Source: an uncultured Gammaproteobacteria bacterium (GTDB taxonomy: Bacteria > Patescibacteriota > Microgenomatia > 2-02-FULL-39-11). From it: DNA of 64,000 nt. Positions 1 to 64,000 of the stretch are shown here, one piece after another (the first letter of the stretch is position 1; each line of letters starts with the position of its first letter). The notes under the pieces are model-generated. The model saw only the letters and a program-made list of their open reading frames with translations. It did no database searches and was not told the DNA's origin. The position numbers and the translations under genes were made by a program. Location: positions 119,717-183,716 of the forward strand of contig CAZJBV010000001.1 of assembly GCA_964544585.1 (NCBI GenBank). Direction: 5' to 3'.

Positions 1-75
1 AAATTTTTCGTGCTCGCGCGCTCCTCGCAGACTCGGGGGCATGACTGCGCGCGTAAAATTTGGGTTCGCCCTTTT
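1..75. repeat. GC-rich hairpin element, member A of a three-copy intergenic family (possibly truncated by the window edge)
   Basis: A GC-rich stretch in an AT-rich genome. Its right flank cgtaaaatttgggttc and left motif ttttcgtgctcg resemble the copies at 50040-50148 and 50959-51025. Confidence 0.5.
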
Positions 76-100
76 TGCTTATCATCAATTAGCCATTCAA

Positions 101-958
101 TTATACGAACTCTTCAATGAGTTTGGCAATGGTTTGATTTTCTAACTTGGGATGGTTTATAAGTGGGGTTTCTCCTAATTGAACTATTTGGTCCTCGTAA
201 GTCGGCTTTTCTTCTTGGTAAAATATGCCCATGGGGATTTTGTCGGACCATTCCAGAGCTTTTTTGTAAGCTTCTCCCCTATCGTTGGGAATGTAATTTT
301 CGGATAGGTCATAGATATGCTCTCTAAACCATTGATATGTATTTACATGGTTGAACGTGACGCAGGGCTGAAAGACATCAATGTATGAAAAACCCTTGTG
401 TTTTATGCCTGCAATTATTAGTTTGGTAAGATTGGGAATGTCTCCTGCGAATCCGCGAGCAACAAATGTGGCACCTGCGGCAAGGGCAATACTTAACGGA
501 TTGACTGGTACTTCTATTACACCTGCCGGAGTCGACTTGGTTTTGAATCCTTTTTGGGCGGTTGGAGCAGTTTGACCCGTTGTTAGGCCATAAACCTGAT
601 TGTCGTGGACGATCATGGTGATGTCATGGTTTCGCCGGGCGACGTGGACGAGGTGATTTGTGCCTTCACCAAATGTATCACCATCACCGGCCATGACTAA
701 AACGGGGAGTTTGTGGTTTGCCAATTTTACTCCCTCGGCAACGGGAATAGGCCGTCCATGAAGACCCTCTATGGAGTAGGATTTGAGAAAATTGACCAGA
801 TGACCGTGACAGCCGACACCATACACGGCACAGAAGTCTCCTGGAGTCCATCCGAGCTCTGTAATGGCAAGTTTGATTGCTGACCAAATACCAAAATCGC
901 CACAGCCTGGACACCAGTTTGGCTGGCAGGGTGTTTTGAAGTCTGAAAGAGAAGACAT
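101..958 (-). CDS. korB: 2-oxoacid:ferredoxin oxidoreductase beta subunit (TPP-binding)
   Basis: The N-terminal CPGCGDFGI motif and the GDG...TPP-binding region are typical of KorB/OorB-type beta subunits. It sits immediately downstream of the alpha subunit gene. Confidence 0.8.
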   Translation of the reverse strand: MSSLSDFKTPCQPNWCPGCGDFGIWSAIKLAITELGWTPGDFCAVYGVGCHGHLVNFLKSYSIEGLHGRPIPVAEGVKLANHKLPVLVMAGDGDTFGEGTNHLVHVARRNHDITMIVHDNQVYGLTTGQTAPTAQKGFKTKSTPAGVIEVPVNPLSIALAAGATFVARGFAGDIPNLTKLIIAGIKHKGFSYIDVFQPCVTFNHVNTYQWFREHIYDLSENYIPNDRGEAYKKALEWSDKIPMGIFYQEEKPTYEDQIVQLGETPLINHPKLENQTIAKLIEEFV

Positions 959-969
959 AATATGTCTAA

Positions 970-2697
970 TTAGGCTAATTTGGCTAATTTGTTAATAATT
1001 TCTTCCGGATAAAAGGGGCGGCCGTCGTATTTTAATATTTTATCCTTAATTTCTATGCCTGTTTTCATTCTAATCAGGTCGGCCATCTGGCCGTTGTGAT
1101 TTCCTTCGATATCGACGATGCGTTTTCTGGTGGAAAGATAATCTGAAACAAATTTCTTTGGGAATGGATTTATATAATTTAGATGTAAATAATTAGTTCG
1201 TAGTGAGTAGTTTGTAGTTTGTAGTTCTCGAATGGCTTCGAGGACTGGGCCTTTGGTTGAGCCCCAGCCGACAAGAGTTAATTCGGCATCGGGATTGCCG
1301 TAGACAGATGGGTCTGGAATATGATTTTCTGCTTCTTCTAACTTTTTCATTCTCTTTTCAATCATTTTTTTTGTATTTTCTCCGTCCTCGTTTGAATATC
1401 CATGGATATCATGTTCGTCTGAATTTCCTCTGAAGACTCCACCTTTTCTTCCAATTATTCCCCTTGGTGAGATACCGTCTGGTGAAAATTGATACCTGGC
1501 AAAATCGGTCATTTTATTTTGTTCTTCCTCGGTGAGCAATTTGCCGCGGTCAATAGTAATTTTGGCGTAGTCTAAAAAAGGAGTCGAATATCTGGTTTCC
1601 ATCAAAGCTTTGTCAACCAAGACAAAAGTGGGAGTCTGATAACGGTCGGCGAGATTGAGGGCTTCGGCGGTCAAATAAAAAGCTTCTTCGGGATCTCCTG
1701 GGGCAAGAACCAGACGGGGAAATTCTCCCTGGGCGGCATTTAAGATAAAATGGAGATCAGCTTGGGCTGTCCAAGTAGGGAGTCCGGTGGCAGGACCCGG
1801 GCGCATACCCATGATGATGACAACTGGGGTTTCGAGCATGCCGGCCAGGCCGGTTCCTTCGACCATCAGGGAAAAGCCTCCGCCGGCTGTAGCCACCATC
1901 GAGCGAACTCCAGTAAATCCGGCGCCGACGGCCATATTTATTCCAGCAATCTCATCCTCGGGCTGTTTATAAATAAAGCCACCCTTTTCCTGTTTTGCGG
2001 CCATGTATGCAAGAAGACCATTGATTGGAGTCATGGGGTATGCAGCAAAGAATTTTACTCCCCCGGCTATGGCACCCAAGCCTATTGCCTCGGCGCCTGT
2101 AAGGACAAGATTTTTTGGTTTTTCTTTTATTTCAAGTTTTTTTGTAGACTGGCTATTTTTTTGCACATAGTCGTATCCTGCCTGTGCCGCATTGACATTT
2201 TGGGCTACGACTTGTTCGCCTTTTTTGGCAAATTGAGCTGTCAAAATATCGGTAAGATACTCAAGCGGAAGGCCAAATGCGGCGAGGGTAGCGCCTAGGG
2301 CGACGGTATTTCTCATAAGCATTCCAGCACCAACACTTATGGCTATTTTTTTTAGTGGCACGGAGAGAAAATGAATTTGGGATGGATATTTGGTTTTGTC
2401 TATTTGATATTCAACGCCATCGAAGATGACGAGTGCATTTGGAGTCAACTCCCTTATATGAAAATCGATAGTCTCTCTATTTAAGGCAACTAGAATATCT
2501 ACTGGTTGCCATGAGGCGTGGATAGGTTGGTCACTAAATGTAACGGAAATGACATTGTGGCCGCCTCGAATAAGTGAGGGATAATCATTTATTTCATTGA
2601 TATAGTAACCGGCGCGGGAAAGTATCCGAGAAAAGGTCTGGCCTGCAGACATTATCCCGAAACCTGCTTCTCCACCTATTTTCCAGGTCATTCTCAT
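970..2697 (-). CDS. korA: 2-oxoacid:ferredoxin oxidoreductase alpha subunit (fused alpha/gamma type)
   Basis: A 575-aa protein starting MRMTWKIGGEAGFGIMSAGQTF, with PFOR domain order. It is adjacent to the beta subunit. Confidence 0.8.
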   Translation of the reverse strand: MRMTWKIGGEAGFGIMSAGQTFSRILSRAGYYINEINDYPSLIRGGHNVISVTFSDQPIHASWQPVDILVALNRETIDFHIRELTPNALVIFDGVEYQIDKTKYPSQIHFLSVPLKKIAISVGAGMLMRNTVALGATLAAFGLPLEYLTDILTAQFAKKGEQVVAQNVNAAQAGYDYVQKNSQSTKKLEIKEKPKNLVLTGAEAIGLGAIAGGVKFFAAYPMTPINGLLAYMAAKQEKGGFIYKQPEDEIAGINMAVGAGFTGVRSMVATAGGGFSLMVEGTGLAGMLETPVVIIMGMRPGPATGLPTWTAQADLHFILNAAQGEFPRLVLAPGDPEEAFYLTAEALNLADRYQTPTFVLVDKALMETRYSTPFLDYAKITIDRGKLLTEEEQNKMTDFARYQFSPDGISPRGIIGRKGGVFRGNSDEHDIHGYSNEDGENTKKMIEKRMKKLEEAENHIPDPSVYGNPDAELTLVGWGSTKGPVLEAIRELQTTNYSLRTNYLHLNYINPFPKKFVSDYLSTRKRIVDIEGNHNGQMADLIRMKTGIEIKDKILKYDGRPFYPEEIINKLAKLA

Positions 2698-2748
2698 ATG
2701 ATTATTTTGTCGGGAGTCACTTTTAAGTCATTCAAAGTTTTGTTCATT

Positions 2749-3000
2749 TTAGGGAAAGATTTGTTTTCCATTTTCGTCTTTTATGATAATTGCTGCGACC
2801 GGACATGCTTTGGCTGCGTCTAGAATTGTTTCTGATGATTCTTCTTCTGCCGTCGGCAGGAAAATCGCCTTTGCTTCATTATCCAAATTAAATGCCTTTG
2901 GTGCAACTGCGATACAGGAAGCGGCTCCAATACAGAGGTTTCGGTCAATTGCCACGGTCAGCTTCCTTATTTTTTGAGGAGAGGTAGGGTCAAAAGCCAT
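2749..3000 (-). CDS. small [4Fe-4S] ferredoxin
   Basis: CIGAASC...C and CPVAAI cysteine motifs. The start is trimmed to the internal Met (MAFDPTS) so it does not overlap sufU. Confidence 0.55.
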   Translation of the reverse strand: MAFDPTSPQKIRKLTVAIDRNLCIGAASCIAVAPKAFNLDNEAKAIFLPTAEEESSETILDAAKACPVAAIIIKDENGKQIFP

Positions 3001-3007
3001 TAACTTA

Positions 3008-3379
3008 TTATAACAGGGCCTTATGGAGGACTTCGAGGGGAAGAAGGGCGCATTTGAGGCGGGTGGGGGTGAGTTCGACGCCAAGCATTTGTAAAATATC
3101 GTCTTTGTTTAGCTTTTGCAGATCTTTCGTTGATTTTCCTTTGGCTAGTTCTGTAAGCATTGAAGCAGAGGCCATGGAGATGGCGCAGCCTTCGCCGGAA
3201 AAACGGATATCTTTAATAGTTTGTAGTTTGTAGTGGGTAGTGTGTAGTTTGAGAAATATTTTGAATTTGTCACCACAAAGAGGATTTTCCTCCTCTGCCT
3301 TTTTATCATGATTTTCCAACTCACCAAAATTTCTGGGATTTCTATAGTGGTCAAGGATATTTTCTCTGTATAAATCCAT
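3008..3379 (-). CDS. sufU: SUF FeS-cluster assembly sulfur-transfer protein SufU (IscU/NifU-like)
   Basis: Carries the LCGDKFKIFL and GEGCAISMASASMLTE conserved cysteines and the C-terminal KCALL motif. It lies downstream of sufS. Confidence 0.8.
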   Translation of the reverse strand: MDLYRENILDHYRNPRNFGELENHDKKAEEENPLCGDKFKIFLKLHTTHYKLQTIKDIRFSGEGCAISMASASMLTELAKGKSTKDLQKLNKDDILQMLGVELTPTRLKCALLPLEVLHKALL

Positions 3380-3404
3380 ATATGGAAATTTTAAATTTTT
3401 AATT

Positions 3405-4637
3405 TTAAATTTTAAATATCTTTTTTACTTTAAAGAGGCCTGCAACTAGTTTATCGACGTCTTCCTTTACATTATATATATAGAAAGAGGCACGGGATGT
3501 GGCGCCTAAGCCCAAGCGGATATGGAGAGGCATGGCGCAGTGGTGGCCTGATCTAATGCAAATGTTATCTTGGTTTAATATTTCTGCTATGTCGTGGGGA
3601 TGCAGACCTTTTATGGAAAATGCTACTACCCCACCTTTTATTTCAGGATCTTTTGGACCATAAATAGTCAATCCGGGAATTTCAGATAGTCTTTTTAGGG
3701 CGTATGATACGAGTTCTTTTTCGTGGGCACGAACGGCGTCTAACCCCAATGACGAGAGGTAATCGACTGCCGCACCTAGACCTATGGCTCCGGCGATATG
3801 GGGGGTACCGGCTTCGAATTTATGAGGAGGTTTTTTATAGATAGTATGATCAAGATGAACTTCTCTTATCATCTCTCCGCCCATCTGAAAGGGAACCATG
3901 GCATCAAGCAGATCGAATTTTCCCCAAAGAACTCCTGTGCCTGTCGGACCGAGCATTTTGTGGCCGGAGAAGACGAGAAAATCACAGCCAATTTCTTTGA
4001 CATTTACCGGCATGTGAGGGACGGATTGAGCAGCGTCGATAATGACTTTGATATCTTTGTTTCTTTTTTTGGCAATTTTTATGATTTCTTTAATAGGATT
4101 TATGGTTCCGAGAACATTGGATACGTGAGTGAGAGTAAGAATCTTAGTTTTGGGAGTGATTAGTTTATCTAAATTTTGCAAATTTAATTTATATTCATCA
4201 TTTATGTCGATGTACTTTAGGACTGATCCTGTTTCTGAGGACAACTCCTGCCAGGGAACAATATTGGCGTGATGTTCCATGACTGTGGAAATAATTTCAT
4301 CACCCTCTTCGATATTTAGTCTCCCCCAAGAATAGACAATAAGATTGATGGCTTCGGTGGCATTTCTGACGAATATGACTTCGTTTGGATTTTGGGCGCC
4401 AATAAATGTGGCGACTTTTTGCCGAGCCTGTTCATATTTTTCCGTTGCTTCTTCTGATAGAGTATAAAGACCGCGAAAGATATTGACTGAATACTGGGTG
4501 TAGTATTCGTTTATAGAATCGATAACTTTTTGAGGTTTTAATGAAGTAGCTGTTGAATCGAGATAGATGATAGGCTTGTTGTTTATTAGCCTTTTAAAGA
4601 TGGGAAAATCCACTTTGATTTGGGAATTAAATAACAT
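3405..4637 (-). CDS. sufS: cysteine desulfurase SufS (class V aminotransferase)
   Basis: A PLP-fold protein with the FSGHKMLGPTG lysine motif and the RSGHHCA active-site cysteine. The start is trimmed to the Met whose ATG abuts the upstream Rieske stop codon. Confidence 0.85.
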   Translation of the reverse strand: MLFNSQIKVDFPIFKRLINNKPIIYLDSTATSLKPQKVIDSINEYYTQYSVNIFRGLYTLSEEATEKYEQARQKVATFIGAQNPNEVIFVRNATEAINLIVYSWGRLNIEEGDEIISTVMEHHANIVPWQELSSETGSVLKYIDINDEYKLNLQNLDKLITPKTKILTLTHVSNVLGTINPIKEIIKIAKKRNKDIKVIIDAAQSVPHMPVNVKEIGCDFLVFSGHKMLGPTGTGVLWGKFDLLDAMVPFQMGGEMIREVHLDHTIYKKPPHKFEAGTPHIAGAIGLGAAVDYLSSLGLDAVRAHEKELVSYALKRLSEIPGLTIYGPKDPEIKGGVVAFSIKGLHPHDIAEILNQDNICIRSGHHCAMPLHIRLGLGATSRASFYIYNVKEDVDKLVAGLFKVKKIFKI

Positions 4638-4638
4638 T

Positions 4639-4947
4639 CTAAATCTCCACCAGTATATCATCCCCTTCAAGTTTGACGGGATAAATATTGATGGGAGATG
4701 GAGCTGGGGGTGAAAGCACCTTGCCGGTTGAAATATCAAACTGGGCTCCGTGACAGTAACATGTCAGAGTATATCCATCAAGGAAGCCGCCGGCCAAGGC
4801 GCAATGTTCGTGGGTACAAATACCATCAAAGGCAAAATAGTCGCCGTCGGTATTGGCAACGACAATAGTTTTGCCGTTTACATTATATTCGCGCATTTTG
4901 CCGGAGGGAAGGTCGGATTTTATAGCTACTTTGGTATACTCGGGCAT
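4639..4947 (-). CDS. Rieske [2Fe-2S] domain protein (suf-associated)
   Basis: Carries the two Rieske boxes, CTHEHC and CYCHGAQF. Confidence 0.75.
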   Translation of the reverse strand: MPEYTKVAIKSDLPSGKMREYNVNGKTIVVANTDGDYFAFDGICTHEHCALAGGFLDGYTLTCYCHGAQFDISTGKVLSPPAPSPINIYPVKLEGDDILVEI

Positions 4948-4950
4948 AGA

Positions 4951-5577
4951 TTAATTTTTCAATAATTGATCTATTTTATACTCTATTTTTTTTTCTAGAT
5001 CAATTTTAATATTTACATCTGTCACTTTGTTGACGACTTCTTGAAGGAAGCCTTTTATAATCAGCTTTTCGGCAAGTTTTCTTTCAAGGCCTCGTGTGGC
5101 TAAGTAAAATATTTCTTCCTCATTTATTTTTCCGATTGTGGCGCCGTGAGTGCAACGGACGTCATTGGCGAGGATTTCCAATTTGGGCCTCGAGTCGGCC
5201 CAAGCACTTTTCCCTATTAGTAAATTTTGATTTTTTTGATAGGCGTTGCTTTTTTGGGCGTCTTTTTCGATTTTAATGAGTCCTTCGTATGCCAGTCTTG
5301 CTTCATCAAAGAGGACCGACTTAATAAGGAGATCGCTGACGCTTTCTTTTTTTATATGATCCTGGAATGTATACAGTTTAATTTGTTGTTTTCCGGAACC
5401 GATAATTGTTCCTAAAATCTGGACATTGGAATTTGAGCCATCTATGTAGATTTTAACAGCGCCTTCTTGATTGTTATTATCAGTTAAAATAATAAAAATA
5501 ATTTTATCCTCGCCGGATTTGACGTAAAGTTCTTCTTCTTTTTGCAGTCGGTCAATAATAGAAATAGAATTTTTCAT
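4951..5577 (-). CDS. sufD: SufD-like FeS assembly protein (short form)
   Basis: Its position between sufB and sufS fits sufD. It has a beta-helix-like C-terminal region with the SAWADSRPKLEI...DVRCTHGATIG motif that resembles the SufB/SufD family. The start is trimmed to MKNSISII. Confidence 0.55.
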   Translation of the reverse strand: MKNSISIIDRLQKEEELYVKSGEDKIIFIILTDNNNQEGAVKIYIDGSNSNVQILGTIIGSGKQQIKLYTFQDHIKKESVSDLLIKSVLFDEARLAYEGLIKIEKDAQKSNAYQKNQNLLIGKSAWADSRPKLEILANDVRCTHGATIGKINEEEIFYLATRGLERKLAEKLIIKGFLQEVVNKVTDVNIKIDLEKKIEYKIDQLLKN

Positions 5578-5705
5578 CAACCTACGCTGCCTTCCCCCGT
5601 ACAATGCTTTCCGTTCGCGAGGGCTACGTCCTCGCCTCACGGTGGCGCATATACGGGGCTTCGAGCCGCAAAGCGGCTCTCGCATTTCTAACCTACGCTC
5701 CCTTC
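5578..5705. repeat. GC-rich hairpin insert flanked by 17-bp direct repeats (aacctacgctgccttcc / aacctacgctcccttcc)
   Basis: The second direct repeat encodes the last codons and stop of sufB. The first copy sits immediately before the sufD ATG. The interior carries the hairpins gagccgctttgcggctc and gcgaggacgtagccctcgc. Confidence 0.55.
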
Positions 5706-8102
5706 CATTTCCAGTTGAATAAGTCTATTTAGTTCGACTGCGTATTCGAGGGGGAGTTGTTTGACGATGGGTTCTATAAATCCATTGACGACCATGGCTT
5801 CGGCGTCTGGTTTGTTGATACCGCGACTCATGAGGTAAAATAATTGGTCATCGCCAATCTTTGAGACTGTTGCTTCGTGTTCGATGCGACAATCATTGTG
5901 TTTTATATCCATTGTCGGATATGTATCTGATCTAGACTCATCATCTATCAACAAGGCGTCGCAGACGACTTTGGATTTGGCGCCAATTGCACTTTGAAAA
6001 ACCTGAAGAAGTCCTCTATATGATGTCCTTCCTCCACCGTGACTGACCGATTTGGAAGTAATCTTCGAAGAAGTATATGGAGCAAAGTGAATGGCTTTTC
6101 CGCCTGCATCCTGGTGCTGGCCGGGTCCGGCATAGGCAACTGATAGCACCTCTCCTCGAGCTCCTTTGCCCATTAAATAGACGCTGGGGTACTTCATAGT
6201 AAGCTTGGAATTGTGAACTAAAATACCATTTGCAATAAAATTCCCTTTATCAACTTCTATATCAAATGTCTCTTTTGATCCTTGGGGTACAATGCTATTT
6301 ACTCGGACAAACTGAATTGTTGAATCTTTTTTATCATCTCCAAAATATAAGAAATGATGTTTATAAACTTTTTCTTCTATACCAAGTGGTTTTCTCTCTC
6401 TCCTTGTCCAAAGCGAAATTTTCCTTGGAGAAAATTTATCGGTTATGTAACTTAGGTCTTTGACTTGTTGTAATAATTTCTTATTTACCGATGTTATAGA
6501 TATATTTCTATGATTATCACGTCTATATCCATCTGCATCGATATAACCCTCGATGAATGATGTTATTTGGGATTTTGGTAATGTGTAGATCCATTCAGGA
6601 ACTTCTTTGTCTTGCGCTTTTCCTTTGAATCCAAGCTTTACCAAAAAATCAACAAATTTTGTGGAAGCATAACGAACAATATTTCTTTTTATTTCGGGTT
6701 TAAGTCCAAAAAGCTTATTTATTGTTTCAATAACCTTTTTAAAGCTTTTATCACTTTGTGGAACAGCTATATATACTCTTGTTTTGTCCATACATCCATC
6801 ACCAATGTAAAAACCTAGAAGCCATAGCAATTCTTCGCTGCTTATTTCCGGATAGAAAAACTCCTTTTTACCACGTTTGGGGTTAAAATGTATGGGATAA
6901 TTTTTTCCTACCCATGGAAGTTTTCCTGATACTGCAATTAAATCTCCAACTTTTATTTTATCTAAAGGCATCCAATTGAAGTAAGAAATTTTTCCTTTCT
7001 TTTTTAAGACAAGAAAAGGATGATTTGCAGTTGCTTCTACTTCACGAAAATCTTCTGTTGTGATTTTGAAAACTGGAAGGGGGGGATTTTTAACTTTAGC
7101 TAACAATTTGGCTCTTGTTAAGGTAAATTCTGGAGTCATCGAGTATAAATAGTCGCCCGGTCGAATGTCTTTAATGGAAAGAACATGATCATTTGCTATT
7201 ATTTTCGCATCCTCTGTTAAACATCCTAAATTACCGTCGATCCACTCGCCAATTCCCTCTTCTTCGACTCGCATTCTTTTGGTGACGAGATTGTAAACAT
7301 TGGTCGACCAGTTTTGAATGGTGGTATATCTGACTCGTGCTCCTTTTTTGACAAAAATTTCAACAACAGCGGCGTGAAGTGAATCTGTGGTATAAACGGG
7401 AGCGGTGCATCCTTCGACATAATGAACGAAACTACCCTCGTCGGCGATTATTAATGTTCTTTCAAACTGACCCATATTGGCGGCGTTGATACGAAAATAA
7501 GCTTGTAGAGGAAGTTCCACATTGACACCTTTGGGAACGTATATAAATGATCCGCCACTCCAAGTAGCCGAATTTAAAGCGGCGAATTTATTGTCATGTG
7601 GTGGAATGATTGTGCTAAAATATTCTTTGACCAAATCCGGATACTCACGAAGTCCTGAGTCCATATCCAAGAATACTACTCCTTTTTTGCCGAGAGTTTT
7701 TTGGATGCTTTTATATACGACTTCTGACTCATATTGAGCTGAAACACCGCCAAGATATTTTTTTTCTGCTTCTGGAATGCCAATTCGGTCGTAGGTTCGG
7801 CGAATTTCAATAGGTAAATCCTTCCAACTTCTAGCTTTTTTTTCTGTGGGTTTTATATAGTAATAAATGTTGTCGAAATTGATTTTGGAAAGATCTCCGC
7901 CCCAAGCAGGGAGTGTTTTTTTATAAAAGATGTCTAGAGCATCATGGCGAAATTTTCTCATCCAATCCGGTTCATTTTTGTGGTATGAGATTTCATCTAT
8001 CACTAAATGAGAAAGTCCTTTTTTAGACTTGAATGAATAGCGTTCGGCCTCGTGAAAGCCTAGAGGGTAGGAATCGTTAATTGCTATTTGTGATGTGGGC
8101 AT
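5688..8102 (-). CDS. sufB: FeS cluster assembly protein SufB interrupted by an intein
   Basis: An 804-aa ORF. The exteins carry conserved SufB blocks (NWSTNVYNLVTKR, WIDGNLG | SKLTMKYPSVYLMG, GEVLSVAYAGPGQHQDAGGK). A 338-aa insertion begins with Cys and ends with HN, followed by Ser. Confidence 0.85.
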   Translation of the reverse strand: MPTSQIAINDSYPLGFHEAERYSFKSKKGLSHLVIDEISYHKNEPDWMRKFRHDALDIFYKKTLPAWGGDLSKINFDNIYYYIKPTEKKARSWKDLPIEIRRTYDRIGIPEAEKKYLGGVSAQYESEVVYKSIQKTLGKKGVVFLDMDSGLREYPDLVKEYFSTIIPPHDNKFAALNSATWSGGSFIYVPKGVNVELPLQAYFRINAANMGQFERTLIIADEGSFVHYVEGCTAPVYTTDSLHAAVVEIFVKKGARVRYTTIQNWSTNVYNLVTKRMRVEEEGIGEWIDGNLGCLTEDAKIIANDHVLSIKDIRPGDYLYSMTPEFTLTRAKLLAKVKNPPLPVFKITTEDFREVEATANHPFLVLKKKGKISYFNWMPLDKIKVGDLIAVSGKLPWVGKNYPIHFNPKRGKKEFFYPEISSEELLWLLGFYIGDGCMDKTRVYIAVPQSDKSFKKVIETINKLFGLKPEIKRNIVRYASTKFVDFLVKLGFKGKAQDKEVPEWIYTLPKSQITSFIEGYIDADGYRRDNHRNISITSVNKKLLQQVKDLSYITDKFSPRKISLWTRRERKPLGIEEKVYKHHFLYFGDDKKDSTIQFVRVNSIVPQGSKETFDIEVDKGNFIANGILVHNSKLTMKYPSVYLMGKGARGEVLSVAYAGPGQHQDAGGKAIHFAPYTSSKITSKSVSHGGGRTSYRGLLQVFQSAIGAKSKVVCDALLIDDESRSDTYPTMDIKHNDCRIEHEATVSKIGDDQLFYLMSRGINKPDAEAMVVNGFIEPIVKQLPLEYAVELNRLIQLEMEGSVG
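6210..7223 (-). mobile_element. SufB intein with LAGLIDADG homing endonuclease domain
   Basis: Starts at Cys (CLTEDAKII) and ends in VHN followed by the +1 Ser. Two LAGLIDADG-like blocks are present (LLWLLGFYIGDGC and FIEGYIDADGY). It is inserted at the conserved GNLG/S site of SufB. Confidence 0.8.
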
Positions 8103-8874
8103 AGCCTTTTTCCTCCAATTCTTGGGCTAATTTTGGTCCTCCGGTTTTGACTATTTTACCATTAATTAAAATGTGGACAATATTGGGAGTAATATATTTT
8201 AAAATTCTTTGGTAATGAGTGATCATTAGTACTCCTGTACCATTTTTTTTCAATATATTTATACCCTGGGCGACGATTTTGAGAGCGTCGATATCAAGGC
8301 CGGTGTCGATCTCGTCAAAAATGACAAACTTTGGTTTCAATACCAATGCCTGTAGCATCTCAAGCTTTTTTTTCTCTCCTCCGGAAAAACTTTCATTTAT
8401 AGAACGGCGTAAGAATTCGTGAGGGATATGAAGTAAATCAGCTTTTTTTGCCAATTCTTCGTTGAATTTCCAAACTGTTTGCAAGGCAGGATTAGCGATG
8501 GTCTTTGGTCTTTGGTCTTTGGTCTTTGGTCCATGGAGAGATTCAAATGCATTTTTTAATAAATTGGCAACGGTGACACCTGGGACAGGGATGGGGTTTT
8601 GGAATGCTAAGAACAAGCCAGCCCTGGCACGCTTATCTGGAGAAAGATTTCTCATGTCCGTCTTGTCAATTTGAAATTTGATCCCGATTGAATCGGGATG
8701 AAATTTATAGGAGGGGTGTCCCATGAGAGCCTGAGCAAGGGTTGACTTTCCAGAACCATTGGGACCCATCAGGGCATGGACCTCTCCAGACTTTATTTGT
8801 AGCGATATGCCTTTCAAAATCTCTTTTTTTTCTAAGTAAACATGAAGATTCTCAATAGTTAGAGTGTGCTTCAT
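8077..8874 (-). CDS. sufC: FeS assembly ATPase SufC
   Basis: Has the Walker A motif GPNGSGKST, the ABC signature LSGGEKKK and Walker B. Its ATG overlaps the upstream stop in an ATGA arrangement. It contains an in-frame heptamer repeat (PKTKDQRPKT). Confidence 0.85.
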   Translation of the reverse strand: MKHTLTIENLHVYLEKKEILKGISLQIKSGEVHALMGPNGSGKSTLAQALMGHPSYKFHPDSIGIKFQIDKTDMRNLSPDKRARAGLFLAFQNPIPVPGVTVANLLKNAFESLHGPKTKDQRPKTIANPALQTVWKFNEELAKKADLLHIPHEFLRRSINESFSGGEKKKLEMLQALVLKPKFVIFDEIDTGLDIDALKIVAQGINILKKNGTGVLMITHYQRILKYITPNIVHILINGKIVKTGGPKLAQELEEKGYAHITNSN

Positions 8875-9440
8875 ATCGGTAATGTTAAGTCGACGGAAGT
8901 AAAACTTTTCCCTCGGGTGGCCCAATCGACTTTTATTTCTCGCCTTCCTTTGGCATCGAGGAAATACAAAGCGCCATATTTTTTGCCGTATTCGTAAAGA
9001 CTCCTGGTGATTTTAACATCTGAAAGGCAATATTGGCAAAGAGCGTCCCACTCTCCTTTTTTGAAGTACTCAATGGCTTTTAGTCCATGACCCTGCTTTT
9101 TTGTTCCAATTGTGGCTTTCGCAAGATCATCGAGGGCAACTCTAAAGCCGAGAGCTTTTTGGGCATCTTCGATAATATCAAGAACGGGAAATTTGAAAAT
9201 ATTACCGAGATAGTAAGGGGCAAGAACTTCGAGATCAAATTTGCGAATATTGAATCCGACTAAAAGTGAAGCGTGCTCTAATTTTTTAAAGAGATAGATT
9301 AAATCTTTTTCCAGATATGTTTCAAACTTGTTTGTGGCATAATCATAAATTCCCACAACTGAAACTTTGAGTTTTCTGTGGTCGTAGCCTACATCGGTAA
9401 AGAGATTTTGTGTTTCTAAATCAAGAACTATTGGGTGCAT
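8871..9440 (-). CDS. DEDD-family 3'-5' exonuclease (DnaQ-like fold)
   Basis: Has the N-terminal Exo I motif VLDLETQ and length and pattern consistent with RNase T/oligoribonuclease-like exonucleases. Confidence 0.55.
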   Translation of the reverse strand: MHPIVLDLETQNLFTDVGYDHRKLKVSVVGIYDYATNKFETYLEKDLIYLFKKLEHASLLVGFNIRKFDLEVLAPYYLGNIFKFPVLDIIEDAQKALGFRVALDDLAKATIGTKKQGHGLKAIEYFKKGEWDALCQYCLSDVKITRSLYEYGKKYGALYFLDAKGRREIKVDWATRGKSFTSVDLTLPI

Positions 9441-9446
9441 AGAAGT

Positions 9447-9983
9447 TTAGAACTTAAATTTTTGCAGAGCGATTTTGAGCCAGGGAGTATATTGATCAGG
9501 TTTTGCCTCTATATTTTTTTTCAGATCTTCAATTTTTACTTGTTGTGTCTGGGTAATTTCAACAGGATTGGGATGAATGACTTTATCAGTTTTCCCAACT
9601 AAAACATGGCAGTATTCATTTTCGCAACTTTGGCCATATTTGGCGAAATAATAAAACGCACCTAAATCTTTAAATTCAACTTCGACGCCTAATTCTTCTA
9701 ACCCACGTCGTTTGGCTGCACTTGTGACTGTCTCGCCTGGAAGGACATGACTAACTACTGATGCATCCCAAAATTTATTCCACAATGATTTTTTATCGCT
9801 TCTTTTTTGTAGAAAAATAAAGTCTTCCTCTGTGTAAAGTAAGGCTAGAAAGGCCAAATGGGGAATACCTTTTTCGAAATGGCATTGCCTGCGGGTGGCA
9901 GTGCCAATTATTCTGCCAATAGTATCAGTCGTTTGAAGAAGTTGATTTTCTCTTTCTCCTCTTAAATCATGAATATTATCCAT
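9447..9983 (-). CDS. NUDIX-fold hydrolase, IDI-1 (isopentenyl-diphosphate isomerase)-like
   Basis: The HLAFLALLY...LQKRS...W...ETV..AA.RR..EELGV pattern resembles type 1 IDI and the NUDIX fold. Confidence 0.45.
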   Translation of the reverse strand: MDNIHDLRGERENQLLQTTDTIGRIIGTATRRQCHFEKGIPHLAFLALLYTEEDFIFLQKRSDKKSLWNKFWDASVVSHVLPGETVTSAAKRRGLEELGVEVEFKDLGAFYYFAKYGQSCENEYCHVLVGKTDKVIHPNPVEITQTQQVKIEDLKKNIEAKPDQYTPWLKIALQKFKF

Positions 9984-10014
9984 AGGCTCCCATTATAGCA
10001 TCGAAAAATAAACT

Positions 10015-10040
10015 CACACGGCTTTAATTTAAGCCGTGTG
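10015..10040 (-). terminator. rho-independent terminator hairpin (cacacggctt-taattt-aagccgtgtg)
   Basis: A perfect 10-bp stem followed by a T-tract on the minus strand, immediately downstream of the small Pro-rich gene. Confidence 0.7.
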
Positions 10041-10061
10041 AGCTAAACTTTGTTCATTTTA

Positions 10062-10259
10062 TTACATTGCCGGACCCTGCGAAGGAGGTGCTGACGGTTG
10101 GCCACCGCCGGTATTGCCAGTATCTCCACCTGATGGCGGAGGTGTAGGTTGGGGTGGAGGCGGCATTGGACCTGAATCTCCCGGAGGAGTTGGTTGTGGT
10201 CCACCCGGAGTTTGACCTGGCATACCTGGAGCTGGTGCATTTGGATCTTGCTGCATCAA
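10062..10259 (-). CDS. small proline/glycine-rich protein (65 aa) in a GC-rich island
   Basis: A strong SD (ggaggtga) lies 7 nt upstream of the ATG. It is the only one of three overlapping frames with an RBS. Local GC is far above the genome background. Confidence 0.5.
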   Translation of the reverse strand: MMQQDPNAPAPGMPGQTPGGPQPTPPGDSGPMPPPPQPTPPPSGGDTGNTGGGQPSAPPSQGPAM

Positions 10260-10437
10260 TAATCACCTCCCTTCAAACGGGACAAAACCTATCGGTTTTT
10301 TCCCGACGATTTTCCCTAATTTGAATTTGCAAAGGGGAAAAATTCCAATCCACCCCTTTGCAAAGATTAGAACCTGTTTTTGTTTCTTTATTCTTCTTTA
10401 CAGTGTACTAAACGATCTCAGATTATACAAGAGTGAA

Positions 10438-10749
10438 TTATTTATTTAATTCATTTTCCATCCAGTTTTTGGCATCGCTATTTACTCTGGTTATGGGAGT
10501 TGCCGTCAAAACAAATGTTTCATAACTATGAAGTTTTTTTATTTCTTTTTCTATTTTTTCGAAATCAGATTCACGCCCATCCATCGTCAGTAATATTTCA
10601 TTTGCCTCTTCAACTTTTTCTTTCCACGGATATATTGAAGAGACAGGAATCCGTTTGGTGCAGACGACAAGATGTAATGAAATCAGGTGCGAAGCAATTT
10701 TTTTTGCTTCTTTATCACTCCCGCACGTAAGAAAATAGATGGCAAACAT
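10438..10749 (-). CDS. divalent-cation tolerance protein CutA-like
   Basis: About 100 aa with a CutA1-like pattern (C...A..IA..L.....V.C.....S.Y.W.G). Confidence 0.55.
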   Translation of the reverse strand: MFAIYFLTCGSDKEAKKIASHLISLHLVVCTKRIPVSSIYPWKEKVEEANEILLTMDGRESDFEKIEKEIKKLHSYETFVLTATPITRVNSDAKNWMENELNK

Positions 10750-10774
10750 ATACTAAATTTATTATACAGGAAGA

Positions 10775-11818
10775 TTAAAATGAGATGATATCGAGAATTG
10801 CGTTTAGAGGGTCTTTATTTTCTTGTAACAGCTCACCGGTTTCGGCGGAAACTATAACTTCTTCTTTTATAGAAACAGGAATTAATCCGAGAAGTTTTTG
10901 ATCAGAAATTCCACTAATTTCATAAACGGGTAGCTCATTTTGAAAACCTAATTCTATGACGCCTTGAATATTTGTCAGGCTTCCCTCCAAAACTTGGGAA
11001 GTTATGGCTTCGGTTCCCAAGCGATCGATGACATTAGCGGCAAGCATATTTTGTATTGCTTGATCGGGTAATATGGCAACTTCTTTGGTGCCGGCTGGTG
11101 TCGTAACTGTCAAAATATTTGTAGCCAGATCAACAGAGAGAGGAAAATTGGTTTGGGCGGCAAATTGTCCCCTGGAAAAAACCATTCTGTCACCGCCAGC
11201 AGTTGCTATTTTGACGACATTTTGATCCAATCTTTCTTCGATCTTAAATAATTCTTGTTCGCCAAGTTCGGATTCGGTGCCATCCTCATTTTCTGCTTTA
11301 ATGATGAGCCTGCCGTCTTTGGTTTCAAAGCGTACTTTTACTCCACCTGAATAAATATCTGTTCTAGTCTCACCGTCTTTAATTCTAGTTTTTATTTTTT
11401 CATCTTCACCAAAACGAATTTCAGTTTTTTGATCTTCTTGTCTTATTCTAATGCCTGATGTTGGCTGAACTGATTGTGTATTCTGGGATCCTGATGAGCC
11501 GTCTGAGGATGAGCCAGATGATCCGGAACCGGATGAGCCGGAATTATCATCGGAACTACCACCGTCGCCTGAACCTGAACTATCTCCCCCTCCACTACCT
11601 GACGAACCGCTACCTGATGAGCCACTTCCAGACCCACTTGATCCTCCACTATCTTCGCCTTCTTTAGCGTATACGGCGCCTAAAATATTGTCGTCTTTGT
11701 ATATGAGCTGACCTTGGCCGTCAACATACCATGCAGCAGAGATCTTGGTGGGAATAAAAAATGGAAAGGGAAAAAGAATAATTAGAAGAAAAATAAAAGC
11801 CGTATTCTTTTGGGACAT
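10775..11818 (-). CDS. secreted protein with Gly/Ser-rich low-complexity linker
   Basis: An N-terminal signal/TM segment, then a long SGSGSSGSG tract, then a beta-rich C-terminal domain. Confidence 0.45.
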   Translation of the reverse strand: MSQKNTAFIFLLIILFPFPFFIPTKISAAWYVDGQGQLIYKDDNILGAVYAKEGEDSGGSSGSGSGSSGSGSSGSGGGDSSGSGDGGSSDDNSGSSGSGSSGSSSDGSSGSQNTQSVQPTSGIRIRQEDQKTEIRFGEDEKIKTRIKDGETRTDIYSGGVKVRFETKDGRLIIKAENEDGTESELGEQELFKIEERLDQNVVKIATAGGDRMVFSRGQFAAQTNFPLSVDLATNILTVTTPAGTKEVAILPDQAIQNMLAANVIDRLGTEAITSQVLEGSLTNIQGVIELGFQNELPVYEISGISDQKLLGLIPVSIKEEVIVSAETGELLQENKDPLNAILDIISF

Positions 11819-11850
11819 TAATTAAGTATAGATTGAGAAAGATTATCGTG

Positions 11851-12663
11851 TCAAGAATTTGACCGGAAGAATTCGAGGGTGGTGCATTTGACCGATCCTC
11901 CGCCTTTGAAATATTCATTCATAGGTGTTTCAAAAACTTTTAATCCTTCTTTTTCCAGTGTCCTTTTTATATCTTTACTCATTCCCTTCCCTACAATTAC
12001 GGCATCATCGGTTGCTACTATATTACAACAAAAAAATGGGTTATCTTTTTTAGAAACTGTTATTACTTTGCGAAAATTCTTTTTTATTTTATCGATATCA
12101 TCATTTGAAAATGATGCTGGATGGATTATAACTTTGCCTTTTCCTAGAGGGGCAAAGCAGGTATCGAGGTGAAAGAAGTATGGATCTTTTTTTACCATAA
12201 AAGTAATAATTTTTTCTCCTAATATATTTTCAAGATGTCCGATTGCTTTTTTAGATGTTCTCCTGCCGTAGGCTGCGAAAAATTTACCATCTCTAAAAAA
12301 TAGATCACCTTGACCTTCAAAGTAGACATTTGATGGAAGAGTGGCTATTTTAAATTTTTTTTGGCGGAATAATTTTTCGGCAAAGTCCGATTCTTTTCTC
12401 CTTTGCTGGTAGCGGAAATTGGCTTTAATGAATAGATTGTCAATGACAAATCCGCAATTGGCAGTGTAAACCATATCAGGAAGGCCGGGTTCCGGATCCA
12501 TGATCCAGACATCAAGTCCGATTTTTTTGTAAATATTCTTGAGATTATCGAATTCTTCATGGGTTCTCTCGGGGTCGACTTTATTTTCCACGTGCATCCA
12601 GGGATTTATCTCGTATTCAATTTGATAGTATTTGGGCGGACACAAAAGGACTGTGTTGATCAT
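11851..12663 (-). CDS. amidinotransferase/DDAH-like guanidino-group modifying enzyme
   Basis: FHLDTCFAPL and the C-terminal GGGSVKCTT motif (catalytic Cys) are typical of the arginine deiminase/DDAH/amidinotransferase superfamily. Confidence 0.6.
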   Translation of the reverse strand: MINTVLLCPPKYYQIEYEINPWMHVENKVDPERTHEEFDNLKNIYKKIGLDVWIMDPEPGLPDMVYTANCGFVIDNLFIKANFRYQQRRKESDFAEKLFRQKKFKIATLPSNVYFEGQGDLFFRDGKFFAAYGRRTSKKAIGHLENILGEKIITFMVKKDPYFFHLDTCFAPLGKGKVIIHPASFSNDDIDKIKKNFRKVITVSKKDNPFFCCNIVATDDAVIVGKGMSKDIKRTLEKEGLKVFETPMNEYFKGGGSVKCTTLEFFRSNS

Positions 12664-12707
12664 ATTAGATAGGAATATACTACTTATGACGCATTAGTGC
12701 AAAAATG

Positions 12708-12779
12708 ACCTGCCTGCCGGCAGGCCCGCCTGCCGGACGGGCAGGCAGGTTGACATCGGATATTTGAAAGGACTACAAT
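12708..12779 (+). promoter_or_regulatory. GC-rich perfect hairpin abutting a sigma70-like promoter for corA
   Basis: acctgcctgcc...ggcaggcaggt forms an 11-bp perfect stem with an inner mini-hairpin. Its 3' arm runs into TTGACA, and about 18 nt later comes TACAAT. Confidence 0.5.
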
Positions 12780-12797
12780 TTTATTGAAATACGTTCT

Positions 12798-13820
12798 ATG
12801 AAACACACTGGTGGAATTTTCAATTTTCTATTTCCAAGGAAGAATGGCGCCAATGGACTTTCTGATGTGATAAAAAAAAATGCCGATCAGTCGGGATCTA
12901 AAGAGCATTTTCAGCAAATATCAATTCAAAAGACGAAGTTGACTGTCATCCGGCAACCAAAAGAAGAGCACGTAGAATTTTTACGCGATAATTATCACAT
13001 CCATCCAATCCATCAAGAAGATGTTCTGTCAGCGGTGCAAAGACCAAAAATAGACTTTGAAGACAATTATATTTTTTTTGTGCTCCATTTTCCCTGGTTT
13101 AATGAAACTACTCAACGAATTGAATCCAGAGAAATTGACTTTTTCTTTCTGAAAACTGATTTGGTGATTATTATTAATGATGATTATCCTCCGCTTGAAG
13201 AGATACTGGATGTAATTTTACATGAATCAACTGTTAAAGATAGATATTTTGCCAAAGGAGCAGGATTTCTTCTATATCGAATCATTGATAACCTGGTTGA
13301 TACAATATTTCCGCTGGTAGAACAAATAGAAAGAAGTCTAGAACAAATTGATAAAGATGTCTTTACAAAAACAGCAAGGCATGTAGTCAAGAAGATATCA
13401 TTTTTAAGAAGAAATGTTATCTATTTCCAAACCATGGTTAAGCCAGAAATGAATTCATTTAGAGCCATGGAAGAAAAGCCTCATCCCTTGATAAATAAGG
13501 AATTGAAAACATATTTTTCAAATGTGACTGATCATTTTAAAAAACTCTTTGATAGGCTGGAAGATGCAAAAGAATTGACTGATAATTTATCATTAACATT
13601 TGAAAACTATTTATCTTTTCGGACAAATGAAACGATAAAATATCTGACTGTTTTTTCGGCTATTCTTATGCCATTAACGCTTCTTACAGGCGTATATGGA
13701 ATGAATTTGAGATTTCTACCTCTGGCTTCCGATCCTAAGGCAATATTTTTATTTATGGGAATAAGTTTTGTGATAGTGGTATCAATGCTATCTTATTTTC
13801 GCTTTAAACATCTCATATGA
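12798..13820 (+). CDS. corA: CorA-family Mg2+/Co2+ transporter
   Basis: Has the YGMN motif before two C-terminal TM helices, with typical length and domain order. Confidence 0.8.
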   Translation: MKHTGGIFNFLFPRKNGANGLSDVIKKNADQSGSKEHFQQISIQKTKLTVIRQPKEEHVEFLRDNYHIHPIHQEDVLSAVQRPKIDFEDNYIFFVLHFPWFNETTQRIESREIDFFFLKTDLVIIINDDYPPLEEILDVILHESTVKDRYFAKGAGFLLYRIIDNLVDTIFPLVEQIERSLEQIDKDVFTKTARHVVKKISFLRRNVIYFQTMVKPEMNSFRAMEEKPHPLINKELKTYFSNVTDHFKKLFDRLEDAKELTDNLSLTFENYLSFRTNETIKYLTVFSAILMPLTLLTGVYGMNLRFLPLASDPKAIFLFMGISFVIVVSMLSYFRFKHLI

Positions 13821-14170
13821 GGCTTTTGGCAGAATGGATAATCAAAGCTTTTATACTCCTGATTACAACGAGATTGGTCCCTGGATTTACTATAGATTCA
13901 TGGCTGACTGCCTTGGTGGTAGCATTGGTTTTGGGAATACTCAATACTGTGTTGAAACCTATTTTGGTCCTTCTTACGCTGCCGGCAACTATATTGACTC
14001 TTGGACTATTTATGTTTGTAATCAATGCCGTGCTGTTAATTTTAACGTCAAAGTTTGTAACAGGATTTCAGATTGAATCCTTTGGGACGGCGATCATTGC
14101 TTCTATTGTGATTTCCTTACTTTCTCTATTGGTAAATATGGTATTTAAAAGCGAAGAAAAAAACTCTTGA
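13817..14170 (+). CDS. PF04020 (YvlD-like, phage-holin-4 superfamily) membrane protein
   Basis: A close pattern match to B. subtilis YvlD (LVPGF..D.WLTAL..AL.L..LN...KP.L..LTLP.T.LTLGLF.FVINA). Its start overlaps the corA stop (ATGA). Confidence 0.6.
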   Translation: MRLLAEWIIKAFILLITTRLVPGFTIDSWLTALVVALVLGILNTVLKPILVLLTLPATILTLGLFMFVINAVLLILTSKFVTGFQIESFGTAIIASIVISLLSLLVNMVFKSEEKNS

Positions 14171-14693
14171 GAACTTTGATTGCCTCTTCTGGATTTTTTA
14201 CGTACTGAAAATATTGGCCGAAATTGTGGTTTAAAAATCCTTCCGCACGCATTTTTTCCATGACCTGACCAAAGGGAATAAAATAGTCATCGATAAGAAT
14301 GAGGGGTTTGCCCTCGGGTACCTCCCCTTTCCTTTTAAGCGCTAAAACGGCTACTATCTCGTAAATAGTGCCAATACCACCGGGTAGTGAAAGAAAGGCG
14401 TCTCCGAGATTTAATAATTTTTCTTGACGAGGATTGAGGGCATCAAAAAGTAGATGTTGTGTAGCGTATGTGGAATGTACTCTGCCTGGAATTTGGAGTC
14501 TGACACCGATAGTTTTTCCCCCATTTTCAAAGGCGCCTCTCATGACTTCATTCATTAGACCTGGACCTCCTCCTGTGACTGTAACAAAGCCATTTTGTGC
14601 CAATAATTTCCCCATTTTGTAAGCCATGGTGTAATAATAATTTTCTCTTTCTTTTTTGACCTCATTGGCGGCAAAGACGACGATATTTCTCAT
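14145..14693 (-). CDS. LOG-family cytokinin riboside 5'-monophosphate phosphoribohydrolase-like
   Basis: Has the GGGPGLM and PGGIGTIYE signature motifs. Confidence 0.8.
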   Translation of the reverse strand: MRNIVVFAANEVKKERENYYYTMAYKMGKLLAQNGFVTVTGGGPGLMNEVMRGAFENGGKTIGVRLQIPGRVHSTYATQHLLFDALNPRQEKLLNLGDAFLSLPGGIGTIYEIVAVLALKRKGEVPEGKPLILIDDYFIPFGQVMEKMRAEGFLNHNFGQYFQYVKNPEEAIKVLKSFFLRF

Positions 14694-14882
14694 TAAGAAC
14701 TCCTTTCAAAATCCCATTTCTACTGCAAGCCTCTATATTCGGCTGCAAATGGTGCAAAATTCCTAGAAGTATATTGCCATATACTCCGTCGTCATTTCTT
14801 ACCATTTTCGCTCGAATATAGAGTCTTTCGCTACGAAAGCGGGATTATGAAATGAGTTCTGTTTCTGTATTATAATACTTTT

Positions 14883-15149
14883 ATGCCTTATATAAGAAAA
14901 GAAAAGAGACCAGAGGTGGATAAAATACTTGATCCTCTCATTGTATACCTTAAATCAAAACCGATGGAAGAGCAGGATGGGATAGTTAATTATGTAGTTT
15001 CCAAAATGATTTGGAGTTTATATCCTAAAAAATATTTTCACCTCAACCGCGCTCTGGGAGTCCTGACGGCAATTACTCATGAACTTTACCGCCGCATCGT
15101 TGCCCCATTTGAAGATGAGATGATTAAAGAAAGAGGAGATATAAAATAA
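14883..15149 (+). CDS. hypothetical protein
   Basis: An ORF with an upstream TATAAT-like box. No recognisable motif. Confidence 0.3.
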   Translation: MPYIRKEKRPEVDKILDPLIVYLKSKPMEEQDGIVNYVVSKMIWSLYPKKYFHLNRALGVLTAITHELYRRIVAPFEDEMIKERGDIK

Positions 15150-15720
15150 CTATTTCCCTTGTGCTGTCTTAAGGGCCTTTGCCCACCAGAGGAGTTCGTC
15201 TAAAAGATTTTGCAGTCGTTCATTAAAGTGACCTTTGAGTAGGTTTCCGTTTTCGTCTAAAGTATCTAATACATAACTTATATGAATTGATTGGCTTATG
15301 GGGGCCATCTGAAGTTCTATACTGGTAAGTCTTAGCTGTTCAACAGCGCGAATGCCTCCGGCTTGGTTGGGAGAATAACTTATAAAAGCAACCGGTTTTT
15401 TATTCCACTCGTAATAGACCCAGTCCAGGGCATTTTTTTAAAACTCCCGAAGTTCCGTGATTGTACTCCGGGGTTATTATAATAAATGCGTCTTTCTCAC
15501 CTATCTTGGCTGCCCATTTTTTAGCAAACTTATTTGTATATTTGCCTTCCAGTCCTTCGGGAGAATTTGATTCGTTGTAAAAAGGCAATGGGTAATCTTT
15601 CAAATCAAGGAGTTCGAATTCTATGCTTTTAAATTTTGGCAGTTGGGACATGAGCCATTTGGCGACTCTGCCTCCCCTTCTTATTTCCCTAATGCTGCCA
15701 AGAATTACGCCGATTTTCAT
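15149..15720 (-). pseudogene. NAD(P)H-dependent FMN reductase, frameshifted at an A7/T7 homopolymer
   Basis: The N-terminal 106 aa ORF ends shortly after TPEYNHGTSGVLK. Removing one A from the run at 15434-15440 restores ...VLKNALDWVYYEWNKKPVAFISYSPNQAGGIRAVEQLRLT... through to a stop at 15149. Confidence 0.6.
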
Positions 15721-15744
15721 GGGGGTATTATAGCAAATTTCGTT

Positions 15745-16068
15745 TTACAATTTTTTAGGTTCTAGTAATAGAAATACTGCTCTTTTTTTGGCCACAGGAC
15801 AATGTTTTATTCCCTTGGGGACGACGTAGCCTTCACCCTCTGCCAGCTCTATATTTCCCTTTTCCGTCTGAATTGTAACTTTGCCTTTATAGATAAGAAA
15901 GAATTCGTCATAATCGTGAGTATGCCAGTGAAATTTTCCTTTTACTGCAGCCGCCTGTAAAACCCAACCGTTCATAGACGCAACATCTATCGGCGACCAA
16001 TACTTTTCTCCTAGCTTTCTATCGATATCTTTAAGATTATATTTTGGAGGAAGTTTTTTTACTTTCAT
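15745..16068 (-). CDS. cupin domain protein
   Basis: The C-terminal 107 aa carry cupin motifs (HWHTHDYDEFFLIYKG ... G..VVPKGIKH). The N-terminal ORF extension has no support and is trimmed. Confidence 0.6.
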   Translation of the reverse strand: MKVKKLPPKYNLKDIDRKLGEKYWSPIDVASMNGWVLQAAAVKGKFHWHTHDYDEFFLIYKGKVTIQTEKGNIELAEGEGYVVPKGIKHCPVAKKRAVFLLLEPKKL

Positions 16069-16237
16069 TGGCGATATAATTTTTTGCTGCGGGACTTGGA
16101 CTCGGACCAAGATTACCAGATTCAGAGTCTGGCTGCCTACCATTAGCAGATCCCGCAATTTGTTATATTTTATCAAATTGAGGCTGAGATTACACTTTTT
16201 TATCCCTAGCGTAGCAGTGTTACAATAAGCACATTCT

Positions 16238-16513
16238 ATGGCAAATAAAAAATATTGGTCGGGGTATGTAACTAAACATAGTTTTGCGCTGGATTTGGAA
16301 GAAGGAGTGTTTACTTGGGATGATCCGAAGAAAATAGCTGCCTCACTTAAGAATTCTGCTGAGGACAGCACTCGACGCAAAGCATCACCATTTCAATCGG
16401 CAATGTCGATGCTTAATTTTTATATAAACCGGGCGGGCAAGAATCTGAAACCGGAGAGAAAATCTGTCTTGGAAAAGGCAAAGATGGAGTTGAGAAAACT
16501 ATATAATAGATAA
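16238..16513 (+). CDS. DUF3175 family protein
   Basis: The pattern DPKKIA.SLK.SAE.S.RRK..PF.SAMSMLNFYINRAGK matches DUF3175. Confidence 0.55.
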   Translation: MANKKYWSGYVTKHSFALDLEEGVFTWDDPKKIAASLKNSAEDSTRRKASPFQSAMSMLNFYINRAGKNLKPERKSVLEKAKMELRKLYNR

Positions 16514-17365
16514 ATGATCAAGGCGATAATACTGGACGTGGATGGAGTGATTGTAGGAGAAAAGATTGGTCACAATGCACCACATCCGCATGCTGAGGTG
16601 GTGCAGAGATTGGTGGAACTAAGAAAAAAGGGTATCGGTGTAGTTTTGTGTACCGCCAGACCTCATTATTCAATTCAAAAAATAATTGATGATGCAAAAC
16701 TTAATAACTTCCATATTACAGCCGGCGGTGCGGTGATCATTGATCCATTAGATAAGAAGATCTATAAGGCTTACCCTATCCAAAAGAAACAGGCAATACA
16801 AATTATAGAGACTTATTTGAATGAACAGGCATATACCGAACTTTATACTGTCGATCGTTATTTTATCCAAAAAGATCAGCAATCAGAGATCACAAAAAAA
16901 CATACTTTTACTTTGCAGAAAAATCCACAGATAGTTCCGTCTCTTGTAAGTGTGGCAGAGAAATATGAGACTATTAAAATACTGCCTATTGCTAAAGATC
17001 AATCCGATAAAACTCGACTGACACAAATTTTTAGACCTTTTGAGGGGGTGGCAACCTTGAGTTGGGGTATTCATCCTGCAATTGCCCCTTTGCAATTTGG
17101 AAATATTACTGCTGCCGGAATATCAAAAAGAGAATCGGCTATGGAGGTGGTGAAGTCTCTTGATCTTTCGTTTTCAGAAGTACTTGGAATTGGAGATAGT
17201 ATGAGTGATTGGCAGTTTATGGAACTTTGCGAATATGCGGGTGCAATGGAGAATGCGAGTGAAGAACTGAAAAAACTGGTTTTGGCAAAGGGGAATAAGG
17301 GATACGTTGGCAAGTCTGTTGATGAAAACGGAATTTTGGATATTTTAAAGTTTTTCGGGATTTAA
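16514..17365 (+). CDS. HAD-superfamily hydrolase, Cof-like (IIB) phosphatase
   Basis: Has the N-terminal DVDGV motif, the C-terminal GIGDSMSD motif, and a cap domain in between. Confidence 0.75.
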   Translation: MIKAIILDVDGVIVGEKIGHNAPHPHAEVVQRLVELRKKGIGVVLCTARPHYSIQKIIDDAKLNNFHITAGGAVIIDPLDKKIYKAYPIQKKQAIQIIETYLNEQAYTELYTVDRYFIQKDQQSEITKKHTFTLQKNPQIVPSLVSVAEKYETIKILPIAKDQSDKTRLTQIFRPFEGVATLSWGIHPAIAPLQFGNITAAGISKRESAMEVVKSLDLSFSEVLGIGDSMSDWQFMELCEYAGAMENASEELKKLVLAKGNKGYVGKSVDENGILDILKFFGI

Positions 17366-17838
17366 TTTAATATAATAATTGATACGTTGAGGAGGGAGGC
17401 AAAACTTACCCAGAAAAAATATGGAATGAGTAAATATGCCGCAACTTTGGATATTTTGGAAAATTTTAGAATAGTCAGAAGGATAAAAATCCAGAGAACT
17501 ATGATATCAATAAAGCCGAGTATTGGAGAGTGCAGTCCAAAAAAGAGAAAAGACCAGAGGGAATTTAGAAAAAGCTGGATGACGAAAAATAAGAGTGCTG
17601 TTTTGACTAAATTTTTGTTGATTCCTCTTTCCCATATTAGATAGGCCGCGTAGCCCATCATAAAATACAGGACAGTCCAGACGGGACCGAATATCCAATT
17701 TGGAGGTGAGAAAAAAGGTTTGGCGAGGGTTGCATACCAGACAGGAATTGCATTTATGGTCACGGGAGTAGCTATGAGTCCAACTAATTCGCACAGTAAA
17801 ATTGTAAATATCAGCCTGGCAGGGTGTTTTACTCGCAT
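17362..17838 (-). CDS. tspO: TspO/MBR tryptophan-rich sensory protein
   Basis: A five-TM, 158-aa protein with the PPNWIFGPVWTVLY motif. Confidence 0.8.
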   Translation of the reverse strand: MRVKHPARLIFTILLCELVGLIATPVTINAIPVWYATLAKPFFSPPNWIFGPVWTVLYFMMGYAAYLIWERGINKNLVKTALLFFVIQLFLNSLWSFLFFGLHSPILGFIDIIVLWIFILLTILKFSKISKVAAYLLIPYFFWVSFASLLNVSIIILN

Positions 17839-19026
17839 AATTTTACTATACTATATTTAGTGAAAAATATTTTAATTCTATTTGCTATTTTAATTTTTAT
17901 AGGAGCGGGAGGATTTTATTTTTGGACATCGAAGAATAAAAATACTCCCCCTTCCCCCATTCAACAAATTCCTTCTGTTTCTCGCGAAAAAATAGATAGT
18001 GAAAGTCCACCTATAGCAGTAGTAGCAGAAAATCTTGAAGTGCCATGGGCAATTGCTTTTTTGCCTGCCTCGCCGGCAGGCGGGCCAGACGGGGGAATGC
18101 TTGTAACAGAAAGACCAGGAAGAGTGAGATTTATTGATAATGATGGAAAACTAGATTCTACTCCAGTTGCGACTATAGATTCTGTCAATGCCGTTGGAGA
18201 GGGAGGACTGATGGGAATTGCGCTCCATCCAGATTTTGAGAAAAATCAATATGTATATCTTTACTATACTTATGATGGAAGTGGTAATAATACTTCAAAT
18301 CGATTGGTGCGGATGAGATTTGAAAATAATCACTTGGCAAACGAAGAAATTTTGGTAGATAGTATTCCAGGAGCAAGCAATCATAACGGAGGAAGAATAA
18401 AGTTTGGACCGGACGGATTTCTTTATATAGGAACGGGAGATGTCCAAGAGCCGTCACAATCACAGAATAGAAATACACTGGGAGGAAAAATTTTGAGAGT
18501 TACAGACACTGGTAAACCGGCGCCAGGAAATCCATTTGGAAATGAAGTTTACTCTTATGGACATAGAAATGTGCAAGGACTGGCGTGGGATAGTCGCGGC
18601 CAGATGTGGGCGACGGAACACGGACCATCAGGAATTTGGCCAAACTGTTGCCAGGATGAAATAAATCGAATTGAACAGCAAGGAAACTATGGGTGGCCTC
18701 AAAGTGTCGGAGATAAAGTTGCCGCTGGAACTGTTGGTCCTATGTTTCATTCAGGAAGAGATATTTGGGCACCGAGCGGCGCTTCCATTGTGGGAGACTC
18801 ATTCTTTTTTGCGGGTCTACGAGGAGTCACTTTGTATGAGGCAGTTATAGAAAATGGGGAGGTCACTGAGGTAAAAGAGCATTTCAAGGGACAATTTGGA
18901 AGATTGCGGGAGGTAGTTGTCGGGCCTGATAATATGCTTTATATAACAACTAGCAATAGAGATGGAAGGGGCAAACCTCAAAGCGGTGATGATAAAGTAA
19001 TAAGAGTGAATCCTAATCTTCTTTAG
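17824..19026 (+). CDS. PQQ-dependent soluble sugar (aldose) dehydrogenase, YliI/SGDH family, membrane-anchored
   Basis: Carries beta-propeller motifs (PWAIAF, GRVRFID, NHNGGRIKFGPDG, YSYGHRNVQGLAWD, YGWP) after an N-terminal TM segment. Confidence 0.75.
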   Translation: MFYSHNFTILYLVKNILILFAILIFIGAGGFYFWTSKNKNTPPSPIQQIPSVSREKIDSESPPIAVVAENLEVPWAIAFLPASPAGGPDGGMLVTERPGRVRFIDNDGKLDSTPVATIDSVNAVGEGGLMGIALHPDFEKNQYVYLYYTYDGSGNNTSNRLVRMRFENNHLANEEILVDSIPGASNHNGGRIKFGPDGFLYIGTGDVQEPSQSQNRNTLGGKILRVTDTGKPAPGNPFGNEVYSYGHRNVQGLAWDSRGQMWATEHGPSGIWPNCCQDEINRIEQQGNYGWPQSVGDKVAAGTVGPMFHSGRDIWAPSGASIVGDSFFFAGLRGVTLYEAVIENGEVTEVKEHFKGQFGRLREVVVGPDNMLYITTSNRDGRGKPQSGDDKVIRVNPNLL

Positions 19027-19074
19027 TCCCCCTTTTAACATTTAAGCGTTTTTTCAGAGTGGTCCTGTAATATA

Positions 19075-19404
19075 TTGCCAAGATTGGATGTAGAGAAAGT
19101 ATTTGATGAGCACCATCAAGAAATGCAGGCAAAAATGCAGGAGCAATTTGAACAAAGACTCTCTCAACTTGTAAGTGAGGAGAAAATTACAGAGGCCCAA
19201 AAAGAGCTAATAATCAAAAAGCATGAAGAGTTGAAAGCAGAAAAAGAGTCGCTCATGGAGGCGGGGAAAGATAAAACGCCTGAGGAAAGAAAGGCTCTGA
19301 TGGATGAACACAGAAAAGAACTGGAGACTTGGGCAGAAGAAAATGGGATAGATCTTCAATATATAATGTTTGGAAAGATGGGATTTGGTAATAGAATGAT
19401 GTAG
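19075..19404 (+). CDS. hypothetical coiled-coil protein
   Basis: A charged helical ORF with no motif. Confidence 0.3.
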   Translation: MPRLDVEKVFDEHHQEMQAKMQEQFEQRLSQLVSEEKITEAQKELIIKKHEELKAEKESLMEAGKDKTPEERKALMDEHRKELETWAEENGIDLQYIMFGKMGFGNRMM

Positions 19405-19457
19405 AAGTGATACTTGAGGGGAGTTGTGGTGGTGGGAAAGTGATAAAGTCCTTAAAA

Positions 19458-19748
19458 TCAGATGGGTTCTAAACTGCTGAGATTTGAGACTCCGAAAAAA
19501 GAGGACGCAATAAGAGTTATGGACCATAGAATGAAGGTTCCAATTAAAAGCGCCCATCCAGCTAGACTCAAAAGAGTTTTCTTCAAATATTTTTCTTTAT
19601 CATCCTGGGCCTGGCTAGAAATTAATTTTATGAGAAAAATAATTGCTAAGGGACTACCTATTATAATCCACAAAAATCCAATTAACGCTAAGATAATTAA
19701 TATAAGACTGAATCCCGCTAATACTATTGATCCAAATGTTGGTGTCAT
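19458..19748 (-). CDS. hypothetical small membrane protein
   Basis: Three predicted TM helices. Confidence 0.35.
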   Translation of the reverse strand: MTPTFGSIVLAGFSLILIILALIGFLWIIIGSPLAIIFLIKLISSQAQDDKEKYLKKTLLSLAGWALLIGTFILWSITLIASSFFGVSNLSSLEPI

Positions 19749-19935
19749 TTCTTTTTTATTTAATTATAATATTATAACATTCTGTTGATATAATCACTTT
19801 TTATGAAAAGCTATAGAGAGTTTGCGCTGGAATTGGCTTAAAGAGCTAAGGAAAATGCTGAAGTGTACTTGAAAGTTATTAAACAAGTCTTGTAGATAAA
19901 TAGATTACAATTAATAAAAATGACTTTACAAATAC

Positions 19936-19964
19936 TTGACAATTAATTTTTGTTAGTTTACAAT
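19936..19964 (+). promoter_or_regulatory. near-consensus sigma70 promoter (TTGACA-17 nt-TACAAT)
   Basis: TTGACA at 19936-19941, a 17-nt spacer, then TACAAT at 19959-19964, 12 nt upstream of the 19976 ATG. Confidence 0.65.
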
Positions 19965-19975
19965 TATGATTACCT

Positions 19976-21010
19976 ATGAATACTGTAGAAGCAATCAACG
20001 CCTTAGCTCGACGGAAGAATGTATTTAAAACCTCAGATGTAATTCGGATACTTGGGGGTAATGTGTCGCGTCAATTTGTAAGTCGTATACTGCGAAATCT
20101 GGTTTCTGAAGGACAACTCGTTAAGGGCGGCTCTACAAAAAGTGCAATCTATGCCCTTCCCCAGAATGCTACTTTTTTAAGAATTGGAACGAGAAAAAGA
20201 CTATTAAATAAAAATCTTAAGGAACATGAAGTATGGGAGAATCTGAAGGAGCAAACTCCTTTAATCAATAACCTCCCAGAAAATATTCAAAGCATACTTG
20301 ATTATGCTTTTACGGAAATGCTTAATAATGCTATTGAACATTCCCACTCTGATTATATTGAGGTTGGATTGAAAGAGGAATCCCGCTTTATTCGCTTTAT
20401 CGTTAATGATTTTGGAATAGGAGTATTTAGAAGTGTGATGAAGAAGAGAAAACTCCATTCAGAGCTTGAGGCGCTACAGGATCTTCTCAAAGGTAAAGTT
20501 ACAACACAACCCCAATCGCACTCCGGGGAAGGAATTTTTTTTACATCTAAAGTAGCGGATATTTTCATATTAGAAAGCTTTGACTTAAGACTTCGGATAG
20601 ACAATACTATTTCTGACATTTTTGTTGAGGAACTTAAACCTAAAAAGAATGGTACTAGGGTAATTTTTAGTATTTCCAAAGAATCTATTAAGCATTTAAT
20701 AAATATTTTTCAAAAATATCAATCCACAAAAGATACCTATGCATTTGATAAAACTGAAGTTCATGTTCGTCTATATACAATGGGAACGATATATATATCG
20801 CGATCACAAGCTAGGCGTATACTAGCAGGTTTAGAAAAGTTTAAACTTGTAATATTGGATTTTGACCGTGTTCCAACTATCGGTCAAGCTTTTGCTGATG
20901 AAGTATTTCGAGTGTTTAGAAATTTGCATCCTGAAATAGAGATTCGGCCAATCCATTTGAATGAGGCAGTCCGGTTTATGATCGAAAGGGTTGAACATGA
21001 AAAATTATAG
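19976..21010 (+). CDS. wHTH - GHKL ATPase - DUF4325 (STAS-like) domain protein
   Basis: An N-terminal winged-helix domain, then a HATPase_c-like N box (EMLNNAIEHS) and G box (DFGIGVF), then a C-terminal STAS-like block typical of DUF4325. Confidence 0.55.
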   Translation: MNTVEAINALARRKNVFKTSDVIRILGGNVSRQFVSRILRNLVSEGQLVKGGSTKSAIYALPQNATFLRIGTRKRLLNKNLKEHEVWENLKEQTPLINNLPENIQSILDYAFTEMLNNAIEHSHSDYIEVGLKEESRFIRFIVNDFGIGVFRSVMKKRKLHSELEALQDLLKGKVTTQPQSHSGEGIFFTSKVADIFILESFDLRLRIDNTISDIFVEELKPKKNGTRVIFSISKESIKHLINIFQKYQSTKDTYAFDKTEVHVRLYTMGTIYISRSQARRILAGLEKFKLVILDFDRVPTIGQAFADEVFRVFRNLHPEIEIRPIHLNEAVRFMIERVEHEKL

Positions 21011-21767
21011 AGAATTTTCAGAAGAGATGGCCGGGAAGGCGGGGAAAATAATACGGGAGAATTTTTCGTTGGGGATGAAGAAGGAGTGGAAAAAAGATAA
21101 TACTCCGGTTACTATGACTGATAAGGAAATTAATCGCATGATTATAGAATCTGTTAGAGAAAATTTCCCTGATCATGGGGTTTTGGGAGAAGAAGAAAAA
21201 TATAAGATAGATTCTGAATATGTCTGGGTTTGTGATCCTGTCGATGGCACAATCCCATTTTCTCACGGAGTTCCACTTTCGACATTTTCACTTGCGCTTA
21301 CATTCAGAGGAGAAAGTATACTTGGTGTCATAGTCGATCCATTTATGAATAGAACTGTGATGGCCGAAAAGAATAAAGGCGTTTATCTAAATGGAAAAAA
21401 TATTCAAGTATCTAAAGCTGAATCTATTAAAAATGCAATTGTTGCAGTCGAATATATACCCAGTTTTCCTCACGATCTGCATCTCGTCAAAAATAAATTA
21501 ATAAAAAAAGGGGCTTATGCATACTCAATCTATTCTGTATCGTATTCGGGAATGATGATTGCCATGGGAGAGTTTTTAGGTGTTGTAAGCAGTGTAATTT
21601 CCCCATGGGATGGGGCGGCGGTGAAAATAATTGTTGAAGAAGCGGGAGGGAAAGTGACAGATCTTTTTGGTCAAGAGCAAGATTATACAAAAGAGATAAA
21701 GGGATTTATTGCGAGTAATGGAAAAGTACATGATATATTGTTAGAATTGTTGAGAAAAAATATTTAG
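20991..21767 (+). CDS. inositol monophosphatase family protein (SuhB-like)
   Basis: Has the GEEE, WVCDPVDGT and later WDxAAG motifs. Confidence 0.8.
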   Translation: MNMKNYREFSEEMAGKAGKIIRENFSLGMKKEWKKDNTPVTMTDKEINRMIIESVRENFPDHGVLGEEEKYKIDSEYVWVCDPVDGTIPFSHGVPLSTFSLALTFRGESILGVIVDPFMNRTVMAEKNKGVYLNGKNIQVSKAESIKNAIVAVEYIPSFPHDLHLVKNKLIKKGAYAYSIYSVSYSGMMIAMGEFLGVVSSVISPWDGAAVKIIVEEAGGKVTDLFGQEQDYTKEIKGFIASNGKVHDILLELLRKNI

Positions 21768-21844
21768 TTTATAAAAATGGGTGGTGCATATTGCTTTTAC
21801 CGATGTGTCTAGCTTGTACACCCCGGGTGTGTGTATCACTTTTA

Positions 21845-22420
21845 TCAATTCTTGGCGCTTTTGGGGTCTTGAAGATCAGCGTATTTGTGCTCGTCTTTTC
21901 TCCATTCAAGTTCGAATGGTTTTTGGGGTTCATAGAGGGCGGCGAATTTTGCTGTTTCGTCGACCGGGAAATCGGTCGTGAGCATAAAATTTTCTATATC
22001 TTTGTCTTTGGCGGTTTTATAAAAAGGGGTGGCGGCGGCAAAAACCTCTTCCTTTTTTTCGGTAAGACTGGGGGTTACTAATATGCGATAAAAGTCTGAA
22101 TAATCGAGAATACGAGCAAATTCGTCGGCTCTCATTTCGGGATCAAATGTAATCCACGGATCATTCCAATATATTCTTTTTAAGGGAACATAAGAATGAA
22201 ATAATACCGGCATGATGATAAGGACATCATCGATGCGGAAGTCTTTGTTTTCGTATTCATTTCTAATCAAGCGAATATCCATGACAATTTCGGCGATTGT
22301 TTTTTGGAGAAGGTAAAATGGATGGATATGGACGATTTCTTCCTCCACTACAAGCGGAACCATGGCGATATAAGCTTTAGGGGGAAATTTAGGAATGCGA
22401 TAGCAATACTTCTTAAGCAT
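21845..22420 (-). CDS. hypothetical protein
   Basis: ORF trimmed to the internal Met so it does not overlap the upstream small gene. No motif. Confidence 0.35.
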   Translation of the reverse strand: MLKKYCYRIPKFPPKAYIAMVPLVVEEEIVHIHPFYLLQKTIAEIVMDIRLIRNEYENKDFRIDDVLIIMPVLFHSYVPLKRIYWNDPWITFDPEMRADEFARILDYSDFYRILVTPSLTEKKEEVFAAATPFYKTAKDKDIENFMLTTDFPVDETAKFAALYEPQKPFELEWRKDEHKYADLQDPKSAKN

Positions 22421-22445
22421 ATATGGAACTTTTGGCAAGTAATTT

Positions 22446-22706
22446 TTACTTCTTCCCAGATTTCTTGGAAGCCTCCCTGCTTGCTGGAGAGGCGGGCTTG
22501 GGTTTGTCTTCGAGCTCTTCATCGTCTGTGACAAGAATAGAAAAAAGGATAAAGCCGGCGAAGATGGGCATAATAAGAGTAAAGCGGGTTACTTCGTCGG
22601 GAACGACTATTAAAACTCCTATTGTTAAAACTATACCAACGACTGCTGCCCAAGTGATGAGTTTGTTATTTTTATAAAACTCTTTTAATTTCTTGTCCAT
22701 AACCAT
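22446..22706 (-). CDS. hypothetical small membrane protein
   Basis: Two TM helices and a charged C-terminal tail. Confidence 0.35.
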   Translation of the reverse strand: MVMDKKLKEFYKNNKLITWAAVVGIVLTIGVLIVVPDEVTRFTLIMPIFAGFILFSILVTDDEELEDKPKPASPASREASKKSGKK

Positions 22707-22743
22707 CTTTATAGTAGGTGATCAATGATATAATTGTCAAGTT

Positions 22744-23613
22744 ATGAAATCAGGGTATGTGGCTCTTGTGGGTCGGCCAAATACAGGAAAATCAACTCTA
22801 CTAAACAATATTCTGCAACAAAAAGTGTCGATAACATCTCCTTTGCCGCAGACGACTAGATTTTCTATTCAGGCTGTGTATGAGGATGACCGAGGACAAA
22901 TTGTATTTATAGATACGCCTGGGATATTTGGAAAAGTTGAAGACCCTGTTTCGAAAGTGATTAATCCAAAGGCAGAGAAAACTCTTAAAGAGGGAGGTGT
23001 CGATGTGATTGTGTATTTAATAGATCACACCAGAGATCGCAGTTTTGAAGAGAATAAAATTCTGGGGATGGTGAGAAAGATTGCTAAACCAAAGATACTG
23101 GCTTTTAATAAATCTGATATCAAAGAACCGGACTTTTATCCCCATTATCGCTTTATGGAAGAAGAATTTGACAAAACAATCCATATATCGGCAATGTTTC
23201 GACACAATTTAAATTATCTATTGGATGCGATATTTGCTTATCTGCCAGAACGAAAGAAAAAACTAGTTGATACAACGGACCGCCCGACACCCCTTCTTAA
23301 TATGGATAGTAAGATGTATATCGCTGATATAATCCGGGAAAAAGCTTATTTATTTTTGCGGGATGAAGTACCGTATTCATTAATGACAAAAGTCGAAGAA
23401 GTGGAGACGAGGGAAAATGGAATGGTTTATATTAAAGCGTCAATTATTACTACCCAAGAAAAATATAAAAGTATGATTATCGGATATAAAGCCCGAATGA
23501 TTAAAGAAATCGGAATGGCGGCGAGAAAAGAGCTTGAGACCGCCACAAATAAAAAAGTCTTTGTCGACCTCACCGTCGAAGTCAATCCCCATTGGACGGA
23601 GGAGTTGGTTTAA
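22744..23613 (+). CDS. era: GTPase Era
   Basis: Has the G1 motif GRPNTGKST, DTPG, NKSD, and a C-terminal KH domain. Confidence 0.9.
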   Translation: MKSGYVALVGRPNTGKSTLLNNILQQKVSITSPLPQTTRFSIQAVYEDDRGQIVFIDTPGIFGKVEDPVSKVINPKAEKTLKEGGVDVIVYLIDHTRDRSFEENKILGMVRKIAKPKILAFNKSDIKEPDFYPHYRFMEEEFDKTIHISAMFRHNLNYLLDAIFAYLPERKKKLVDTTDRPTPLLNMDSKMYIADIIREKAYLFLRDEVPYSLMTKVEEVETRENGMVYIKASIITTQEKYKSMIIGYKARMIKEIGMAARKELETATNKKVFVDLTVEVNPHWTEELV

Positions 23614-24443
23614 CTTTCACTAGATTTTCTCAAGAAAATATTAATACTGTTTGCGACTTCTTTTGGTTTTTCCCAGAAGGTCATGTGGCCAGCTTCCGGG
23701 ATGATTGAAATTTGAAGATTTCCGTTTTCTAAAGGCCTTGCATATTGTGGCGGTGCAACTTTGTCTTCTTTTCCATAAATAAGTAGTGTAGGTATATGAA
23801 GACTTCCTACTATTTCTTCTAAACTAGTACTACTGAATTCAACACCCATATCTATAAAGGCAGAAATTCTCATTTTTTTCTTTCCTTCTGTACCATAGGT
23901 ATCTACAAGAGTCTTATCAAATTTGTACATATTCATATATTTTGCCATAAAATATGCAAATTTTTTTGATACTACAATCCGTCGCAATATTTTTTGAGTA
24001 AAAACTGTTTTATCTAATGATCTTAGAGTTTTCCTTAAAAGAGAATTAGCTGAAAAATTGGTTCCTTTTTTTAACGGAGGACCGATAAGTATCAGTGATT
24101 TTACCAATTCTGGGAAGTTTTTTGCTGTCATGGATGCTACGAACGTACCCATAGAAAAACCCATAACCACAACGGGTGCAAGATTTAATAATTTAATGAA
24201 ATCTGCAATATAGAAAGATTGCTTTTTTAGTGTGTAGGTATGCAGGTCTCCCGAGTCTCCATATCCTGGTAAATCTATTAAATAAAGTTTATTATTTTTC
24301 TTTAGATGCTCGGCTAACGGTAACCATCCTTTCCAGTTGTTCGTCCATCCATGTATCAAAATTATTGGACTTCCGTAACCTACTGTTACAAAGTTTAGAA
24401 ATATTCCATCTATTCTAATTTTTTGCGGAGATATATTTTGCAT
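23610..24443 (-). CDS. alpha/beta-fold hydrolase
   Basis: Has the HGW oxyanion region and the GFSMG nucleophile elbow. Confidence 0.7.
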   Translation of the reverse strand: MQNISPQKIRIDGIFLNFVTVGYGSPIILIHGWTNNWKGWLPLAEHLKKNNKLYLIDLPGYGDSGDLHTYTLKKQSFYIADFIKLLNLAPVVVMGFSMGTFVASMTAKNFPELVKSLILIGPPLKKGTNFSANSLLRKTLRSLDKTVFTQKILRRIVVSKKFAYFMAKYMNMYKFDKTLVDTYGTEGKKKMRISAFIDMGVEFSSTSLEEIVGSLHIPTLLIYGKEDKVAPPQYARPLENGNLQISIIPEAGHMTFWEKPKEVANSINIFLRKSSES

Positions 24444-25003
24444 AGTTTCAATGCACGGGCTCTGTGACTGATTTTGTCTTTTTCTTTTTCTGAAGCTTCC
24501 CCAAATGTTTTTTCCAAATCATTACTCCAGAAGATGGGGTCGTAGCCGAAGCCGTTGAGACCTTCCATGTGGTCAAGTATTTTTCCTTTGGCTTCCCCAC
24601 GAAATAGTGATACCTTTTTGGTTGTCTTATCGTAAGCGGCTACTACTGCAACATATTTTGCGGATCTTTTGTTTGGTGGAATTTTTTTGATTTTTTTTAT
24701 GATAACATCGATTCGATCTTGATCCGAACCTTCTGTATGACGAGCAGATTTTATTCCTGGCCAACCTGCGAGCGTATCAATTTCGAGTCCCGAATCTTCA
24801 CCAAGAGTCAAAAGTCCTGACTTCTCGCCTATTGATTTAGCTTTTAATATGGCGTTTTCTTTGTAAGTTTTTCCTGTTTCGGCAATATCATCTTTTATGC
24901 CAATATCCGAAAGTGTTTTTATCTCGTAGGAAATATCTTTTAAAATATTTTTAATTTCTCTAATTTTTCCTTTGTTCCGGGTGGCGAGGAGGAGGATTTT
25001 CAT
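24410..25003 (-). CDS. rdgB: non-canonical purine NTP pyrophosphatase (RdgB/HAM1)
   Basis: Has the TRNKGKIREI and GFGYDPIF motifs. Confidence 0.8.
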   Translation of the reverse strand: MKILLLATRNKGKIREIKNILKDISYEIKTLSDIGIKDDIAETGKTYKENAILKAKSIGEKSGLLTLGEDSGLEIDTLAGWPGIKSARHTEGSDQDRIDVIIKKIKKIPPNKRSAKYVAVVAAYDKTTKKVSLFRGEAKGKILDHMEGLNGFGYDPIFWSNDLEKTFGEASEKEKDKISHRARALKLCKIYLRKKLE

Positions 25004-26439
25004 GAAGGTAATGATTGCAGGCGTTTTACAACCTCACCCTTGCCTAATATTTCCATAGACTCATTTAAGGGTGGAGAGATTTTTTTGCCGGTGATGGCTA
25101 CTCGGACTGCCATAAAAAAGTCGCTACTTTTGTAGCCCTCTTTGGCGACGAGGTCTTGCATTGCTTGGCCGATAGACGGGGCTGTCCAATTGTTTATCCG
25201 CTCTAAAGATTTGACTAATTGGGCTAATTGGTCTTTTTTGGAAGAAAGATCGATTTCACGTTTTTCGGGGCGGCGGAAGAAAAATTCACACAGAGGTAGA
25301 TAGTCTGATAATTTTTTAATACGCTCCTGAATTAATGGAATCGTCTTTTCGACAATATTTTGGTCATATTTTTTTCCAATAAAGTCTGTAATTTTAAATT
25401 TTAAATTTTCAATTTTGAATTTGCGTATGTATTCTCCATTCATCCATTCAAGTTTCTTAAGATCAAATGCTGGACCAATTGGCTTAACATCCTCGAGTCT
25501 AAAATTTTTTATCATTTCGGAGAGAGTAAATATCTCTCTTCCATCGGGCATAGACCAACCCATGAGGGCAAGAAAATTTAATATGGCTTCGGGGAAAAAA
25601 CCTTGCTCTATATACCATGATGCCCAAACGGGATTTTTTCTTTTTGAGAGCTTGCTTTTGTCGGGATTACGCAAAATCGGTCCATGGGCAAAAATGGGGA
25701 GAGGCCAGCCTAAAAATTTGTAGATGAGAATATGTTTGGGAGTTGAAGAAATCCATTCTTCAGCACGGATGACGTGGGTAATTTTCATAAGATAATCATC
25801 GACAACGACGCCAAGATGATAGGTTGGGTAGCCGTCGGATTTTAAGAGTACCTGATCGTCTATTAATTTATTTTCGAATGTTATTTTGCCGCGGATGACG
25901 TCGGTAAAATCTGTTGTTCCTGAATCAGGAACGTTGAGGCGGATGACGTGTTTAGTATTAGGTTGTAGGTTGTAGGTTGTAGGTTGTAGGTTTTTACAGT
26001 GGCCGTCGTACATGGGAGGCAATCCTTTTGCGGCTTGGTCTTTTCTCATTTGTTCTAATCTTTCCGGTGTACAAATGCAATAATAGGCATGACCTTTTTG
26101 TACTAACTCTTCGGCGTATTTTTTATAAAAATCTAGTCTTTCTGATTGCCTATATGGAGCATAGGGTCCGCCTATATCCGGACCTTCATCATAATCTAGG
26201 CCAAACCAATGAAGAGAAGTTAAGATCCTTTCCTCTCCCCCTTTTACTAATCTTGTTCTATCTGTATCTTCGATTCTGACGATAAATTTTCCTTTATTTT
26301 TTTGGGCAAAAACGTAATTTAAGAGCGCTGTATAGACATTTCCGATATGAAGATCTTCTCCGGTTGGGGAAGGGGCGATGCGAACACGAACAGCATGCAT
26401 AGACCGTTTGATAATAGCATAGGGACTTACTATACTCAA
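25000..26439 (-). CDS. gltX: glutamate--tRNA ligase
   Basis: Has the HIGH-type motif PSPTGEDLHIGN and the KLSKRK motif. The true start may be the internal Met 13 codons downstream. Contains two in-frame simple-repeat tracts. Confidence 0.85.
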   Translation of the reverse strand: MSIVSPYAIIKRSMHAVRVRIAPSPTGEDLHIGNVYTALLNYVFAQKNKGKFIVRIEDTDRTRLVKGGEERILTSLHWFGLDYDEGPDIGGPYAPYRQSERLDFYKKYAEELVQKGHAYYCICTPERLEQMRKDQAAKGLPPMYDGHCKNLQPTTYNLQPNTKHVIRLNVPDSGTTDFTDVIRGKITFENKLIDDQVLLKSDGYPTYHLGVVVDDYLMKITHVIRAEEWISSTPKHILIYKFLGWPLPIFAHGPILRNPDKSKLSKRKNPVWASWYIEQGFFPEAILNFLALMGWSMPDGREIFTLSEMIKNFRLEDVKPIGPAFDLKKLEWMNGEYIRKFKIENLKFKITDFIGKKYDQNIVEKTIPLIQERIKKLSDYLPLCEFFFRRPEKREIDLSSKKDQLAQLVKSLERINNWTAPSIGQAMQDLVAKEGYKSSDFFMAVRVAITGKKISPPLNESMEILGKGEVVKRLQSLPS

Positions 26440-26442
26440 TGT

Positions 26443-27507
26443 ATGGCGACACTTACTGAAGTATCAGTGATAACAAGAAAATTGATTATGTGGATTGTGA
26501 TTGGAATTGTAGCTTATTTTATCCTGCGCGTCGTATTTTCCTTTGCCGTATCTTATTGGCAAAGTTTAAATCCGGTAGAGGAGGCTCCACCTACTGTAAT
26601 CTTTGGGCCCATACCTCCTCCGCAATTTCTAGATACACTGTCTAAAACTGCGGGGCTTAATCTTAATCTTTTGACGATTGAGGGTGGACCACAAGAGGCG
26701 ACGTCTACTGGTAAGGTGTATTTCATGCCAAAAAAACTCCCTTCTCTTTTGACTTCTAAGCGGGCACGAGAAACTGCTGGAAGATTGAAATTTAGTGTCG
26801 AGCCGGCAATTGTATCATATACATTATATCGCTTCAGTGAGGGGAATAGGACTTTGGAACTGGATACGGTGAATAATAATTTTGTTTATACTTATAGATA
26901 TCAATCTGATGATTCCTTTTTTTCCCAAAATACTGCAATAGAGACGAATAAAGCCTTGTCTTTGACGACGGCATTTTTCCAATCGGCCGGAATTGTTGAC
27001 AGTTCTATTTATGCTAAAAATAATGTGGTCCTTTTATCGTATTCGAAAGAGACGGATATATTTACGCCGACTACAAATATGGAGGTAGCAAATGCTGCCA
27101 GGGTAAATTATTTCCGTGCCGATGTAGACGGCCTTGCCCTTTTGCCTCCTGAATATAATTTAAGTTATATATACGCTGTTGTATCTCCCAGTAATGATGA
27201 AAGTAAAAAAATTATCCGGGCGGAGTATAAATTCTGGCCGATTGATTTTAATAATTTTGGCACTTATCCACTCCGGACGTCGCTGTCTTCCTGGGAAGAT
27301 ATAAAAGAAGGACGCGGAGTGGTGGCAACATTTGGGCAAAATCCAAAAGAGGGAGAGATTATCATCCGGAAGGTATATTTGGCTTATTACGACAGCGGCA
27401 TGCCCGAAAACTACCTCCAGCCAATATTTGTGTTTGAGGGAGACAATGGCTTTATAGCCTATACCTCTGCTATAGATCCGCAGTATCTTACTCTACCGGA
27501 GAACTAG
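26443..27507 (+). CDS. hypothetical membrane-anchored extracytoplasmic protein
   Basis: A single N-terminal TM segment followed by a soluble domain. No motif. Confidence 0.4.
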   Translation: MATLTEVSVITRKLIMWIVIGIVAYFILRVVFSFAVSYWQSLNPVEEAPPTVIFGPIPPPQFLDTLSKTAGLNLNLLTIEGGPQEATSTGKVYFMPKKLPSLLTSKRARETAGRLKFSVEPAIVSYTLYRFSEGNRTLELDTVNNNFVYTYRYQSDDSFFSQNTAIETNKALSLTTAFFQSAGIVDSSIYAKNNVVLLSYSKETDIFTPTTNMEVANAARVNYFRADVDGLALLPPEYNLSYIYAVVSPSNDESKKIIRAEYKFWPIDFNNFGTYPLRTSLSSWEDIKEGRGVVATFGQNPKEGEIIIRKVYLAYYDSGMPENYLQPIFVFEGDNGFIAYTSAIDPQYLTLPEN

Positions 27508-28453
27508 CTCCATTTACCCAGGTATGATTATTAAAGACCCAGTTGATGAGATTTGCTGTTTCGCCGAAGCGGTCTTGACTTTTGAGAAGAACGACTAGAA
27601 TTGCGGTATTGTTTCTTTTGACTAGTGTCACAAGGCATTCTTCCGCATTTTCGGTAAAACCTGTTTTTATGCCGGCAACTCCGGGAATGCCTCCTAATAA
27701 TTGATTTACATTGTGAAGTTCATGAAAGTAAGTATATGAAGTATCCGAAACTGTGATGGAGCGGGTGGCGACAATTTTTCCGATATTTTTATTTTGAAGA
27801 GCCAATTTTGCCAGGCTCGCTAGCTCTTTTGCGGTGGTATAGTGATTTGTATCGTCAAAACCCATGGGGTTGGTGAAGCGGGTATTTATAAGGCTTAAAG
27901 TGGCGGCTTTTTGATTCATGGCTTCGATAAATTTGGTAATTCCGCCGGGGTAGTTTTCGGCAATTGTCAGGGAAGCGTCATTTGCCGAGGCAACCAGGAG
28001 TCCGTATAAAAGAGACTCGAAGGTGATTTTTTCACCGACTCTAAGACCCATCGAAGCCTCACGGGGGTCGATCTTATTGACAGTCAGGATGTCTTCTAGC
28101 TTAAAATAGTCAAAGGCTACAAGGGCGGTGACTATTTTGGTGGTGGAAGCCGGAGAAAGGCGAATGTCGGGATTTTTTTGATAGAGAATAGTACCCGATG
28201 GCAGGTCTAAAACGTATACTCCTTCGGCCGTAAGATAGGGGGCGGGAATATTTCTGGTGTTTTGGGGGTAGGGGGTGGGAGTGGCAGCGATTTTTATCTC
28301 TTCTGGTTGATATTGATCGTTTGAAATTGAGTATTCATATAACTTAAACCCTGGGAAAAGTGCCAAAAGAAAAGCAAAAAGGGCGATTTTAAGAGAAAGT
28401 AAAATATATCTTGAGTGAAAACTCTTGTCGGCTCTCTTTTTATTTTTTTTCAT
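27488..28453 (-). CDS. D-alanyl-D-alanine carboxypeptidase (S11, PBP5/6-like)
   Basis: Has the SxxK active site ASTTK, then SAN and KTG-like motifs, and an N-terminal TM anchor. Confidence 0.75.
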   Translation of the reverse strand: MKKNKKRADKSFHSRYILLSLKIALFAFLLALFPGFKLYEYSISNDQYQPEEIKIAATPTPYPQNTRNIPAPYLTAEGVYVLDLPSGTILYQKNPDIRLSPASTTKIVTALVAFDYFKLEDILTVNKIDPREASMGLRVGEKITFESLLYGLLVASANDASLTIAENYPGGITKFIEAMNQKAATLSLINTRFTNPMGFDDTNHYTTAKELASLAKLALQNKNIGKIVATRSITVSDTSYTYFHELHNVNQLLGGIPGVAGIKTGFTENAEECLVTLVKRNNTAILVVLLKSQDRFGETANLINWVFNNHTWVNGASSPVE

Positions 28454-29841
28454 CGCAATTTGATGCCTAATTCTTTTAACTGTTCATCATTAACTTTGCT
28501 GGGCGCATCCATGACAGAAATCTGGCCTCCAGCTGAAGCTGGGAAAGCCATGACTTCACGGACGCTTGGTTCACCTAAAACGGCCATGAGAAAGCGATCG
28601 ATTCCGGGGGCAATGCCGCCGTGAGGAGGAACCCCATATCTGAATGCAGCTAGCATGTGGGTGAACTGCTTTTTTTGGTCTTCTGTAAAACCAATAAGGG
28701 AAAATACTTTTTCCTGAATCTTGGGATCGTGGATTCTAATACTTCCTCCGCCGATTTCAAAACCATTGAGGACGAGGTCATGCTGGAGGCCACGGACTTT
28801 GAGGGGATCGGTATCCAGTAAGGGGATATCGTCAGAATGAGGGGCGGTAAACATGTGATGTGAAGGAGCAAACTTTGCTTGTCCTGAGCCGTAATAGAAA
28901 TCTTCTTTTGTTTGCTCCTTAAAAAGGGGAAAATCGATGGTCCAGGAAAAAGCTAGTTCGTTTGGATCACTTTTATTTTTTCTTAGATCGGGTTTGTCTG
29001 TGCCATATTTTTTTTGGACCTCGTTATGAGAAAGTCGCGGAAAAGGAATTTGGGTAATAGCTTTTTGGGGAAAATATTTTTTAACTATGCCTATATAAAG
29101 CTCCTCGGTTAAATTTAATATGTCTTCTTGGGTAACAAAAGACATTTCCAAATCGAGTTGAGTAAATTCTCCATAGGCTCTGTCTTTTCGCGGATCTTCG
29201 TCTCGGAAACACCGGGCTATTTGGAAATATCGCTCGAAACCGGCAACCATGAGAAGCTGTTTGTATTGTTGGGGGGATTGGGGCAGGGCGTAGAATTTAC
29301 CATTTTGGAGTCTGGATGGAACCAGAAAATCGCGCGCACCTTCTGGTGTAGTCTTGGTCAAAATGGGCGTTTCGATTTCGACAAAGTCTCTTTCGAGGAG
29401 AAAACTTCTGATAAAGGAAACTACTTTTGAGCGAATTCTCATATTTTTTGCCATTCGGGGTCGGCGAAGATCGAGGTAGCGATACTTCATCCGTAATTCT
29501 TCGTCGATATTGTAGCCATCATTATCAATCGGAAAAGGCAGATCTATTGCATGGGAGATAATTTCTATTTTTGAGGCTTCGACTTCGACTGAGCCTGTCG
29601 CTATTTTAGGATTAACCAGTTTTTCGGGGCGTTTTTTAACTGTGCCTATGATTTTTACTACGTCTTCGTTTCTAATTGAGCCTATTAAATCTTGCCTGAC
29701 AACGACCTGGATAATGCCGGTTCTGTCTCTAAGATCAATGAAGACTATTTTGCCGTGATCTCTTCTTGTTTCTACCCAACCTAAAAGCATGATTTCCTCA
29801 CCAATTTTTTTTAGTGTTTCGGCAGTGAGTGTTCTTGACAT
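28450..29841 (-). CDS. aspS: aspartate--tRNA ligase (short, GAD-less form; possibly non-discriminating)
   Basis: An anticodon-binding OB fold (GWVETRRDHGKIVFIDLRDRTGIIQVV) and class II motifs (FRDED, GGGSIRIHD). Confidence 0.8.
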   Translation of the reverse strand: MSRTLTAETLKKIGEEIMLLGWVETRRDHGKIVFIDLRDRTGIIQVVVRQDLIGSIRNEDVVKIIGTVKKRPEKLVNPKIATGSVEVEASKIEIISHAIDLPFPIDNDGYNIDEELRMKYRYLDLRRPRMAKNMRIRSKVVSFIRSFLLERDFVEIETPILTKTTPEGARDFLVPSRLQNGKFYALPQSPQQYKQLLMVAGFERYFQIARCFRDEDPRKDRAYGEFTQLDLEMSFVTQEDILNLTEELYIGIVKKYFPQKAITQIPFPRLSHNEVQKKYGTDKPDLRKNKSDPNELAFSWTIDFPLFKEQTKEDFYYGSGQAKFAPSHHMFTAPHSDDIPLLDTDPLKVRGLQHDLVLNGFEIGGGSIRIHDPKIQEKVFSLIGFTEDQKKQFTHMLAAFRYGVPPHGGIAPGIDRFLMAVLGEPSVREVMAFPASAGGQISVMDAPSKVNDEQLKELGIKLR

Positions 29842-29867
29842 ATGATTCCTTTCTTAGGGTCAGACCT

Positions 29868-31091
29868 TTAATGCGTTGAAGGTCTGACCCTGATATACTC
29901 ATTATACTTTTCTAATGCTAGGCCAAGAAGTTTTATAGCTCGTTTGAGTTTTTTTTCTTCCAAGACATAGGCGATGCGGATCTCCTGACGGCCTAAACCA
30001 GGGGTGGCATAAAATCCACCTGCTGGAGAAATCATGACCGTTTCTTTGTTGTGAGAGAAATCGGTAAGGAGAAAGCGGGCAAAATCATCGGAATTGTCAA
30101 CCGGGATTTCGACGATTATATAAAAGGCTCCAAATGAAGGAATGAATTTGGCTCCGTCTATTTTTCGCAATTCTTTAATTACCACATTTCTTCTACTAGC
30201 ATAGATTCTCCGTACCTTTTCGACATATTTTTGGTGATTTTTGAGTAAATTTATGACTGCAAGCTGTTCGACCGTGGCAACGGAGAGTCTGCCCTGGGCA
30301 AAGCGAAGTATACTACTCATTACTTCTTTGTTTTTGCTGACCACACAACCAATACGAGCTCCACAGGCATTGAACCTTTTGGAGACACTATCGACTATAA
30401 TGAGGCGGTCTTTCAATTGGTTAAATCTGGTGAGAGGGAAAACTTTTTGGCCCTCAAAAACTATCTCCTGATATGTCTCGTCGGAAATAATAAAGAGATT
30501 GTGCGTAACTGCAACCTCTGCTATCATTTCGATTTCCTTTTTGGTGTATACCGTTCCGGTGGGATTGTTGGGGTTGCAAATTATTATTCCTTTGGTTTTC
30601 TGGTTAATTGCCTTTTGGATTGTTTGCCTGTCAGGAAGGTGAAAACCCTCCTTTATGTGTGTCGTGACGGGTTTTAAATTGATGTTGCCCATTCCTGCAG
30701 AGATGGCATAGCTGGTATAAAATGGTTCAAAAACTAACAATTCGTCACCGGGATCTGCCACGGCAAAAAAGGCAAACATCAGTCCCTCCCCTCCTCCCGA
30801 AGTAACAATAATGTCTTCGGGTGCATAGTCGAAACCTTTATTCTGATAAAAGGTGCTCCATGCCAATCTTGTCTCTGGCATGCCGGTGGAGGGGGCATAT
30901 TCCAGAATTTTTCTTTTTAAGTGGCGAAATTCCCGCAGAATTTCGTCGGGAGTGGGAATATCGGGTTGTCCGATATTGACATGGTAAACTTTTATGCCTT
31001 TTTCTTTAGCAATATCTGCTAGTGGCACAAGTTTTCTGACTGCTGAGGCAGGTGTATTTATGGCGCGCTTTGAGACAGATAAGTTGGTCAT
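29868..31091 (-). CDS. class I/II PLP-dependent aminotransferase (aspartate aminotransferase-like)
   Basis: Has the N.GQPD motif, the SVSKRFNACGARIG lysine motif, and typical fold length. Confidence 0.8.
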   Translation of the reverse strand: MTNLSVSKRAINTPASAVRKLVPLADIAKEKGIKVYHVNIGQPDIPTPDEILREFRHLKRKILEYAPSTGMPETRLAWSTFYQNKGFDYAPEDIIVTSGGGEGLMFAFFAVADPGDELLVFEPFYTSYAISAGMGNINLKPVTTHIKEGFHLPDRQTIQKAINQKTKGIIICNPNNPTGTVYTKKEIEMIAEVAVTHNLFIISDETYQEIVFEGQKVFPLTRFNQLKDRLIIVDSVSKRFNACGARIGCVVSKNKEVMSSILRFAQGRLSVATVEQLAVINLLKNHQKYVEKVRRIYASRRNVVIKELRKIDGAKFIPSFGAFYIIVEIPVDNSDDFARFLLTDFSHNKETVMISPAGGFYATPGLGRQEIRIAYVLEEKKLKRAIKLLGLALEKYNEYIRVRPSTH

Positions 31092-31092
31092 T

Positions 31093-32592
31093 TTAGCCTA
31101 GACTCCTTCTTAGTTTTCCGGATGCGGTAATTAGGTTGGCAATATTATTTCTTTTTTCTATCCGCTTGTATATTTTATTTGTCAATAATTTGTGTTCATG
31201 ATGGATTGACCTTTTTGGTCCAAGTTCTATATTAAGTGTAGTTTCTATGCCTTCGATGTCTTCTTTTAATTCTTTTTCTAAGCCGATTTTTTGGCCAATT
31301 CTGGCGATATTTTCCTTGTTAAGAAAATAGCCTGCCATTATCATATCATTTTTTAGGTGTATGTAATGCTTTAAGACTATATCCATTAAACCCTTATTTT
31401 TAAGTCTTTTTAGTATCCTGCCAGTGCCGATTAATTCAGGGGGTAAACCTATTGAATAAAGGCTGCCTGTAAAGGGAATTGCGCGGGGAAGTTTTACTTT
31501 TCCTACACCCCGAGAATAACCAAATAGGCCAATATGCTGTAATCTTTCTCTTCTTTTGGGAAATGTTTTACTTATTTTATTGATAAGAGGAGCTAGAAGC
31601 TCGACGGAATTTCGATAGGGCAATTCTGCCTCGGGAATAATTTTTTTAATTATTTCCTTGTCCTTTGGCGAAACTTTTTGTGGGGTTTGGGGCAATACTT
31701 TTTTTAGTCGGGCAACAGCCTTTTTTACACTCTCTTTGGGATAGTCATAGCGGAAGGCGCTTTGAATAGTAAATGTGGCCACGCCTTTGTATTCCGAAAT
31801 TACATTGTCTAAGTTTTCCGGATTCATGCTGCCGCGGAAAGGCAAAGAACCTGTGCCAAGTAGCGGATACAGGGCGACACCTGACTTATCTTGAAATTTT
31901 TGATATTCGGAGAGAGCAACTTTGGCTGCCAAGACCGTGGGGACGATGCCGGAATTTAATGCAGGGTCACTGCGGGCTATGTAAGGACGGATATATTCGG
32001 GATGTCGTCGGAATTTATTTTTATACAATTTAAGGTATCTTCTGAGAATATCAGCTGAATTAATAATGATAGAAACCTGTTCAAATAAGGGGATAACTTC
32101 GAGTTTTTGGATCGAGTGGTCCATTTTTAAAAGAGGGTTTTTAACAGAAACCAGTTCGGCAAAAGCTTCCTGAATATTGAATATATCTTCGGCTGTTTCG
32201 GTCAAGGGTAGGATGGCCTCAAAAATGGGAGGAGAGCTAAATCCTAGACTTTTGGCGTGCTGACTTGAGGTGATGGCCACCATAAAGGCGCGGGCGAGGC
32301 GAAATTGAGATTCGACGCGGGGGTTTGGGATCCGGAATGTAATAAACTTTTCTTTACCGATGGGATGATCTGAAAAATAATTATAGAAATTATGGAGGAG
32401 ACGATCATATACTTCCTCGTCGACAAATTTTCCTTCCCAATCCCAGTTGTATTCGTCGATATCAAATTCTTTGAAGCAGAGAAAACTCTCTTTTAACTCG
32501 GCGAGGGTGGAAACGACGGGCCGCGGATACCAGGAAAGCTTCCGGGCATTGTCCGGATGCTGAGTTGCCATGGAGGTGGGGATAATTCTCAT
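31093..32592 (-). CDS. archaeal-type phosphoenolpyruvate carboxylase (PEPcase_2)
   Basis: About 500 aa starting MRIIPTSMATQHPDN, which is diagnostic of the archaeal-type PEPC family rather than the 900-aa bacterial Ppc. Confidence 0.7.
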   Translation of the reverse strand: MRIIPTSMATQHPDNARKLSWYPRPVVSTLAELKESFLCFKEFDIDEYNWDWEGKFVDEEVYDRLLHNFYNYFSDHPIGKEKFITFRIPNPRVESQFRLARAFMVAITSSQHAKSLGFSSPPIFEAILPLTETAEDIFNIQEAFAELVSVKNPLLKMDHSIQKLEVIPLFEQVSIIINSADILRRYLKLYKNKFRRHPEYIRPYIARSDPALNSGIVPTVLAAKVALSEYQKFQDKSGVALYPLLGTGSLPFRGSMNPENLDNVISEYKGVATFTIQSAFRYDYPKESVKKAVARLKKVLPQTPQKVSPKDKEIIKKIIPEAELPYRNSVELLAPLINKISKTFPKRRERLQHIGLFGYSRGVGKVKLPRAIPFTGSLYSIGLPPELIGTGRILKRLKNKGLMDIVLKHYIHLKNDMIMAGYFLNKENIARIGQKIGLEKELKEDIEGIETTLNIELGPKRSIHHEHKLLTNKIYKRIEKRNNIANLITASGKLRRSLG

Positions 32593-32957
32593 AGTAATCT
32601 AGCCATAATCCCGTACAAAGCTTACTTGCTCGCATGGTTTACATCCATGCCTCGCGAGGGCGCTTATACGGGATTGATCGGCTGGTAAACTCTCCGCTAG
32701 ATGGCGGATCGTTAACCAGCCATCAAAAAATCACCTTTCTGAAGGGTGATATAAATCACGGTGCCACCTTGCTTTTCCGCCAGAAATGGGCGGACTTATT
32801 TATTGCTATTACGGGCTTGCCCGGCAAGGTCTACTTATAAAGATATGAGGATAAATGATAAACGATATGAAGAAAATTATTTCTTATCTTTTATCTTGTA
32901 TCTCTTATCTTATATTTTCTTCTTGCGGCTCGGGTGTGTCTGGCACCGTCATCGCCT

Positions 32958-34598
32958 TTATTCATTTGGGATATTAACATCTTTTATATTTAATTGCAAA
33001 CTGGTTTTTCCATTCCAATGATTTTCTTCCAGGGAATAAGCGATATCCATATTTTTTTTCAATTGTTTAAATCTGTCTCCTAGGCCAAAGCCTATACCAT
33101 CAATAATGTCATTTTTGTTGGCGAATTGAACTTTTAAATGTTGTCCATAACTCCCTACTTTTTTGGCATTGATGATAGTTACCCTTTCTGTGGCAAAGAC
33201 TGGTTCGGGATTTCCTATACCGTAGGGAGATAATTTACTAACTACCGTTAACAAATCTTTGCCTATAAGGTCAAAAATGAGCGGACAGTCGATAGAAAGG
33301 GATTTTATCAGAAGATTTGGGTCGATTGTTGACTCTGCTATTTGATAAAGTCTTTTGATTAGAGAGGGGATTTTGTTTTTCTCGACCGTGAATCCGCCTG
33401 CCATCGGATGTCCGCCGACATTCTCTAAAAGATTGTCTATCGACCTTACCATTTCGGTAATATTTACTCCGGGAATAGACCTCATTGAAGCTTTTGCCAG
33501 AGGCCCAGTTTCGGAAATGACTATGGCCGGTTTATAAAAAATTTCGGCGAGTTTTCCGGCAACAAGCCCAATGATGCCTGGATTGTATTGTCCACTAATG
33601 GCAATAATTTTTTCATTATTTGCGGAATTTTTATATTGGTCTATTGCCTCTTTTAGAGCTATCTCTGAGGCTTGTTGGCGCGATTTATTTGTTTGATTTA
33701 AGAGAAAAGCCAATTTTTCGGCACGATCAATATCTTTGGTACACATGAGGCGGAGTGAGTCGAGGGCATGAGCAATTCTGCCCATGGCATTTATTCTCGG
33801 GCCGAGAATAAAGCCTATATCAAAGACGCCAATTTTTTCCTTTTTAATTCCTGCCTGTTTGATGAGGGCATTGAGGCCTATTCTTTTGGTTTTTCTTAGT
33901 TCATCCAGTCCATGCACGACTAGCGATCTGCCTACTCCCTGAAGGGGCATGCAGTCGGAAACTGTAGCAAGGGCACAGAGATCTAGGTTGGCGGCGCTTT
34001 CTGGCTTTTTTATTTTAGTTAGGTTATTTATTACATACCAGGCAATTGAGGTGGCGCAAATTTTGGTGGTATGAACGATTTTGGCGTCTATAATATTGCC
34101 TTTGGTATGGTGGTCAAGGACGATGGTTTCTATCCCGCAATCTTTTGCATACTGGATTTGTGATTGGGCAGATATGCCATTGTCAATGGTGATAATAAGA
34201 GATGGATTATATGCTTTTTTAATATTATCGATGCCTATTTTGCCTAGACCATATCCTTCTTTTTTCCTTTCTGGGACGTAGGGCATGACTTTGAGGCCAT
34301 ACTCGTATAGACCCTCCCAAAGGATGGTACCGCCTAAGATTCCGTCTACATCATAATCTGTGTAGATGACGATAGATTCTTTGTCTCTTTTTGCTTTATT
34401 TATTCTTTCTAAAACAATTTTGAGGTCTTTTTTATCTATATTGAGATCTTTTAGTGAAATGTCGGCAGGGTGAGACGGGTTCTGGAAAAATTTTTTTGCA
34501 TCTTCTGTTGCAAGTCCTCTATTTTGATAGAGAGTATTTTCTATGTCTTTAATACTTTTATGAACAGTACTGGAAATTTTTTTCCAAACTTGAGCCAT
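32958..34598 (-). CDS. recJ: single-stranded-DNA-specific exonuclease RecJ
   Basis: Has the DHH motifs (DYDVDG, DHH), a DHHA1 domain and a C-terminal OB region. The start is trimmed to MAQVWKK to avoid overlap with divergent cca. Confidence 0.8.
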   Translation of the reverse strand: MAQVWKKISSTVHKSIKDIENTLYQNRGLATEDAKKFFQNPSHPADISLKDLNIDKKDLKIVLERINKAKRDKESIVIYTDYDVDGILGGTILWEGLYEYGLKVMPYVPERKKEGYGLGKIGIDNIKKAYNPSLIITIDNGISAQSQIQYAKDCGIETIVLDHHTKGNIIDAKIVHTTKICATSIAWYVINNLTKIKKPESAANLDLCALATVSDCMPLQGVGRSLVVHGLDELRKTKRIGLNALIKQAGIKKEKIGVFDIGFILGPRINAMGRIAHALDSLRLMCTKDIDRAEKLAFLLNQTNKSRQQASEIALKEAIDQYKNSANNEKIIAISGQYNPGIIGLVAGKLAEIFYKPAIVISETGPLAKASMRSIPGVNITEMVRSIDNLLENVGGHPMAGGFTVEKNKIPSLIKRLYQIAESTIDPNLLIKSLSIDCPLIFDLIGKDLLTVVSKLSPYGIGNPEPVFATERVTIINAKKVGSYGQHLKVQFANKNDIIDGIGFGLGDRFKQLKKNMDIAYSLEENHWNGKTSLQLNIKDVNIPNE

Positions 34599-34620
34599 CT
34601 GTGATGATATAATAACACTT

Positions 34621-35994
34621 ATGAAATATGCTCTTCCAGAAGAAGTTGGGAAAACTTTGCAGAAATTGCGAAATGCAGGGTTTGAGGCGTATGCGGTCGG
34701 AGGATGTGTGCGCGATCTTTTGTTGGAAAAGGAAACAAAGGATTGGGATTTTACCACCAATGCAACTCCGGAACAGATACTCTCACTTTTTCCAGATGGC
34801 TTTTATGATAATAAATTCGGAACGGTAGGAGTGCCGATAGAGTTAAAAGTTAAAAGTGAAAAGTTAAAAGTTGTTTATGAAATCACAACATACAGGATGG
34901 AGCATGGATATTCTGATCACAGGAGACCCGATAAAGTGGTGTGGGGAACTAGCCTCTCCGATGATCTCTCTAGGCGCGATTTTACAATCAATGCCATGGC
35001 TTATGACGGAAAAAAATTTTTTGATCCGTTTGAGGGAAAAAAAGATTTGGAGAAAAAATTAGTCCGGGCAGTAAGAAATCCAGAAGAACGATTTGCCGAG
35101 GATGCGCTCAGGATGATGAGGGCGGTAAGATTTGCTAGTGAATTGAGATTTACTATCGAGGAAAAAACATTTGCGGCCATACAAAAACATGTAAAACTCA
35201 TTAGTCATGTCTCTCATGAAAGAATAAGAGAAGAACTCGTGAGGATACTTTCATCATACTCCCCTGCTGACGGAATACTTCTTCTGAGAAATGGCGGACT
35301 TTTGGAAGTTATTCTTCCTGAAGTGGAAAGATGTTTCGGCGTCGAACAAAAAAGTCCCAAACGCCACCATATTTATGATGTAGGGACACACCTCGTTGAA
35401 TCATTGAGACATTGTCCTTCTCACGATCCTATCGTCAGGCTGGCGACGCTGCTTCATGACACGGGAAAAGCAGAAACGTACGCAAAAACAGATGAGGGAG
35501 TGATTACTTTTTATAATCATGAAATATTAGGAGGATCGATAGTCTTCAATATAGCCGAACGATTGAGGTTTTCTAAAAAGGAGAGAGAAAAGTTGGTAAC
35601 TCTGGTGAGATGTCATCAATTTACTGTTGATGAGAGACAGACTGATAAGGCTATACGTAGATTTATTAGAAATGTTGGCAGCGAAAATTTAGATGATATG
35701 CTTGCAGTTCGTATTGGAGACAGACTGGGAGGAGGAGCGACGGAAACTTCGTGGAGGCTGGAACTGTTTAAGAAGCGGCTGGTGGATGTACAAAAGCAAC
35801 CTTTTACTGTGGCAGACCTCAAAGCAGATGGAAATGATGTGATGAAAATCTATGGAATAGGATCTGGACCGTTGGTTGGGGTAGCACTCGATATGCTTTT
35901 TAATGATGTAGTTGAAGGAAAAATCAAAAACGAGCGCGAAGCACTTTTGCAAAGAATTGAGGATTTGAAGAAGGAAAGTAAGATAGGAAAGTAA
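34621..35994 (+). CDS. cca: CCA-adding tRNA nucleotidyltransferase with HD domain
   Basis: Has the polymerase beta head GGCVRD..L.....D.D and an HD domain (HD...LLHDTGK). Contains an in-frame heptamer repeat (ELKVKSEKLKV). Confidence 0.8.
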   Translation: MKYALPEEVGKTLQKLRNAGFEAYAVGGCVRDLLLEKETKDWDFTTNATPEQILSLFPDGFYDNKFGTVGVPIELKVKSEKLKVVYEITTYRMEHGYSDHRRPDKVVWGTSLSDDLSRRDFTINAMAYDGKKFFDPFEGKKDLEKKLVRAVRNPEERFAEDALRMMRAVRFASELRFTIEEKTFAAIQKHVKLISHVSHERIREELVRILSSYSPADGILLLRNGGLLEVILPEVERCFGVEQKSPKRHHIYDVGTHLVESLRHCPSHDPIVRLATLLHDTGKAETYAKTDEGVITFYNHEILGGSIVFNIAERLRFSKKEREKLVTLVRCHQFTVDERQTDKAIRRFIRNVGSENLDDMLAVRIGDRLGGGATETSWRLELFKKRLVDVQKQPFTVADLKADGNDVMKIYGIGSGPLVGVALDMLFNDVVEGKIKNEREALLQRIEDLKKESKIGK

Positions 35995-36882
35995 TCATTT
36001 TTTCTTTTTCCATTCTTCCCAAATGACTAAGAGTGGGGCGGCGTTGAAGATGGAGGAATAGGTTCCGGAGATGATACCTATAAGAAGGGCTACGATAAAC
36101 CATTTTATAGATTCTCCACCAAAAAGAAGAAGGGCTGTCAGTGTAAATAAAACGGTGAGGGAGGTAGAAAGGGAACGGGCTAGTGTTTGGAGGATTGCCT
36201 CGTTGACAATGTCTGAAAATGACTTGCCGGCCATTTTGATGAGATTTTCTCTGATTCGGTCAAAGACGACGATCGTATCATGGACTGAGAAGCCCATGAT
36301 GGTAAGGAGGGCTGTTATAAAAAGGCTGTCAATTTCCACACCTCCGAAATGTCCAAATATAGAAAATACTCCTACAACTACTAATATATCGTGAATAAGG
36401 GCGGCAACTGCACAAATGCCAAATTTCCATGAGGAATATCCTTTGGGAATTTTTCTAAATGCCAGAGTTATATATCCAATGATGGCGATTGAGGCTATTA
36501 TAACTCCCTGGATGGCCTTTTCTGTAGTCTCGCGTCCAATGGTCGGCCCGATCGTCTCAAAACGAAGTTCCTCGATATTTTGATATTTTTTAGTTATTGA
36601 TTTCTGAAACGATTTATTTGTTTTTTGATCTATCGGATCTGTTCTTATCAAGAAAGTTCCCTTTTGTGTCTCTTGGATACTAACAACTTTTAATTTTGCC
36701 TTTTGGGCAAGATTTTTAAGATCATTAGGTTTTGCCTTTTCTACTTTTAGTTCGATGAGACTTCCGCCGGTAAAATCCTGGGAGAGATTTAATCCCCAAA
36801 GAGAGAGAGCTATTAAACCAGGAATAATCGTCAATCCCGAGATTAGAAAGAATAACCACTTTTTGTCGATAATGTTTATCAT
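35995..36882 (-). CDS. secF: protein translocase subunit SecF
   Basis: A six-TM SecD/SecF family protein immediately downstream of secD. Confidence 0.85.
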   Translation of the reverse strand: MINIIDKKWLFFLISGLTIIPGLIALSLWGLNLSQDFTGGSLIELKVEKAKPNDLKNLAQKAKLKVVSIQETQKGTFLIRTDPIDQKTNKSFQKSITKKYQNIEELRFETIGPTIGRETTEKAIQGVIIASIAIIGYITLAFRKIPKGYSSWKFGICAVAALIHDILVVVGVFSIFGHFGGVEIDSLFITALLTIMGFSVHDTIVVFDRIRENLIKMAGKSFSDIVNEAILQTLARSLSTSLTVLFTLTALLLFGGESIKWFIVALLIGIISGTYSSIFNAAPLLVIWEEWKKKK

Positions 36883-36886
36883 TTAA

Positions 36887-38188
36887 TTATTTATATAAAT
36901 ATCTTAAAAATGTCCTGGTGACGGTGATGGCGCTAAAAAGTGAAACCATGATGCCGATTGCCAGGGTTATGGCAAAACCCCTGACGATACCTGTACCAAA
37001 CCAATATAAAATCGCACAGGTTATGAGGGAAGAAATATTGGAATCCCTGATTGAGGGAAAGGCGCGCTCAAAACCTAATTTGAGGGCTGTCTCTTTATTT
37101 TTTCCCCAACGAATTTCTTCTTTCATTCTTTCGAAAATGAGAATATTGGCATCAACGGCCATACCTATTGATAGAATAAATCCAGCGATGCCAGCAAGGG
37201 TAAGGGTGATGGGAACGAGGCGGAAAATGGCAAAGGTAATGAGGGTATAGACAATAAGAGCAAGGGTAGCGGCAAGGCCTAATCTTCGATACATAAAAAG
37301 CATAAAGGCTACAATGGAAGACCCACCAATTATACCTGCAATAATACTCTTTTGAATCGACTCTTGACCCAGAGTAGCTCCGATACTTGTTTGACTGATA
37401 ACCTTTATGGGTACGGGGAGAGCTCCGGCGTTGAGGGCAATTGAAAGATTTTTTGCTTCGGCAGATGTGAAATTACCTCTAATAATGGCATTGCCGCCAA
37501 TAATTTTTTCATCTACAGACGGCGCGGAAATTAACTGATTATCCAAAAAAATGGCGATGGTTTTGCCGACATTTTTTTCCGTCAATTCTTCAAATAATTT
37601 TGAGCCCTCTTTATCAAATTCGAGGGTGACGACGGGATTTCCCGAAGTTGTGTCGATTGTGACTTGGGATTTTCTCAGATTTTTTCCAGATAGTTTGGTA
37701 GGTACTGTCCAGACATTGGTAAAAGCTGAGGTGGTGGCAATTTCGGCTGCATTGGTAGCTTCCTCCCAAAAGCGAAGTTCTGCTGTTTGGCCGATGAGAT
37801 CGACTGCTTGTCCGGTATCCTTGACACCTGGTAATTCGACGATAATTCTATACGAATTTCCTACTTTTGCGGACTGGACGATGGGTTCGGTCAAGCCGTA
37901 GAGATTGACGCGTCTTTCGATCACTTCTTTGGCACTTACGAGAGCATCATCGCGATCTGATGGATTAATATCTTTCATGTCTGTTTCTAAAACCAAGTGT
38001 GTACCACCGGATAAATCGAGTCCGTAGTGAGTGCTTATCTCTTTTTTAAAAGTAAAAGGGCCAATTGAAAAATCTATATTGGGGGAATTTAGGGTGTAGT
38101 TAAAGAGAGTTAAATTGTTGGGAATATCAATAATGGCGGCCAAAACTGTCAAGAAAAGGATGATCCAAATAATATATCTCGTTAGCAT
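36887..38188 (-). CDS. secD: protein translocase subunit SecD
   Basis: A periplasmic domain followed by a C-terminal six-TM RND-like bundle (LGLDL.GG pattern). Confidence 0.85.
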   Translation of the reverse strand: MLTRYIIWIILFLTVLAAIIDIPNNLTLFNYTLNSPNIDFSIGPFTFKKEISTHYGLDLSGGTHLVLETDMKDINPSDRDDALVSAKEVIERRVNLYGLTEPIVQSAKVGNSYRIIVELPGVKDTGQAVDLIGQTAELRFWEEATNAAEIATTSAFTNVWTVPTKLSGKNLRKSQVTIDTTSGNPVVTLEFDKEGSKLFEELTEKNVGKTIAIFLDNQLISAPSVDEKIIGGNAIIRGNFTSAEAKNLSIALNAGALPVPIKVISQTSIGATLGQESIQKSIIAGIIGGSSIVAFMLFMYRRLGLAATLALIVYTLITFAIFRLVPITLTLAGIAGFILSIGMAVDANILIFERMKEEIRWGKNKETALKLGFERAFPSIRDSNISSLITCAILYWFGTGIVRGFAITLAIGIMVSLFSAITVTRTFLRYLYK

Positions 38189-38192
38189 GTTT

Positions 38193-38384
38193 TTAGGACA
38201 ATTGTTTTTTTGTCAGTGTGAGAGGTAATTGAAGGGTGCCTTGGAATGTTAATGTAATACGACCTTTTTCTGGTTTGGCAAAAAGATTAACTTTGTCTCC
38301 AGCTTTTATCCCCATAACTCTGGTCACCCGGGATGGTATTACCACAGCCAGACTATGCCCTGCTCTTATAATTTTTTGCGTCAT
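38193..38384 (-). CDS. AbrB/MazE/SpoVT-family swapped-hairpin DNA-binding protein
   Basis: A 63-aa protein with the looped-hinge-helix pattern (IIRAGHSLAVVIPSRV...GIKAGDKV). Confidence 0.5.
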   Translation of the reverse strand: MTQKIIRAGHSLAVVIPSRVTRVMGIKAGDKVNLFAKPEKGRITLTFQGTLQLPLTLTKKQLS

Positions 38385-38467
38385 AAATTTATAAGGGTAT
38401 AGTTTGTAAGGGTATAGCGTCTAGTTTTTTATAACTATACCCTAAACGCTAATTTCTATACCCTTTT

Positions 38468-39043
38468 TTAGTGAATCAGTTCTTCTTCATCGCCTACAAT
38501 CATGAGTTTGGAACTGTTTAGTATACCCAAGATAAAAGGATCTTTTCTTTTTTTTCTAAACTCAAATTCGTCTTCGGTCATAACTGTATAGTTTATTTCT
38601 CCATTTCGCCTTCCCTCTTCGTGTCTGATCAATTGGGCTAATTCGGGGATGACTGCCTTTCCTACGACTAAAAGATCTACTTCATTTTGGGTCCGGGGTA
38701 AATTTCTGATAAATTTTCCTGAGAGACAGACGTATTTTAGTCTTCCTATCTTTACCCTATTTTTGAGAATACCTCCTCCAAGACCAGTCGTTTTGGCAGT
38801 GAGATAAAGCAGGTCAAAATGGAGGGGATAATCGCGGCGGAGGATATAAAATAGCCTATTGGCACGCCTGTCCTTTTGGAGGATACCTGCCTTTTCCAGA
38901 TGGAGAAGTTCACGTCTGACGGCATTTATTTCTTCGTCTACCCGTCTAACAATTTCTCGAACATGATACATTTGTCCAATATTTTGGAAAAAAAGCTGGA
39001 GTATTTTCACCCGGACTCTTGAGATAATTAGATCTTCTAACAT
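38468..39043 (-). CDS. wHTH transcriptional regulator-like protein
   Basis: An N-terminal winged-helix region (VREIVRRV..EINAVRRELLHLEKAGIL) with a C-terminal domain of unknown function. Confidence 0.4.
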   Translation of the reverse strand: MLEDLIISRVRVKILQLFFQNIGQMYHVREIVRRVDEEINAVRRELLHLEKAGILQKDRRANRLFYILRRDYPLHFDLLYLTAKTTGLGGGILKNRVKIGRLKYVCLSGKFIRNLPRTQNEVDLLVVGKAVIPELAQLIRHEEGRRNGEINYTVMTEDEFEFRKKRKDPFILGILNSSKLMIVGDEEELIH

Positions 39044-39077
39044 GATCCTCCTCCGGGCAGTCCCGATTAAATCGGGA

Positions 39078-40247
39078 TTAATATGTAACGTTTTCTTGGT
39101 CTGAAACTAATTCTATCCAGATAAGTCCTCGATCAAATGAGACTTCCTGACCTTTGGCGTCAAAAAACCTGGTCCTCGATATTCTTGACGGCTTTGACCA
39201 GGTGCCGACTATGGACTGGCCATCCTGAAAAATGATGGCTTTTCCCGAGCCAATTGTGGTATAGAGAAAATGGCCATTGGCATCGACGGGGCCTTGGAGC
39301 TTTGTAATTTGGGCGATGATATTTTTGGCCATGATATTTTCTTTCGACTCATGATCAGTGTGGACTACACCTCCGTTGTATCTGGTGTATGAGTCTGTTT
39401 TGGGATCAAATCTCCATTCGACGTCATACTTTGTATATCCAGGTGAAAAGACTATTTTTATATTGTTGACCTGGCCGAATTCAGAAGAATTGGCGTCGTC
39501 TTTAAATTTCCACTCGACAAAATTTTTATCCCAAGCAATACCATCTTCGTCTACATTGGTCCACTTCTTCTTTTCGGCAATTTTGTAGAGATTTTCGGAG
39601 AAACAGACCATTTGATGCTCGGTAGCAACGGGGTGGTCTAGCCTATCCGGATTTCTATAACAATCTGGAAAACCGATGCCGAATTCGTCCATGTCTTTGA
39701 TGCCATAGCGATCGATCTGGCCTAAGGCATCGGCGCGAGGATCGGTTGCCGCGGCATTGTCACCTAATCTGTTGGCTCCCCCGACATGATTGTAGAGGGC
39801 ATCGTATTCTGATACCCAATCAATAAAGTAGGTGCGGGCTGACCTCACCGGGGCGATGGGCATATTTTCAAAGGGAGTGTTGCAATAAAATACGCCCATA
39901 AAACGGGTAATCCAACCTTCGGCGAGAGCTTCGTAAACTATATCGGCGCGAGAAAGGGATGATTGGGGACGGGCATCTTCGCTATTTTCGATCATGACAG
40001 CAAGGGGCCGCCTTTTGTCATAGACGTCTGACTCTTTTTTGGTATATTTGGCGCCGTTGAGGGGACAGACCTGGTCGCGGGGGATTGAGGGGTCTACTTT
40101 GAACTTTGCTCTTTTCCCGGGAGTAGTTGAGATAGTAGTATCGACTGTCTCTGGGAATGTGCCTTTACTTCCTAAAACCGCATAAGTAATGCCGGTTGAA
40201 ATAAGATAAAGACCTAGATAAACGACGATGAGTAGTTTCTTATTCAT
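39078..40247 (-). CDS. DUF3048 (YerB-like) secreted protein
   Basis: A signal/TM segment and conserved DUF3048 blocks (PLAVMIEN, RPQSGL-like, RSARTYF). Confidence 0.55.
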   Translation of the reverse strand: MNKKLLIVVYLGLYLISTGITYAVLGSKGTFPETVDTTISTTPGKRAKFKVDPSIPRDQVCPLNGAKYTKKESDVYDKRRPLAVMIENSEDARPQSSLSRADIVYEALAEGWITRFMGVFYCNTPFENMPIAPVRSARTYFIDWVSEYDALYNHVGGANRLGDNAAATDPRADALGQIDRYGIKDMDEFGIGFPDCYRNPDRLDHPVATEHQMVCFSENLYKIAEKKKWTNVDEDGIAWDKNFVEWKFKDDANSSEFGQVNNIKIVFSPGYTKYDVEWRFDPKTDSYTRYNGGVVHTDHESKENIMAKNIIAQITKLQGPVDANGHFLYTTIGSGKAIIFQDGQSIVGTWSKPSRISRTRFFDAKGQEVSFDRGLIWIELVSDQENVTY

Positions 40248-40702
40248 TTTGTGCTTTTAATCGCCTCTATTTCTTCTTTTGATAATTCGTGATTTACTCC
40301 TTTTGACTGTTTAACATTTTTGGCATACCACCGGGTTATACCTCTGGTATGAAGAGAGGTAACTACAATACCTGTACCTTCTTCGTCGAGTAAAGCGATG
40401 ATAAAACTTTGATTTCCACCTGTATCACCAAAGGGATTGAAACGTAAAACGGATGCTTTCTTGATATGAAGCCTGGCATCCTTTTTTACTTTTTCAATTT
40501 CTTCTTTAATATTCCGGATTTCTTTTGCTGTAATTTCATTATTGGCTATTATCTCCTCCAGTAGAGACTCCAAATTAGTTTTGTTTGATCCTATTATGAG
40601 TCTTCTGTAATGATTTATTGTCTTATATAAAAAAAACCCTCCAATTATTAAGCTAATGGTTAGGGCTATTTCGCCCAAAAAAAGAATTTCGATATTTCCC
40701 AC
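40244..40702 (-). CDS. DUF4446 family membrane-anchored protein
   Basis: An N-terminal TM segment, a coiled segment, then RFNPFGDTGGNQSFIIALLDEEGTGIVVTSLHTR. Confidence 0.55.
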   Translation of the reverse strand: MGNIEILFLGEIALTISLIIGGFFLYKTINHYRRLIIGSNKTNLESLLEEIIANNEITAKEIRNIKEEIEKVKKDARLHIKKASVLRFNPFGDTGGNQSFIIALLDEEGTGIVVTSLHTRGITRWYAKNVKQSKGVNHELSKEEIEAIKSTK

Positions 40703-40781
40703 ATTTTTTGAGTAAACTATGTATACACATTGTAGAAACTTTACAAGGTAGTGTCAATATGATAATAGTGAGAAATATCCT

Positions 40782-41036
40782 ATGCCTAGGAAAACAAAAA
40801 AGAAAAAGATGCTTGCCGAAAAGCATCGATTGAGTCAAAGAGAAGATTTCACATTTCAATACACTCCAGTCAAAAGTCGAAGTTCACCAGCAGATATAAC
40901 TTATTCGGAGGCGCCGAAACAAGAATTGGCCGGTCAGTATGATTATGTTGGTCGTGACTTATTTAAGATTGTTATTTTTGCTTTGCTTGCATTTAGCTTC
41001 CAAGTTGTGCTAGTATTTCTCTTACGCACGAAATGA
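40782..41036 (+). CDS. hypothetical small membrane protein
   Basis: A basic N-terminus and one C-terminal TM segment. Confidence 0.3.
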   Translation: MPRKTKKKKMLAEKHRLSQREDFTFQYTPVKSRSSPADITYSEAPKQELAGQYDYVGRDLFKIVIFALLAFSFQVVLVFLLRTK

Positions 41037-41191
41037 AGCTGAATATGATTAAATGTTTCTGTCCGCCGGATCTTACTTCTCGCCTTTGCAGTTCTATTCG
41101 AACACGGCTCGAAGAGCGATCCATGGCGGATGCAAGAAACAGTATCCCGATAATTAATCGGGACTGTTTCTAGCAAAGGGGGTGATTATAA

Positions 41192-41335
41192 ATGGCAACG
41201 ATGTATTGTGTGAAATGCCGCGCAAAGCGAGATGATCCGAATGCAGTCAAGGTAACGATGAAAAATGGAAAACCAGCGATGAAAGGAAAGTGTCCAGTCT
41301 GCGGAACTGGAATGTATAAAATTGGAGCCGCATAA
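41192..41335 (+). CDS. small zinc-ribbon protein (47 aa; DUF5679-like), missed by the ORF track
   Basis: A strong SD (aaagggggtga) precedes MATMYCVKCRAKRD...GKCPVCGTGMYKIGAA, with two CxxC pairs. It is followed by a perfect terminator hairpin. Confidence 0.55.
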   Translation: MATMYCVKCRAKRDDPNAVKVTMKNGKPAMKGKCPVCGTGMYKIGAA

Positions 41336-41382
41336 AAGTATTAGTTAAATTAGACTAATTAGACTAATTAGTTTTGAAATTT

Positions 41383-41407
41383 AAACCCCCGATTTAATCG
41401 GGGGTTT
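41383..41407. terminator. bidirectional terminator hairpin aaacccccgatttaatcgggggttt
   Basis: A perfect 10-bp GC-rich stem with A/T tracts on both sides, lying between convergent genes. It contains the recurring CCCGAT-N-ATCGGG core. Confidence 0.65.
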
Positions 41408-41438
41408 TGGCATATATTAGGGTATAGTTAGTCAGCAT

Positions 41439-43373
41439 CTAGCGTCTAGTTTTCAGAAACTCTAAAATGGATCTTTTTTTCTCGTCAAAGAGGGCATCGA
41501 TATAAGAGAGAAGATTGGCAGGATTTAAAAGGCAGCTTTTTATATTATATTGGCAGTCGGGGGCGAAGAAAATGGGAATATTTTTGGCGAGAATCTTTCC
41601 GTCGAGACTAATATAAATTTCTGTGTTTATACTTTTATCGGAACTAATGTCGATAAACCAAGGAGAAATTCTATAGGAATAATCGGTTGGGTAAGAAAAA
41701 TTTTGGAAAGATAAACCATTTCCTTTAATGTCTACTTTTTCCACTTGAGTTGCGCGACTAAATTTATTTCTAGGGAGGATAAAAATTCGGATTGGGTTTC
41801 TTCCGGCTATGGCTTTGGTATTATTCCAATAGACTATAGTTTTTTTGGGATCCATTTCTAATGGGCTTTTGTCAGGCTGGAAAAGAAAATCGAGATTTGA
41901 CAAAAGGTTTTGGTTTTTTATTCCCGGAATAAGTTCAAAAGAATCTTTTTTATCTAGTATTTGCAAAAAAGGAATTTCGTTTCCATTTATATCCCATCCC
42001 ATTTCGATGTATCCACTGGTTGGATTGAGGAAGAGTTTAGGGTGCCTAGGAAATGATAGAGTTACTTTCTTTCGTTTCTTCAAAAGATCGGCAAATAACA
42101 TGCCATTTGTGAATGAAGGATTTCTGCTTTTAGCAATTGTGATCGAATGGGGTCCGAAATGGACTTTAGTGTCGATGTTTGTTTTGTCTAATGAAATGCC
42201 GAAATTGAATTGGGAATTATCTAAAATATAGGGAACAATCCAGTAGGCAAAATCTAATCTTGCTGGATTTTCTTTGTATGGATCGTTTAGATTGGCATAA
42301 ATGCGTAGATCATCGAGGATCCAGTGATCTTCTTTTTTTATGACTCTTGCCCTATATGTTTTGCTAAAGTACCAGAAGACGGAGTTATTTTCCAAAGTTC
42401 TAGACGGGTTTTGGCTGTTTTGAAATTGAAAAATCTCGATAAACTTGCTGATGGGGAGGATGGCAATTTTTTCTTTTTCCCTCAGATCTTTCAAGTAGTT
42501 GAGTTGTCTCATATACTCTTTACCATAGTCATCCCAGGAAAAAGAGTTTTCGAAACCTATTAGTCCAAATCCATCATTCTGTTTTACTATCTCTTTGACA
42601 AGCTTCTCAAAATAGTTTTTTTCTGCTTTTGGATTTGAGAGGTAGTCATTTGGTTGAGAAGTAAAATAGGCTTTGGACGAACCATAATTTTTGAGAATAT
42701 CGGAAATGGTTTGACGAACAATAATAATATCCAGTTTATCTTCATCATAACCCGGGAGGAGAGGATGATTTTTAGATGGATAATAGGGTAAATTGAACAT
42801 TCCGCCATATAAGGTATAAGAATCTGTCTCGTATTGTTCCTTTGTAAGCTCGTGAAGATTTACTCCGTAAATGTCGTGGATATAATTTAGTGACCAAGCA
42901 TCTATCATCCAAGCAACTGTAAATTCTGGATATGTGCCAAAAATATTTTTATACTTAGTAAAAAGTGTATCGATGAGTTTTTTTCTTTCTTCGATCGTGT
43001 ATCCAATAAGAAATGTATTTTTGGCACTATTCCAATTGCTACCATCGGGAAAGCCTTTGTAATCCACACCACTTGCTGACGCGAGAGAGGGAGTAATTTC
43101 AAGAAGTAGACCGAGTTCGTCATCTTTGATGGGAGAAATATATCTTTCATTTAAAGCGTCGAAGCGGAGGGCCCAGGCTGTGGGAAGAGTCTGAATTTCT
43201 TTATCCTTTGATATGGTTTTTAATATATCAGTACTTCCATTTTGACAGCATGATTCGTCACCCCTAACCTGATTGATGATAAGAAAAGTGGGTTCTTTGG
43301 AAAGTGCGGGTTTAGCGAAAATAAATAATAGAATGATGAAAAGTCCTATTTTTTTTAGAAAATTTAATACCAT
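41439..43373 (-). CDS. large secreted hypothetical protein
   Basis: A signal peptide and a 644-aa soluble protein with no firmly recognisable motif. Confidence 0.4.
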   Translation of the reverse strand: MVLNFLKKIGLFIILLFIFAKPALSKEPTFLIINQVRGDESCCQNGSTDILKTISKDKEIQTLPTAWALRFDALNERYISPIKDDELGLLLEITPSLASASGVDYKGFPDGSNWNSAKNTFLIGYTIEERKKLIDTLFTKYKNIFGTYPEFTVAWMIDAWSLNYIHDIYGVNLHELTKEQYETDSYTLYGGMFNLPYYPSKNHPLLPGYDEDKLDIIIVRQTISDILKNYGSSKAYFTSQPNDYLSNPKAEKNYFEKLVKEIVKQNDGFGLIGFENSFSWDDYGKEYMRQLNYLKDLREKEKIAILPISKFIEIFQFQNSQNPSRTLENNSVFWYFSKTYRARVIKKEDHWILDDLRIYANLNDPYKENPARLDFAYWIVPYILDNSQFNFGISLDKTNIDTKVHFGPHSITIAKSRNPSFTNGMLFADLLKKRKKVTLSFPRHPKLFLNPTSGYIEMGWDINGNEIPFLQILDKKDSFELIPGIKNQNLLSNLDFLFQPDKSPLEMDPKKTIVYWNNTKAIAGRNPIRIFILPRNKFSRATQVEKVDIKGNGLSFQNFSYPTDYSYRISPWFIDISSDKSINTEIYISLDGKILAKNIPIFFAPDCQYNIKSCLLNPANLLSYIDALFDEKKRSILEFLKTRR

Positions 43374-45004
43374 GCGTAAATTGTGACTGCATCGTTTTGA
43401 TAGACGGGTTTTAAAAAGGGATAAAATTCTGCGAGATTTTTGTTGCTAGCCCTTTCCCTCTCCTGTGGCCCAAAGAAGATATAACGAATACGTCCTGTAC
43501 GTAAAAACACTTGCGCTTCATTCCATGTCATGAGGCCAGTAAAAAATTTTTGTACTAGAGCATATTTTCTATCGTAGTCGTATGTGTTAACCTGACCAAA
43601 ATAGACTGTATTTCCGGCGTAGGCTGGGATATGATTTCCAGCCGAAATTTCGGCTACTATGACGTCGTCTCGGCGGGTGTTTTCACGTAAAAATCTCATT
43701 GCATCCATCCATTTTTTGAGGGGATGAACTGTTTGGGGTGGGTAGGCCACTGGGGGAATATTGGCGCGGGCTCGAGCGACATTGAATATATATTGCCAAT
43801 CCCAACTTAATTTCAAAATAAATAAATTTTCGATAAAATAAAGGATGAGAAATAGATAGATAATCGTTTTTGGAAAAATTTTTAACGATTGAAAGATTGC
43901 ATAATAACCTAAAATGCCTAATGGAATATGAATGCCCCCTTGGGTAAATCGGAGCGGGCTTTGTTCTTTATAATGAGTAAAAACTATAGAGTAGAAAAAT
44001 GAAACTACGATCCAAAGGATAAAAGGAGTCATTTTTTTGTCTTTTTGAAAAAGAGATACTATGATCCCGATAAACGCAAGGATGACAACTGGGCCAAGAG
44101 CCAGCAAATATTCGGTAAAGGGAATGAGCATATGATTTATTCTGTGGACATGGACGAGGGCAATCCAGGGGATTTGGCGGGTCAAATCCCAGATATAAAT
44201 TTGAGAGAGAAGGCTGACCAGCACAAAGAAAATGAGATATAAATGAGGATATAAATTTCGTGTTTTGATAATTTTTATAATGGCAAAAAGAATGATGACC
44301 GAATTAAGAGTGATAAGACTGGGGGGGAAAATTAGGCCTAAAATATTTCCAACTATTGCATAAATTAATATGTCTTTTGACGTCACGATCCAATTTTTTT
44401 TGAGAAGAAAATAAAAAACTAGAAATGAGACTATCTGGCCAAAAAGGATATGGGGGATAAAGGCAATTCTTTGGAGGCTATCGATATTTGACCACCATTC
44501 CATGTATCTTTGGACAATTAATTGCCCTCCTTCGCCTGTGGTAAATTTTGGAAAACTGCTCGAAACAACAATTGTTATAAATCCAATAATTTGCCAGAGA
44601 CTATTTTTAAATACATGAGTTGTAAGAAGGAAAATAACAAGTAGAAGAATTGGGGTGAGCATAAGTCTACCGAGCTGGTAGGAAAAATTGGGATCAAGGC
44701 CAATAATCTTTCCTATCATTCCTAAAATTGAATAAAAGATTTGGATGAGAGACCCTGAATGGGGTTCGCTTGAATAGAGTTCTTTGGGAAATAGTTTGCC
44801 TTCCTGTCCCTGGCGTATTTTTGAAAGATACAAATTGAAATCTGGCCAGTAATAGTTGTGTTCCAATATGAACTCCCGATTTTGATCGTAGAGTTTATTT
44901 GATAAAGATAGATCATGAATGGTGGGCAGAAATGAGAGGAAAGTAAAAAGAAAAATTAGAAAAGAAATAATGTGGAGTTTGTATTTTGCAAGAATCATTG
45001 ACAT
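43364..45004 (-). CDS. polytopic membrane protein (possible GT-C-like glycosyltransferase)
   Basis: At least 10 TM helices followed by a C-terminal soluble domain. The ORF's N-terminal 96 codons overlap rnpB and are trimmed to MSMILAKY. Confidence 0.4.
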   Translation of the reverse strand: MSMILAKYKLHIISFLIFLFTFLSFLPTIHDLSLSNKLYDQNREFILEHNYYWPDFNLYLSKIRQGQEGKLFPKELYSSEPHSGSLIQIFYSILGMIGKIIGLDPNFSYQLGRLMLTPILLLVIFLLTTHVFKNSLWQIIGFITIVVSSSFPKFTTGEGGQLIVQRYMEWWSNIDSLQRIAFIPHILFGQIVSFLVFYFLLKKNWIVTSKDILIYAIVGNILGLIFPPSLITLNSVIILFAIIKIIKTRNLYPHLYLIFFVLVSLLSQIYIWDLTRQIPWIALVHVHRINHMLIPFTEYLLALGPVVILAFIGIIVSLFQKDKKMTPFILWIVVSFFYSIVFTHYKEQSPLRFTQGGIHIPLGILGYYAIFQSLKIFPKTIIYLFLILYFIENLFILKLSWDWQYIFNVARARANIPPVAYPPQTVHPLKKWMDAMRFLRENTRRDDVIVAEISAGNHIPAYAGNTVYFGQVNTYDYDRKYALVQKFFTGLMTWNEAQVFLRTGRIRYIFFGPQERERASNKNLAEFYPFLKPVYQNDAVTIYAWY

Positions 45005-45048
45005 TATTATACAGCGAAATTTTAGAAAAAATGGTATAATATACTTAT

Positions 45049-45493
45049 CCTGCGGAGGCCGGATGACTGGGGGGTACCAGACGGTACCCTCAGGAAAGTC
45101 CAGACTGCTGTAGACAGAGGAATCGCGGCAACGCGTTATCCCGATTAAATTGGGACTGGTGCTTCGACGCCGAAAGGAGTCGGGGACGATTCCGGAATTG
45201 ACCGGATGAGAGAGCCACAGAGACGAGCAGTTATCTAAACCGCAAGGCATGATAGCTGGGTGAAACGAGGGAACGTAAAATTTGCTTCGCAAATTAACGT
45301 TCCTGTTGGCAATCCCACTTGCAGCAATCTCCGATTAGATCGACAAAGACTGATGTCTTCCAGATCCGCCAGTAGGCGGACAGGGATCTAAAGATTGAGA
45401 GCATCCCGCTCAGCGGGACGACAGGATGACTTTTATCATCAGTCGAGAGAAATGGTCATTTAAACAGAATCTGGCTTATGAGCCTCTGCAGGA
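45049..45493 (+). ncRNA. rnpB: RNase P RNA (bacterial type A)
   Basis: GGAAAGTCCAGAC (P4 5' strand), GGGTGAAACG and ACAGAATCTGGCTTATGAGCC (P4 3' strand) are conserved. The P1 helix pairs cctgcggaggc with gcctctgcagg. An extended -10 (TGgTATAAT) lies at 45032-45040, and a terminator hairpin follows. Confidence 0.85.
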
Positions 45494-45502
45494 TTAAATA
45501 GT

Positions 45503-45519
45503 TCCCCCGCTAAGCGGGG
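45503..45519. terminator. terminator hairpin cccccgctaagcggggg
   Basis: A perfect 7-bp GC stem followed by ATTATTTTT. It serves rnpB (+) and abuts the convergent AI-2E gene. Confidence 0.65.
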
Positions 45520-45521
45520 GA

Positions 45522-46502
45522 TTATTTTTGAGGGTGAGTTCGTGACTTGAGATATTGGGAAAATGCTGTTTCGACGGTGACGAGAATCGGGATGGAAAGA
45601 AGTGCACCTCCGATACCTGATATTTTTGCTCCTGCCATTAAAGCTATAATTGTGACAAGAGGAGGCAGACCCACTGCTTTTTTCATTACAAAGGGGACGA
45701 CCAGATTTGCTTCCAACTGCTGAATTAAGATATATGCTCCTGTGGTGATGAGTGCGTGAAAAGGAGAGATAGTGAAAGCAACCAAAATTCCCGGAATTGC
45801 GGCAATAATGGGGCCTATAATTGGGACAATTTCCAGAAGACCAGCAAGAAGAGCCAAGGGTAATGCGTAGGGGATTTTCAAGGCAAATAAAGCAATGTAA
45901 GTTACTACTCCGATGGTTACGGCTAAAATAAATTGTCCTCTGACCCATGCTCCAAGTCTCTCTTCGATTTTTGAAAGGACTTTGACGAAGGGATCTGCGC
46001 TTTCTTCACCCATGAATTGATCAAGATGATTTTTGAGTCTCCCCCGTTCTATGGTTAAATAAAAGGCGATAACGAAGATAGTAAATACCGCGAGAATATT
46101 GTTGAACAATCCTACTGTAACTCTAATGGCGTTTTCTCCTATAGAAGTAATCTGTTGTGTCATAATCTGTTGATCAACTTTTATAAAGGGTATGACTTGA
46201 TTTAAGAATCCAGGAAGTCTTTCGATAAGATGAGCAGATTGAACAACAAATGGAGGAAGGAGGGTGGTAACTGCAAGAGCTAGAATCCCAATTATTAGGA
46301 TATACATGATCATGACTGATAAAGCTCTCGGGACACGAAATTTTTCGAGACTTTCTGCCCAGGGTTTTAAGGCTGACATAAGAATAAAAGAGACAAATAT
46401 CCAAGAAATAATTTCTCTTACCTGATATAAAAACCAGAGAAGTAGTAGAAAAGCAACGATAAAGACTATTGTTTTATATGAAACTTCTACTTTAGTAGGC
46501 AT
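45522..46502 (-). CDS. AI-2E family transporter (PerM-like)
   Basis: An eight-TM protein with the pattern conserved in the AI-2E family. Confidence 0.75.
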   Translation of the reverse strand: MPTKVEVSYKTIVFIVAFLLLLWFLYQVREIISWIFVSFILMSALKPWAESLEKFRVPRALSVMIMYILIIGILALAVTTLLPPFVVQSAHLIERLPGFLNQVIPFIKVDQQIMTQQITSIGENAIRVTVGLFNNILAVFTIFVIAFYLTIERGRLKNHLDQFMGEESADPFVKVLSKIEERLGAWVRGQFILAVTIGVVTYIALFALKIPYALPLALLAGLLEIVPIIGPIIAAIPGILVAFTISPFHALITTGAYILIQQLEANLVVPFVMKKAVGLPPLVTIIALMAGAKISGIGGALLSIPILVTVETAFSQYLKSRTHPQK

Positions 46503-46503
46503 T

Positions 46504-47397
46504 TTATGGAGTATACCATTTTAGAACCATGGCTTCTATTTTGGCAATAAAATCTGAATTTTCGATATCAAACCAATTAATATCTTTTTCTTTTTTAAAC
46601 CAGGTTATTTGGCGCTTGGCATATTGATACTCGGCAAGATTCCATTTTTTTATCGCCTCGGGCAAAGATTCTTTCCCGTCGATATATTCTTTTAATTGTC
46701 TAATACCAGTAGAGGTGATTGCGGGGAGATTTGGATTTTTATATTTTTTCAAAATATTTTTTGCTTCTTCCAATGCACCCATTTTCAGGCGTTTATTTAC
46801 TCTTTGATCAATTTTTTTATTTATATATTCCTTGGATGCAGTAAGTCCAATTATGAGGGTGTCAAACTTCAGGAATTTTATACCCTGCCTCTTTTCTTTT
46901 GATAGTGCAATTTCGATGGCTCGGATGAGTCTCCTTGGATTGTTTTTGTCGGAATGATTTGCTTTTTTCCACCAATCAGGATTTAATTGACTAACTTTAC
47001 GCTGCAGCGAATATTTAGTCAATGATTCAAGTTGTTGTCTTAATTTTTTATCGGGAGGAATATTGATATCTTCGAGGGGTTTTAAAATGGAACGGACATA
47101 TAATCCTGTTCCGCCGACGATAATGGGCAATTTGCCGCTTCTTGAGACGTTGTTTACAGCTTTTAGCGTTAAAGTACGATACTCGCCGACGTTGAAGATA
47201 TAATCCGGCTCGGCAACATCAATAAGATGAATTGGGATATCTTTGGGCACGTCCTTTCCTGTAATAATATCAATTCCCTTATACACATGGCGGCTGTCGG
47301 CGGAAATGATTTCACCGTCAAATTTTTTAGCTAAATGCTCGCCTAGAGCTGTTTTGCCAGTTGCTGTCGGGCCGCAGATAATTAAGAGCTTGTTCAC
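46504..47397 (-). CDS. miaA: tRNA dimethylallyltransferase
   Basis: Has the P-loop GPTATGKT and the ISADSRHVYKG motif. Confidence 0.85.
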   Translation of the reverse strand: MNKLLIICGPTATGKTALGEHLAKKFDGEIISADSRHVYKGIDIITGKDVPKDIPIHLIDVAEPDYIFNVGEYRTLTLKAVNNVSRSGKLPIIVGGTGLYVRSILKPLEDINIPPDKKLRQQLESLTKYSLQRKVSQLNPDWWKKANHSDKNNPRRLIRAIEIALSKEKRQGIKFLKFDTLIIGLTASKEYINKKIDQRVNKRLKMGALEEAKNILKKYKNPNLPAITSTGIRQLKEYIDGKESLPEAIKKWNLAEYQYAKRQITWFKKEKDINWFDIENSDFIAKIEAMVLKWYTP

Positions 47398-47585
47398 TTG
47401 GCGTAACTTTCGAGGAACCCGCAGGATTTGCAGCGATAACTGGTTACTGATTTTTTATTTTCAATAGTTCCCCAAAATCTGTCGATTTCTGTTCCCCATT
47501 TAGTGCTTCCACCTCCACCTTTTGTGAATTCAATAAGTATACCTTCTTCCATTTCTCCTTGGCATTTGGGACATTTATTGTTCAT
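47394..47585 (-). CDS. small zinc-ribbon protein
   Basis: CPKC...CKSC cysteine pairs. It overlaps the miaA start by 4 nt. Confidence 0.4.
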   Translation of the reverse strand: MNNKCPKCQGEMEEGILIEFTKGGGGSTKWGTEIDRFWGTIENKKSVTSYRCKSCGFLESYAK

Positions 47586-47661
47586 AAAAGTTTTTCTTGC
47601 TCCCTACACCGTCCGAGGAGTCCCTTCGGGCCACCTCGGAGGTGTCTTTGGGCTAATTATA

Positions 47662-48894
47662 TTAATTTAAATTTCCTTTAGCAAGATTGGGTTTGTTGAT
47701 GAGGTTTTCGAGGATTTGCCAGCGGGATTTTTTTTCGCTGTGAGGAATGTCATCTTTGAAGGCTTTGTGGGCGGCGGTTGCGGGGCGGTCTGAATACATG
47801 GAAATGTAAGCTTTATAAAAACCGACTTTTTTGGCAAGGTCAACTGTATCTAAAAATTCCTCTTCTGATTCGCCGCAGAAACCAACAATAATATCAGTAC
47901 TCAATTTTAAATTTTCAATTTTAAATTTTAAATTTTTTACAAGATCTAAATATTGTTCCCTAGTATACCAGCGGTTCATGCGTTTTAAGACAGAATTGCT
48001 TCCTGACTGGACCGGCAAATGAATTGATCTTGTCACTTTTGGGTTGTGGGCGATAACGTCTATCAATACTTCGGAAAAATCCCAGGGATTTGAAGACATA
48101 AAATCTATTTCCCCAATTCCCTCAATTTTACAGATATCTTTTAACAGATAAGGAAAAAGAGTTGGGATGCGGTATCGGTTCAGGTGTTTAACATAAATTG
48201 GTTTTATTTGGGAATTTTCAATTTTAAATTTTAAATTTTCATTCAATTTTAAATTTTTAATTTTTGAATTATCAAAATATGTGTTTTTAATATCTCTCAT
48301 TACATGAATATTTTCGGAACCTAAAATTAGATCTGCACCGTATGAATTGACGTTCATACCAAGGAGGGTAATCTTTTTGTAGCCGTGGTTGGCAAGTTCT
48401 TGACATTCTTTTATAACTTCATTGTATGGCCTACTTATTTCGCGGCCGCGAGTAAAAGGGACGACGCAAAAAGTACAAAAATTATTGCAGCCGTTTGAAA
48501 TTGGGACCCAGGCATTTAGGGCATTTGTGCGAAGGGGTGCATGGTCGAAGCCTACTTCTTCAATGGGCAAAAACTCGTCAACTTCGGGCATTCTTATTTT
48601 TAGGAGTTTTAAAAATTTGCCTGTTTTATCTCTTGCGGCCATTCCGACCATACAGCCGGTAACGACAATTTTTTCGGGCATGCCTGTAGTACGCTTTTTT
48701 TTGGTCAAATTGTTGACAAGACCATAGACGCGGTTTTCCGCCATTTCCTTGACCATGCAGGTATTGATGATGATATGATTTGCGGCATCAATATTTTTTG
48801 CTTTTTCCATGCCGCGGGCTTCAGGCATGGCGGCAATACGCTCTGAATCCGAAACATTCTGCTGGCAGCCAAAAGTTTGGATAAAGTATTTCAT
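47662..48894 (-). CDS. miaB: tRNA methylthiotransferase MiaB-like (radical SAM)
   Basis: An N-terminal MTTase domain (FIQTFGCQQN...C), the radical SAM motif CNNFCTFC, and a TRAM domain. The start is trimmed to MKYFIQTFGC. Two in-frame AATTTTA-type repeat tracts are present. Confidence 0.8.
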   Translation of the reverse strand: MKYFIQTFGCQQNVSDSERIAAMPEARGMEKAKNIDAANHIIINTCMVKEMAENRVYGLVNNLTKKKRTTGMPEKIVVTGCMVGMAARDKTGKFLKLLKIRMPEVDEFLPIEEVGFDHAPLRTNALNAWVPISNGCNNFCTFCVVPFTRGREISRPYNEVIKECQELANHGYKKITLLGMNVNSYGADLILGSENIHVMRDIKNTYFDNSKIKNLKLNENLKFKIENSQIKPIYVKHLNRYRIPTLFPYLLKDICKIEGIGEIDFMSSNPWDFSEVLIDVIAHNPKVTRSIHLPVQSGSNSVLKRMNRWYTREQYLDLVKNLKFKIENLKLSTDIIVGFCGESEEEFLDTVDLAKKVGFYKAYISMYSDRPATAAHKAFKDDIPHSEKKSRWQILENLINKPNLAKGNLN

Positions 48895-48952
48895 TTGTAG
48901 GCCAATTTTACCAAATCTTAGTAAATTCCACCACATATGCTACTATTCATTT

Positions 48953-49255
48953 ATGGATTATGAGAAGACCGTTATAGTATTGCCTCCACAGCGCATAGAG
49001 GGGTTTGCTGGATATAATTGGTTTGACTGTGAAATTTTAGGTTCTTTACCGGGAGCGATGTTTACGTTTGTTGCCCTCTTTATTCTTAGTCTTATTGTGT
49101 ACGCTGTGTTTAAGCTTATTTTTAAGAAAACTACAGTAAGATTTTTTAAAGTAACAATTATTATTTTTCTTTTGATCGAAATCTTCTATCTGCTTGCAGG
49201 ATATTTTTGGGGTATTAGACTATTTCCATTTCCTCACCCATTTGCCTGTATTTAG
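48953..49255 (+). CDS. hypothetical small membrane protein
   Basis: ORF trimmed to MDYEKT with two TM helices. Weak. Confidence 0.3.
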   Translation: MDYEKTVIVLPPQRIEGFAGYNWFDCEILGSLPGAMFTFVALFILSLIVYAVFKLIFKKTTVRFFKVTIIIFLLIEIFYLLAGYFWGIRLFPFPHPFACI

Positions 49256-49259
49256 TAGC

Positions 49260-50039
49260 TTAACTCGAGGCGGAGGTGTAGCGGCGCAGAGCAAATTGCC
49301 AGAAGAAGAGGCTTATTAAAATAGATATCCCTGAAACAGCAAATGCAAAAATTACTCCGAAAGGCGAAACTAGTCCTAAGAGAGCTTTTGCCGGGGTTGT
49401 CATCATGATGCCAACTGGTACTATAAATGTGAGAAATCCGCGAACTGGCTCTCGATAGACATCAATTGGGATCCGACCTGTTGAAGTCAGATCACGGTAG
49501 ATCATGACTGCGTGGTCAATTTCTGTAGTTAGTATTCCAAGAGCTAAAACGAGAATATGAAAGGCTGCGGCAATCCCAAGACCTGAAAAAATAAGGAGAA
49601 TAAAAAGAATACTGTCTATGACTGTCGGATGCTGGAGGAGGGCAACCCAAGCTGTGGCAACAATAAAAGGGATGATCATAAAAAGATCAAAGATGTCTGC
49701 ACCTCCTAAAAGCGAGCGAAAAAGAGGACTGATTGGCTTTATCAAAACCAGGTCCAGATTTCCGGAAACGACCAGCTGGCGAAAGCGGTAAACTTCGCGA
49801 AAGAAAAACTGGGAAGTAGTGTCTATGACATTGAATGTCAGGAAAAAGAGAATAGCTTGAGATTGTGTATATCCTGCAATCGTTTGTTGCTTTTGAGTAA
49901 TAATCAGTAAAAAAATCAGAAAGAAAATAAAGCGAAGGGTTTTACCTAGAAGAAAAAGAAGTCCTCCCAGTCTGGAAACGAGCATTGAGGCAAAAGAATT
50001 GAGACTCATCAAATACCAGGTCGAGATATATTTGTTCAT
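49260..50039 (-). CDS. ABC-2 family transporter permease
   Basis: A six-TM permease downstream of the ABC ATPase. Confidence 0.6.
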   Translation of the reverse strand: MNKYISTWYLMSLNSFASMLVSRLGGLLFLLGKTLRFIFFLIFLLIITQKQQTIAGYTQSQAILFFLTFNVIDTTSQFFFREVYRFRQLVVSGNLDLVLIKPISPLFRSLLGGADIFDLFMIIPFIVATAWVALLQHPTVIDSILFILLIFSGLGIAAAFHILVLALGILTTEIDHAVMIYRDLTSTGRIPIDVYREPVRGFLTFIVPVGIMMTTPAKALLGLVSPFGVIFAFAVSGISILISLFFWQFALRRYTSASS

Positions 50040-50148
50040 AGTTTTATGGCTCGACCCCGTTTTTTTGAGGTGCTCGACTGCCCTCCGCCAGCTGGCGGAT
50101 TGCGGGGCCCGCCGCTGCGCTCCTAAAAAAAGGGGTCTTCGCCATTGA
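50040..50148. repeat. GC-rich hairpin element, member C of the intergenic family
   Basis: ttttgaggtgctcg ... ccgccagctggcgg (a palindrome) ... cgctgcgctcctaaaaaaa, with outer inverted flanks gaccccgttttttt/aaaaaaaggggtc. Confidence 0.55.
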
Positions 50149-50958
50149 TTATCTTCCTTCGGCTGTGTATAATCTGAGACCTTTTTTCCATAAATATTTA
50201 TAGGCGAAATAGAAAATGAAAAGCCAGAAAATTAAAACAGTAAATCCAGTAATGATTTCATTTCCCGAAAGTCCCCCGATATAAATTTTAAGGGGAAAAT
50301 ACATCATGTAGGGAAAGGGAGTCAACAAGAGAATCTTATATAAATTTTGGGGGAGAATGTCCAAAGGAAATAGACCGCCGGCGAGAAAATCGGAAATAAC
50401 AAAAAATAAAAATCTGTGGGCCCAGGACTCCTGCGTCCAGAAACTGACGAGGCTTAATAAGAAACTCACCATAAAATACATAATGATCCCTAAAATTATT
50501 GAGATAAAAACCCAGGGAAGTATATTTACGCTTTGCGAAATAAAAATGGGCGGACTAAAGATAATGAAAACTAAGGAGACTTCTGCTACAGAAAAAATGA
50601 AATTGAGTGATTTATCGGCTATATCCCGGGCGATCAAGTATTTAAAAATATTAATCGGTTTTGTCAACCAGTTTGAAAGGTTTCCGGTATAAATCAGTTC
50701 GCCAAATTCTTGTGTTTTTGAGGAAAATATAAAAGTTGCGACAATTTGAGAAAGAAGAATATAAGTAAGCATTTGGCTTTCGGAATAACCAAAGACGTTT
50801 GACTGGGAAGAATAAATTGCCTGCCAGAGAAAGAAAAGTATTAAAAGACGCAAAAGTAAGCGGAAGCGCCATAGGGTAAAATTTAATCTATAAGCGGTTA
50901 CCTCAGAGACTGAATTTCTAAATATTTGTAAAAATAATTTCATATGAAAACTGTTCAC
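50149..50958 (-). CDS. ABC-2 family transporter permease
   Basis: A six-TM permease. Confidence 0.6.
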   Translation of the reverse strand: MNSFHMKLFLQIFRNSVSEVTAYRLNFTLWRFRLLLRLLILFFLWQAIYSSQSNVFGYSESQMLTYILLSQIVATFIFSSKTQEFGELIYTGNLSNWLTKPINIFKYLIARDIADKSLNFIFSVAEVSLVFIIFSPPIFISQSVNILPWVFISIILGIIMYFMVSFLLSLVSFWTQESWAHRFLFFVISDFLAGGLFPLDILPQNLYKILLLTPFPYMMYFPLKIYIGGLSGNEIITGFTVLIFWLFIFYFAYKYLWKKGLRLYTAEGR

Positions 50959-51025
50959 CCTAAATTTTGAGGTGCTCGTCTCTCCCGTAAACAGGAGCCC
51001 TTCGCTGCGCTCCTAAAATTTGGGT
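50959..51025. repeat. GC-rich hairpin element, member B of the intergenic family
   Basis: ccctaaattttgaggtgctcg ... cgctgcgctcctaaaatttgggttc. It shares both conserved flanks with member C and the right flank with member A. Confidence 0.55.
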
Positions 51026-52018
51026 TCACACTTTTGAATTATCTTTTTCTCCAGCAAAAACTCTTCTTATGATATCTTCTATGTCTGGTTCTGTGATGTT
51101 GAGGTCGTCGATTTGGTAAGTTTCCAGAAGTTTGGCGGCAATGTTGTTTGAATCTTTTCTAGAAACGGCAAGTTCGACATGGGGAAAGATAAATTTTTTC
51201 AGATCTCCGAATTTTTCTAATTCGGATCGCGAAACTTCTTTTTCAAAAGTGATCGATAATAATTTTTCTTGGGCGAATTTTTTGACTATATTTTCAAGGA
51301 GTCCATCGAAGATGAGCTTGCCGTGGTCGATGATGATGACTCTTTTACAAAGTTGGCGGACATCTTCCATATAATGAGAGGTTAGAAGAATGGTTGCATG
51401 GTATTCCCTGTTGTAGTCTCTAATAAAATCCCTGATTGTCTTTTGCATGACGACGTCGAGACCGATGGTTGGCTCGTCCATAAAAATGACTTCTGGACTG
51501 TGAAGGAGGGAGGCGATGAGTTCGCATTTCATCCTTTCTCCTAGTGATAATTTTCTAACCGGGACATTGATCAAATCTTTGACTTTTAAAAGTGAAGTAA
51601 GTTTTGTCAGGGTTTTATTAAACTCATTTTCTTCTATTTCGTAGATTTCTTTATTTAAGAGAAATGAGTCCATGGGTGGTAGATCCCACCAGAGCTGGTT
51701 TTTTTGACCCATAATAAGGGAGATTTTTTTTAAGAAATCTTTTTGACGATTGAATGGATTGAAATCTAGAACTGAAATCTTGCCACCGTTGGGATAAAGA
51801 AGGCCAGAGAGACATTTTAAGGTTGTGGTTTTTCCTGCGCCATTTGGGCCAATAAATCCGACTAATTCCCCTTTTTGAATTTCAAAAGAAATGCCGTCAA
51901 CTGCTTTGACGTCGTAGAATTTGCGATTGACGAGAGACTTGAGTGAACCTATGAGTCCAGGTTCTTTTTGGTAGACAGGATAATATTTTTTTAGATGGGA
52001 AACACTGATCGCAATCAT
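51026..52018 (-). CDS. ABC transporter ATP-binding protein
   Basis: Has Walker A GPNGAGKTT, the signature LSLGERMK, and Walker B IIFMDEPT. Confidence 0.85.
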   Translation of the reverse strand: MIAISVSHLKKYYPVYQKEPGLIGSLKSLVNRKFYDVKAVDGISFEIQKGELVGFIGPNGAGKTTTLKCLSGLLYPNGGKISVLDFNPFNRQKDFLKKISLIMGQKNQLWWDLPPMDSFLLNKEIYEIEENEFNKTLTKLTSLLKVKDLINVPVRKLSLGERMKCELIASLLHSPEVIFMDEPTIGLDVVMQKTIRDFIRDYNREYHATILLTSHYMEDVRQLCKRVIIIDHGKLIFDGLLENIVKKFAQEKLLSITFEKEVSRSELEKFGDLKKFIFPHVELAVSRKDSNNIAAKLLETYQIDDLNITEPDIEDIIRRVFAGEKDNSKV

Positions 52019-52098
52019 AAGGGTTTCTTATTCTAACATAAAAAGAGAGCACCCCAATTAAAGGTAGACTCTCTTTTTATAAAAAACTTTTTGAGTTC

Positions 52099-52371
52099 TT
52101 AGCGAATAGATTTTTTGAGCGCTTTTCCTGCCGTAAAACCCGGAGTTTTTCTGGCCGGAATATTTATAGGAGCGCCTGTTTGGGGATTTCTCCCTTTGCG
52201 GGCGGCTCGAGATCGGACCATAAAAGTACCAAATCCGGTGACGACAACCTTGTCGCCTTTTTTAAGCGAGTCGGTAACCGCTCCAAAGACTGCATTGACT
52301 GCATCTTTGGCTGCTTTGGCTGTGAGACTAGCCTTTTTGGCGACGTGGGCGACTAAATCTGCCTTGGTCAT
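52099..52371 (-). CDS. hup: HU family DNA-binding protein
   Basis: A 90-aa protein with the GFGTF and RNPQTG arm motif. A strong SD ggaggtg lies upstream. Confidence 0.85.
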   Translation of the reverse strand: MTKADLVAHVAKKASLTAKAAKDAVNAVFGAVTDSLKKGDKVVVTGFGTFMVRSRAARKGRNPQTGAPINIPARKTPGFTAGKALKKSIR

Positions 52372-52575
52372 TTTTTAGAAATTCACCTCCTCCGGGCAGG
52401 AGATTTTATGCGATCTTTTGAACAGATCGATTTGACAATCTAATTAAAAATGTATGGTAAATATGTCGCGCTGTCAAGCCCCAAAAACTATATCAAATCA
52501 ATTATATCCGTAACAAAGATTGTCAGGATGAGAAATATTAGGGTATAGATAAGTTAGGGTATAGGGTATAGTTTA

Positions 52576-54069
52576 TTAATGGACAGTCTCTACAACCCGT
52601 AACTCACGAATAATAGTAATTTTTATTTGGCCTGGGAAGGTCGGGAATTTTGCGGCTATCTCCTCCTGAATTTTGTGAGCTAATACTGTAGCACCTGCGT
52701 CATCGATAATTCCGGGATTGACGATGACTCTAATTTCTCTTCCTGCCTGAAGGGCGTAAACACTTTCGACGCCTGGATGTTGTTTGGCTATGTCTTCTAA
52801 ATCTTTTAATCTTTTGACATATTGGTCGTAATCTTCATAACGGGCTCCGGGACGGGCGCCGGAAATGGCATCGGCAATGTAGACTATGACTGCCTCAAGA
52901 GAGGGAAAAGGGATGTCTTCGTGATGAGCGGCAACACAATCAATAACTGATTGAGGCATATTGTTTTTCTTTAAAAGTTCAATTCCCAGCTGGACATGGG
53001 AGCCCTCTTTGTCTGTAATTACTTTGCCTATATCATGAAGTAGACATCCTAGTCGAACGACGTTTACGTCTGCGCCTAGTTCGTGGGCTAGTGCTATACC
53101 GATTTTTGTTTCTTCGAGGGTGTGGGATATCATGTTTTGGCCGTAGGAAAATCTATATTTGAAGCGGCCTAAAAGGGCTACTTTATCTTGTGGCAAATTA
53201 TAGACTCCTACTGCCTGACAGAGTTTTCTTCCTTCTTCAAACATGATTTTTTCGAGCTCTTTTCTCGTTTCTGTGACAATTTCTTCAATTCTTACCGGTT
53301 GGATTCTGCCATCTTTCATAAGTCTTTCAAGTGAAATCCTGGCTATCTCCCTGCGTACTGGATCAAATGAGGAAAATCTGATGACTCCTTCTTCGTCCAA
53401 ATCTACATCTACACCCGTGGCCATTTCAAAAGCTCTAATATTTCTACCCTCTTTGCCTATGATTCTGCCTTTGAATTCTTCATCAGGAAGTTTTATAGTG
53501 GATACTGTATACTCAGAAACGTAGTCTGTGGCACCATGACGCATGGCTTCTATTAGAATCTCGCGGACTTTTTTGTCCGCTTCTTCTTTGGCTTGACTCT
53601 CTGCCTCGCGTATTTTTTTGGCGATTTCTTCTTTTAGTTTTTCTTCCCAGGCACGAAGAATAAGATCGCGGGCTTCGTCGCGGGTCAGGTGGCTGACTTT
53701 TTCGAGCTTTAAGAGAAGCTCTTGTTTAGTTCTGTCCAAAGTTTCAATGCGCTTTTTTATCTCTGAATTTTTGTATTCTATGTCTCGGCTTTCTCGTTCC
53801 AGTTGCCCCATTTTACTATCAACACTTTCTTCTTTTTGTAAAACGCGTCTTTCAATACTCAAAACTTCTTCTCTGAGTCTTCGCGCTTCTTCTTCGGCTT
53901 CTTTCCTTATTCTGAATGCCTCGTCTTTGGCTTGAAGTAAGATGGGGTTTACATCTGGAACTTCTTTGACAACCTCTTTTTTATCAATTGGCTGGACGAC
54001 TTTTTCTTCTTTATCTAGCCTACTTTCAATATTTTCCAATCTTTTGAGAATGGTTTTAAGAATATCCAT
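52576..54069 (-). CDS. rny: ribonuclease Y
   Basis: An N-terminal coiled coil, a KH domain (IGKEGRNIR), and an HD domain (HHEDIP...ADAISGARPGAR). Confidence 0.85.
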   Translation of the reverse strand: MDILKTILKRLENIESRLDKEEKVVQPIDKKEVVKEVPDVNPILLQAKDEAFRIRKEAEEEARRLREEVLSIERRVLQKEESVDSKMGQLERESRDIEYKNSEIKKRIETLDRTKQELLLKLEKVSHLTRDEARDLILRAWEEKLKEEIAKKIREAESQAKEEADKKVREILIEAMRHGATDYVSEYTVSTIKLPDEEFKGRIIGKEGRNIRAFEMATGVDVDLDEEGVIRFSSFDPVRREIARISLERLMKDGRIQPVRIEEIVTETRKELEKIMFEEGRKLCQAVGVYNLPQDKVALLGRFKYRFSYGQNMISHTLEETKIGIALAHELGADVNVVRLGCLLHDIGKVITDKEGSHVQLGIELLKKNNMPQSVIDCVAAHHEDIPFPSLEAVIVYIADAISGARPGARYEDYDQYVKRLKDLEDIAKQHPGVESVYALQAGREIRVIVNPGIIDDAGATVLAHKIQEEIAAKFPTFPGQIKITIIRELRVVETVH

Positions 54070-54240
54070 ATAGACTCCTTATAAATAAATCAATATTGGA
54101 ATTAAATAGCAGATTTAGATCGATGAGGAGATTACTTTTGCACTAAAAAATGACCCGTTGAAGGGTTTCTTGGGTCTTTTGATTCTGCGAAAAGCCGTCT
54201 TCTTATCATCACTAATAAACTATTTAATTATTGTCTTATT

Positions 54241-54726
54241 TTATTCTTTTTTGATCATAGTGTCAATTACATCGTAGATAGTATCCCAGTCAAAACCTCT
54301 TCTTGCCAGGGCTCCTTCCAGTTTTTGTTTTAGTTCGACTTTTGGGAGATTTTTATATAAATTCAGTTTTTTTTGGGCGACTGTGAGAGCTTTTTCAAAT
54401 TCGCTGCGATACAATTTATTTACAGAGAAAAACTCTTCAATATCGGCTGTCGCGATGCCTTTTTGGCGAAGTTCTTGTTTTAAAAGCATTTTTCCTTTGG
54501 GTCGGAAAGTGTCTCTTTGATCGACCCACCATGAAATAAAAGCTTTATCCGAAACTAATTTTCGCTCTTCCAAGTCCGTAATGACTTTGTCGATTGTTTT
54601 TTTGGCGATACCGCGTTTAAAACTATATTGAAAAAGTTTGCCATAGAGTTCTTTTTGGGAACGGGGGCGAATTGATAAAAGTTTTAGGGCTTTATCGATA
54701 AGAAGTTGGTATTGATCTTGATCCAT
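54241..54726 (-). CDS. recX: regulatory protein RecX
   Basis: A 161-aa helical-repeat protein immediately downstream of recA. Confidence 0.75.
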   Translation of the reverse strand: MDQDQYQLLIDKALKLLSIRPRSQKELYGKLFQYSFKRGIAKKTIDKVITDLEERKLVSDKAFISWWVDQRDTFRPKGKMLLKQELRQKGIATADIEEFFSVNKLYRSEFEKALTVAQKKLNLYKNLPKVELKQKLEGALARRGFDWDTIYDVIDTMIKKE

Positions 54727-55754
54727 TAATCAGATTTTTCTCTACCTGTTTTTTCTTTGGCGTGGCCGGTTTTATGTGCTTTATATATTTGTTCCAAAAT
54801 TTCGCGGGCTAATTTATGATTTTCTTTTAAGTACATTTTGGCTGCTTCTCTACCCTGACCGAGCATGGTCGTCCCATACTTTAGAAAAGCGCCGGATTTG
54901 GTGATAATGCTATATTCTAGGCCAACATCGATAAGACCCCCTTCTCTGGATATACCACTACTATCGATATCGAATTCTGCAATTTTGAAGGGAGGCGAAA
55001 CTTTGTTTTTGACTATTCTTACCCTATGACGTGTTCCTACCACCTGATCCCCATCTTTAAGAGTCTCTATTTTCCTGATATCGATCCTAATTGAGGCATA
55101 AAACTTGAGGGCCAAGCCTCCGGGAGTCGTTTCGGGATTGCCAAACATAATGCCTATTTTTTGGCGCAGCTGATTGGTAAAAAGACAAATTGTTTTGGAC
55201 TTGGAGATAACGCCTGTGAGTTTGCGAAGTGCTTGGGACATGAGGCGGGCCTGCATACCCATGACAGCATCACCCATCTCGCCTTCGATTTCGGCTCGCG
55301 GGACTAGAGCTGCGACTGAATCTATAACGACGACATCAACTCCCCCAGACCTTATTAATGTCTCTGCAATTTCTAGGGCTTGCTCGCCTGTGTCGGGCTG
55401 GGAAATAAGAAGATCTTCCAGTTTGACACCCAGTCTTTCTGCCCAGACGGGATCGAGGGCGTGCTCGGCATCAATAAAGGCGGCTACACCTCCGTGCTTT
55501 TGGGCTTCGGCAATAACAGTCAGAGCAAGGGTTGTTTTTCCGGATGCCTCGGGGCCGAATATTTCGGCGATTCGCCCTTTAGGTAAGCCTCCTATTCCTA
55601 GGGCAAGATCGACGGCAATAGAACCTGTGGGGATAACATCAATTGTTAGTTTTTGGGTTGACTCGCCTAATTTCATGATAGATCCTTTGCCGTACTGCTT
55701 TTCTATCTGCTCCATCGCCAGTTTAATTGCTTGGAATTTTTGGTCGTTTGTCAT
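54726..55754 (-). CDS. recA: recombinase RecA
   Basis: Has Walker [10 protein letters not shown], the L1/L2 loops, and highly conserved sequence throughout. Confidence 0.95.
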
Positions 55755-55808
55755 TGGGCCTCCTAATGAAATGTGGAAAATGTTTTGAGCAGGAATCGAT
55801 TTTTATTC

Positions 55809-57410
55809 TTACATAGATAATGCTAGAATACAATAGTTCAAAACGGGGTGTAGGTCATCGGTAGACCGCGCGCATGGGGTGCGTGAAGTAGTGGGTTCAA
55901 TTCCCGCCACCCCGACAGATAGAGAGTCCGCGAAGCGGACGGAAGGTTGGGTCTGCGCGCCCCCACTCGCGCAGACTTCTGCAAAGCCCTGATTATATTC
56001 TGGGACAAGCCGCCGATCAGTTAAAAAGAAGTTCGAGCCGACAGTTTTTGCCATGATCGACAGATCATGGGATGTATTTTTTGCGCGCGCGATTTTTGCG
56101 CACGATAGTGCGCTACCAATGAAGTTTTTGAAAGGTTCGAGCCAACTCGAACCATTTTGTTTTATTTGTTCTAATTCTTCACTTATTTTTAATTTTTCTT
56201 CGAAAAATTCGTTCTTTTTTGTCTTGTAAATTTCGGGGTCAATAATTCCTTCTAAGTAACCATCTAAGAGTTTATTAAGTTTTACATCAATATCTTTTAA
56301 TTGCTGCTCTAATTTTAGGGTATTATCGTGAATGGATACAGTCTCTAATTTCTCATCCTCATCTAGCCATTTATACCAATTACTAGCCCATTTTTCTGGT
56401 AATGCAACATCATCAATGGCTTTTCTAAATTGTTGTTCAAGCTCTGGTTCTGAAATGTAAGGTTGATTGCAGGGTTTAATTTTTTTAGTACATCTATAGT
56501 AAACATATTCAACAGTTCTATTTGTTCCTTTGTAGAATTTTTTATGAGATTCAGCGGTAATAGTTGCTCCACACTCTCCACATCTCATTAAACCCATAAA
56601 GGGGAAATTATATCTTCTTTTTTTATGTCTATCCCTAAACTTTAATTCTTGCTGGACTTTTTGGAATAACTCTTTACTTATAATAGTTTTATGAGTACCC
56701 TCGTGATATTCTCCGTTGTAATACATTATGCCTATGTAAAATCTGTCTGATAAAATCTGGCGGATTTGATTTATATGTAGGGGTTTATCAATTTTTCTTT
56801 TAAGGTCAAACTTATATAGAAAGGTCGCAATATCAGTAAAAGTTTTGTCGCCTTCGCTAAATAATTCAAAAGCCTTCTTAATTGCTTTTAGTTTTTCTCC
56901 ATCTACATCTATCCCACGGGTTTTAGGATTATTAATATACCCATAAGGAGCTTTGCCAGGATAAACACCATTGCGGATTTTTTGTCTTAACCCACGTCTT
57001 ACATTTTCAGATAAATTATCCACATAATATTTACTCTGACCAAAGGCAATATTTAACATAAATTTTCCCTGGGGAGTATTTTCAAACCAAGAGGTCGGAA
57101 ATTTTAAGTCCTTCAATTTCCCGGTATCTAAAAGGTAAATTATTTTCCCACCATCTATTGAGTTACGAGCTAATCTATCAGGATGCCACGCAATAATCCC
57201 TTGTATATGACCTTTTTCTATTTTCTTCAAAACTTCCGCAAATTTTTCTCTGCCCGGAATCTTGGCAGTTTTTTCTTCTTCAACAAATTCGGTAATTTCC
57301 AAATGCTCTCTTTTAGCGTATTCTTTTAGCTCGGCAATTTGAGCAGAGATAGATAAAATCTGTTTATCTTTTTCTTCTCTGGATTTTCTACAGTAAGCAA
57401 TGTATTTCAT
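55809..57410 (-). CDS. large serine recombinase (resolvase domain + recombinase domain + zinc ribbon)
   Basis: An N-terminal YCRKSREE...SISAQ catalytic-serine motif, a recombinase domain, and CGECG...YYRC. The last ~90 codons read through IR1-L and antisense tRNA-Pro (GIEPTTS), so the true C-terminus is uncertain. Confidence 0.8.
   Translation of the reverse strand: MKYIAYCRKSREEKDKQILSISAQIAELKEYAKREHLEITEFVEEEKTAKIPGREKFAEVLKKIEKGHIQGIIAWHPDRLARNSIDGGKIIYLLDTGKLKDLKFPTSWFENTPQGKFMLNIAFGQSKYYVDNLSENVRRGLRQKIRNGVYPGKAPYGYINNPKTRGIDVDGEKLKAIKKAFELFSEGDKTFTDIATFLYKFDLKRKIDKPLHINQIRQILSDRFYIGIMYYNGEYHEGTHKTIISKELFQKVQQELKFRDRHKKRRYNFPFMGLMRCGECGATITAESHKKFYKGTNRTVEYVYYRCTKKIKPCNQPYISEPELEQQFRKAIDDVALPEKWASNWYKWLDEDEKLETVSIHDNTLKLEQQLKDIDVKLNKLLDGYLEGIIDPEIYKTKKNEFFEEKLKISEELEQIKQNGSSWLEPFKNFIGSALSCAKIARAKNTSHDLSIMAKTVGSNFFLTDRRLVPEYNQGFAEVCASGGAQTQPSVRFADSLSVGVAGIEPTTSRTPCARSTDDLHPVLNYCILALSM
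55844..55915 (+). tRNA. tRNA-Pro (anticodon GGG)
   Basis: Cloverleaf: acceptor cggggtg/caccccg, D stem ggtc/gacc, anticodon stem cgcgc/gcgtg with loop aTGGGgt, T arm gtggg-ttcaatt-cccgc, discriminator A. Confidence 0.75.
55913..56015. repeat. IR1-L: 103-bp perfect inverted copy of 57519-57621
   Basis: Exact reverse complement of IR1-R. It starts 3 nt inside the 3' end of tRNA-Pro. It contains the internal hairpin gtctgcgcg-agtggggg-cgcgcagac. Confidence 0.9.
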
Positions 57411-57518
57411 TTTTTATTTTCCTCTTATAAGAAGAGTTCTTTTGCGAGCGAAGCGAGCAGTCCCGATGATATATCGGGACAAAATTTTTGCGTTCCTCGT
57501 TTTTTGTTCTTTTTAACC

Positions 57519-57700
57519 GGCGGCTTGTCCCAGAATATAATCAGGGCTTTGCAGAAGTCTGCGCGAGTGGGGGCGCGCAGACCCAACCTTCCGTCCGCTT
57601 CGCGGACTCTCTATCTGTCGACCTTTTTAAAAAAATCCGAACTCGCTTTAAGTCGAATCGGTAGGCGCGCTACGCGCGCCATCTTATCCGCTCGGCCTTC
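57519..57700. repeat. IR1-R (57519-57621) fused to IR2-L (57615-57700): the junction segment of two inverted-repeat-bounded modules
   Basis: The left 103 nt are the exact reverse complement of 55913-56015. The right 86 nt are the exact reverse complement of 62493-62578. Confidence 0.9.
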
Positions 57701-57850
57701 GGCCGAAGCTCTTAAACTGTCGGCCGAACCAGTCCGTAGGACTGCAAAAAACGCAAAAATTTTAAAGAACTTTTGTTATTTCTGTTTGCTTATTCCAATT
57801 TGGCATATTACATTTTGGAATATATCATATACTGTATCTTATTTTCAACT

Positions 57851-58078
57851 ATGAAAAAATCTATTTTTTCGGAGGATCATAAATATTTAGTAAGTCAACT
57901 TAAAAAAGCCAGAGAAGAAGCATCTCTTGAGCAAGAAGAGGTGGCTAAGTTACTTGGAAAAACTCAATCTTATATTTCAAAAATAGAGTCAGGTCAAAGA
58001 AGAATAGACATCGTTCAATTAAAACAATTTGCGAAGTTATACAAGAAAGAGGTTAATTTCTTTATTAAAAAGGCATGA
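57851..58078 (+). CDS. XRE-family HTH protein, probable R-M controller (C) protein
   Basis: A 75-aa Cro/C1-type HTH (QEEVAKLLGKTQSYISKIESGQR). Its stop overlaps the downstream ORF start (ATGA), as in C-R operons. Confidence 0.6.
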   Translation: MKKSIFSEDHKYLVSQLKKAREEASLEQEEVAKLLGKTQSYISKIESGQRRIDIVQLKQFAKLYKKEVNFFIKKA

Positions 58079-58920
58079 GAAGAAAAGAAATAATTAAATT
58101 TATCACCGGAATGATCGAAGAAGGTGGATTAACCTTTACTGATTATGCGACTAAACTCGAGGAGATAGTTAATAAACTATCGTTGGAAGATATAAAAATA
58201 AGCCTACTTGAATGTGGCGTAATCCCAGAGTCTTTTAATCACGATTCAACGGAAGAAAAATTATATTCAAAATATTCAGATATGTTACTTGCAAGAGCGT
58301 TCACATTCATCGGAATAGATTCCAAAGTTATTAAAGAAAGAGCAGATGCGGCAGATGTTGAGGGTAAAACTAAAGACTACACTCTTGTTGCAGATGGAAA
58401 GGTCTTTCGGTTAAGCCGAACTGCTAAGAATCAGAAGGATTTTAAGGTCGAAGCGTTAGATAAATGGAGGAACGGTAAAGATTTCGCTTGTTTGGTATCT
58501 CCTCTTTATCAATACCCTAAAAGTAAAAGTCAAATTTATAGACAAGCTATTGGTAGAAATGTTACCTTATTTTCCTATATCCACCTATATTTTATTCTCT
58601 CTCAAAATAAGTCGAACCAGTGCAACTATAAACCCTTATGGTTGGTTAGTAAGAAATTAAAAGGTGCAAAAGGAGCAGTAACTTATTGGAAGGGAATTGA
58701 TAAGACGCTTTGCAAAATCCTAAATAAAAGTCTAAAAGAGCTAGAAGCGATTAAAAAACTTGAGCTTGATTTACTAAAAGAATCTGCAAAAGAAGAAGTG
58801 GCATATATTGAAGGTAAAATTGAAACAATAAAATCATTATCACATACCGAGGCTATTGAGAGATTAATAAAAGCAGAAAAACTTGATCAGAAAATTAATC
58901 AAATAACAAGAATGGCTTGA
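58075..58920 (+). CDS. putative Type II restriction endonuclease (by context)
   Basis: A 281-aa protein with no family signature recognised. It is translationally coupled to the C-protein and convergent with the methyltransferase. There is a possible PD-(D/E)xK arrangement (GID ... DVEGK). Confidence 0.35.
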   Translation: MRRKEIIKFITGMIEEGGLTFTDYATKLEEIVNKLSLEDIKISLLECGVIPESFNHDSTEEKLYSKYSDMLLARAFTFIGIDSKVIKERADAADVEGKTKDYTLVADGKVFRLSRTAKNQKDFKVEALDKWRNGKDFACLVSPLYQYPKSKSQIYRQAIGRNVTLFSYIHLYFILSQNKSNQCNYKPLWLVSKKLKGAKGAVTYWKGIDKTLCKILNKSLKELEAIKKLELDLLKESAKEEVAYIEGKIETIKSLSHTEAIERLIKAEKLDQKINQITRMA

Positions 58921-60495
58921 TTAAAATAGAGGTTCCTGATTTACTTTACCATTTTTTGGATTAGAAACATAAGCTCCATTTAATCTTTTTTTGGCAATCT
59001 CGCAAAATTCACTGGAAATTTCAAAACCAATATATTTTCTATTAAGATTCTTTGCCGCAATAGCGGTCGAACCGGAACCAAGAAATGGATCCATAATAAC
59101 CTGACCATCTTTTGTTACAAGCCTAATTAAATATTCTAATAACTCCACTGGCTTCTGTGCTTCGTGTAGTCCTCCTTCGCCTTTGCCAAAACCAAACTGT
59201 AGAATATTTGTCGGAGATTTTCCGTTGATTAAAGACGCATCTATATTCATGGCTCCTACTTTATTTTTTAGTACATTATCTGTAATTGTAATTTCATAGG
59301 GTTTAAATAACCAGGCAATCGGTTCATATTTTGGCGCGAGATTACCAACCTTCCAACCTTCCCATTCCTTTGCTTCTTCTACCAATCCTCTTTTCTTAAT
59401 AATTTCACTTATATATTGAGCTCTGTGATGAGCATTTGGTTTTTCCCAAGCTAGGATATCTCTTAACAGAAACCCACTATCTTCAAGAGCTATAATTGCC
59501 CTGTGCAGAGTTCTTCTTGCGCCGAAAATAAATATACTTGCGCCTTCTTTTAAAGAAGGGTAGAGCTTTTTTGCCCACGAATAACACCATTCTTGGTATT
59601 CTTTTGGGATATTTCTGTCTGCGCTTGACCACCCATTAATAGGTTTTCCTCTTCTCCGAAATGCCTTTTTGCCTATCTGTGCAGGTGATTGTCCTAAAAG
59701 GGCGGAGTTTGTGTTAGCGTGTAAAACATCCCATTCATCCAGTGATATTCCATAAGGAATATCCGACAGAACTAGATCTATTGAATCCGGCTTCACCTTA
59801 TCTAGAAGTTCTATAGCATCACCACAAAGAATTTGATTTTCTTCAATATATTCGGATGGACTAACTTTATTTTCAGTTTCTGGAGGTAAATTAGTTTTGG
59901 TATTGAGATTTTTAATAATGTCAATAACAATTCCTTGCACAATTAAATTTTCTGGATCAACAAAAAATGGATCTAAACTTGAATTTGCTGGCTGAAGTCT
60001 TATTTTTCCTCTTTCCCTATATAATTTTTTCAAAGTTACTTCTGAATTGTTTATTAATGCAACTACTTTTTGTCCATTATCGGCTGTAGGTTGGCTTTTT
60101 ACTATTACTATATCTCCATGATCAATATTTTCATCAATCATACTTTGTCCAGCAACACGTAGGCCGTAGAAATCACCATTTTTCGGTATTTTTGATTTTG
60201 GTACTGCTATAAACTCTTTATCTTCAATAGCTAAAATTGGTTGTCCCGCAGCAATAGTGCCAAGCAGAGGAATCTGTACCATTTGCATCTCATCATACAC
60301 ATCAATTGCCCGAGGCTGATTTTCTTCTTTTCTTAACAAACCCAAATCTTCTAATGCCTTGACGTGATGATGGGCTGTTGAAACAGAGGATAGCCTTAAA
60401 TGCTTCTTTATTTCTTCCAAAGAAGGAGCATAACCATGTTTAGTTTTGTAGGATTTTATATATTCCAGAACTTGCTTTTGTCTTTTTGTAATCAT
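58921..60495 (-). CDS. LexA repressor (HTH + S24 peptidase) fused to a beta-class N4/N6 DNA amino-methyltransferase
   Basis: The N-terminal ~205 aa have the LexA architecture: a wHTH domain, the AAG cleavage site (TIAAGQP), catalytic Ser (AGQSM) and Lys (TLKKL). The C-terminal ~320 aa have motif IV SDIPYG preceding motif I DPFLGSGST (PF01555-like). It is a single open frame with no internal start. Confidence 0.75.
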   Translation of the reverse strand: MITKRQKQVLEYIKSYKTKHGYAPSLEEIKKHLRLSSVSTAHHHVKALEDLGLLRKEENQPRAIDVYDEMQMVQIPLLGTIAAGQPILAIEDKEFIAVPKSKIPKNGDFYGLRVAGQSMIDENIDHGDIVIVKSQPTADNGQKVVALINNSEVTLKKLYRERGKIRLQPANSSLDPFFVDPENLIVQGIVIDIIKNLNTKTNLPPETENKVSPSEYIEENQILCGDAIELLDKVKPDSIDLVLSDIPYGISLDEWDVLHANTNSALLGQSPAQIGKKAFRRRGKPINGWSSADRNIPKEYQEWCYSWAKKLYPSLKEGASIFIFGARRTLHRAIIALEDSGFLLRDILAWEKPNAHHRAQYISEIIKKRGLVEEAKEWEGWKVGNLAPKYEPIAWLFKPYEITITDNVLKNKVGAMNIDASLINGKSPTNILQFGFGKGEGGLHEAQKPVELLEYLIRLVTKDGQVIMDPFLGSGSTAIAAKNLNRKYIGFEISSEFCEIAKKRLNGAYVSNPKNGKVNQEPLF

Positions 60496-60602
60496 AGATA
60501 TTGACAGCTCAAGAATAATTCTATACAATTAGGTTAATCGAAAATGAATCGAAAGTCAAGTGGTTAAAATTTAACCTGAAGATTAAAGGGGGTGATGAAA
60601 AT

Positions 60603-60815
60603 ATGACTCATCGTAAAGGATCAAAACCAAATCATAAAGGAGAGCAGTGGACAGAATCACAAGTTGAGCGTCTTGAGAATTTGGCTAAAAGGAATACACC
60701 TACCCCTTTAATTGCAGATGCATTAGGTAGAACGGAGGGGGCAATAAGATCTAAAACATCGGAAGAGAATATTTCTCTTAAGCCAATCAATAAATCTCCC
60801 TATAGTAGAAGGTAA
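60603..60815 (+). CDS. small GcrA/Myb-like HTH protein
   Basis: W-T-E..V..L..L......P..IA..LGRT..A...K resembles the GcrA N-terminal/SANT-like DNA-binding fold. A good SD (aagggggtga) lies upstream. Confidence 0.35.
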   Translation: MTHRKGSKPNHKGEQWTESQVERLENLAKRNTPTPLIADALGRTEGAIRSKTSEENISLKPINKSPYSRR

Positions 60816-60836
60816 AATAGAATTGATAAAGCAATT

Positions 60837-61814
60837 ATGGACTTATTTTCGAAAGTCAAACCATCACTTTTTATAGCCCGTCCTTGGGATACATCCTTTG
60901 CTGAACTTTATGAACCCATTAAGAAAAACCTCGTTGGTAAATGGGAAATTAATGACGGCCCCCTTATAGTTAAAGAAGATGAGGCTCAAGCAGAAAGAGA
61001 AATGTTCATAGGTAGAAACAAGCAACTGTACGAACAGATTGTTTTAGGGATAAAGAAGTCAGATGTCTTTATTGCCGATGTAACAAATGCTAATGCAAAC
61101 GTTATGATGGAATTAGGAATTGCAATACAACTAAACAAAAATGTCATTATAGTGACAGGGCAAGATAGGAATAGACTCCCGTTTGATATACAGGGTTTTA
61201 AAGCAGAAAAATATGATAATATAAATGACCTCGGTGAAAAAATTGGAAATGGACTTTCTTTATATTTATCAATAAAAGAACAGAATTTTGATAAGCCCTT
61301 TCCAGAAAACCACATACCTATATCTGATGGGAAATTAACGGGACTTAGGGCAATAATGCCGATTCAACTTTCCAAACCTATTAAAAATTTAAAGCTGAGA
61401 ATCGAATACAAATTTGTAAATAAATCTGATGATCAGGATTGGCTAGGAATACATTTGCGAGCATCTCCCTCTATTCAACCTTCTGAATTAGTGTATGTTA
61501 GATCAAATGGTAGCTTAGAGATTGTAACGCTCCCTACCAGACCTGCACCCTCGGTAGGAGTAGATAAAGAAAATATAGATAACAGGTTAGAAGATGGATA
61601 CACTAGATTAGAACTAATTCTTGATGGCAATAAATTACTGGCCGCTACCTCAACTAAAGAGTTATATGACGATTTAATTCAAATAGAATCGTTCGGCAGT
61701 ATATTTCTTCAGGCAAATGGACATAGCCAAGATCCACAAAAACGAGAGAGTCTTGAGATTGATTTTAGAAATTTTGAAATTATTAATATAGATACGACAA
61801 GTCCTAACTCGTAA
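60837..61814 (+). CDS. nucleoside 2-deoxyribosyltransferase-like (NDT/TIR-like Rossmann) N-domain protein with unknown beta-rich C-domain
   Basis: The N-terminus (LFIARPW ... SDVFIADVTNANANVMMELGIAIQLNKNVIIV) resembles the PF05014/PF15891 fold. The C-terminal 180 aa are unassigned. Confidence 0.45.
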   Translation: MDLFSKVKPSLFIARPWDTSFAELYEPIKKNLVGKWEINDGPLIVKEDEAQAEREMFIGRNKQLYEQIVLGIKKSDVFIADVTNANANVMMELGIAIQLNKNVIIVTGQDRNRLPFDIQGFKAEKYDNINDLGEKIGNGLSLYLSIKEQNFDKPFPENHIPISDGKLTGLRAIMPIQLSKPIKNLKLRIEYKFVNKSDDQDWLGIHLRASPSIQPSELVYVRSNGSLEIVTLPTRPAPSVGVDKENIDNRLEDGYTRLELILDGNKLLAATSTKELYDDLIQIESFGSIFLQANGHSQDPQKRESLEIDFRNFEIINIDTTSPNS

Positions 61815-62492
61815 ATTATATTTTTATTTTTTAACCTTTGAAGCGGCTCCGCCGCCCCCGCCCTGTTGGGGATAATTTCCCTTAAAGGAGGGCTGCCGTC
61901 AGAAAAACTTTCAAGTAGGGAGCTAAAAGAAAATCTGGGATAGGCAGCCCGACAAACGCGAGAGCCGAGAGGAATATTTTCGGATTATAGAAAAACTCGG
62001 CTCGAGCCATCGGAATCAGTAGCGTAGCGAGCTCTCGAGAGCGAGCAAGCGGTGGGAAGCAGAAGGGGTACAAATAATAAAGGCGGGGGCGAAAAGCGGA
62101 ATACCCCCGCAACGGCAGGAGATACTAAAACAGAAAAAGGGGAGGCGAGGAGCGGCCGAAGGCTATTTTGTTCTTCGCTCCTCGCCGTGGTAGAGACTGT
62201 AAAGCGAAAATAGAAAACCCCTAATATGGGAAAGGCTCCCCCTAGGGAGCCCTCTCGCCCAAAAGCGGGGGTGCCGCTTCCTTTTAATTGGGTGGGAGGG
62301 ATGATGGGAATTTGTACCAGCGTATAGATATATGTTTTTAAAGGGAGCGTTAAGTTAGTTTTCCGCGGATGGGTGGGTTGGGCCAAGGAAAACATTTGTG
62401 TTTTTGTTACTTTACCTGTCCGCGTCAGCGGACTATAATAAATAAAAATCGCGCGCATTTCTGTCTTTGCAAAAAATACTAGAGCGAGGCCA
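61815..62492 (+). other. GC- and purine-rich non-coding segment with dense local hairpins (candidate structured RNA)
   Basis: No credible ORF. GC is far above background. There are multiple perfect hairpins (gaggcgaggagcg/cgctcctcgcc, ggctccccctagggagcc, gcgggggc...gcccccgc). Confidence 0.35.
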
Positions 62493-62578
62493 AAGGCCGA
62501 GCGGATAAGATGGCGCGCGTAGCGCGCCTACCGATTCGACTTAAAGCGAGTTCGGATTTTTTTAAAAAGGTCGACAGA
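62493..62578. repeat. IR2-R: 86-bp perfect inverted copy of 57615-57700
   Basis: Exact reverse complement. Contains the hairpin ggcgcgc-tac-gcgcgcc. Confidence 0.9.
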
Positions 62579-62651
62579 ATACGAATTCACAGAAGAAGAG
62601 TCACGGAGGCTCTGCGCGGGTGGGGGCGGGGGGGATCCTTCAAGAATTGAA

Positions 62652-63314
62652 TCAATTGCAGTTCCAATAACAAAAGGTAATTTTGCCAGTAATACTTTCT
62701 CTGGGAATAAATCCTATAAATCTAGAATCGGCACTATTGGGTCTATTGTCTCCTAAGACAAAATAATGACCGGAAGGAATAGTAACTTCATTATCCTCAG
62801 GAAGAAAAGTTCCCCCCATTGTCGTTATATTTGGGGGGAGGTATTTACTATCATCTAATTTTTTACCATTTATGTATACTTGACCACCTTGAATCATCAC
62901 TTTTTCACCTGGTAATCCTATGACTCTTTTGAAATAGTCGATATCTTTATTATCAGGTGCCTGAAATACAACAACATCATATCGATTGATCGTATCACTA
63001 GAGTAGACAACTTTAGCCACATAATATTGACCATCTTTATAAGAAGGATTCATCGCGATTCCCTTTATTTGAATTGGTTTAATAAAGAAGAGATATGTTA
63101 CAACACCAAATGACAAGGCTAATAATAATGCTAAGGGGAGAGTAAGAAGTATTTTAAGCCATTTGGGCCAGAAGGTAAATCGCCACATGATAATTATGCC
63201 AATTATAAATAGTAGGTTCCATATAATTCCTAGAACTAGTAATACAATTGTGATGATTGTAATCGTAGTTGGAGAAATACGGGCTTTGGATTGGAATTTA
63301 CTTGGCATAAACAA
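62652..63314 (-). CDS. lepB: signal peptidase I
   Basis: An S26 family protein with the SM(N)PS-like box (GIAMNPS), KR box (FKRVIGLPGE) and GDNR..S.DSR box. Confidence 0.85.
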   Translation of the reverse strand: MFMPSKFQSKARISPTTITIITIVLLVLGIIWNLLFIIGIIIMWRFTFWPKWLKILLTLPLALLLALSFGVVTYLFFIKPIQIKGIAMNPSYKDGQYYVAKVVYSSDTINRYDVVVFQAPDNKDIDYFKRVIGLPGEKVMIQGGQVYINGKKLDDSKYLPPNITTMGGTFLPEDNEVTIPSGHYFVLGDNRPNSADSRFIGFIPRESITGKITFCYWNCN

Positions 63315-63424
63315 TTCTATTCAAAAAGCAATATATGTTTATTTTATATTATCATAAAACAGAAATAAGGGACCGCAATTTTTTGTAATATATTGCAATA
63401 TATTGGAAAATATTGGAAGATGCA

Positions 63425-64000
63425 ATGAATAATTTGGGAATTACACTTGTATTGGGGCTTTTGTTGGGGCTTAAGCATGCGATGGAAGCAGATCATGTGG
63501 TGGCGGTGACGACGCTTCTTACCGAATATAAAAATCTGTGGAAATCTTCACTGGTGGGGATGTTTTGGGGACTTGGGCATACGACGATTCTTTTTGTCAT
63601 AGGGTTGGTAGTTCTAATGCTTAGAATAAATATTCCAAAAAATGTGTCGCTTTTTTTCGAAACTTTGGTGGGAGTGATGCTTGTAATTTTGGGTATAAGG
63701 GCTATTGTTGTAGGATCGTCAATACATATCCATAAGCATAAACATGAAAGTTTAGAGCATAGTCATGTCCATAGCGGTTTACATCACAGATCGTTTCTAA
63801 TTGGTGTTGTTTATGGAATAGCTGGCAGTGGAGCATTGATGCTTTTGGTTTTGACTTCGATTAATTCGATAGTTTTGGGACTGATTTATATAATTGTCTT
63901 TGGTATTGGATCTATTGCAGGAATGATGGGGATGAGTTTTGTTATTGGACTGCCGGTGTATTTTAGTATGCGAAAATTTAAGGCAATTGAATCGTGGATT
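63425..64000 (+). CDS. NicO/HoxN-like nickel/cobalt transporter family protein (3' partial at window edge)
   Basis: The HAMEADH (H-x4-DH) signature is in TM1, GLGH is in TM2, and there is a His-rich loop (HIHKHKHESLEHSHVH). Not in the ORF track because no stop falls within the window. Confidence 0.5.
   Translation, partial: MNNLGITLVLGLLLGLKHAMEADHVVAVTTLLTEYKNLWKSSLVGMFWGLGHTTILFVIGLVVLMLRINIPKNVSLFFETLVGVMLVILGIRAIVVGSSIHIHKHKHESLEHSHVHSGLHHRSFLIGVVYGIAGSGALMLLVLTSINSIVLGLIYIIVFGIGSIAGMMGMSFVIGLPVYFSMRKFKAIESWI

Follow-up and report, generated by a model that had tools for sequence, protein, structure and literature searches.

What does a gene for a very small putative DNA-binding protein, followed by a gene for a two-domain protein, contribute to a locus next to a DNA methylase? 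The question arose from an earlier sequence-only reading of a 64,000-nt stretch of a Candidatus Gottesmanbacteria genome (the window, meaning here the whole stretch analyzed). That reading had tentatively proposed a GcrA-like reader of N6-methyladenine (70 aa, p70 hereafter) and a nucleotide-processing defence protein of 325 aa side by side.

The gene pair is cargo of an integrative restriction-modification island

Both ORFs were recovered as described, each starting with an ATG (Table 1), and a gap of 21 nt separates them. Because both have conserved homologues and the same pair is present in independent assemblies from other sequencing runs, we consider them genuine genes and not chance ORFs. 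With 21 nt and no terminator between them, the two genes appear to be co-transcribed, and they probably form one operon, divergent from the gene for a LexA::N6_N4 methylase fusion. The proximity of a methylase had been read correctly: the fusion (N6_N4_Mtase match, 2.6e-45) is encoded on the opposite strand and its ORF ends 75-107 nt upstream of the p70 gene. The defence-island setting proposed for the 325-aa protein was likewise borne out, with a C protein, a HindIII-like endonuclease and the LexA::methylase alongside. These three supply the endonuclease, methylase and controller of a type II restriction-modification (R-M) system with controller protein, of which p70 and the 325-aa protein are not defined parts.

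Table 1 Positions in the window of the island features, the p70/325-aa gene pair and its upstream sequences.
Feature	Position	Strand	Remark
Large serine recombinase, island end nearest tRNA	55809..57410	-	
attL-side arm, directly following tRNA-Pro (55844-55916)	55913..56015	.	Core CGACAGA common to arms
attP-like copy, inverted and intact (two arms and core), between recombinase and cargo	57518..57704	.	
Controller (C) protein-like HTH_3 regulator, 5' of endonuclease	57851..58078	+	HTH_3 and PADLOC control-protein matches
HindIII-family restriction endonuclease	58075..58920	+	RE_HindIII 2.2e-76
LexA::N6_N4 DNA methylase fusion, divergent from p70 gene	58921..60495	-	524 aa from ATG; ORF reaches 60528
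Predicted sigma-70-type promoter, near-consensus, TTGACA-17-TACAAT, facing p70 gene	60501..60529	+	Conserved in L101
Direct-repeat operator-like motif ATCGAAAATGAATCGAAAGTC (GAAA-N7-GAAA)	60537..60557	.	Unique in window
Palindrome GGTTAAAATTTAACC, between promoter and RBS	60562..60576	.	
p70, 70-aa basic (pI 10.2) Myb/SANT-like HTH protein	60603..60815	+	Near-invariant C-terminal tail SLKPxNxSPYxRR
325-aa two-domain protein, NDT/TIR-like and predicted ConA-like beta-sandwich	60837..61814	+	HYW54_00880 in Cand. Gottesmanbacteria
N-domain (aa 1-148), Rossmann-like NDT/MilB/DNPH1/TIR fold	60837..61280	+	D81, N86, N88, E92 invariant
C-domain (aa 159-317), predicted ConA-like lectin/CBM66/galectin/DUF1080-type beta-sandwich	61311..61787	+	Many invariant polar residues
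attR-side arm, island end	62488..62578	.	

The island is an integrative R-M element of ~6.7 kb at tRNA-Pro, and the p70 and 325-aa genes are part of its cargo. A large serine recombinase and the tRNA-Pro limit it on one side and att-like repeats bound it. No directly repeated copy of the 3' end of tRNA-Pro, which would have marked the island end, was found; the ends were set by two inverted-repeat arms with the CGACAGA in common. For a 670-nt non-coding stretch, Rfam returned no family (whole window, and E-value mode on 61700-62750) and the folding z-score was only -2.4. The five-gene block (C protein, endonuclease, LexA::methylase, p70 and 325-aa protein) recurs in another sample at 89% nucleotide identity, with amino acid identities between the two copies of 96% for the C protein, 94% for the endonuclease, 96% for LexA::methylase, 91% for p70 and only 82% for the 325-aa protein.

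p70 is a stand-alone Myb/SANT-like protein

The W-T-E...IA..LGRT pattern from which the GcrA-like assignment had been drawn is present in p70, and W16, N31, P33 and R43 are invariant among 47 diverse family members. In the AF2 model p70 is a single three-helix domain (helices 18-29, 34-41 and 45-55, with pLDDT 84-90 there) followed by a 15-aa tail. The family profile matched c-Myb in the PDB (E 9.3e-4) and, weakly, GcrA (E 0.5); across the PDB searches the GcrA DNA-binding domain scored E 0.5-0.9. Among the 47 relatives, 10 matched Pfam Myb_DNA-binding (PF00249, best E 6.4e-5) and three matched GcrA (PF07750, best E 0.067), and UniRef automatically names some members 'Myb-like' or 'GcrA'; a Pfam scan of the window protein (E<=1) matched neither model. 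Foldseek comparison of the p70 model with the PDB gave nothing significant (best E 0.9), the hits being generic tri-helical HTHs with Myb-like domains among them. PADLOC, NCBIfam and PHROGs assigned p70 to no whole-protein family, a PHROG 'D5-like regulator' match reached 3.4e-7, and no Pfam, NCBIfam or PADLOC model exists for the protein. The profile matches are weak and consistent, almost all being to Myb, SANT or GcrA.

As modelled, p70 is a three-helix Myb/SANT-like HTH protein, for which DNA binding is predicted. The Myb-like half of the earlier call is supported by the AF2 model and by the profiles; membership of the GcrA family is not. GcrA is a two-domain protein of about 170 aa, in which an N-terminal DNA-binding domain is joined by a linker to a C-terminal sigma-70-binding domain; we exclude p70 from this family because it has no PF07750 match and consists of 70 aa without a C-terminal domain. 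Like the Myb/SANT homeodomain-like HTHs, including the GcrA N-terminal domain, p70 is basic, is built of three short helices and has a conserved Trp ahead of the first of them. It differs from them in standing alone at 68-72 aa, without a second Myb repeat or the GcrA C-terminal domain, and in carrying an additional near-invariant tail, SLKPTNQSPYNRR; the window protein scores below the family thresholds.

p70 relatives recur inside defence operons

A word search yielded 38 clusters of p70 homologues, and species-representative genomes from many phyla contained more than 565 loci, with a cross-phylum identity of 51-65%. Neighbourhoods were counted for the best-scoring 80 of these loci. The commonest home among the 80 was the Hma (BREX-related) operon (28 loci), with the gene order WYL-p70-HmaA-(HEC-08/09)-HmaB and a PADLOC E of 0 for both HmaA and HmaB. 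Type I R-M systems accounted for nine of the best 80 (HsdM-HsdS-p70-nuclease-ABC ATPase). The other loci of this set were rich in LexA (5-6) and CapP/M78 (5), and further neighbours were RmrA, Shedu, MADS, IetA, PifA, GajA and AriA. The window island holds no HmaA, HmaB or HmaC, and only the relatives of its p70 are Hma-associated. LexA is divergent from p70 at four other loci (L022, L024, L081 and L091), as in the window island.

In genomes p70 is usually operon-internal and tightly spaced to defence genes on either side. A same-strand gene follows within 60 nt at 41 of 73 loci, and the effector gene downstream, which codes for the 325-aa protein in the window island and elsewhere for a HmaA helicase-nuclease or a pPIWI-associated-type nuclease, typically begins 20-35 nt after p70. 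p70 itself typically lies directly after, or divergent from, a WYL, LexA or CapP-like regulator, types reported to respond to damage or infection. The p70 family is a widespread, unnamed and recurrent internal component of defence operons. It resembles the known regulators of such operons (R-M C proteins, BrxR/CapW WYL proteins and CapH/CapP) in being a small predicted DNA-binder that heads or precedes a toxic component, and a regulatory role would fit this likeness. In contrast to these regulators, its HTH is of the Myb-like class and not HTH_3 or wHTH-WYL, and it occurs in addition to them, the window island already having a C protein. The passages searched in the sources on Hma/BREX (Payne et al. 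2021; bioRxiv 10.1101/2024.01.29.577857; PMC12839542) name no components beyond a helicase, a methylase and an ATPase and make no mention of a small p70-like protein. Nor did literature searches on Hma, BREX and WYL-regulated systems turn up a named small Myb-like component.

These neighbourhoods bear on the idea, implicit in the earlier reading, that p70 is a GcrA-like reader of N6-methyladenine, through which methylation set by the neighbouring methylase (HmaB or HsdM elsewhere) would tune transcription of the system. The HTH of Myb/GcrA type speaks for such a reader, as do the 37 of the best 80 loci that lie inside adenine-methylase-based systems, the N6_N4 methylase adjoining p70 here, and the high cross-phylum conservation, which fits a generic target such as DNA and not variable partner proteins. 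We nevertheless consider it very unlikely: the GcrA match is not significant and the GcrA C-terminal domain is missing, the methylases that accompany p70 differ in specificity, and p70 also sits beside the methylase-free systems Shedu, Gabija-like and CapP. The viral loci point the same way, most being without known partners and only four of 69 having an HsdM-type methylase nearby.

p70 relatives are also carried by viruses

The family is present on 70 viral contigs; in P. aeruginosa, the contigs that carry it number at least 1000. At 34 of 69 viral loci p70 adjoins a conserved, convergent ORF of ~57 aa with opposite-strand genes downstream, and no known p70 partner gene was detected at these 34 loci. 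In three annotated Pseudomonas phages the opposite-strand genes flanking p70 are tail genes, a position that also argues against a methylation reader. Since these viral loci are without known partners, the role of p70 need not depend on a defence effector. A further possibility is that p70 is a 'moron' factor of mobile elements and phages that acts on the host (by superinfection exclusion, as a modulator of host transcription or as half of a small toxin-antitoxin-like pair), hitch-hikes in defence islands and is functionally unrelated to the 325-aa protein. Its abundance on viral and P. aeruginosa contigs, the reversed p70/~57-aa pair upstream of what are tail genes in the three annotated phages, and the restriction of the pairing with the 325-aa family to the lineage of the window island are all compatible with this, and the near-invariant tail suggests a conserved host target. 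However, the identical slot of p70 in 28 Hma systems and its tight spacing make hitch-hiking hard to invoke, and the operon-internal position in genomes and the co-transcription indicated for p70 and the 325-aa gene argue in the same direction. On balance we regard it as quite unlikely.

The 325-aa protein joins an NDT/TIR-like domain to a predicted lectin fold

The proposal that the 325-aa protein begins with a nucleoside 2-deoxyribosyltransferase (NDT)/TIR-like domain holds, marginally by sequence (Pfam PF05014 at aa 47-113, 29.9 bits for a cut-off of 28.8) and clearly by fold, the predicted N-domain having the Rossmann-like fold of NDT/Rcl. The PADLOC TIR-effector model PDLC00733 also matched it (3.4e-8), Pfam TIR (PF10137) remained below threshold, and nine of 10 distant relatives scanned had an NDT-like N-domain match, all below the cut-off. 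E92, invariant in 38 sequences, aligns with the nucleophile Glu of the V-E-L-G motif in solved NDTs. The domain is nearer to the nucleotide-metabolism enzymes NDT, MilB and DNPH1 than to TIRs. From these N-glycosidases (PF05014) the 325-aa protein differs by its additional 170-aa lectin-fold domain, a Pfam score barely above threshold and, in a gapped alignment, an apparent Asn where these enzymes have an Asp, two turns ahead of the Glu. PADLOC, NCBIfam and PHROGs gave partial TIR/NDT matches and no whole-protein family, and no PADLOC system model spans the whole of either p70 or the 325-aa protein. The family profile also gave TDP2 matches (E 0.05-0.08), which we set aside as spurious.

The last ~180 aa had been described as belonging to no recognisable family. 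This is so at the sequence level for the window protein, but the predicted structure of the C-domain is a ConA-like lectin beta-sandwich. DUF1080 (PF06439) gave no sequence match with the window C-domain and weak matches with five of 22 relatives (best E 0.0016), and only one distant relative (P0112) passed the model (29.6 bits for a cut-off of 26.8). The C-domain profile found only 48 representatives among 1.84e9 proteins, and mean identity is lower in the C-domain (49%) than in the N-domain (56.5%). Its invariant polar residues are K183, N184, D201, W202, H206, R208, E217, Y220, R222, H296 and D319. In contrast to other members of the ConA-like superfamily (CBM66, galectins, the GH32 C-domain, LamG and DUF1080), this domain is cytoplasmic and fused to a nucleotide-processing-type domain, and its polar motifs (KNL, DWLG-H-R, SELVYVR and LDTT) matched no family. 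No solved structure with both domains together was found.

The layout of a Rossmann-like domain and a more variable binding domain is similar to that of single-chain NADase or nucleotidase effectors (CBASS/Pycsar TIR proteins, ThsB and DSR2-/Avs-type SIR2 fusions). In one of the ten distant relatives scanned (P0139) the C-domain, linked by hhalign at 96% probability, lies behind a SIR2_2 N-domain. Unlike these effectors, the 325-aa protein has no partner signalling gene, its putative sensor is a ConA-like beta-sandwich and it is restricted to CPR bacteria.

The 325-aa family occurs in variable contexts within one lineage

Full-length homologues of the 325-aa protein fall into 64 clusters (38-99% identity), all confined to CPR Microgenomates and constant in architecture; a search of viral contigs found none. 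They are solo genes in variable contexts, one of them on a second serine-recombinase/TraG element. The suggestion that the pair might co-occur with methyltransferases elsewhere was not borne out: the five other contexts examined (six further loci, two of them from the same region) had no conserved methylase or p70 partner, and tblastn found no p70 at the six loci. Only close relatives of the window island retain the p70/325-aa pairing.

This distribution leaves room for a metabolic role, in which the 325-aa protein would be a CPR N-glycosidase of NDT/DNPH1/MilB type for salvage or detoxification of nucleosides or nucleotides, adjacency to the R-M genes would be incidental and p70 a separate regulator. 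The lectin-fold domain would then bind a sugar or nucleotide-sugar substrate, in bacteria that rely on scavenged nucleotides. The top-ranking matches of the N-domain by sequence and by fold (NDT, DNPH1/Rcl and MilB), the retained catalytic-type Glu and the resemblance of the C-domain to carbohydrate-binding modules and to DUF1080/3-keto-disaccharide hydrolase are in keeping with this, as are the absence from the viral contigs searched, the constant architecture in a single CPR lineage and the homologues lying amid housekeeping, cell-envelope or glycosyltransferase genes (L001, L016 and L017). If this were true, the protein would be an unusual nucleoside-salvage enzyme, relevant to nucleotide scavenging in CPR. 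Nevertheless, no metabolic gene is conserved beside the 325-aa gene, the family is rare and two different genomes carry it on integrative elements, the protein diverges faster than the adjoining R-M genes, and the joining of the C-domain to SIR2 is a pattern typical of defence effectors. A metabolic role is, in our judgement, rather unlikely.

A possible second layer of anti-phage defence

We tentatively prefer the reading, which we judge to be nearly an even matter, that the p70/325-aa operon provides the R-M island with a second, non-restriction anti-phage layer, a p70-gated sensor-effector under LexA control. The enzyme activities, trigger, LexA control and anti-phage role that we infer for this system would fit together as follows. 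p70 would sit on DNA and, as a regulator or adaptor, gate the effector encoded after it, and the 325-aa protein would be a single-chain sensor-effector, in which the lectin-fold beta-sandwich might bind a trigger (a glycan, a nucleotide-sugar or a phage protein) and the N-glycosidase domain might then, through Glu92, cleave NAD+ or a (deoxy)nucleotide and so arrest the infected cell. The operon would be expressed from the predicted TTGACA-17-TACAAT promoter, and the conserved repeat and palindrome that follow the promoter would serve for repression, with the divergent LexA::methylase as a plausible repressor; given such repression, the operon would be SOS-inducible. To our knowledge, few defences beyond R-M have been characterized in CPR bacteria. 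If the proposal is true, a candidate would be added to them, a single-protein effector whose pairing of an NDT/TIR-like domain with a lectin fold is new and which appears tied to a LexA::methylase fusion within a minimal serine-recombinase island. It would also mean that a small HTH protein of high conservation, found in hundreds of species and in prophages of P. aeruginosa, has been overlooked in defence operons of the Hma/BREX-related and type I R-M-embedded kinds, and p70 would be a testable candidate for the gating of these systems.

A broader version, which we regard as a long shot, would make the p70-type protein an unrecognized, near-universal accessory of prophages and of immunity by DNA modification, in Hma/BREX-related as well as type I and type II R-M systems. 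The HTH would read DNA, perhaps sensing whether it is methylated or damaged, the tail would dock onto a conserved host machine such as RNA polymerase, and the protein would license expression or action of the downstream effector, which in the CPR island would be a novel abortive-infection enzyme of NDT-lectin type under LexA control.

Sequences upstream of the p70 gene

The control proposed for the operon draws on three elements between the LexA::methylase and p70 genes (Table 1). The promoter is near-consensus and conserved in another locus (L101), in a scan that overall was not above shuffled background (7 sites, 5.9 expected). When the upstream regions of CPR lexA genes (L003, L022, L024, L081 and the window) were searched for a LexA box, no common palindrome was found. 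The only element in common among them is the 21-nt direct-repeat motif, shared by the window and by the stretch between lexA and p70 in an unrelated Patescibacteria genome (L081). The palindrome downstream of the repeat reads AGTTAAAATTTTAACT in L101, its symmetry being kept through paired changes.

Two adjoining genes in an island at tRNA-Pro

Two ORFs of 70 and 325 aa had been proposed at 60603-61814, and their homologues as well as independent assemblies confirm both. The 70-aa protein (p70) and the 325-aa protein, whose genes are 21 nt apart, correspond on exact look-up to two 'hypothetical protein' entries, HYW54_00875 and HYW54_00880, in a Candidatus Gottesmanbacteria MAG. The two genes were found in the same order in independent assemblies from six other sequencing runs. 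A word-indexed search led to the identification of 38 homologue clusters for p70, many of them full-length. Full-length homologues of the 325-aa protein form 64 clusters (38-99% identity), and all the clusters with names are CPR Microgenomates (Levybacteria, Gottesmanbacteria).

The pair is carried, with an R-M system and a structured-looking non-coding stretch of 670 nt, as cargo of an island. Two perfect inverted repeats (55913-56015 with 57518-57620, and 57614-57704 with 62488-62578) resolve into att-like sites with a common CGACAGA core, and the sequence fits a 6.67-kb element integrated at tRNA-Pro. The internal attP copy, which is inverted, may be an artefact of assembly, or it may be real and permit flip-flop or alternative integration; other assemblies break near 57745 and at 61895-62016. 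At its C-terminal end the recombinase ORF runs through the att arm into the tRNA, so that the integrated and the excised element would encode different C-termini (compare the ORF at 57488-57664).

In a different sample (L101) the five genes for a C protein, a HindIII-like REase, a LexA::methylase fusion, p70 and the 325-aa protein recur in the same order, at 89% nucleotide identity over 57747-62016; thus the five-gene block is maintained despite divergence. Amino acid identities are 96%, 94%, 96%, 91% and 82%, respectively, the 325-aa gene being the fastest-evolving of the block in this comparison.

Features of the island, of the two proteins and of p70 homologues in Pseudomonas phages
Feature	Position	Strand	Remark
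Large serine recombinase	55809-57410		
Putative integrated element with tRNA-Pro	55844-62595		element itself 55913-62578
attL	55905-56015		left end: tRNA-Pro, CGACAGA core, arm P'
attP-like P-core-P' copy	57518-57704		intact, inverted; between recombinase and cargo
LexA::N6_N4 DNA methylase fusion	58921-60528	-	complete LexA in frame, 524-535 aa
lexA::methylase-p70 intergenic region	ATG 60495 to ATG 60603		107 nt
Promoter-like element	60501-60529		11/12 match to TTGACA-17-TACAAT
Direct repeat	60537-60557		ATCGAAAATGAATCGAAAGTC
Palindrome	60562-60576		15 nt, then GGGGGTGA ribosome-binding site
p70 gene	60603-60815	+	70-aa ORF
325-aa gene	60837-61814	+	325-aa ORF
attR	62488-62595		right end: arm P, CGACAGA core, flank
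Alpha/beta domain of 325-aa protein	aa 1-148		AlphaFold2 model
All-beta domain of 325-aa protein	aa 159-317		AlphaFold2 model
Region of p70 homologue, phage locus L098	4677-5001		reverse-oriented insert in tail-gene block
Region of p70 homologue, phage locus L099	4977-5310		reverse-oriented insert in tail-gene block
Region of p70 homologue, phage locus L100	4992-5313		reverse-oriented insert in tail-gene block

p70 has a predicted Myb-like helix-turn-helix fold

p70 had no match in Pfam, NCBIfam or PADLOC and a single weak match in PHROG ('transcriptional regulator, D5-like', 3.4e-7). Structure prediction, suggested by the sequence-only reading, returned a tri-helical HTH: the AlphaFold2 model, built on a 34-sequence alignment, has helices at residues 18-29, 34-41 and 45-55 (pLDDT 84-90) and disordered N- and C-termini. 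None of its Foldseek matches was significant; all were tri-helical HTHs (Tc3 transposase, homeodomains, the Myb-like domains of CDC5 and DMP1, KorA and NarL). When a family profile of 47 diverse members was compared with the PDB, it matched c-Myb (E 9.3e-4), DnaJC1-SANT, DMP1 and CDC5L, and the GcrA DNA-binding domain at E 0.52. Out of the 47 members, 10 matched Pfam Myb_DNA-binding (best 6.4e-5), four HTH_upst_double_PIN and three GcrA (best 0.067), and a few are automatically named 'Myb-like domain-containing protein' or 'GcrA cell cycle regulator' in UniRef. The proposal of a GcrA/Myb-like protein thus holds for the HTH/Myb fold; GcrA membership is not supported, either by the sub-threshold sequence match or by architecture, because p70 has no C-terminal domain.

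The p70 family has many members, and its conservation is striking. Residues W16, N31, P33 and R43 are invariant across phyla, as are L59, P61, N63, P66 and Y67 of a tail motif. Conservation over 68 aa despite variable partners suggests that p70 may recognise something generic, either DNA or a conserved host machine.

Genomic neighbours of p70

Scanning one genome per species by pattern and tblastn gave at least 565 confirmed p70 loci (51-65% identity to the CPR query) in Proteobacteria, Planctomycetota, Bacteroidota, Nitrospirota, Actinomycetota, Patescibacteria and others. For the best 80 of these we called ORFs, grouped the neighbouring genes into clusters and annotated the representatives of these. 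Hma systems are present at 28 of these 80 loci, in the order WYL regulator (PF13280), p70, HmaA (SNF2 helicase and NOV_C nuclease; PADLOC PDLC00659, E=0), often HEC-08 or HEC-09 as embedded defence genes, and HmaB (DUF1156 methylase, E=0). According to the Hma paper such systems occur in only ~1,485 of over 230,000 genomes, and their presence at 35% of the best-scoring 80 p70 loci therefore represents a large enrichment. The passages searched on Hma and BREX-related systems describe a helicase, a methylase and an ATPase and mention neither this small protein nor a WYL gene; in the literature searched, no description was found that places the p70 family in defence loci, be they Hma, type I R-M or others.

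Type I R-M systems are found at nine of the 80 best-scoring loci, ordered HsdR-HsdM-HsdS, p70, a pPIWI-associating-type nuclease (PF18165), an AAA_15/AAA_21 ATPase with DUF3696 and an unannotated 331-aa protein. We scanned the 134 immediate neighbours at the remaining loci in bulk: the commonest families were Peptidase_S24 (6), LexA_DNA_bind (5) and Peptidase_M78/CapP (5), with RmrA, HTH_3, Shedu SduA (3), MADS mad3 and mad8, IetA, PifA, GajA, AriA and DolB also common. At four loci (L022, L024, L081 and L091) a LexA-like gene lies immediately beside p70 and divergent from it, as in the window; those of the contigs whose records name a CPR lineage belong to CPR or Patescibacteria. p70 is usually operon-internal, with a same-strand gene downstream in 59 of 73 loci (at most 60 nt away in 41) and upstream in 55 of 72. 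It fits a known kind, the HTH regulators of defence operons.

Two arrangements were seen at individual type I R-M loci. In L030, L035 and L086 (~7990-12000) the p70-nuclease-ATPase-331-aa cassette is embedded after HsdS. In a CPR locus (L005, 6423-8848) three genes are inserted between hsdM and hsdS, encoding a 188-aa protein, a 339-aa protein and a p70 homologue that overlaps the 339-aa gene; the 339-aa protein has no Pfam match and its N-terminus looks proteasome/Ntn-hydrolase-like by eye.

p70 is also viral, with 70 loci in IMG/VR viral contigs and six in sequenced Pseudomonas phages; the P. aeruginosa version occurs on at least 1000 contigs. In most of the 69 viral loci examined no known p70 partner gene was detected, and an HsdM-type methylase was nearby in only four. 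A conserved convergent ORF of ~57 aa adjoins p70 in 34 of 69 IMG/VR loci (L103-L172), with unannotated opposite-strand genes downstream. In three annotated temperate Pseudomonas phages, where p70 overlaps a convergent ~55-aa ORF, the flanking opposite-strand genes are tail genes, so p70 resembles a reverse-oriented 'moron' there. With such viral loci on one side and the operon-internal position on the other, we judge it distinctly unlikely that p70 is a phage or host factor in its own right, with no functional relation to its neighbour. That p70 is an m6A reader, with methylases at the Hma and type I R-M loci and few at the viral ones, appears very unlikely.

The 325-aa protein combines an NDT-like and a predicted lectin-like domain

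The N-terminal NDT/TIR-like assignment was upheld: the protein matches Pfam NDT (PF05014) at 29.9 bits for a cut-off of 28.8 (aa 47-113), and E92 aligns on the nucleophile Glu of solved NDTs and DNPH1, within a motif (D77-x3-D81-x4-N86-x-N88-V-M-M-E92-L-G94) that the family profile aligns with their catalytic region. D81, N86, N88, E92 and G94 are invariant in 38 sequences. The protein also matches the PADLOC 'TIR effector' model (3.4e-8, aa 66-135) and PHROG 3634 (1.1e-13), and CAP12/Pycsar TIR in Pfam below threshold. Beyond the marginal NDT match, no curated family holds either protein.

The C-domain had been called unknown. Its sequence matches are indeed scant (PF06439, weakly, in 5 of 22 C-domains), but the AlphaFold2 model (pLDDT 86, pTM 0.80) predicts a ConA-like lectin fold, and no solved or curated counterpart combines NDT-like and ConA-like domains. 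The invariant polar residues of the C-domain form a distinctive set, which suggests that a pocket for binding or catalysis is conserved. Mean pairwise identity is 49.0% for the C-domain vs 56.5% for the N-domain, making the former somewhat more divergent. An exhaustive HMM search of 1.84 billion representative proteins with the C-domain profile found only 48. Out of 10 distant relatives scanned, nine have an NDT-like N-domain, every match being below the Pfam cut-off. The tenth, P0139 (434 aa), has a SIR2_2 domain instead, its C-domain being confirmed by hhalign (96% probability, E 3.7e-9). P0142, from the same search, begins with what by eye resembles a DUF4062/TIR-like segment. Swapping NDT-like and SIR2 heads on one C-domain is the pattern of sensor-effector defence proteins, and the 325-aa protein fits the known Rossmann-type nucleotide-cleaving effectors with a sensor domain.

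The contexts of its homologues are unrelated to one another: one adjoins L19 and PfkB (L001), one lies within another serine-recombinase/TraG-like element (L015), two are amid nucleotide and envelope genes (L016, L017) and one follows unannotated 75-aa and 766-aa proteins (L003). Co-occurrence of the pair with methylases elsewhere did not emerge, as neither p70 nor a methylase is beside the homologue in these five loci, and viral contigs yielded no relative. Given the NDT-like catalytic residues and the nucleotide genes on one side and the head swap on the other, a metabolic NDT-like salvage enzyme seems unlikely. In the Levybacteria locus L003 (5468-7998) the 75-aa and 766-aa genes, without Pfam match, overlap or abut the homologue; the locus may represent a different form of the system, made up of several genes.

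A LexA::methylase fusion and the putative control of the pair

The LexA moiety of the fusion, which is present in several independent assemblies, scores 182 bits against the NCBIfam lexA equivalog (threshold 111) and retains the AAG cleavage site and the GQSM and LKK catalytic motifs. Self-cleavage stimulated by RecA would separate the methylase from the DNA-binding domain. The promoter and direct repeat of the intergenic region are identical in L101, and the palindrome is altered there by paired substitutions to AGTTAAAATTTTAACT. The 21-nt repeat motif occurs once in the window and, among 100 fetched loci, only in island copies and between lexA and p70 in L081; the LexA of L081 is, by eye, very similar to that of the fusion. 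There is no terminator-like site between p70 and the 325-aa gene. The promoter, repeat and palindrome, the LexA features and the lack of an intervening terminator lead us to infer that p70 and the 325-aa gene form an operon, and that a repressor, most simply LexA, controls it by binding the intergenic elements.

The best-supported reading, which we favour tentatively, takes the island to be a mobile R-M element that carries a second-layer module. p70 would head it as a Myb-like DNA-binding regulator or adaptor, the 325-aa protein would follow as a sensor-effector N-glycosidase, and DNA damage would probably de-repress both. The folds are compatible with this reading and with all three alternatives.

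Downstream of the pair, a GC-rich stretch of ~670 nt with many hairpins (61815-62487) has no convincing ORF, no Rfam match and a folding z-score of only -2.4; it may encode a small structured RNA or represent an element resembling a terminator. One of its stems, GGGCTGCC...GGCAGCCC, reads GGGCAGCACC...GGTGCTGCCC in L101, a compensatory change.

Follow-up and report, generated by a model that had tools for sequence, protein, structure and literature searches.

A GC-rich, apparently non-coding tract lies between an NDT/TIR-like gene and lepB in a 64,000-nt stretch of DNA (the window, analysed here as a whole) from a Candidatus Gottesmanbacteria (Patescibacteria) MAG. What does this tract encode, and how is it related to the mobile element around it? 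Few bacterial RNAs of more than ~400 nt have intricate conserved folds: only some ten classes are known, and the well-understood ones are mostly ribozymes or the cores of RNPs. Patescibacteria have tiny genomes and few regulators, and are known to keep self-splicing introns. We describe here a probable ~500-nt structured RNA, encoded on the plus strand of the tract, which is previously undescribed.

Results

Composition and coding content of the tract

The gene order around the tract was established with Pfam and Aragorn:

54726-55754, minus strand: recA
55809-57410, minus strand: large serine recombinase of 533 aa, with Resolvase, Recombinase and Zn-ribbon domains
55844-55916, plus strand: tRNA-Pro (Aragorn)
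57773-58078, plus strand: HTH protein
58075-58920, plus strand: HindIII-type endonuclease
58921-60528, minus strand: methylase fused to LexA and S24 domains
60603-60815, plus strand: 70-aa ORF
60837-61814, plus strand: NDT/TIR-like protein
61815-62650, plus strand: the tract
62652-63314, minus strand: lepB

The GC content is ~0.50 across 61820-62668, which is the longest part of the window where 150-nt segments reach 0.50 GC. The flanks of the tract are at 0.26-0.36, and the purine fraction of the tract is 0.58. A first reading of the sequence (the original prediction) had described a GC-rich, purine-skewed tract on a ~35% background; the description of the tract stands, and the background had been set too low, the mean GC content of the window being 0.39. 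Because several coding stretches are also at 0.50 GC, the composition alone is unexceptional and proves little.

The ORFs of the tract are 25 to 157 aa long, of low complexity and rich in Pro, Arg and Leu, and the 157-aa ORF (61985-62458, minus strand) has no Pfam match. No credible ORF was found in the tract and no coding signal conserved in its homologues, where the longest stop-free stretch shifts in frame and strand. These data agree with the original prediction that the tract holds no plausible ORF, and they leave unsupported the competing idea of a protein gene disrupted by frameshifts. The fold of the 826-nt tract is better than that of dinucleotide shuffles (z = -3.9, plus strand) and at least eight helices can be placed in it, in keeping with the five or more local hairpins that had been noted.

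The tract had been taken for a single object of 680 bp. That it contains an RNA is upheld, but it is not one object: the 680 bp are composed of the ~500-nt RNA, which at 61838-~62340 (plus strand) makes up most of the GC-rich sequence, of a separate hairpin, and of the promoter and the 5′ third of a second small unit. The following features were located:

61794-61822, plus strand: weak promoter-like site ACGACA-17-TATATT, preceding the 5′ helix of the RNA by 16 nt
61838-62340, plus strand: large structured RNA of ~500 nt (homology, covariance model and covariation)
62358-62393, plus strand: conserved hairpin with a G-rich loop (GCGGAUGGGUGGGUUGGGCCAAG), with a covarying stem in 10 loci
62411-62439, plus strand: promoter TTTACC-17-TATAAT (10 of 12 matches), whose spacer contains a hairpin; conserved in 10 loci
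62447-62578, plus strand: small conserved unit AAAAUCGCGCGCAUU ... UAGAGCGAGGCC ... CGAGUUCGGAU ... GGUCGACAGA, 3′ of the promoter, with putative ends
62488-62578, plus strand: IR2-R, the 3′ 91 nt of the small unit, with the core CGACAGA at 62572-62578
62609-62633, plus strand: degenerate copy of the G-rich-loop hairpin, which is intact in IR1 (UCUGCGCG-AGUGGGGG-CGCGCAGA)

The promoter-like site at 61794-61822 is not kept in the homologues, whose upstream regions have no common promoter. In other loci, a palindrome GGCCAA-N11-TTGGCC is found upstream of the RNA; it does not occur in the window.

Homologues of the ~500-nt RNA

Relatives of the tract were reached by searching a protein database with the translated, spurious 157-aa ORF, on the expectation that similar ORFs had been falsely called elsewhere. 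The search gave four false "proteins" whose contigs carry the tract with 72-79% DNA identity; they are minus-strand ORFs of 133-165 aa placed there by gene callers. An invariant block of 21 nt (GAWTACCCCCGCAACGGCAGG) then led to 22 further metagenome loci, many of them from Hainich groundwater 0.1-µm fractions. More than 20 independent metagenome contigs (about two dozen, from groundwater) thus carry the tract, conserved at 57-79% identity. The conserved core corresponds to 61838-~62340, and the ~480 nt between the joints described below are its best-conserved part. A covariance model of the 5′ half (R1) found one match per locus, with 190-307 bits for full-length copies; in the window, the single match is at 61838-62119 (294 bits).

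Other searches brought no relatives. Blastn of the tract against phages and plasmids gave no match, and nothing was found with three conserved blocks among viral contigs (IMG/VR). The sole match of a 22-mer of helix H5 to genome contigs was a chance one, in a 70%-GC Chloroflexia MAG. Exact look-ups for lepB, the recombinase and the spurious ORF retrieved no record. Full-text literature search for sequence words of the invariant blocks found nothing, and topic searches surfaced only work on group I introns of Patescibacteria (PMC13011429).

The homologues differ in their modules. Extra hairpins are inserted in L004, L007, L028 and L030. In L008, L013 and L017, the 3′ half of the RNA is replaced, beside an IS200/IS605 transposase, which suggests that the RNA may be dispensable.

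Predicted structure and covariation

As deduced from the aligned sequences, the fold of the RNA is nested: a closing helix P1 joins the 5′ end to positions 62274-62282 and encloses two domains. Domain I is made of P2 with H1, H2 and H3, and domain II of P3 with H5, H6a and H6; the helices are followed by a G-rich tail and then by a U-rich stretch (near 62334-62339). The elements are, in order:

61838-61846, plus strand: 5′ strand of P1, UUGAAGCGG, partner at 62274-62282, ~430 nt away
61855-61862, plus strand: 5′ strand of P2, CCCCCGCC, proposed partner GGCGGGGG at 62082-62089
61890-61950, plus strand: H1, GGGCUGCC (61890-61897) with GGCAGCCC (61943-61950)
61962-62003, plus strand: H2, GAGCCGAG with CUCGGCUC, five of eight pairs changed on both sides
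62020-62052, plus strand: H3, outer strands UAGC/GCGG, inner strands 62027-62034 and 62039-62046
62102-62110, plus strand: 5′ strand of P3, UACCCCCGC, proposed partner GCGGGGGUG at 62265-62273
62144-62186, plus strand: H5, GGCGAGGAGCG with CGCUCCUCGCC, inner hairpin GCC-GAA-GGC, four pairs changed on both sides
62218-62251, plus strand: H6a (CCCCU/AUGGG) and H6 (GGCUCC-CCCUAG-GGAGCC)

Comparative alignment, which had been suggested along with the original prediction, showed that compensatory changes keep the pairing in homologous loci; such changes are numerous in P1, H1, H2, H3, H5 and H6 (15 to 23 homologues). Covariation was scored for each half and for the full model, and compared with shuffled alignments and with partner strands slid along the sequence. 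None of 500 shuffles reached the observed score in any of the three cases, a result that overstates the significance because the homologues are a narrow, mutually related clade; the slid-partner control, which is fairer, was passed as well:

5′ half: 36 pairs, 87% of cells paired, 16 pairs changed on both sides, covariation score 0.263; shuffle mean 0.10, best slid partner 0.09
3′ half: 38 pairs, 95% of cells paired, 12 pairs changed on both sides, score 0.140; shuffle mean 0.044, best slid partner 0.044
Full nested model, 15 sequences: 79 pairs, 88% paired, 29 pairs changed on both sides, score 0.216; shuffle mean 0.087, best slid partner 0.075

The individual helices vary in different ways. 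P1 covaries between AA/UU, UG/CA and UC/GA with four pairs changed on both sides, and is mismatched in five homologues. The H1 stem occurs in four variants, GGGCUGCC, GGGCAGCACC, GGGCUCCC and GGGCGCGC, all of which pair. In H3, eight of nine inner pairs are changed on both sides, and U·G forms the outer pairs in 17-19 of 21 sequences; its UCGA loop is conserved on top of stems of unrelated sequence, with tandem G·A in the window sequence. H5 behaves as an optional module, wholly present or wholly absent, and is missing in six homologues. H6 is paired in 100% of cases with five of six pairs changed on both sides, and H6a, paired in 71%, is weakly supported. Read from the other strand, the near-invariant U·G pairs of H3 and P3 and the U-G pairs that alternate with C-G in H1 would become A·C mismatches, which designates the plus strand as the functional one. 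Compensatory pairs beyond the controls are thus found together with a G·U strand asymmetry, as is generally expected of a structured RNA.

Two helices are almost or fully invariant. P2 is 97% paired without any double change, and both strands of P3 are invariant and 100% paired, so that covariation neither supports nor refutes P3. P2 and P3, the G5/C5 helices, would join P1 in a three-way junction, which together with the invariant joining strands CGAGCCAUCGGAAU, AACGGCAGG and GAGACUGUA may form a tertiary core. Because P2 and P3 do not vary, this junction stays a proposal; a local hairpin GGCGGGGG...CCCCCGC pairs equally well as an alternative to it. Three further elements were set aside. A G-quadruplex in the 3′ tail (GGGUGGGAGGGAUGAUGGG) was rejected as its fourth G-run is not conserved, and a local helix GGCGAG/CUCGCC around H6 as it is missing from window-type sequences. 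The helix CCGA/UCGG given by RNAalifold was dropped because it competes with H1.

Comparison with known RNA families

Large RNAs of the GOLLD, ROOL and HEARO types had been named as possible relatives. With cmscan against Rfam 15 at the gathering score, only tRNAs were detected in the window and in 20 homologous loci, and permissive filters gave no relevant family at E ≤ 10 (61700-62750) or at E ≤ 1 (eight loci). The original prediction is therefore sustained in its general form, that of a mobile element with a large structured RNA close to a tRNA, homologues keeping the fold through compensatory changes, but not in the types that it named, none of which is listed by the covariance-model scan for the window or its homologues. 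The lack of an Rfam match indicates that the RNA is not GOLLD, ROOL, HEARO, OLE, RNase P RNA, tmRNA or a detectable group I or group II intron.

The candidates were also considered one by one. GOLLD, ROOL, OLE and raiA gave no covariance-model match (window and 20 loci; permissive filters, eight loci). HEARO, or the omega RNA of IscB, gave no model match either, and the neighbours are the NDT/TIR-like gene and lepB, with no IscB/HNH ORF. A tmRNA, standard or two-piece, was discarded since Aragorn detected none in the window and 25 loci and no Rfam tmRNA family was listed. A group I intron was discarded for the lack of any match to RF00028 (E ≤ 10 in the window, E ≤ 1 in eight homologues); moreover, the flanks are intergenic and vary by locus, with no tRNA split according to Aragorn or Rfam and no exons. 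For bacterial RNase P RNA, whose P4 pseudoknot has the conserved regions GGAAAGUCC / ACAGAA...GCUUA, there was no model match and the P4 motif (GGAAAGUCC) is missing; the helix order, nested and without P4, does not fit.

A strongly divergent member of the families of RNase P RNA, tmRNA, group I or group II introns, GOLLD, ROOL, OLE or HEARO is highly improbable. The permissive Rfam filters bear against all of them in the window and the homologues, as do, family by family, the absence of a tmRNA call by Aragorn, of an adjacent IscB gene, and of the P4 motif and helix order of RNase P. Points in favour of an intron are that group I introns overlooked by standard tools are frequent in Patescibacteria (PMC13011429) and that the group I R-like and S-like words GUAGAGACUGUA and GAUAUCGG are conserved; by inspection, however, these words are not complementary to each other as P7 requires, and no exons of a host gene flank the RNA, the flanks differing from locus to locus. 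The tmRNA-like words GAUUCGAC and GUUCGAAU speak for a tmRNA, and they are located in the small unit.

Taken together, these data support the view that 61838-~62340 (plus strand) is probably the gene of a ~500-nt structured non-coding RNA whose family is absent from Rfam 15. That the ~500-nt element is a functional structured RNA, whatever its family, is very probable. Since the neighbouring genes differ between loci (ArsR, toxin-like and defense-like proteins, Fic, tRNA clusters), the RNA is probably not the leader of a particular gene. No conserved protein partner was seen.

A hairpin, a promoter and a small unit downstream of the RNA

The stem of the hairpin at 62358-62393 covaries between GUUUUC/GAAAAC, GUGUCC/GGACAC and UGCCC/GGGCA in 10 loci, and its inner pair is C-G, G-C or U-A. 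In L006, the G-rich-loop hairpin sits 3′ of the small unit. The promoter at 62411-62439 is strongly conserved, in contrast to the region 5′ of P1 where no promoter is conserved. The unit that follows it (~62447-62578, ~130 nt, with putative ends) is probably a small RNA; neither Rfam nor Aragorn gave a match to it, and its consensus fold was uninformative, the end-motif filter having left only four sequences. In a second group of homologues (L004, L011, L012, L015, L018, L019 and L030), another and longer conserved non-coding region occupies the position of the small unit.

Probable recombination junctions around the RNA

The tract was said to be bounded by IR2-R, which we located at 62488-62578 and found 99% complementary to 57614-57704. 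The motif beyond the tract, noted for its likeness to IR1, was likewise retrieved: 62611-62628 is 94% identical to 57558-57575 in IR1. IR2-R is the C half of an att unit, and three junctions can be read:

J1: tRNA-Pro...CCCCGACAGA followed by TAGAGAG; tRNA joined to B*
J2: ...GGTCGACAGA followed by TAGAGAG; 57518-57704, minus strand; C joined to B*
J3: ...GGTCGACAGA followed by ATACGAA; C joined to D

The three share the core CGACAGA, and J2 is the reciprocal hybrid of the left side of J3 and the right side of J1. A serine-recombinase element with two inverted att copies would have att junctions of the kind seen in IR1, IR2 and the "IR1-like" motif, and hybrid junctions around a short core are present together with recombinase domains, as in large-serine-recombinase integrative elements. 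A large serine recombinase needs no long homology. The alternative that had been offered for the tract, a cluster of recombination sites, thus applies to its first ~26 nt and to IR2-R plus the motif that follows it, and to nothing else in the tract.

The same design was found on an unrelated contig (L004), which carries, around its recombinase, two adjacent perfect inverted-repeat pairs of 313 nt and 75 nt with a 4-nt overlap; the 3′ end of the recombinase runs into tRNA-Leu, and the RNA lies beside the outer repeat. In L015, the RNA, C, B* and the recombinase are contiguous, an arrangement that shows the RNA-bearing arc in its other orientation. The simplest reading of the junctions would be a circular element with two inverted att units, integrated via one copy into the 3′ end of a tRNA. 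In the window, such an element would span ~55913-62578 (~6.7 kb), integrated at the 3′ end of tRNA-Pro and including the RNA. A recurrent assembly outcome of mixed isomers could also produce these junctions.

The R-M/NDT cargo cassette (57751-61863) recurs with 94% identity in L031 and L032, where it is followed by no full-length RNA. The homology to these contigs ends at 61863, just past the 5′ strand of P1 and the C-rich strand, the cassette thus sharing the 5′-terminal ~26 nt of the RNA gene. After the cassette, L031 carries a 72-nt miniature that has a P1 of its own and a hairpin resembling H1. A break at 61893-61896 is common to two Logan contigs from different runs. The placement of the tract inside the island therefore holds for the whole reconstructed element, and not for the cargo cassette, which stops at 61863. 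The locus would double as a recombination joint, the 5′ ~26 nt of the RNA and the 3′ 91 nt of the small unit being common to element DNA.

We also compared the RNA with the three junctions. They share seven 8-mers for 3.2 expected, all AT-rich and at chance level; complementarity to the att junctions being at chance, there is no sign that the RNA guides the recombinase. A recombinase guide RNA of the IS110 bridge-RNA type was rejected on the same ground, and the variable parts of the RNA are paired stems.

A serine recombinase is within reach of the RNA only in the window, L004 and L015, and since most loci are long on one side only, its absence elsewhere is weakly shown. The best case is the pair L014 and L023, which have the upstream M23-peptidase gene in common and in which no recombinase is found over a combined 8 kb (5′ side) and 7 kb (3′ side). 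Many loci carry the RNA with no recombinase in reach.

Discussion

Our best guess for the RNA is a trans-acting role, either as a stable RNA or as the core of an RNP, comparable to GOLLD, ROOL or OLE; it may function as a ribozyme or a scaffold, in the manner of other large ornate RNAs of bacteria. A more specific proposal, which we consider unlikely, is that the RNA, perhaps with the G-loop hairpin and the small unit, is part of a new Rep-less serine-recombinase episome or integrative element with two inverted att units, built like the 2-micron circle, and serves its replication or maintenance or is a large ribozyme carried between Patescibacteria. As a new class, the RNA would be a concrete target for experiments: its strand is defined, its ends are approximately placed, and covariation backs more than 25 of its pairs. 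Its overlap with serine-recombinase joints bears on the way islands move in uncultured Patescibacteria.

Several other explanations have to be weighed. The structure could act as DNA of the element, as an origin of replication or transfer or as a packaging site, with no RNA product. In both the window and L004, the tract falls within the element as reconstructed, this element encodes no replication initiator, many contigs break at the tract, and the hairpins are dense and strand-specific, a property that DNA could share as G·T wobbles are tolerated in its hairpins and G·T pairs also occur in single-stranded DNA. However, covarying and nested long-range helices such as P1 (~430 nt) are typical of RNAs and not of origins, no rolling-circle Rep or relaxase is there to make single strands, neither iterons nor DnaA-box-like repeats were seen, and L014 and L023 carry the tract with no recombinase in reach. 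A function as DNA is thus improbable. The missing Rep protein could equally be taken to suggest a pre-primer analogous to RNA II of ColE1, a long folded transcript that would hybridise persistently through its G/C runs and prime the replication of the excised circle. RNAs of this type start at a strong promoter ~500 nt upstream of the origin and are accompanied by an antisense regulator RNA in a plasmid replicon. The size of ~500 nt and the invariant G5 and C5 runs would fit, as would the inverted repeats of the reconstructed circle, which recall an amplifiable plasmid; the intramolecular helices, however, fully account for the G and C runs, the 5′ side has no strong conserved promoter, no antisense unit like RNA I or antisense promoter pattern is present, and some loci of the RNA look chromosomal, which makes a pre-primer very unlikely.

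It is hardly credible that the tract is a decayed protein gene, or a cluster of recombination sites or element scars devoid of function of its own. The minus-strand ORFs of 133-165 aa called in four homologues could be remnants of a gene, and a link to recombination does exist for the first 26 nt, IR2-R and the motif at 62611. But conservation is highest in the ~480-nt core that separates the joints, its substitutions are paired across helices and do not fall at third codon positions, modules of non-triplet length come and go, the frame and strand of the open stretch are not conserved, and no Pfam match was obtained. A structured RNA, for which the compensatory changes argue, remains the preferred reading, and it can be compared with known systems.

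HEARO/omega RNAs are also structured RNAs within mobile elements, but they differ from the present RNA, which has no adjacent IscB/HNH ORF, no match to the model and no guide-like complementarity to the junctions. The overlap with element joints is reminiscent of the integration sites in tRNA and tmRNA genes, conserved RNA genes whose ends are at island joints, except that a large serine recombinase is involved here and that the repeats are inverted, not direct. For the surrounding element, in the form of the reconstructed circle, an analogy may be drawn with the yeast 2-micron circle, where Flp, a tyrosine recombinase, acts on two inverted repeats. Two inverted recombination units would likewise define two arcs, and one arc is found in either orientation (window and L004 versus L015); the present element differs by its serine recombinase and its integration at a tRNA gene, its free circle being a reconstruction.

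As to the RNA itself, OLE is an RNA of ~600 nt from Bacillota extremophiles. The RNA of the window does not match its model, comes from an unrelated lineage and has no oapA-like neighbours at its loci; both are large, stand-alone structured RNAs with highly conserved joining strands, chromosomal in many genomes. GOLLD and ROOL are large ornate bacterial RNAs of unknown function, often located in prophages next to tRNA genes. In contrast to them, the window RNA occurs in Patescibacteria, a different phylum, gives no covariance-model match, and is tied to a serine-recombinase element and not to phages, its invariant blocks being absent from IMG/VR. It nevertheless shares with GOLLD and ROOL a size of several hundred nucleotides, many hairpins arranged around long-range helices, optional modules, and a location in or beside mobile DNA and tRNA genes.

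Variation within and around the RNA

The closing helix P1 of the structured RNA is a mosaic in L007, L011, L015, L025, and L028, where a 5′ strand belonging to one P1 type faces a 3′ strand belonging to a different type, leaving mismatches in the helix. Exchange of RNA 5′ ends by recombination at the C-rich strand (the 5′ strand of the proposed helix P2) would be expected to produce such mismatched helices.

In L008 (3720-3920), L013, and L017, unrelated sequence rich in hairpins takes the place of the RNA's 3′ half, next to an IS200/IS605 Y1 transposase gene. This suggests that the RNA gene was disrupted there by insertion. A 72-nt miniature was found in L031 (4138-4209) and L032 (4321-4392), downstream of the same cargo cassette as that of the window. 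Its P1 strands are AAGCGG/CCGCUU, and it also has the C-rich strand and a single hairpin resembling H1. It is either what a deletion left of the RNA or a relative reduced to a minimum. Furthermore, many contigs from independent assemblies end within the RNA or at most about 100 nt away from it (L001 and L002, both at the equivalent of window 61893-61896; L010, L014, L019, L024, L026, L027, and L029). Structural polymorphism or repeats at the locus would be compatible with this clustering.

Directly 5′ of the RNA, a palindrome of ~23 bp, GGCCAAAATGGTGGAAATTGGCC, was observed in L004 (~1165-1200), L007, L011, L012, L013, L015, L017, L028, and others; L023 also carries it (~1690). It occurs in both orientations among the loci and is not present in the window. 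It may serve for protein binding or for recombination.

On the 3′ side, a second group of loci has, instead of the small promoter-driven unit, more than 500 nt of extra conserved non-coding sequence with GC-rich hairpins, pyrimidine-rich blocks, and G/U-rich blocks:

L004, 1-500
L011, 5960-6151
L012, 1350-1850
L015, 850-1300
L018, L019, and L030

Cargo cassette

58921-60528 (-), methylase of a HindIII-type restriction-modification system, fused to LexA DNA-binding and S24 self-cleaving peptidase domains
L031 1208-2794, the same fusion
60837-61814 (+), 325-aa protein, last gene of the cassette, with weak matches to nucleoside 2-deoxyribosyltransferase and CAP12/Pycsar TIR-like proteins

The fusion, accompanied in L031 and L032 by an ApaLI-like endonuclease, suggests an SOS-linked restriction-modification switch. 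The 325-aa protein is a possible defense effector.

Inverted repeats of the recombinase element

55913-56015 / 57518-57620, IR1, and 57614-57704 / 62488-62578, IR2 (window, within 55913-62578)
L004 197-509 / 7428-7740, outer pair
L004 7737-7811 / 9599-9673, second pair

In both the window and L004, a large serine recombinase is flanked by two abutting inverted-repeat pairs, perfect except for IR2 of the window (99%), and one outer repeat arm touches the 3′ end of a tRNA gene. The outer repeat of L004 is made of 313 nt from the extra 3′ non-coding region. The recombinase ORF of the window (55809-57410, -) runs antisense across IR1-L and the entire tRNA-Pro gene; that of L004 likewise terminates within tRNA-Leu. 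Upstream of its own promoter, the L004 recombinase gene has an inverted duplicate of part of its C-terminal coding region. The three junctions of the window, around the shared core CGACAGA, are reciprocal hybrids. The abutting design is common to two unrelated elements, and the layout of repeats and junctions would fit a circular form bearing a pair of att units in inverted orientation, similar to the yeast 2-micron circle with its Flp recombinase and two inverted repeats, integrated through one att unit.
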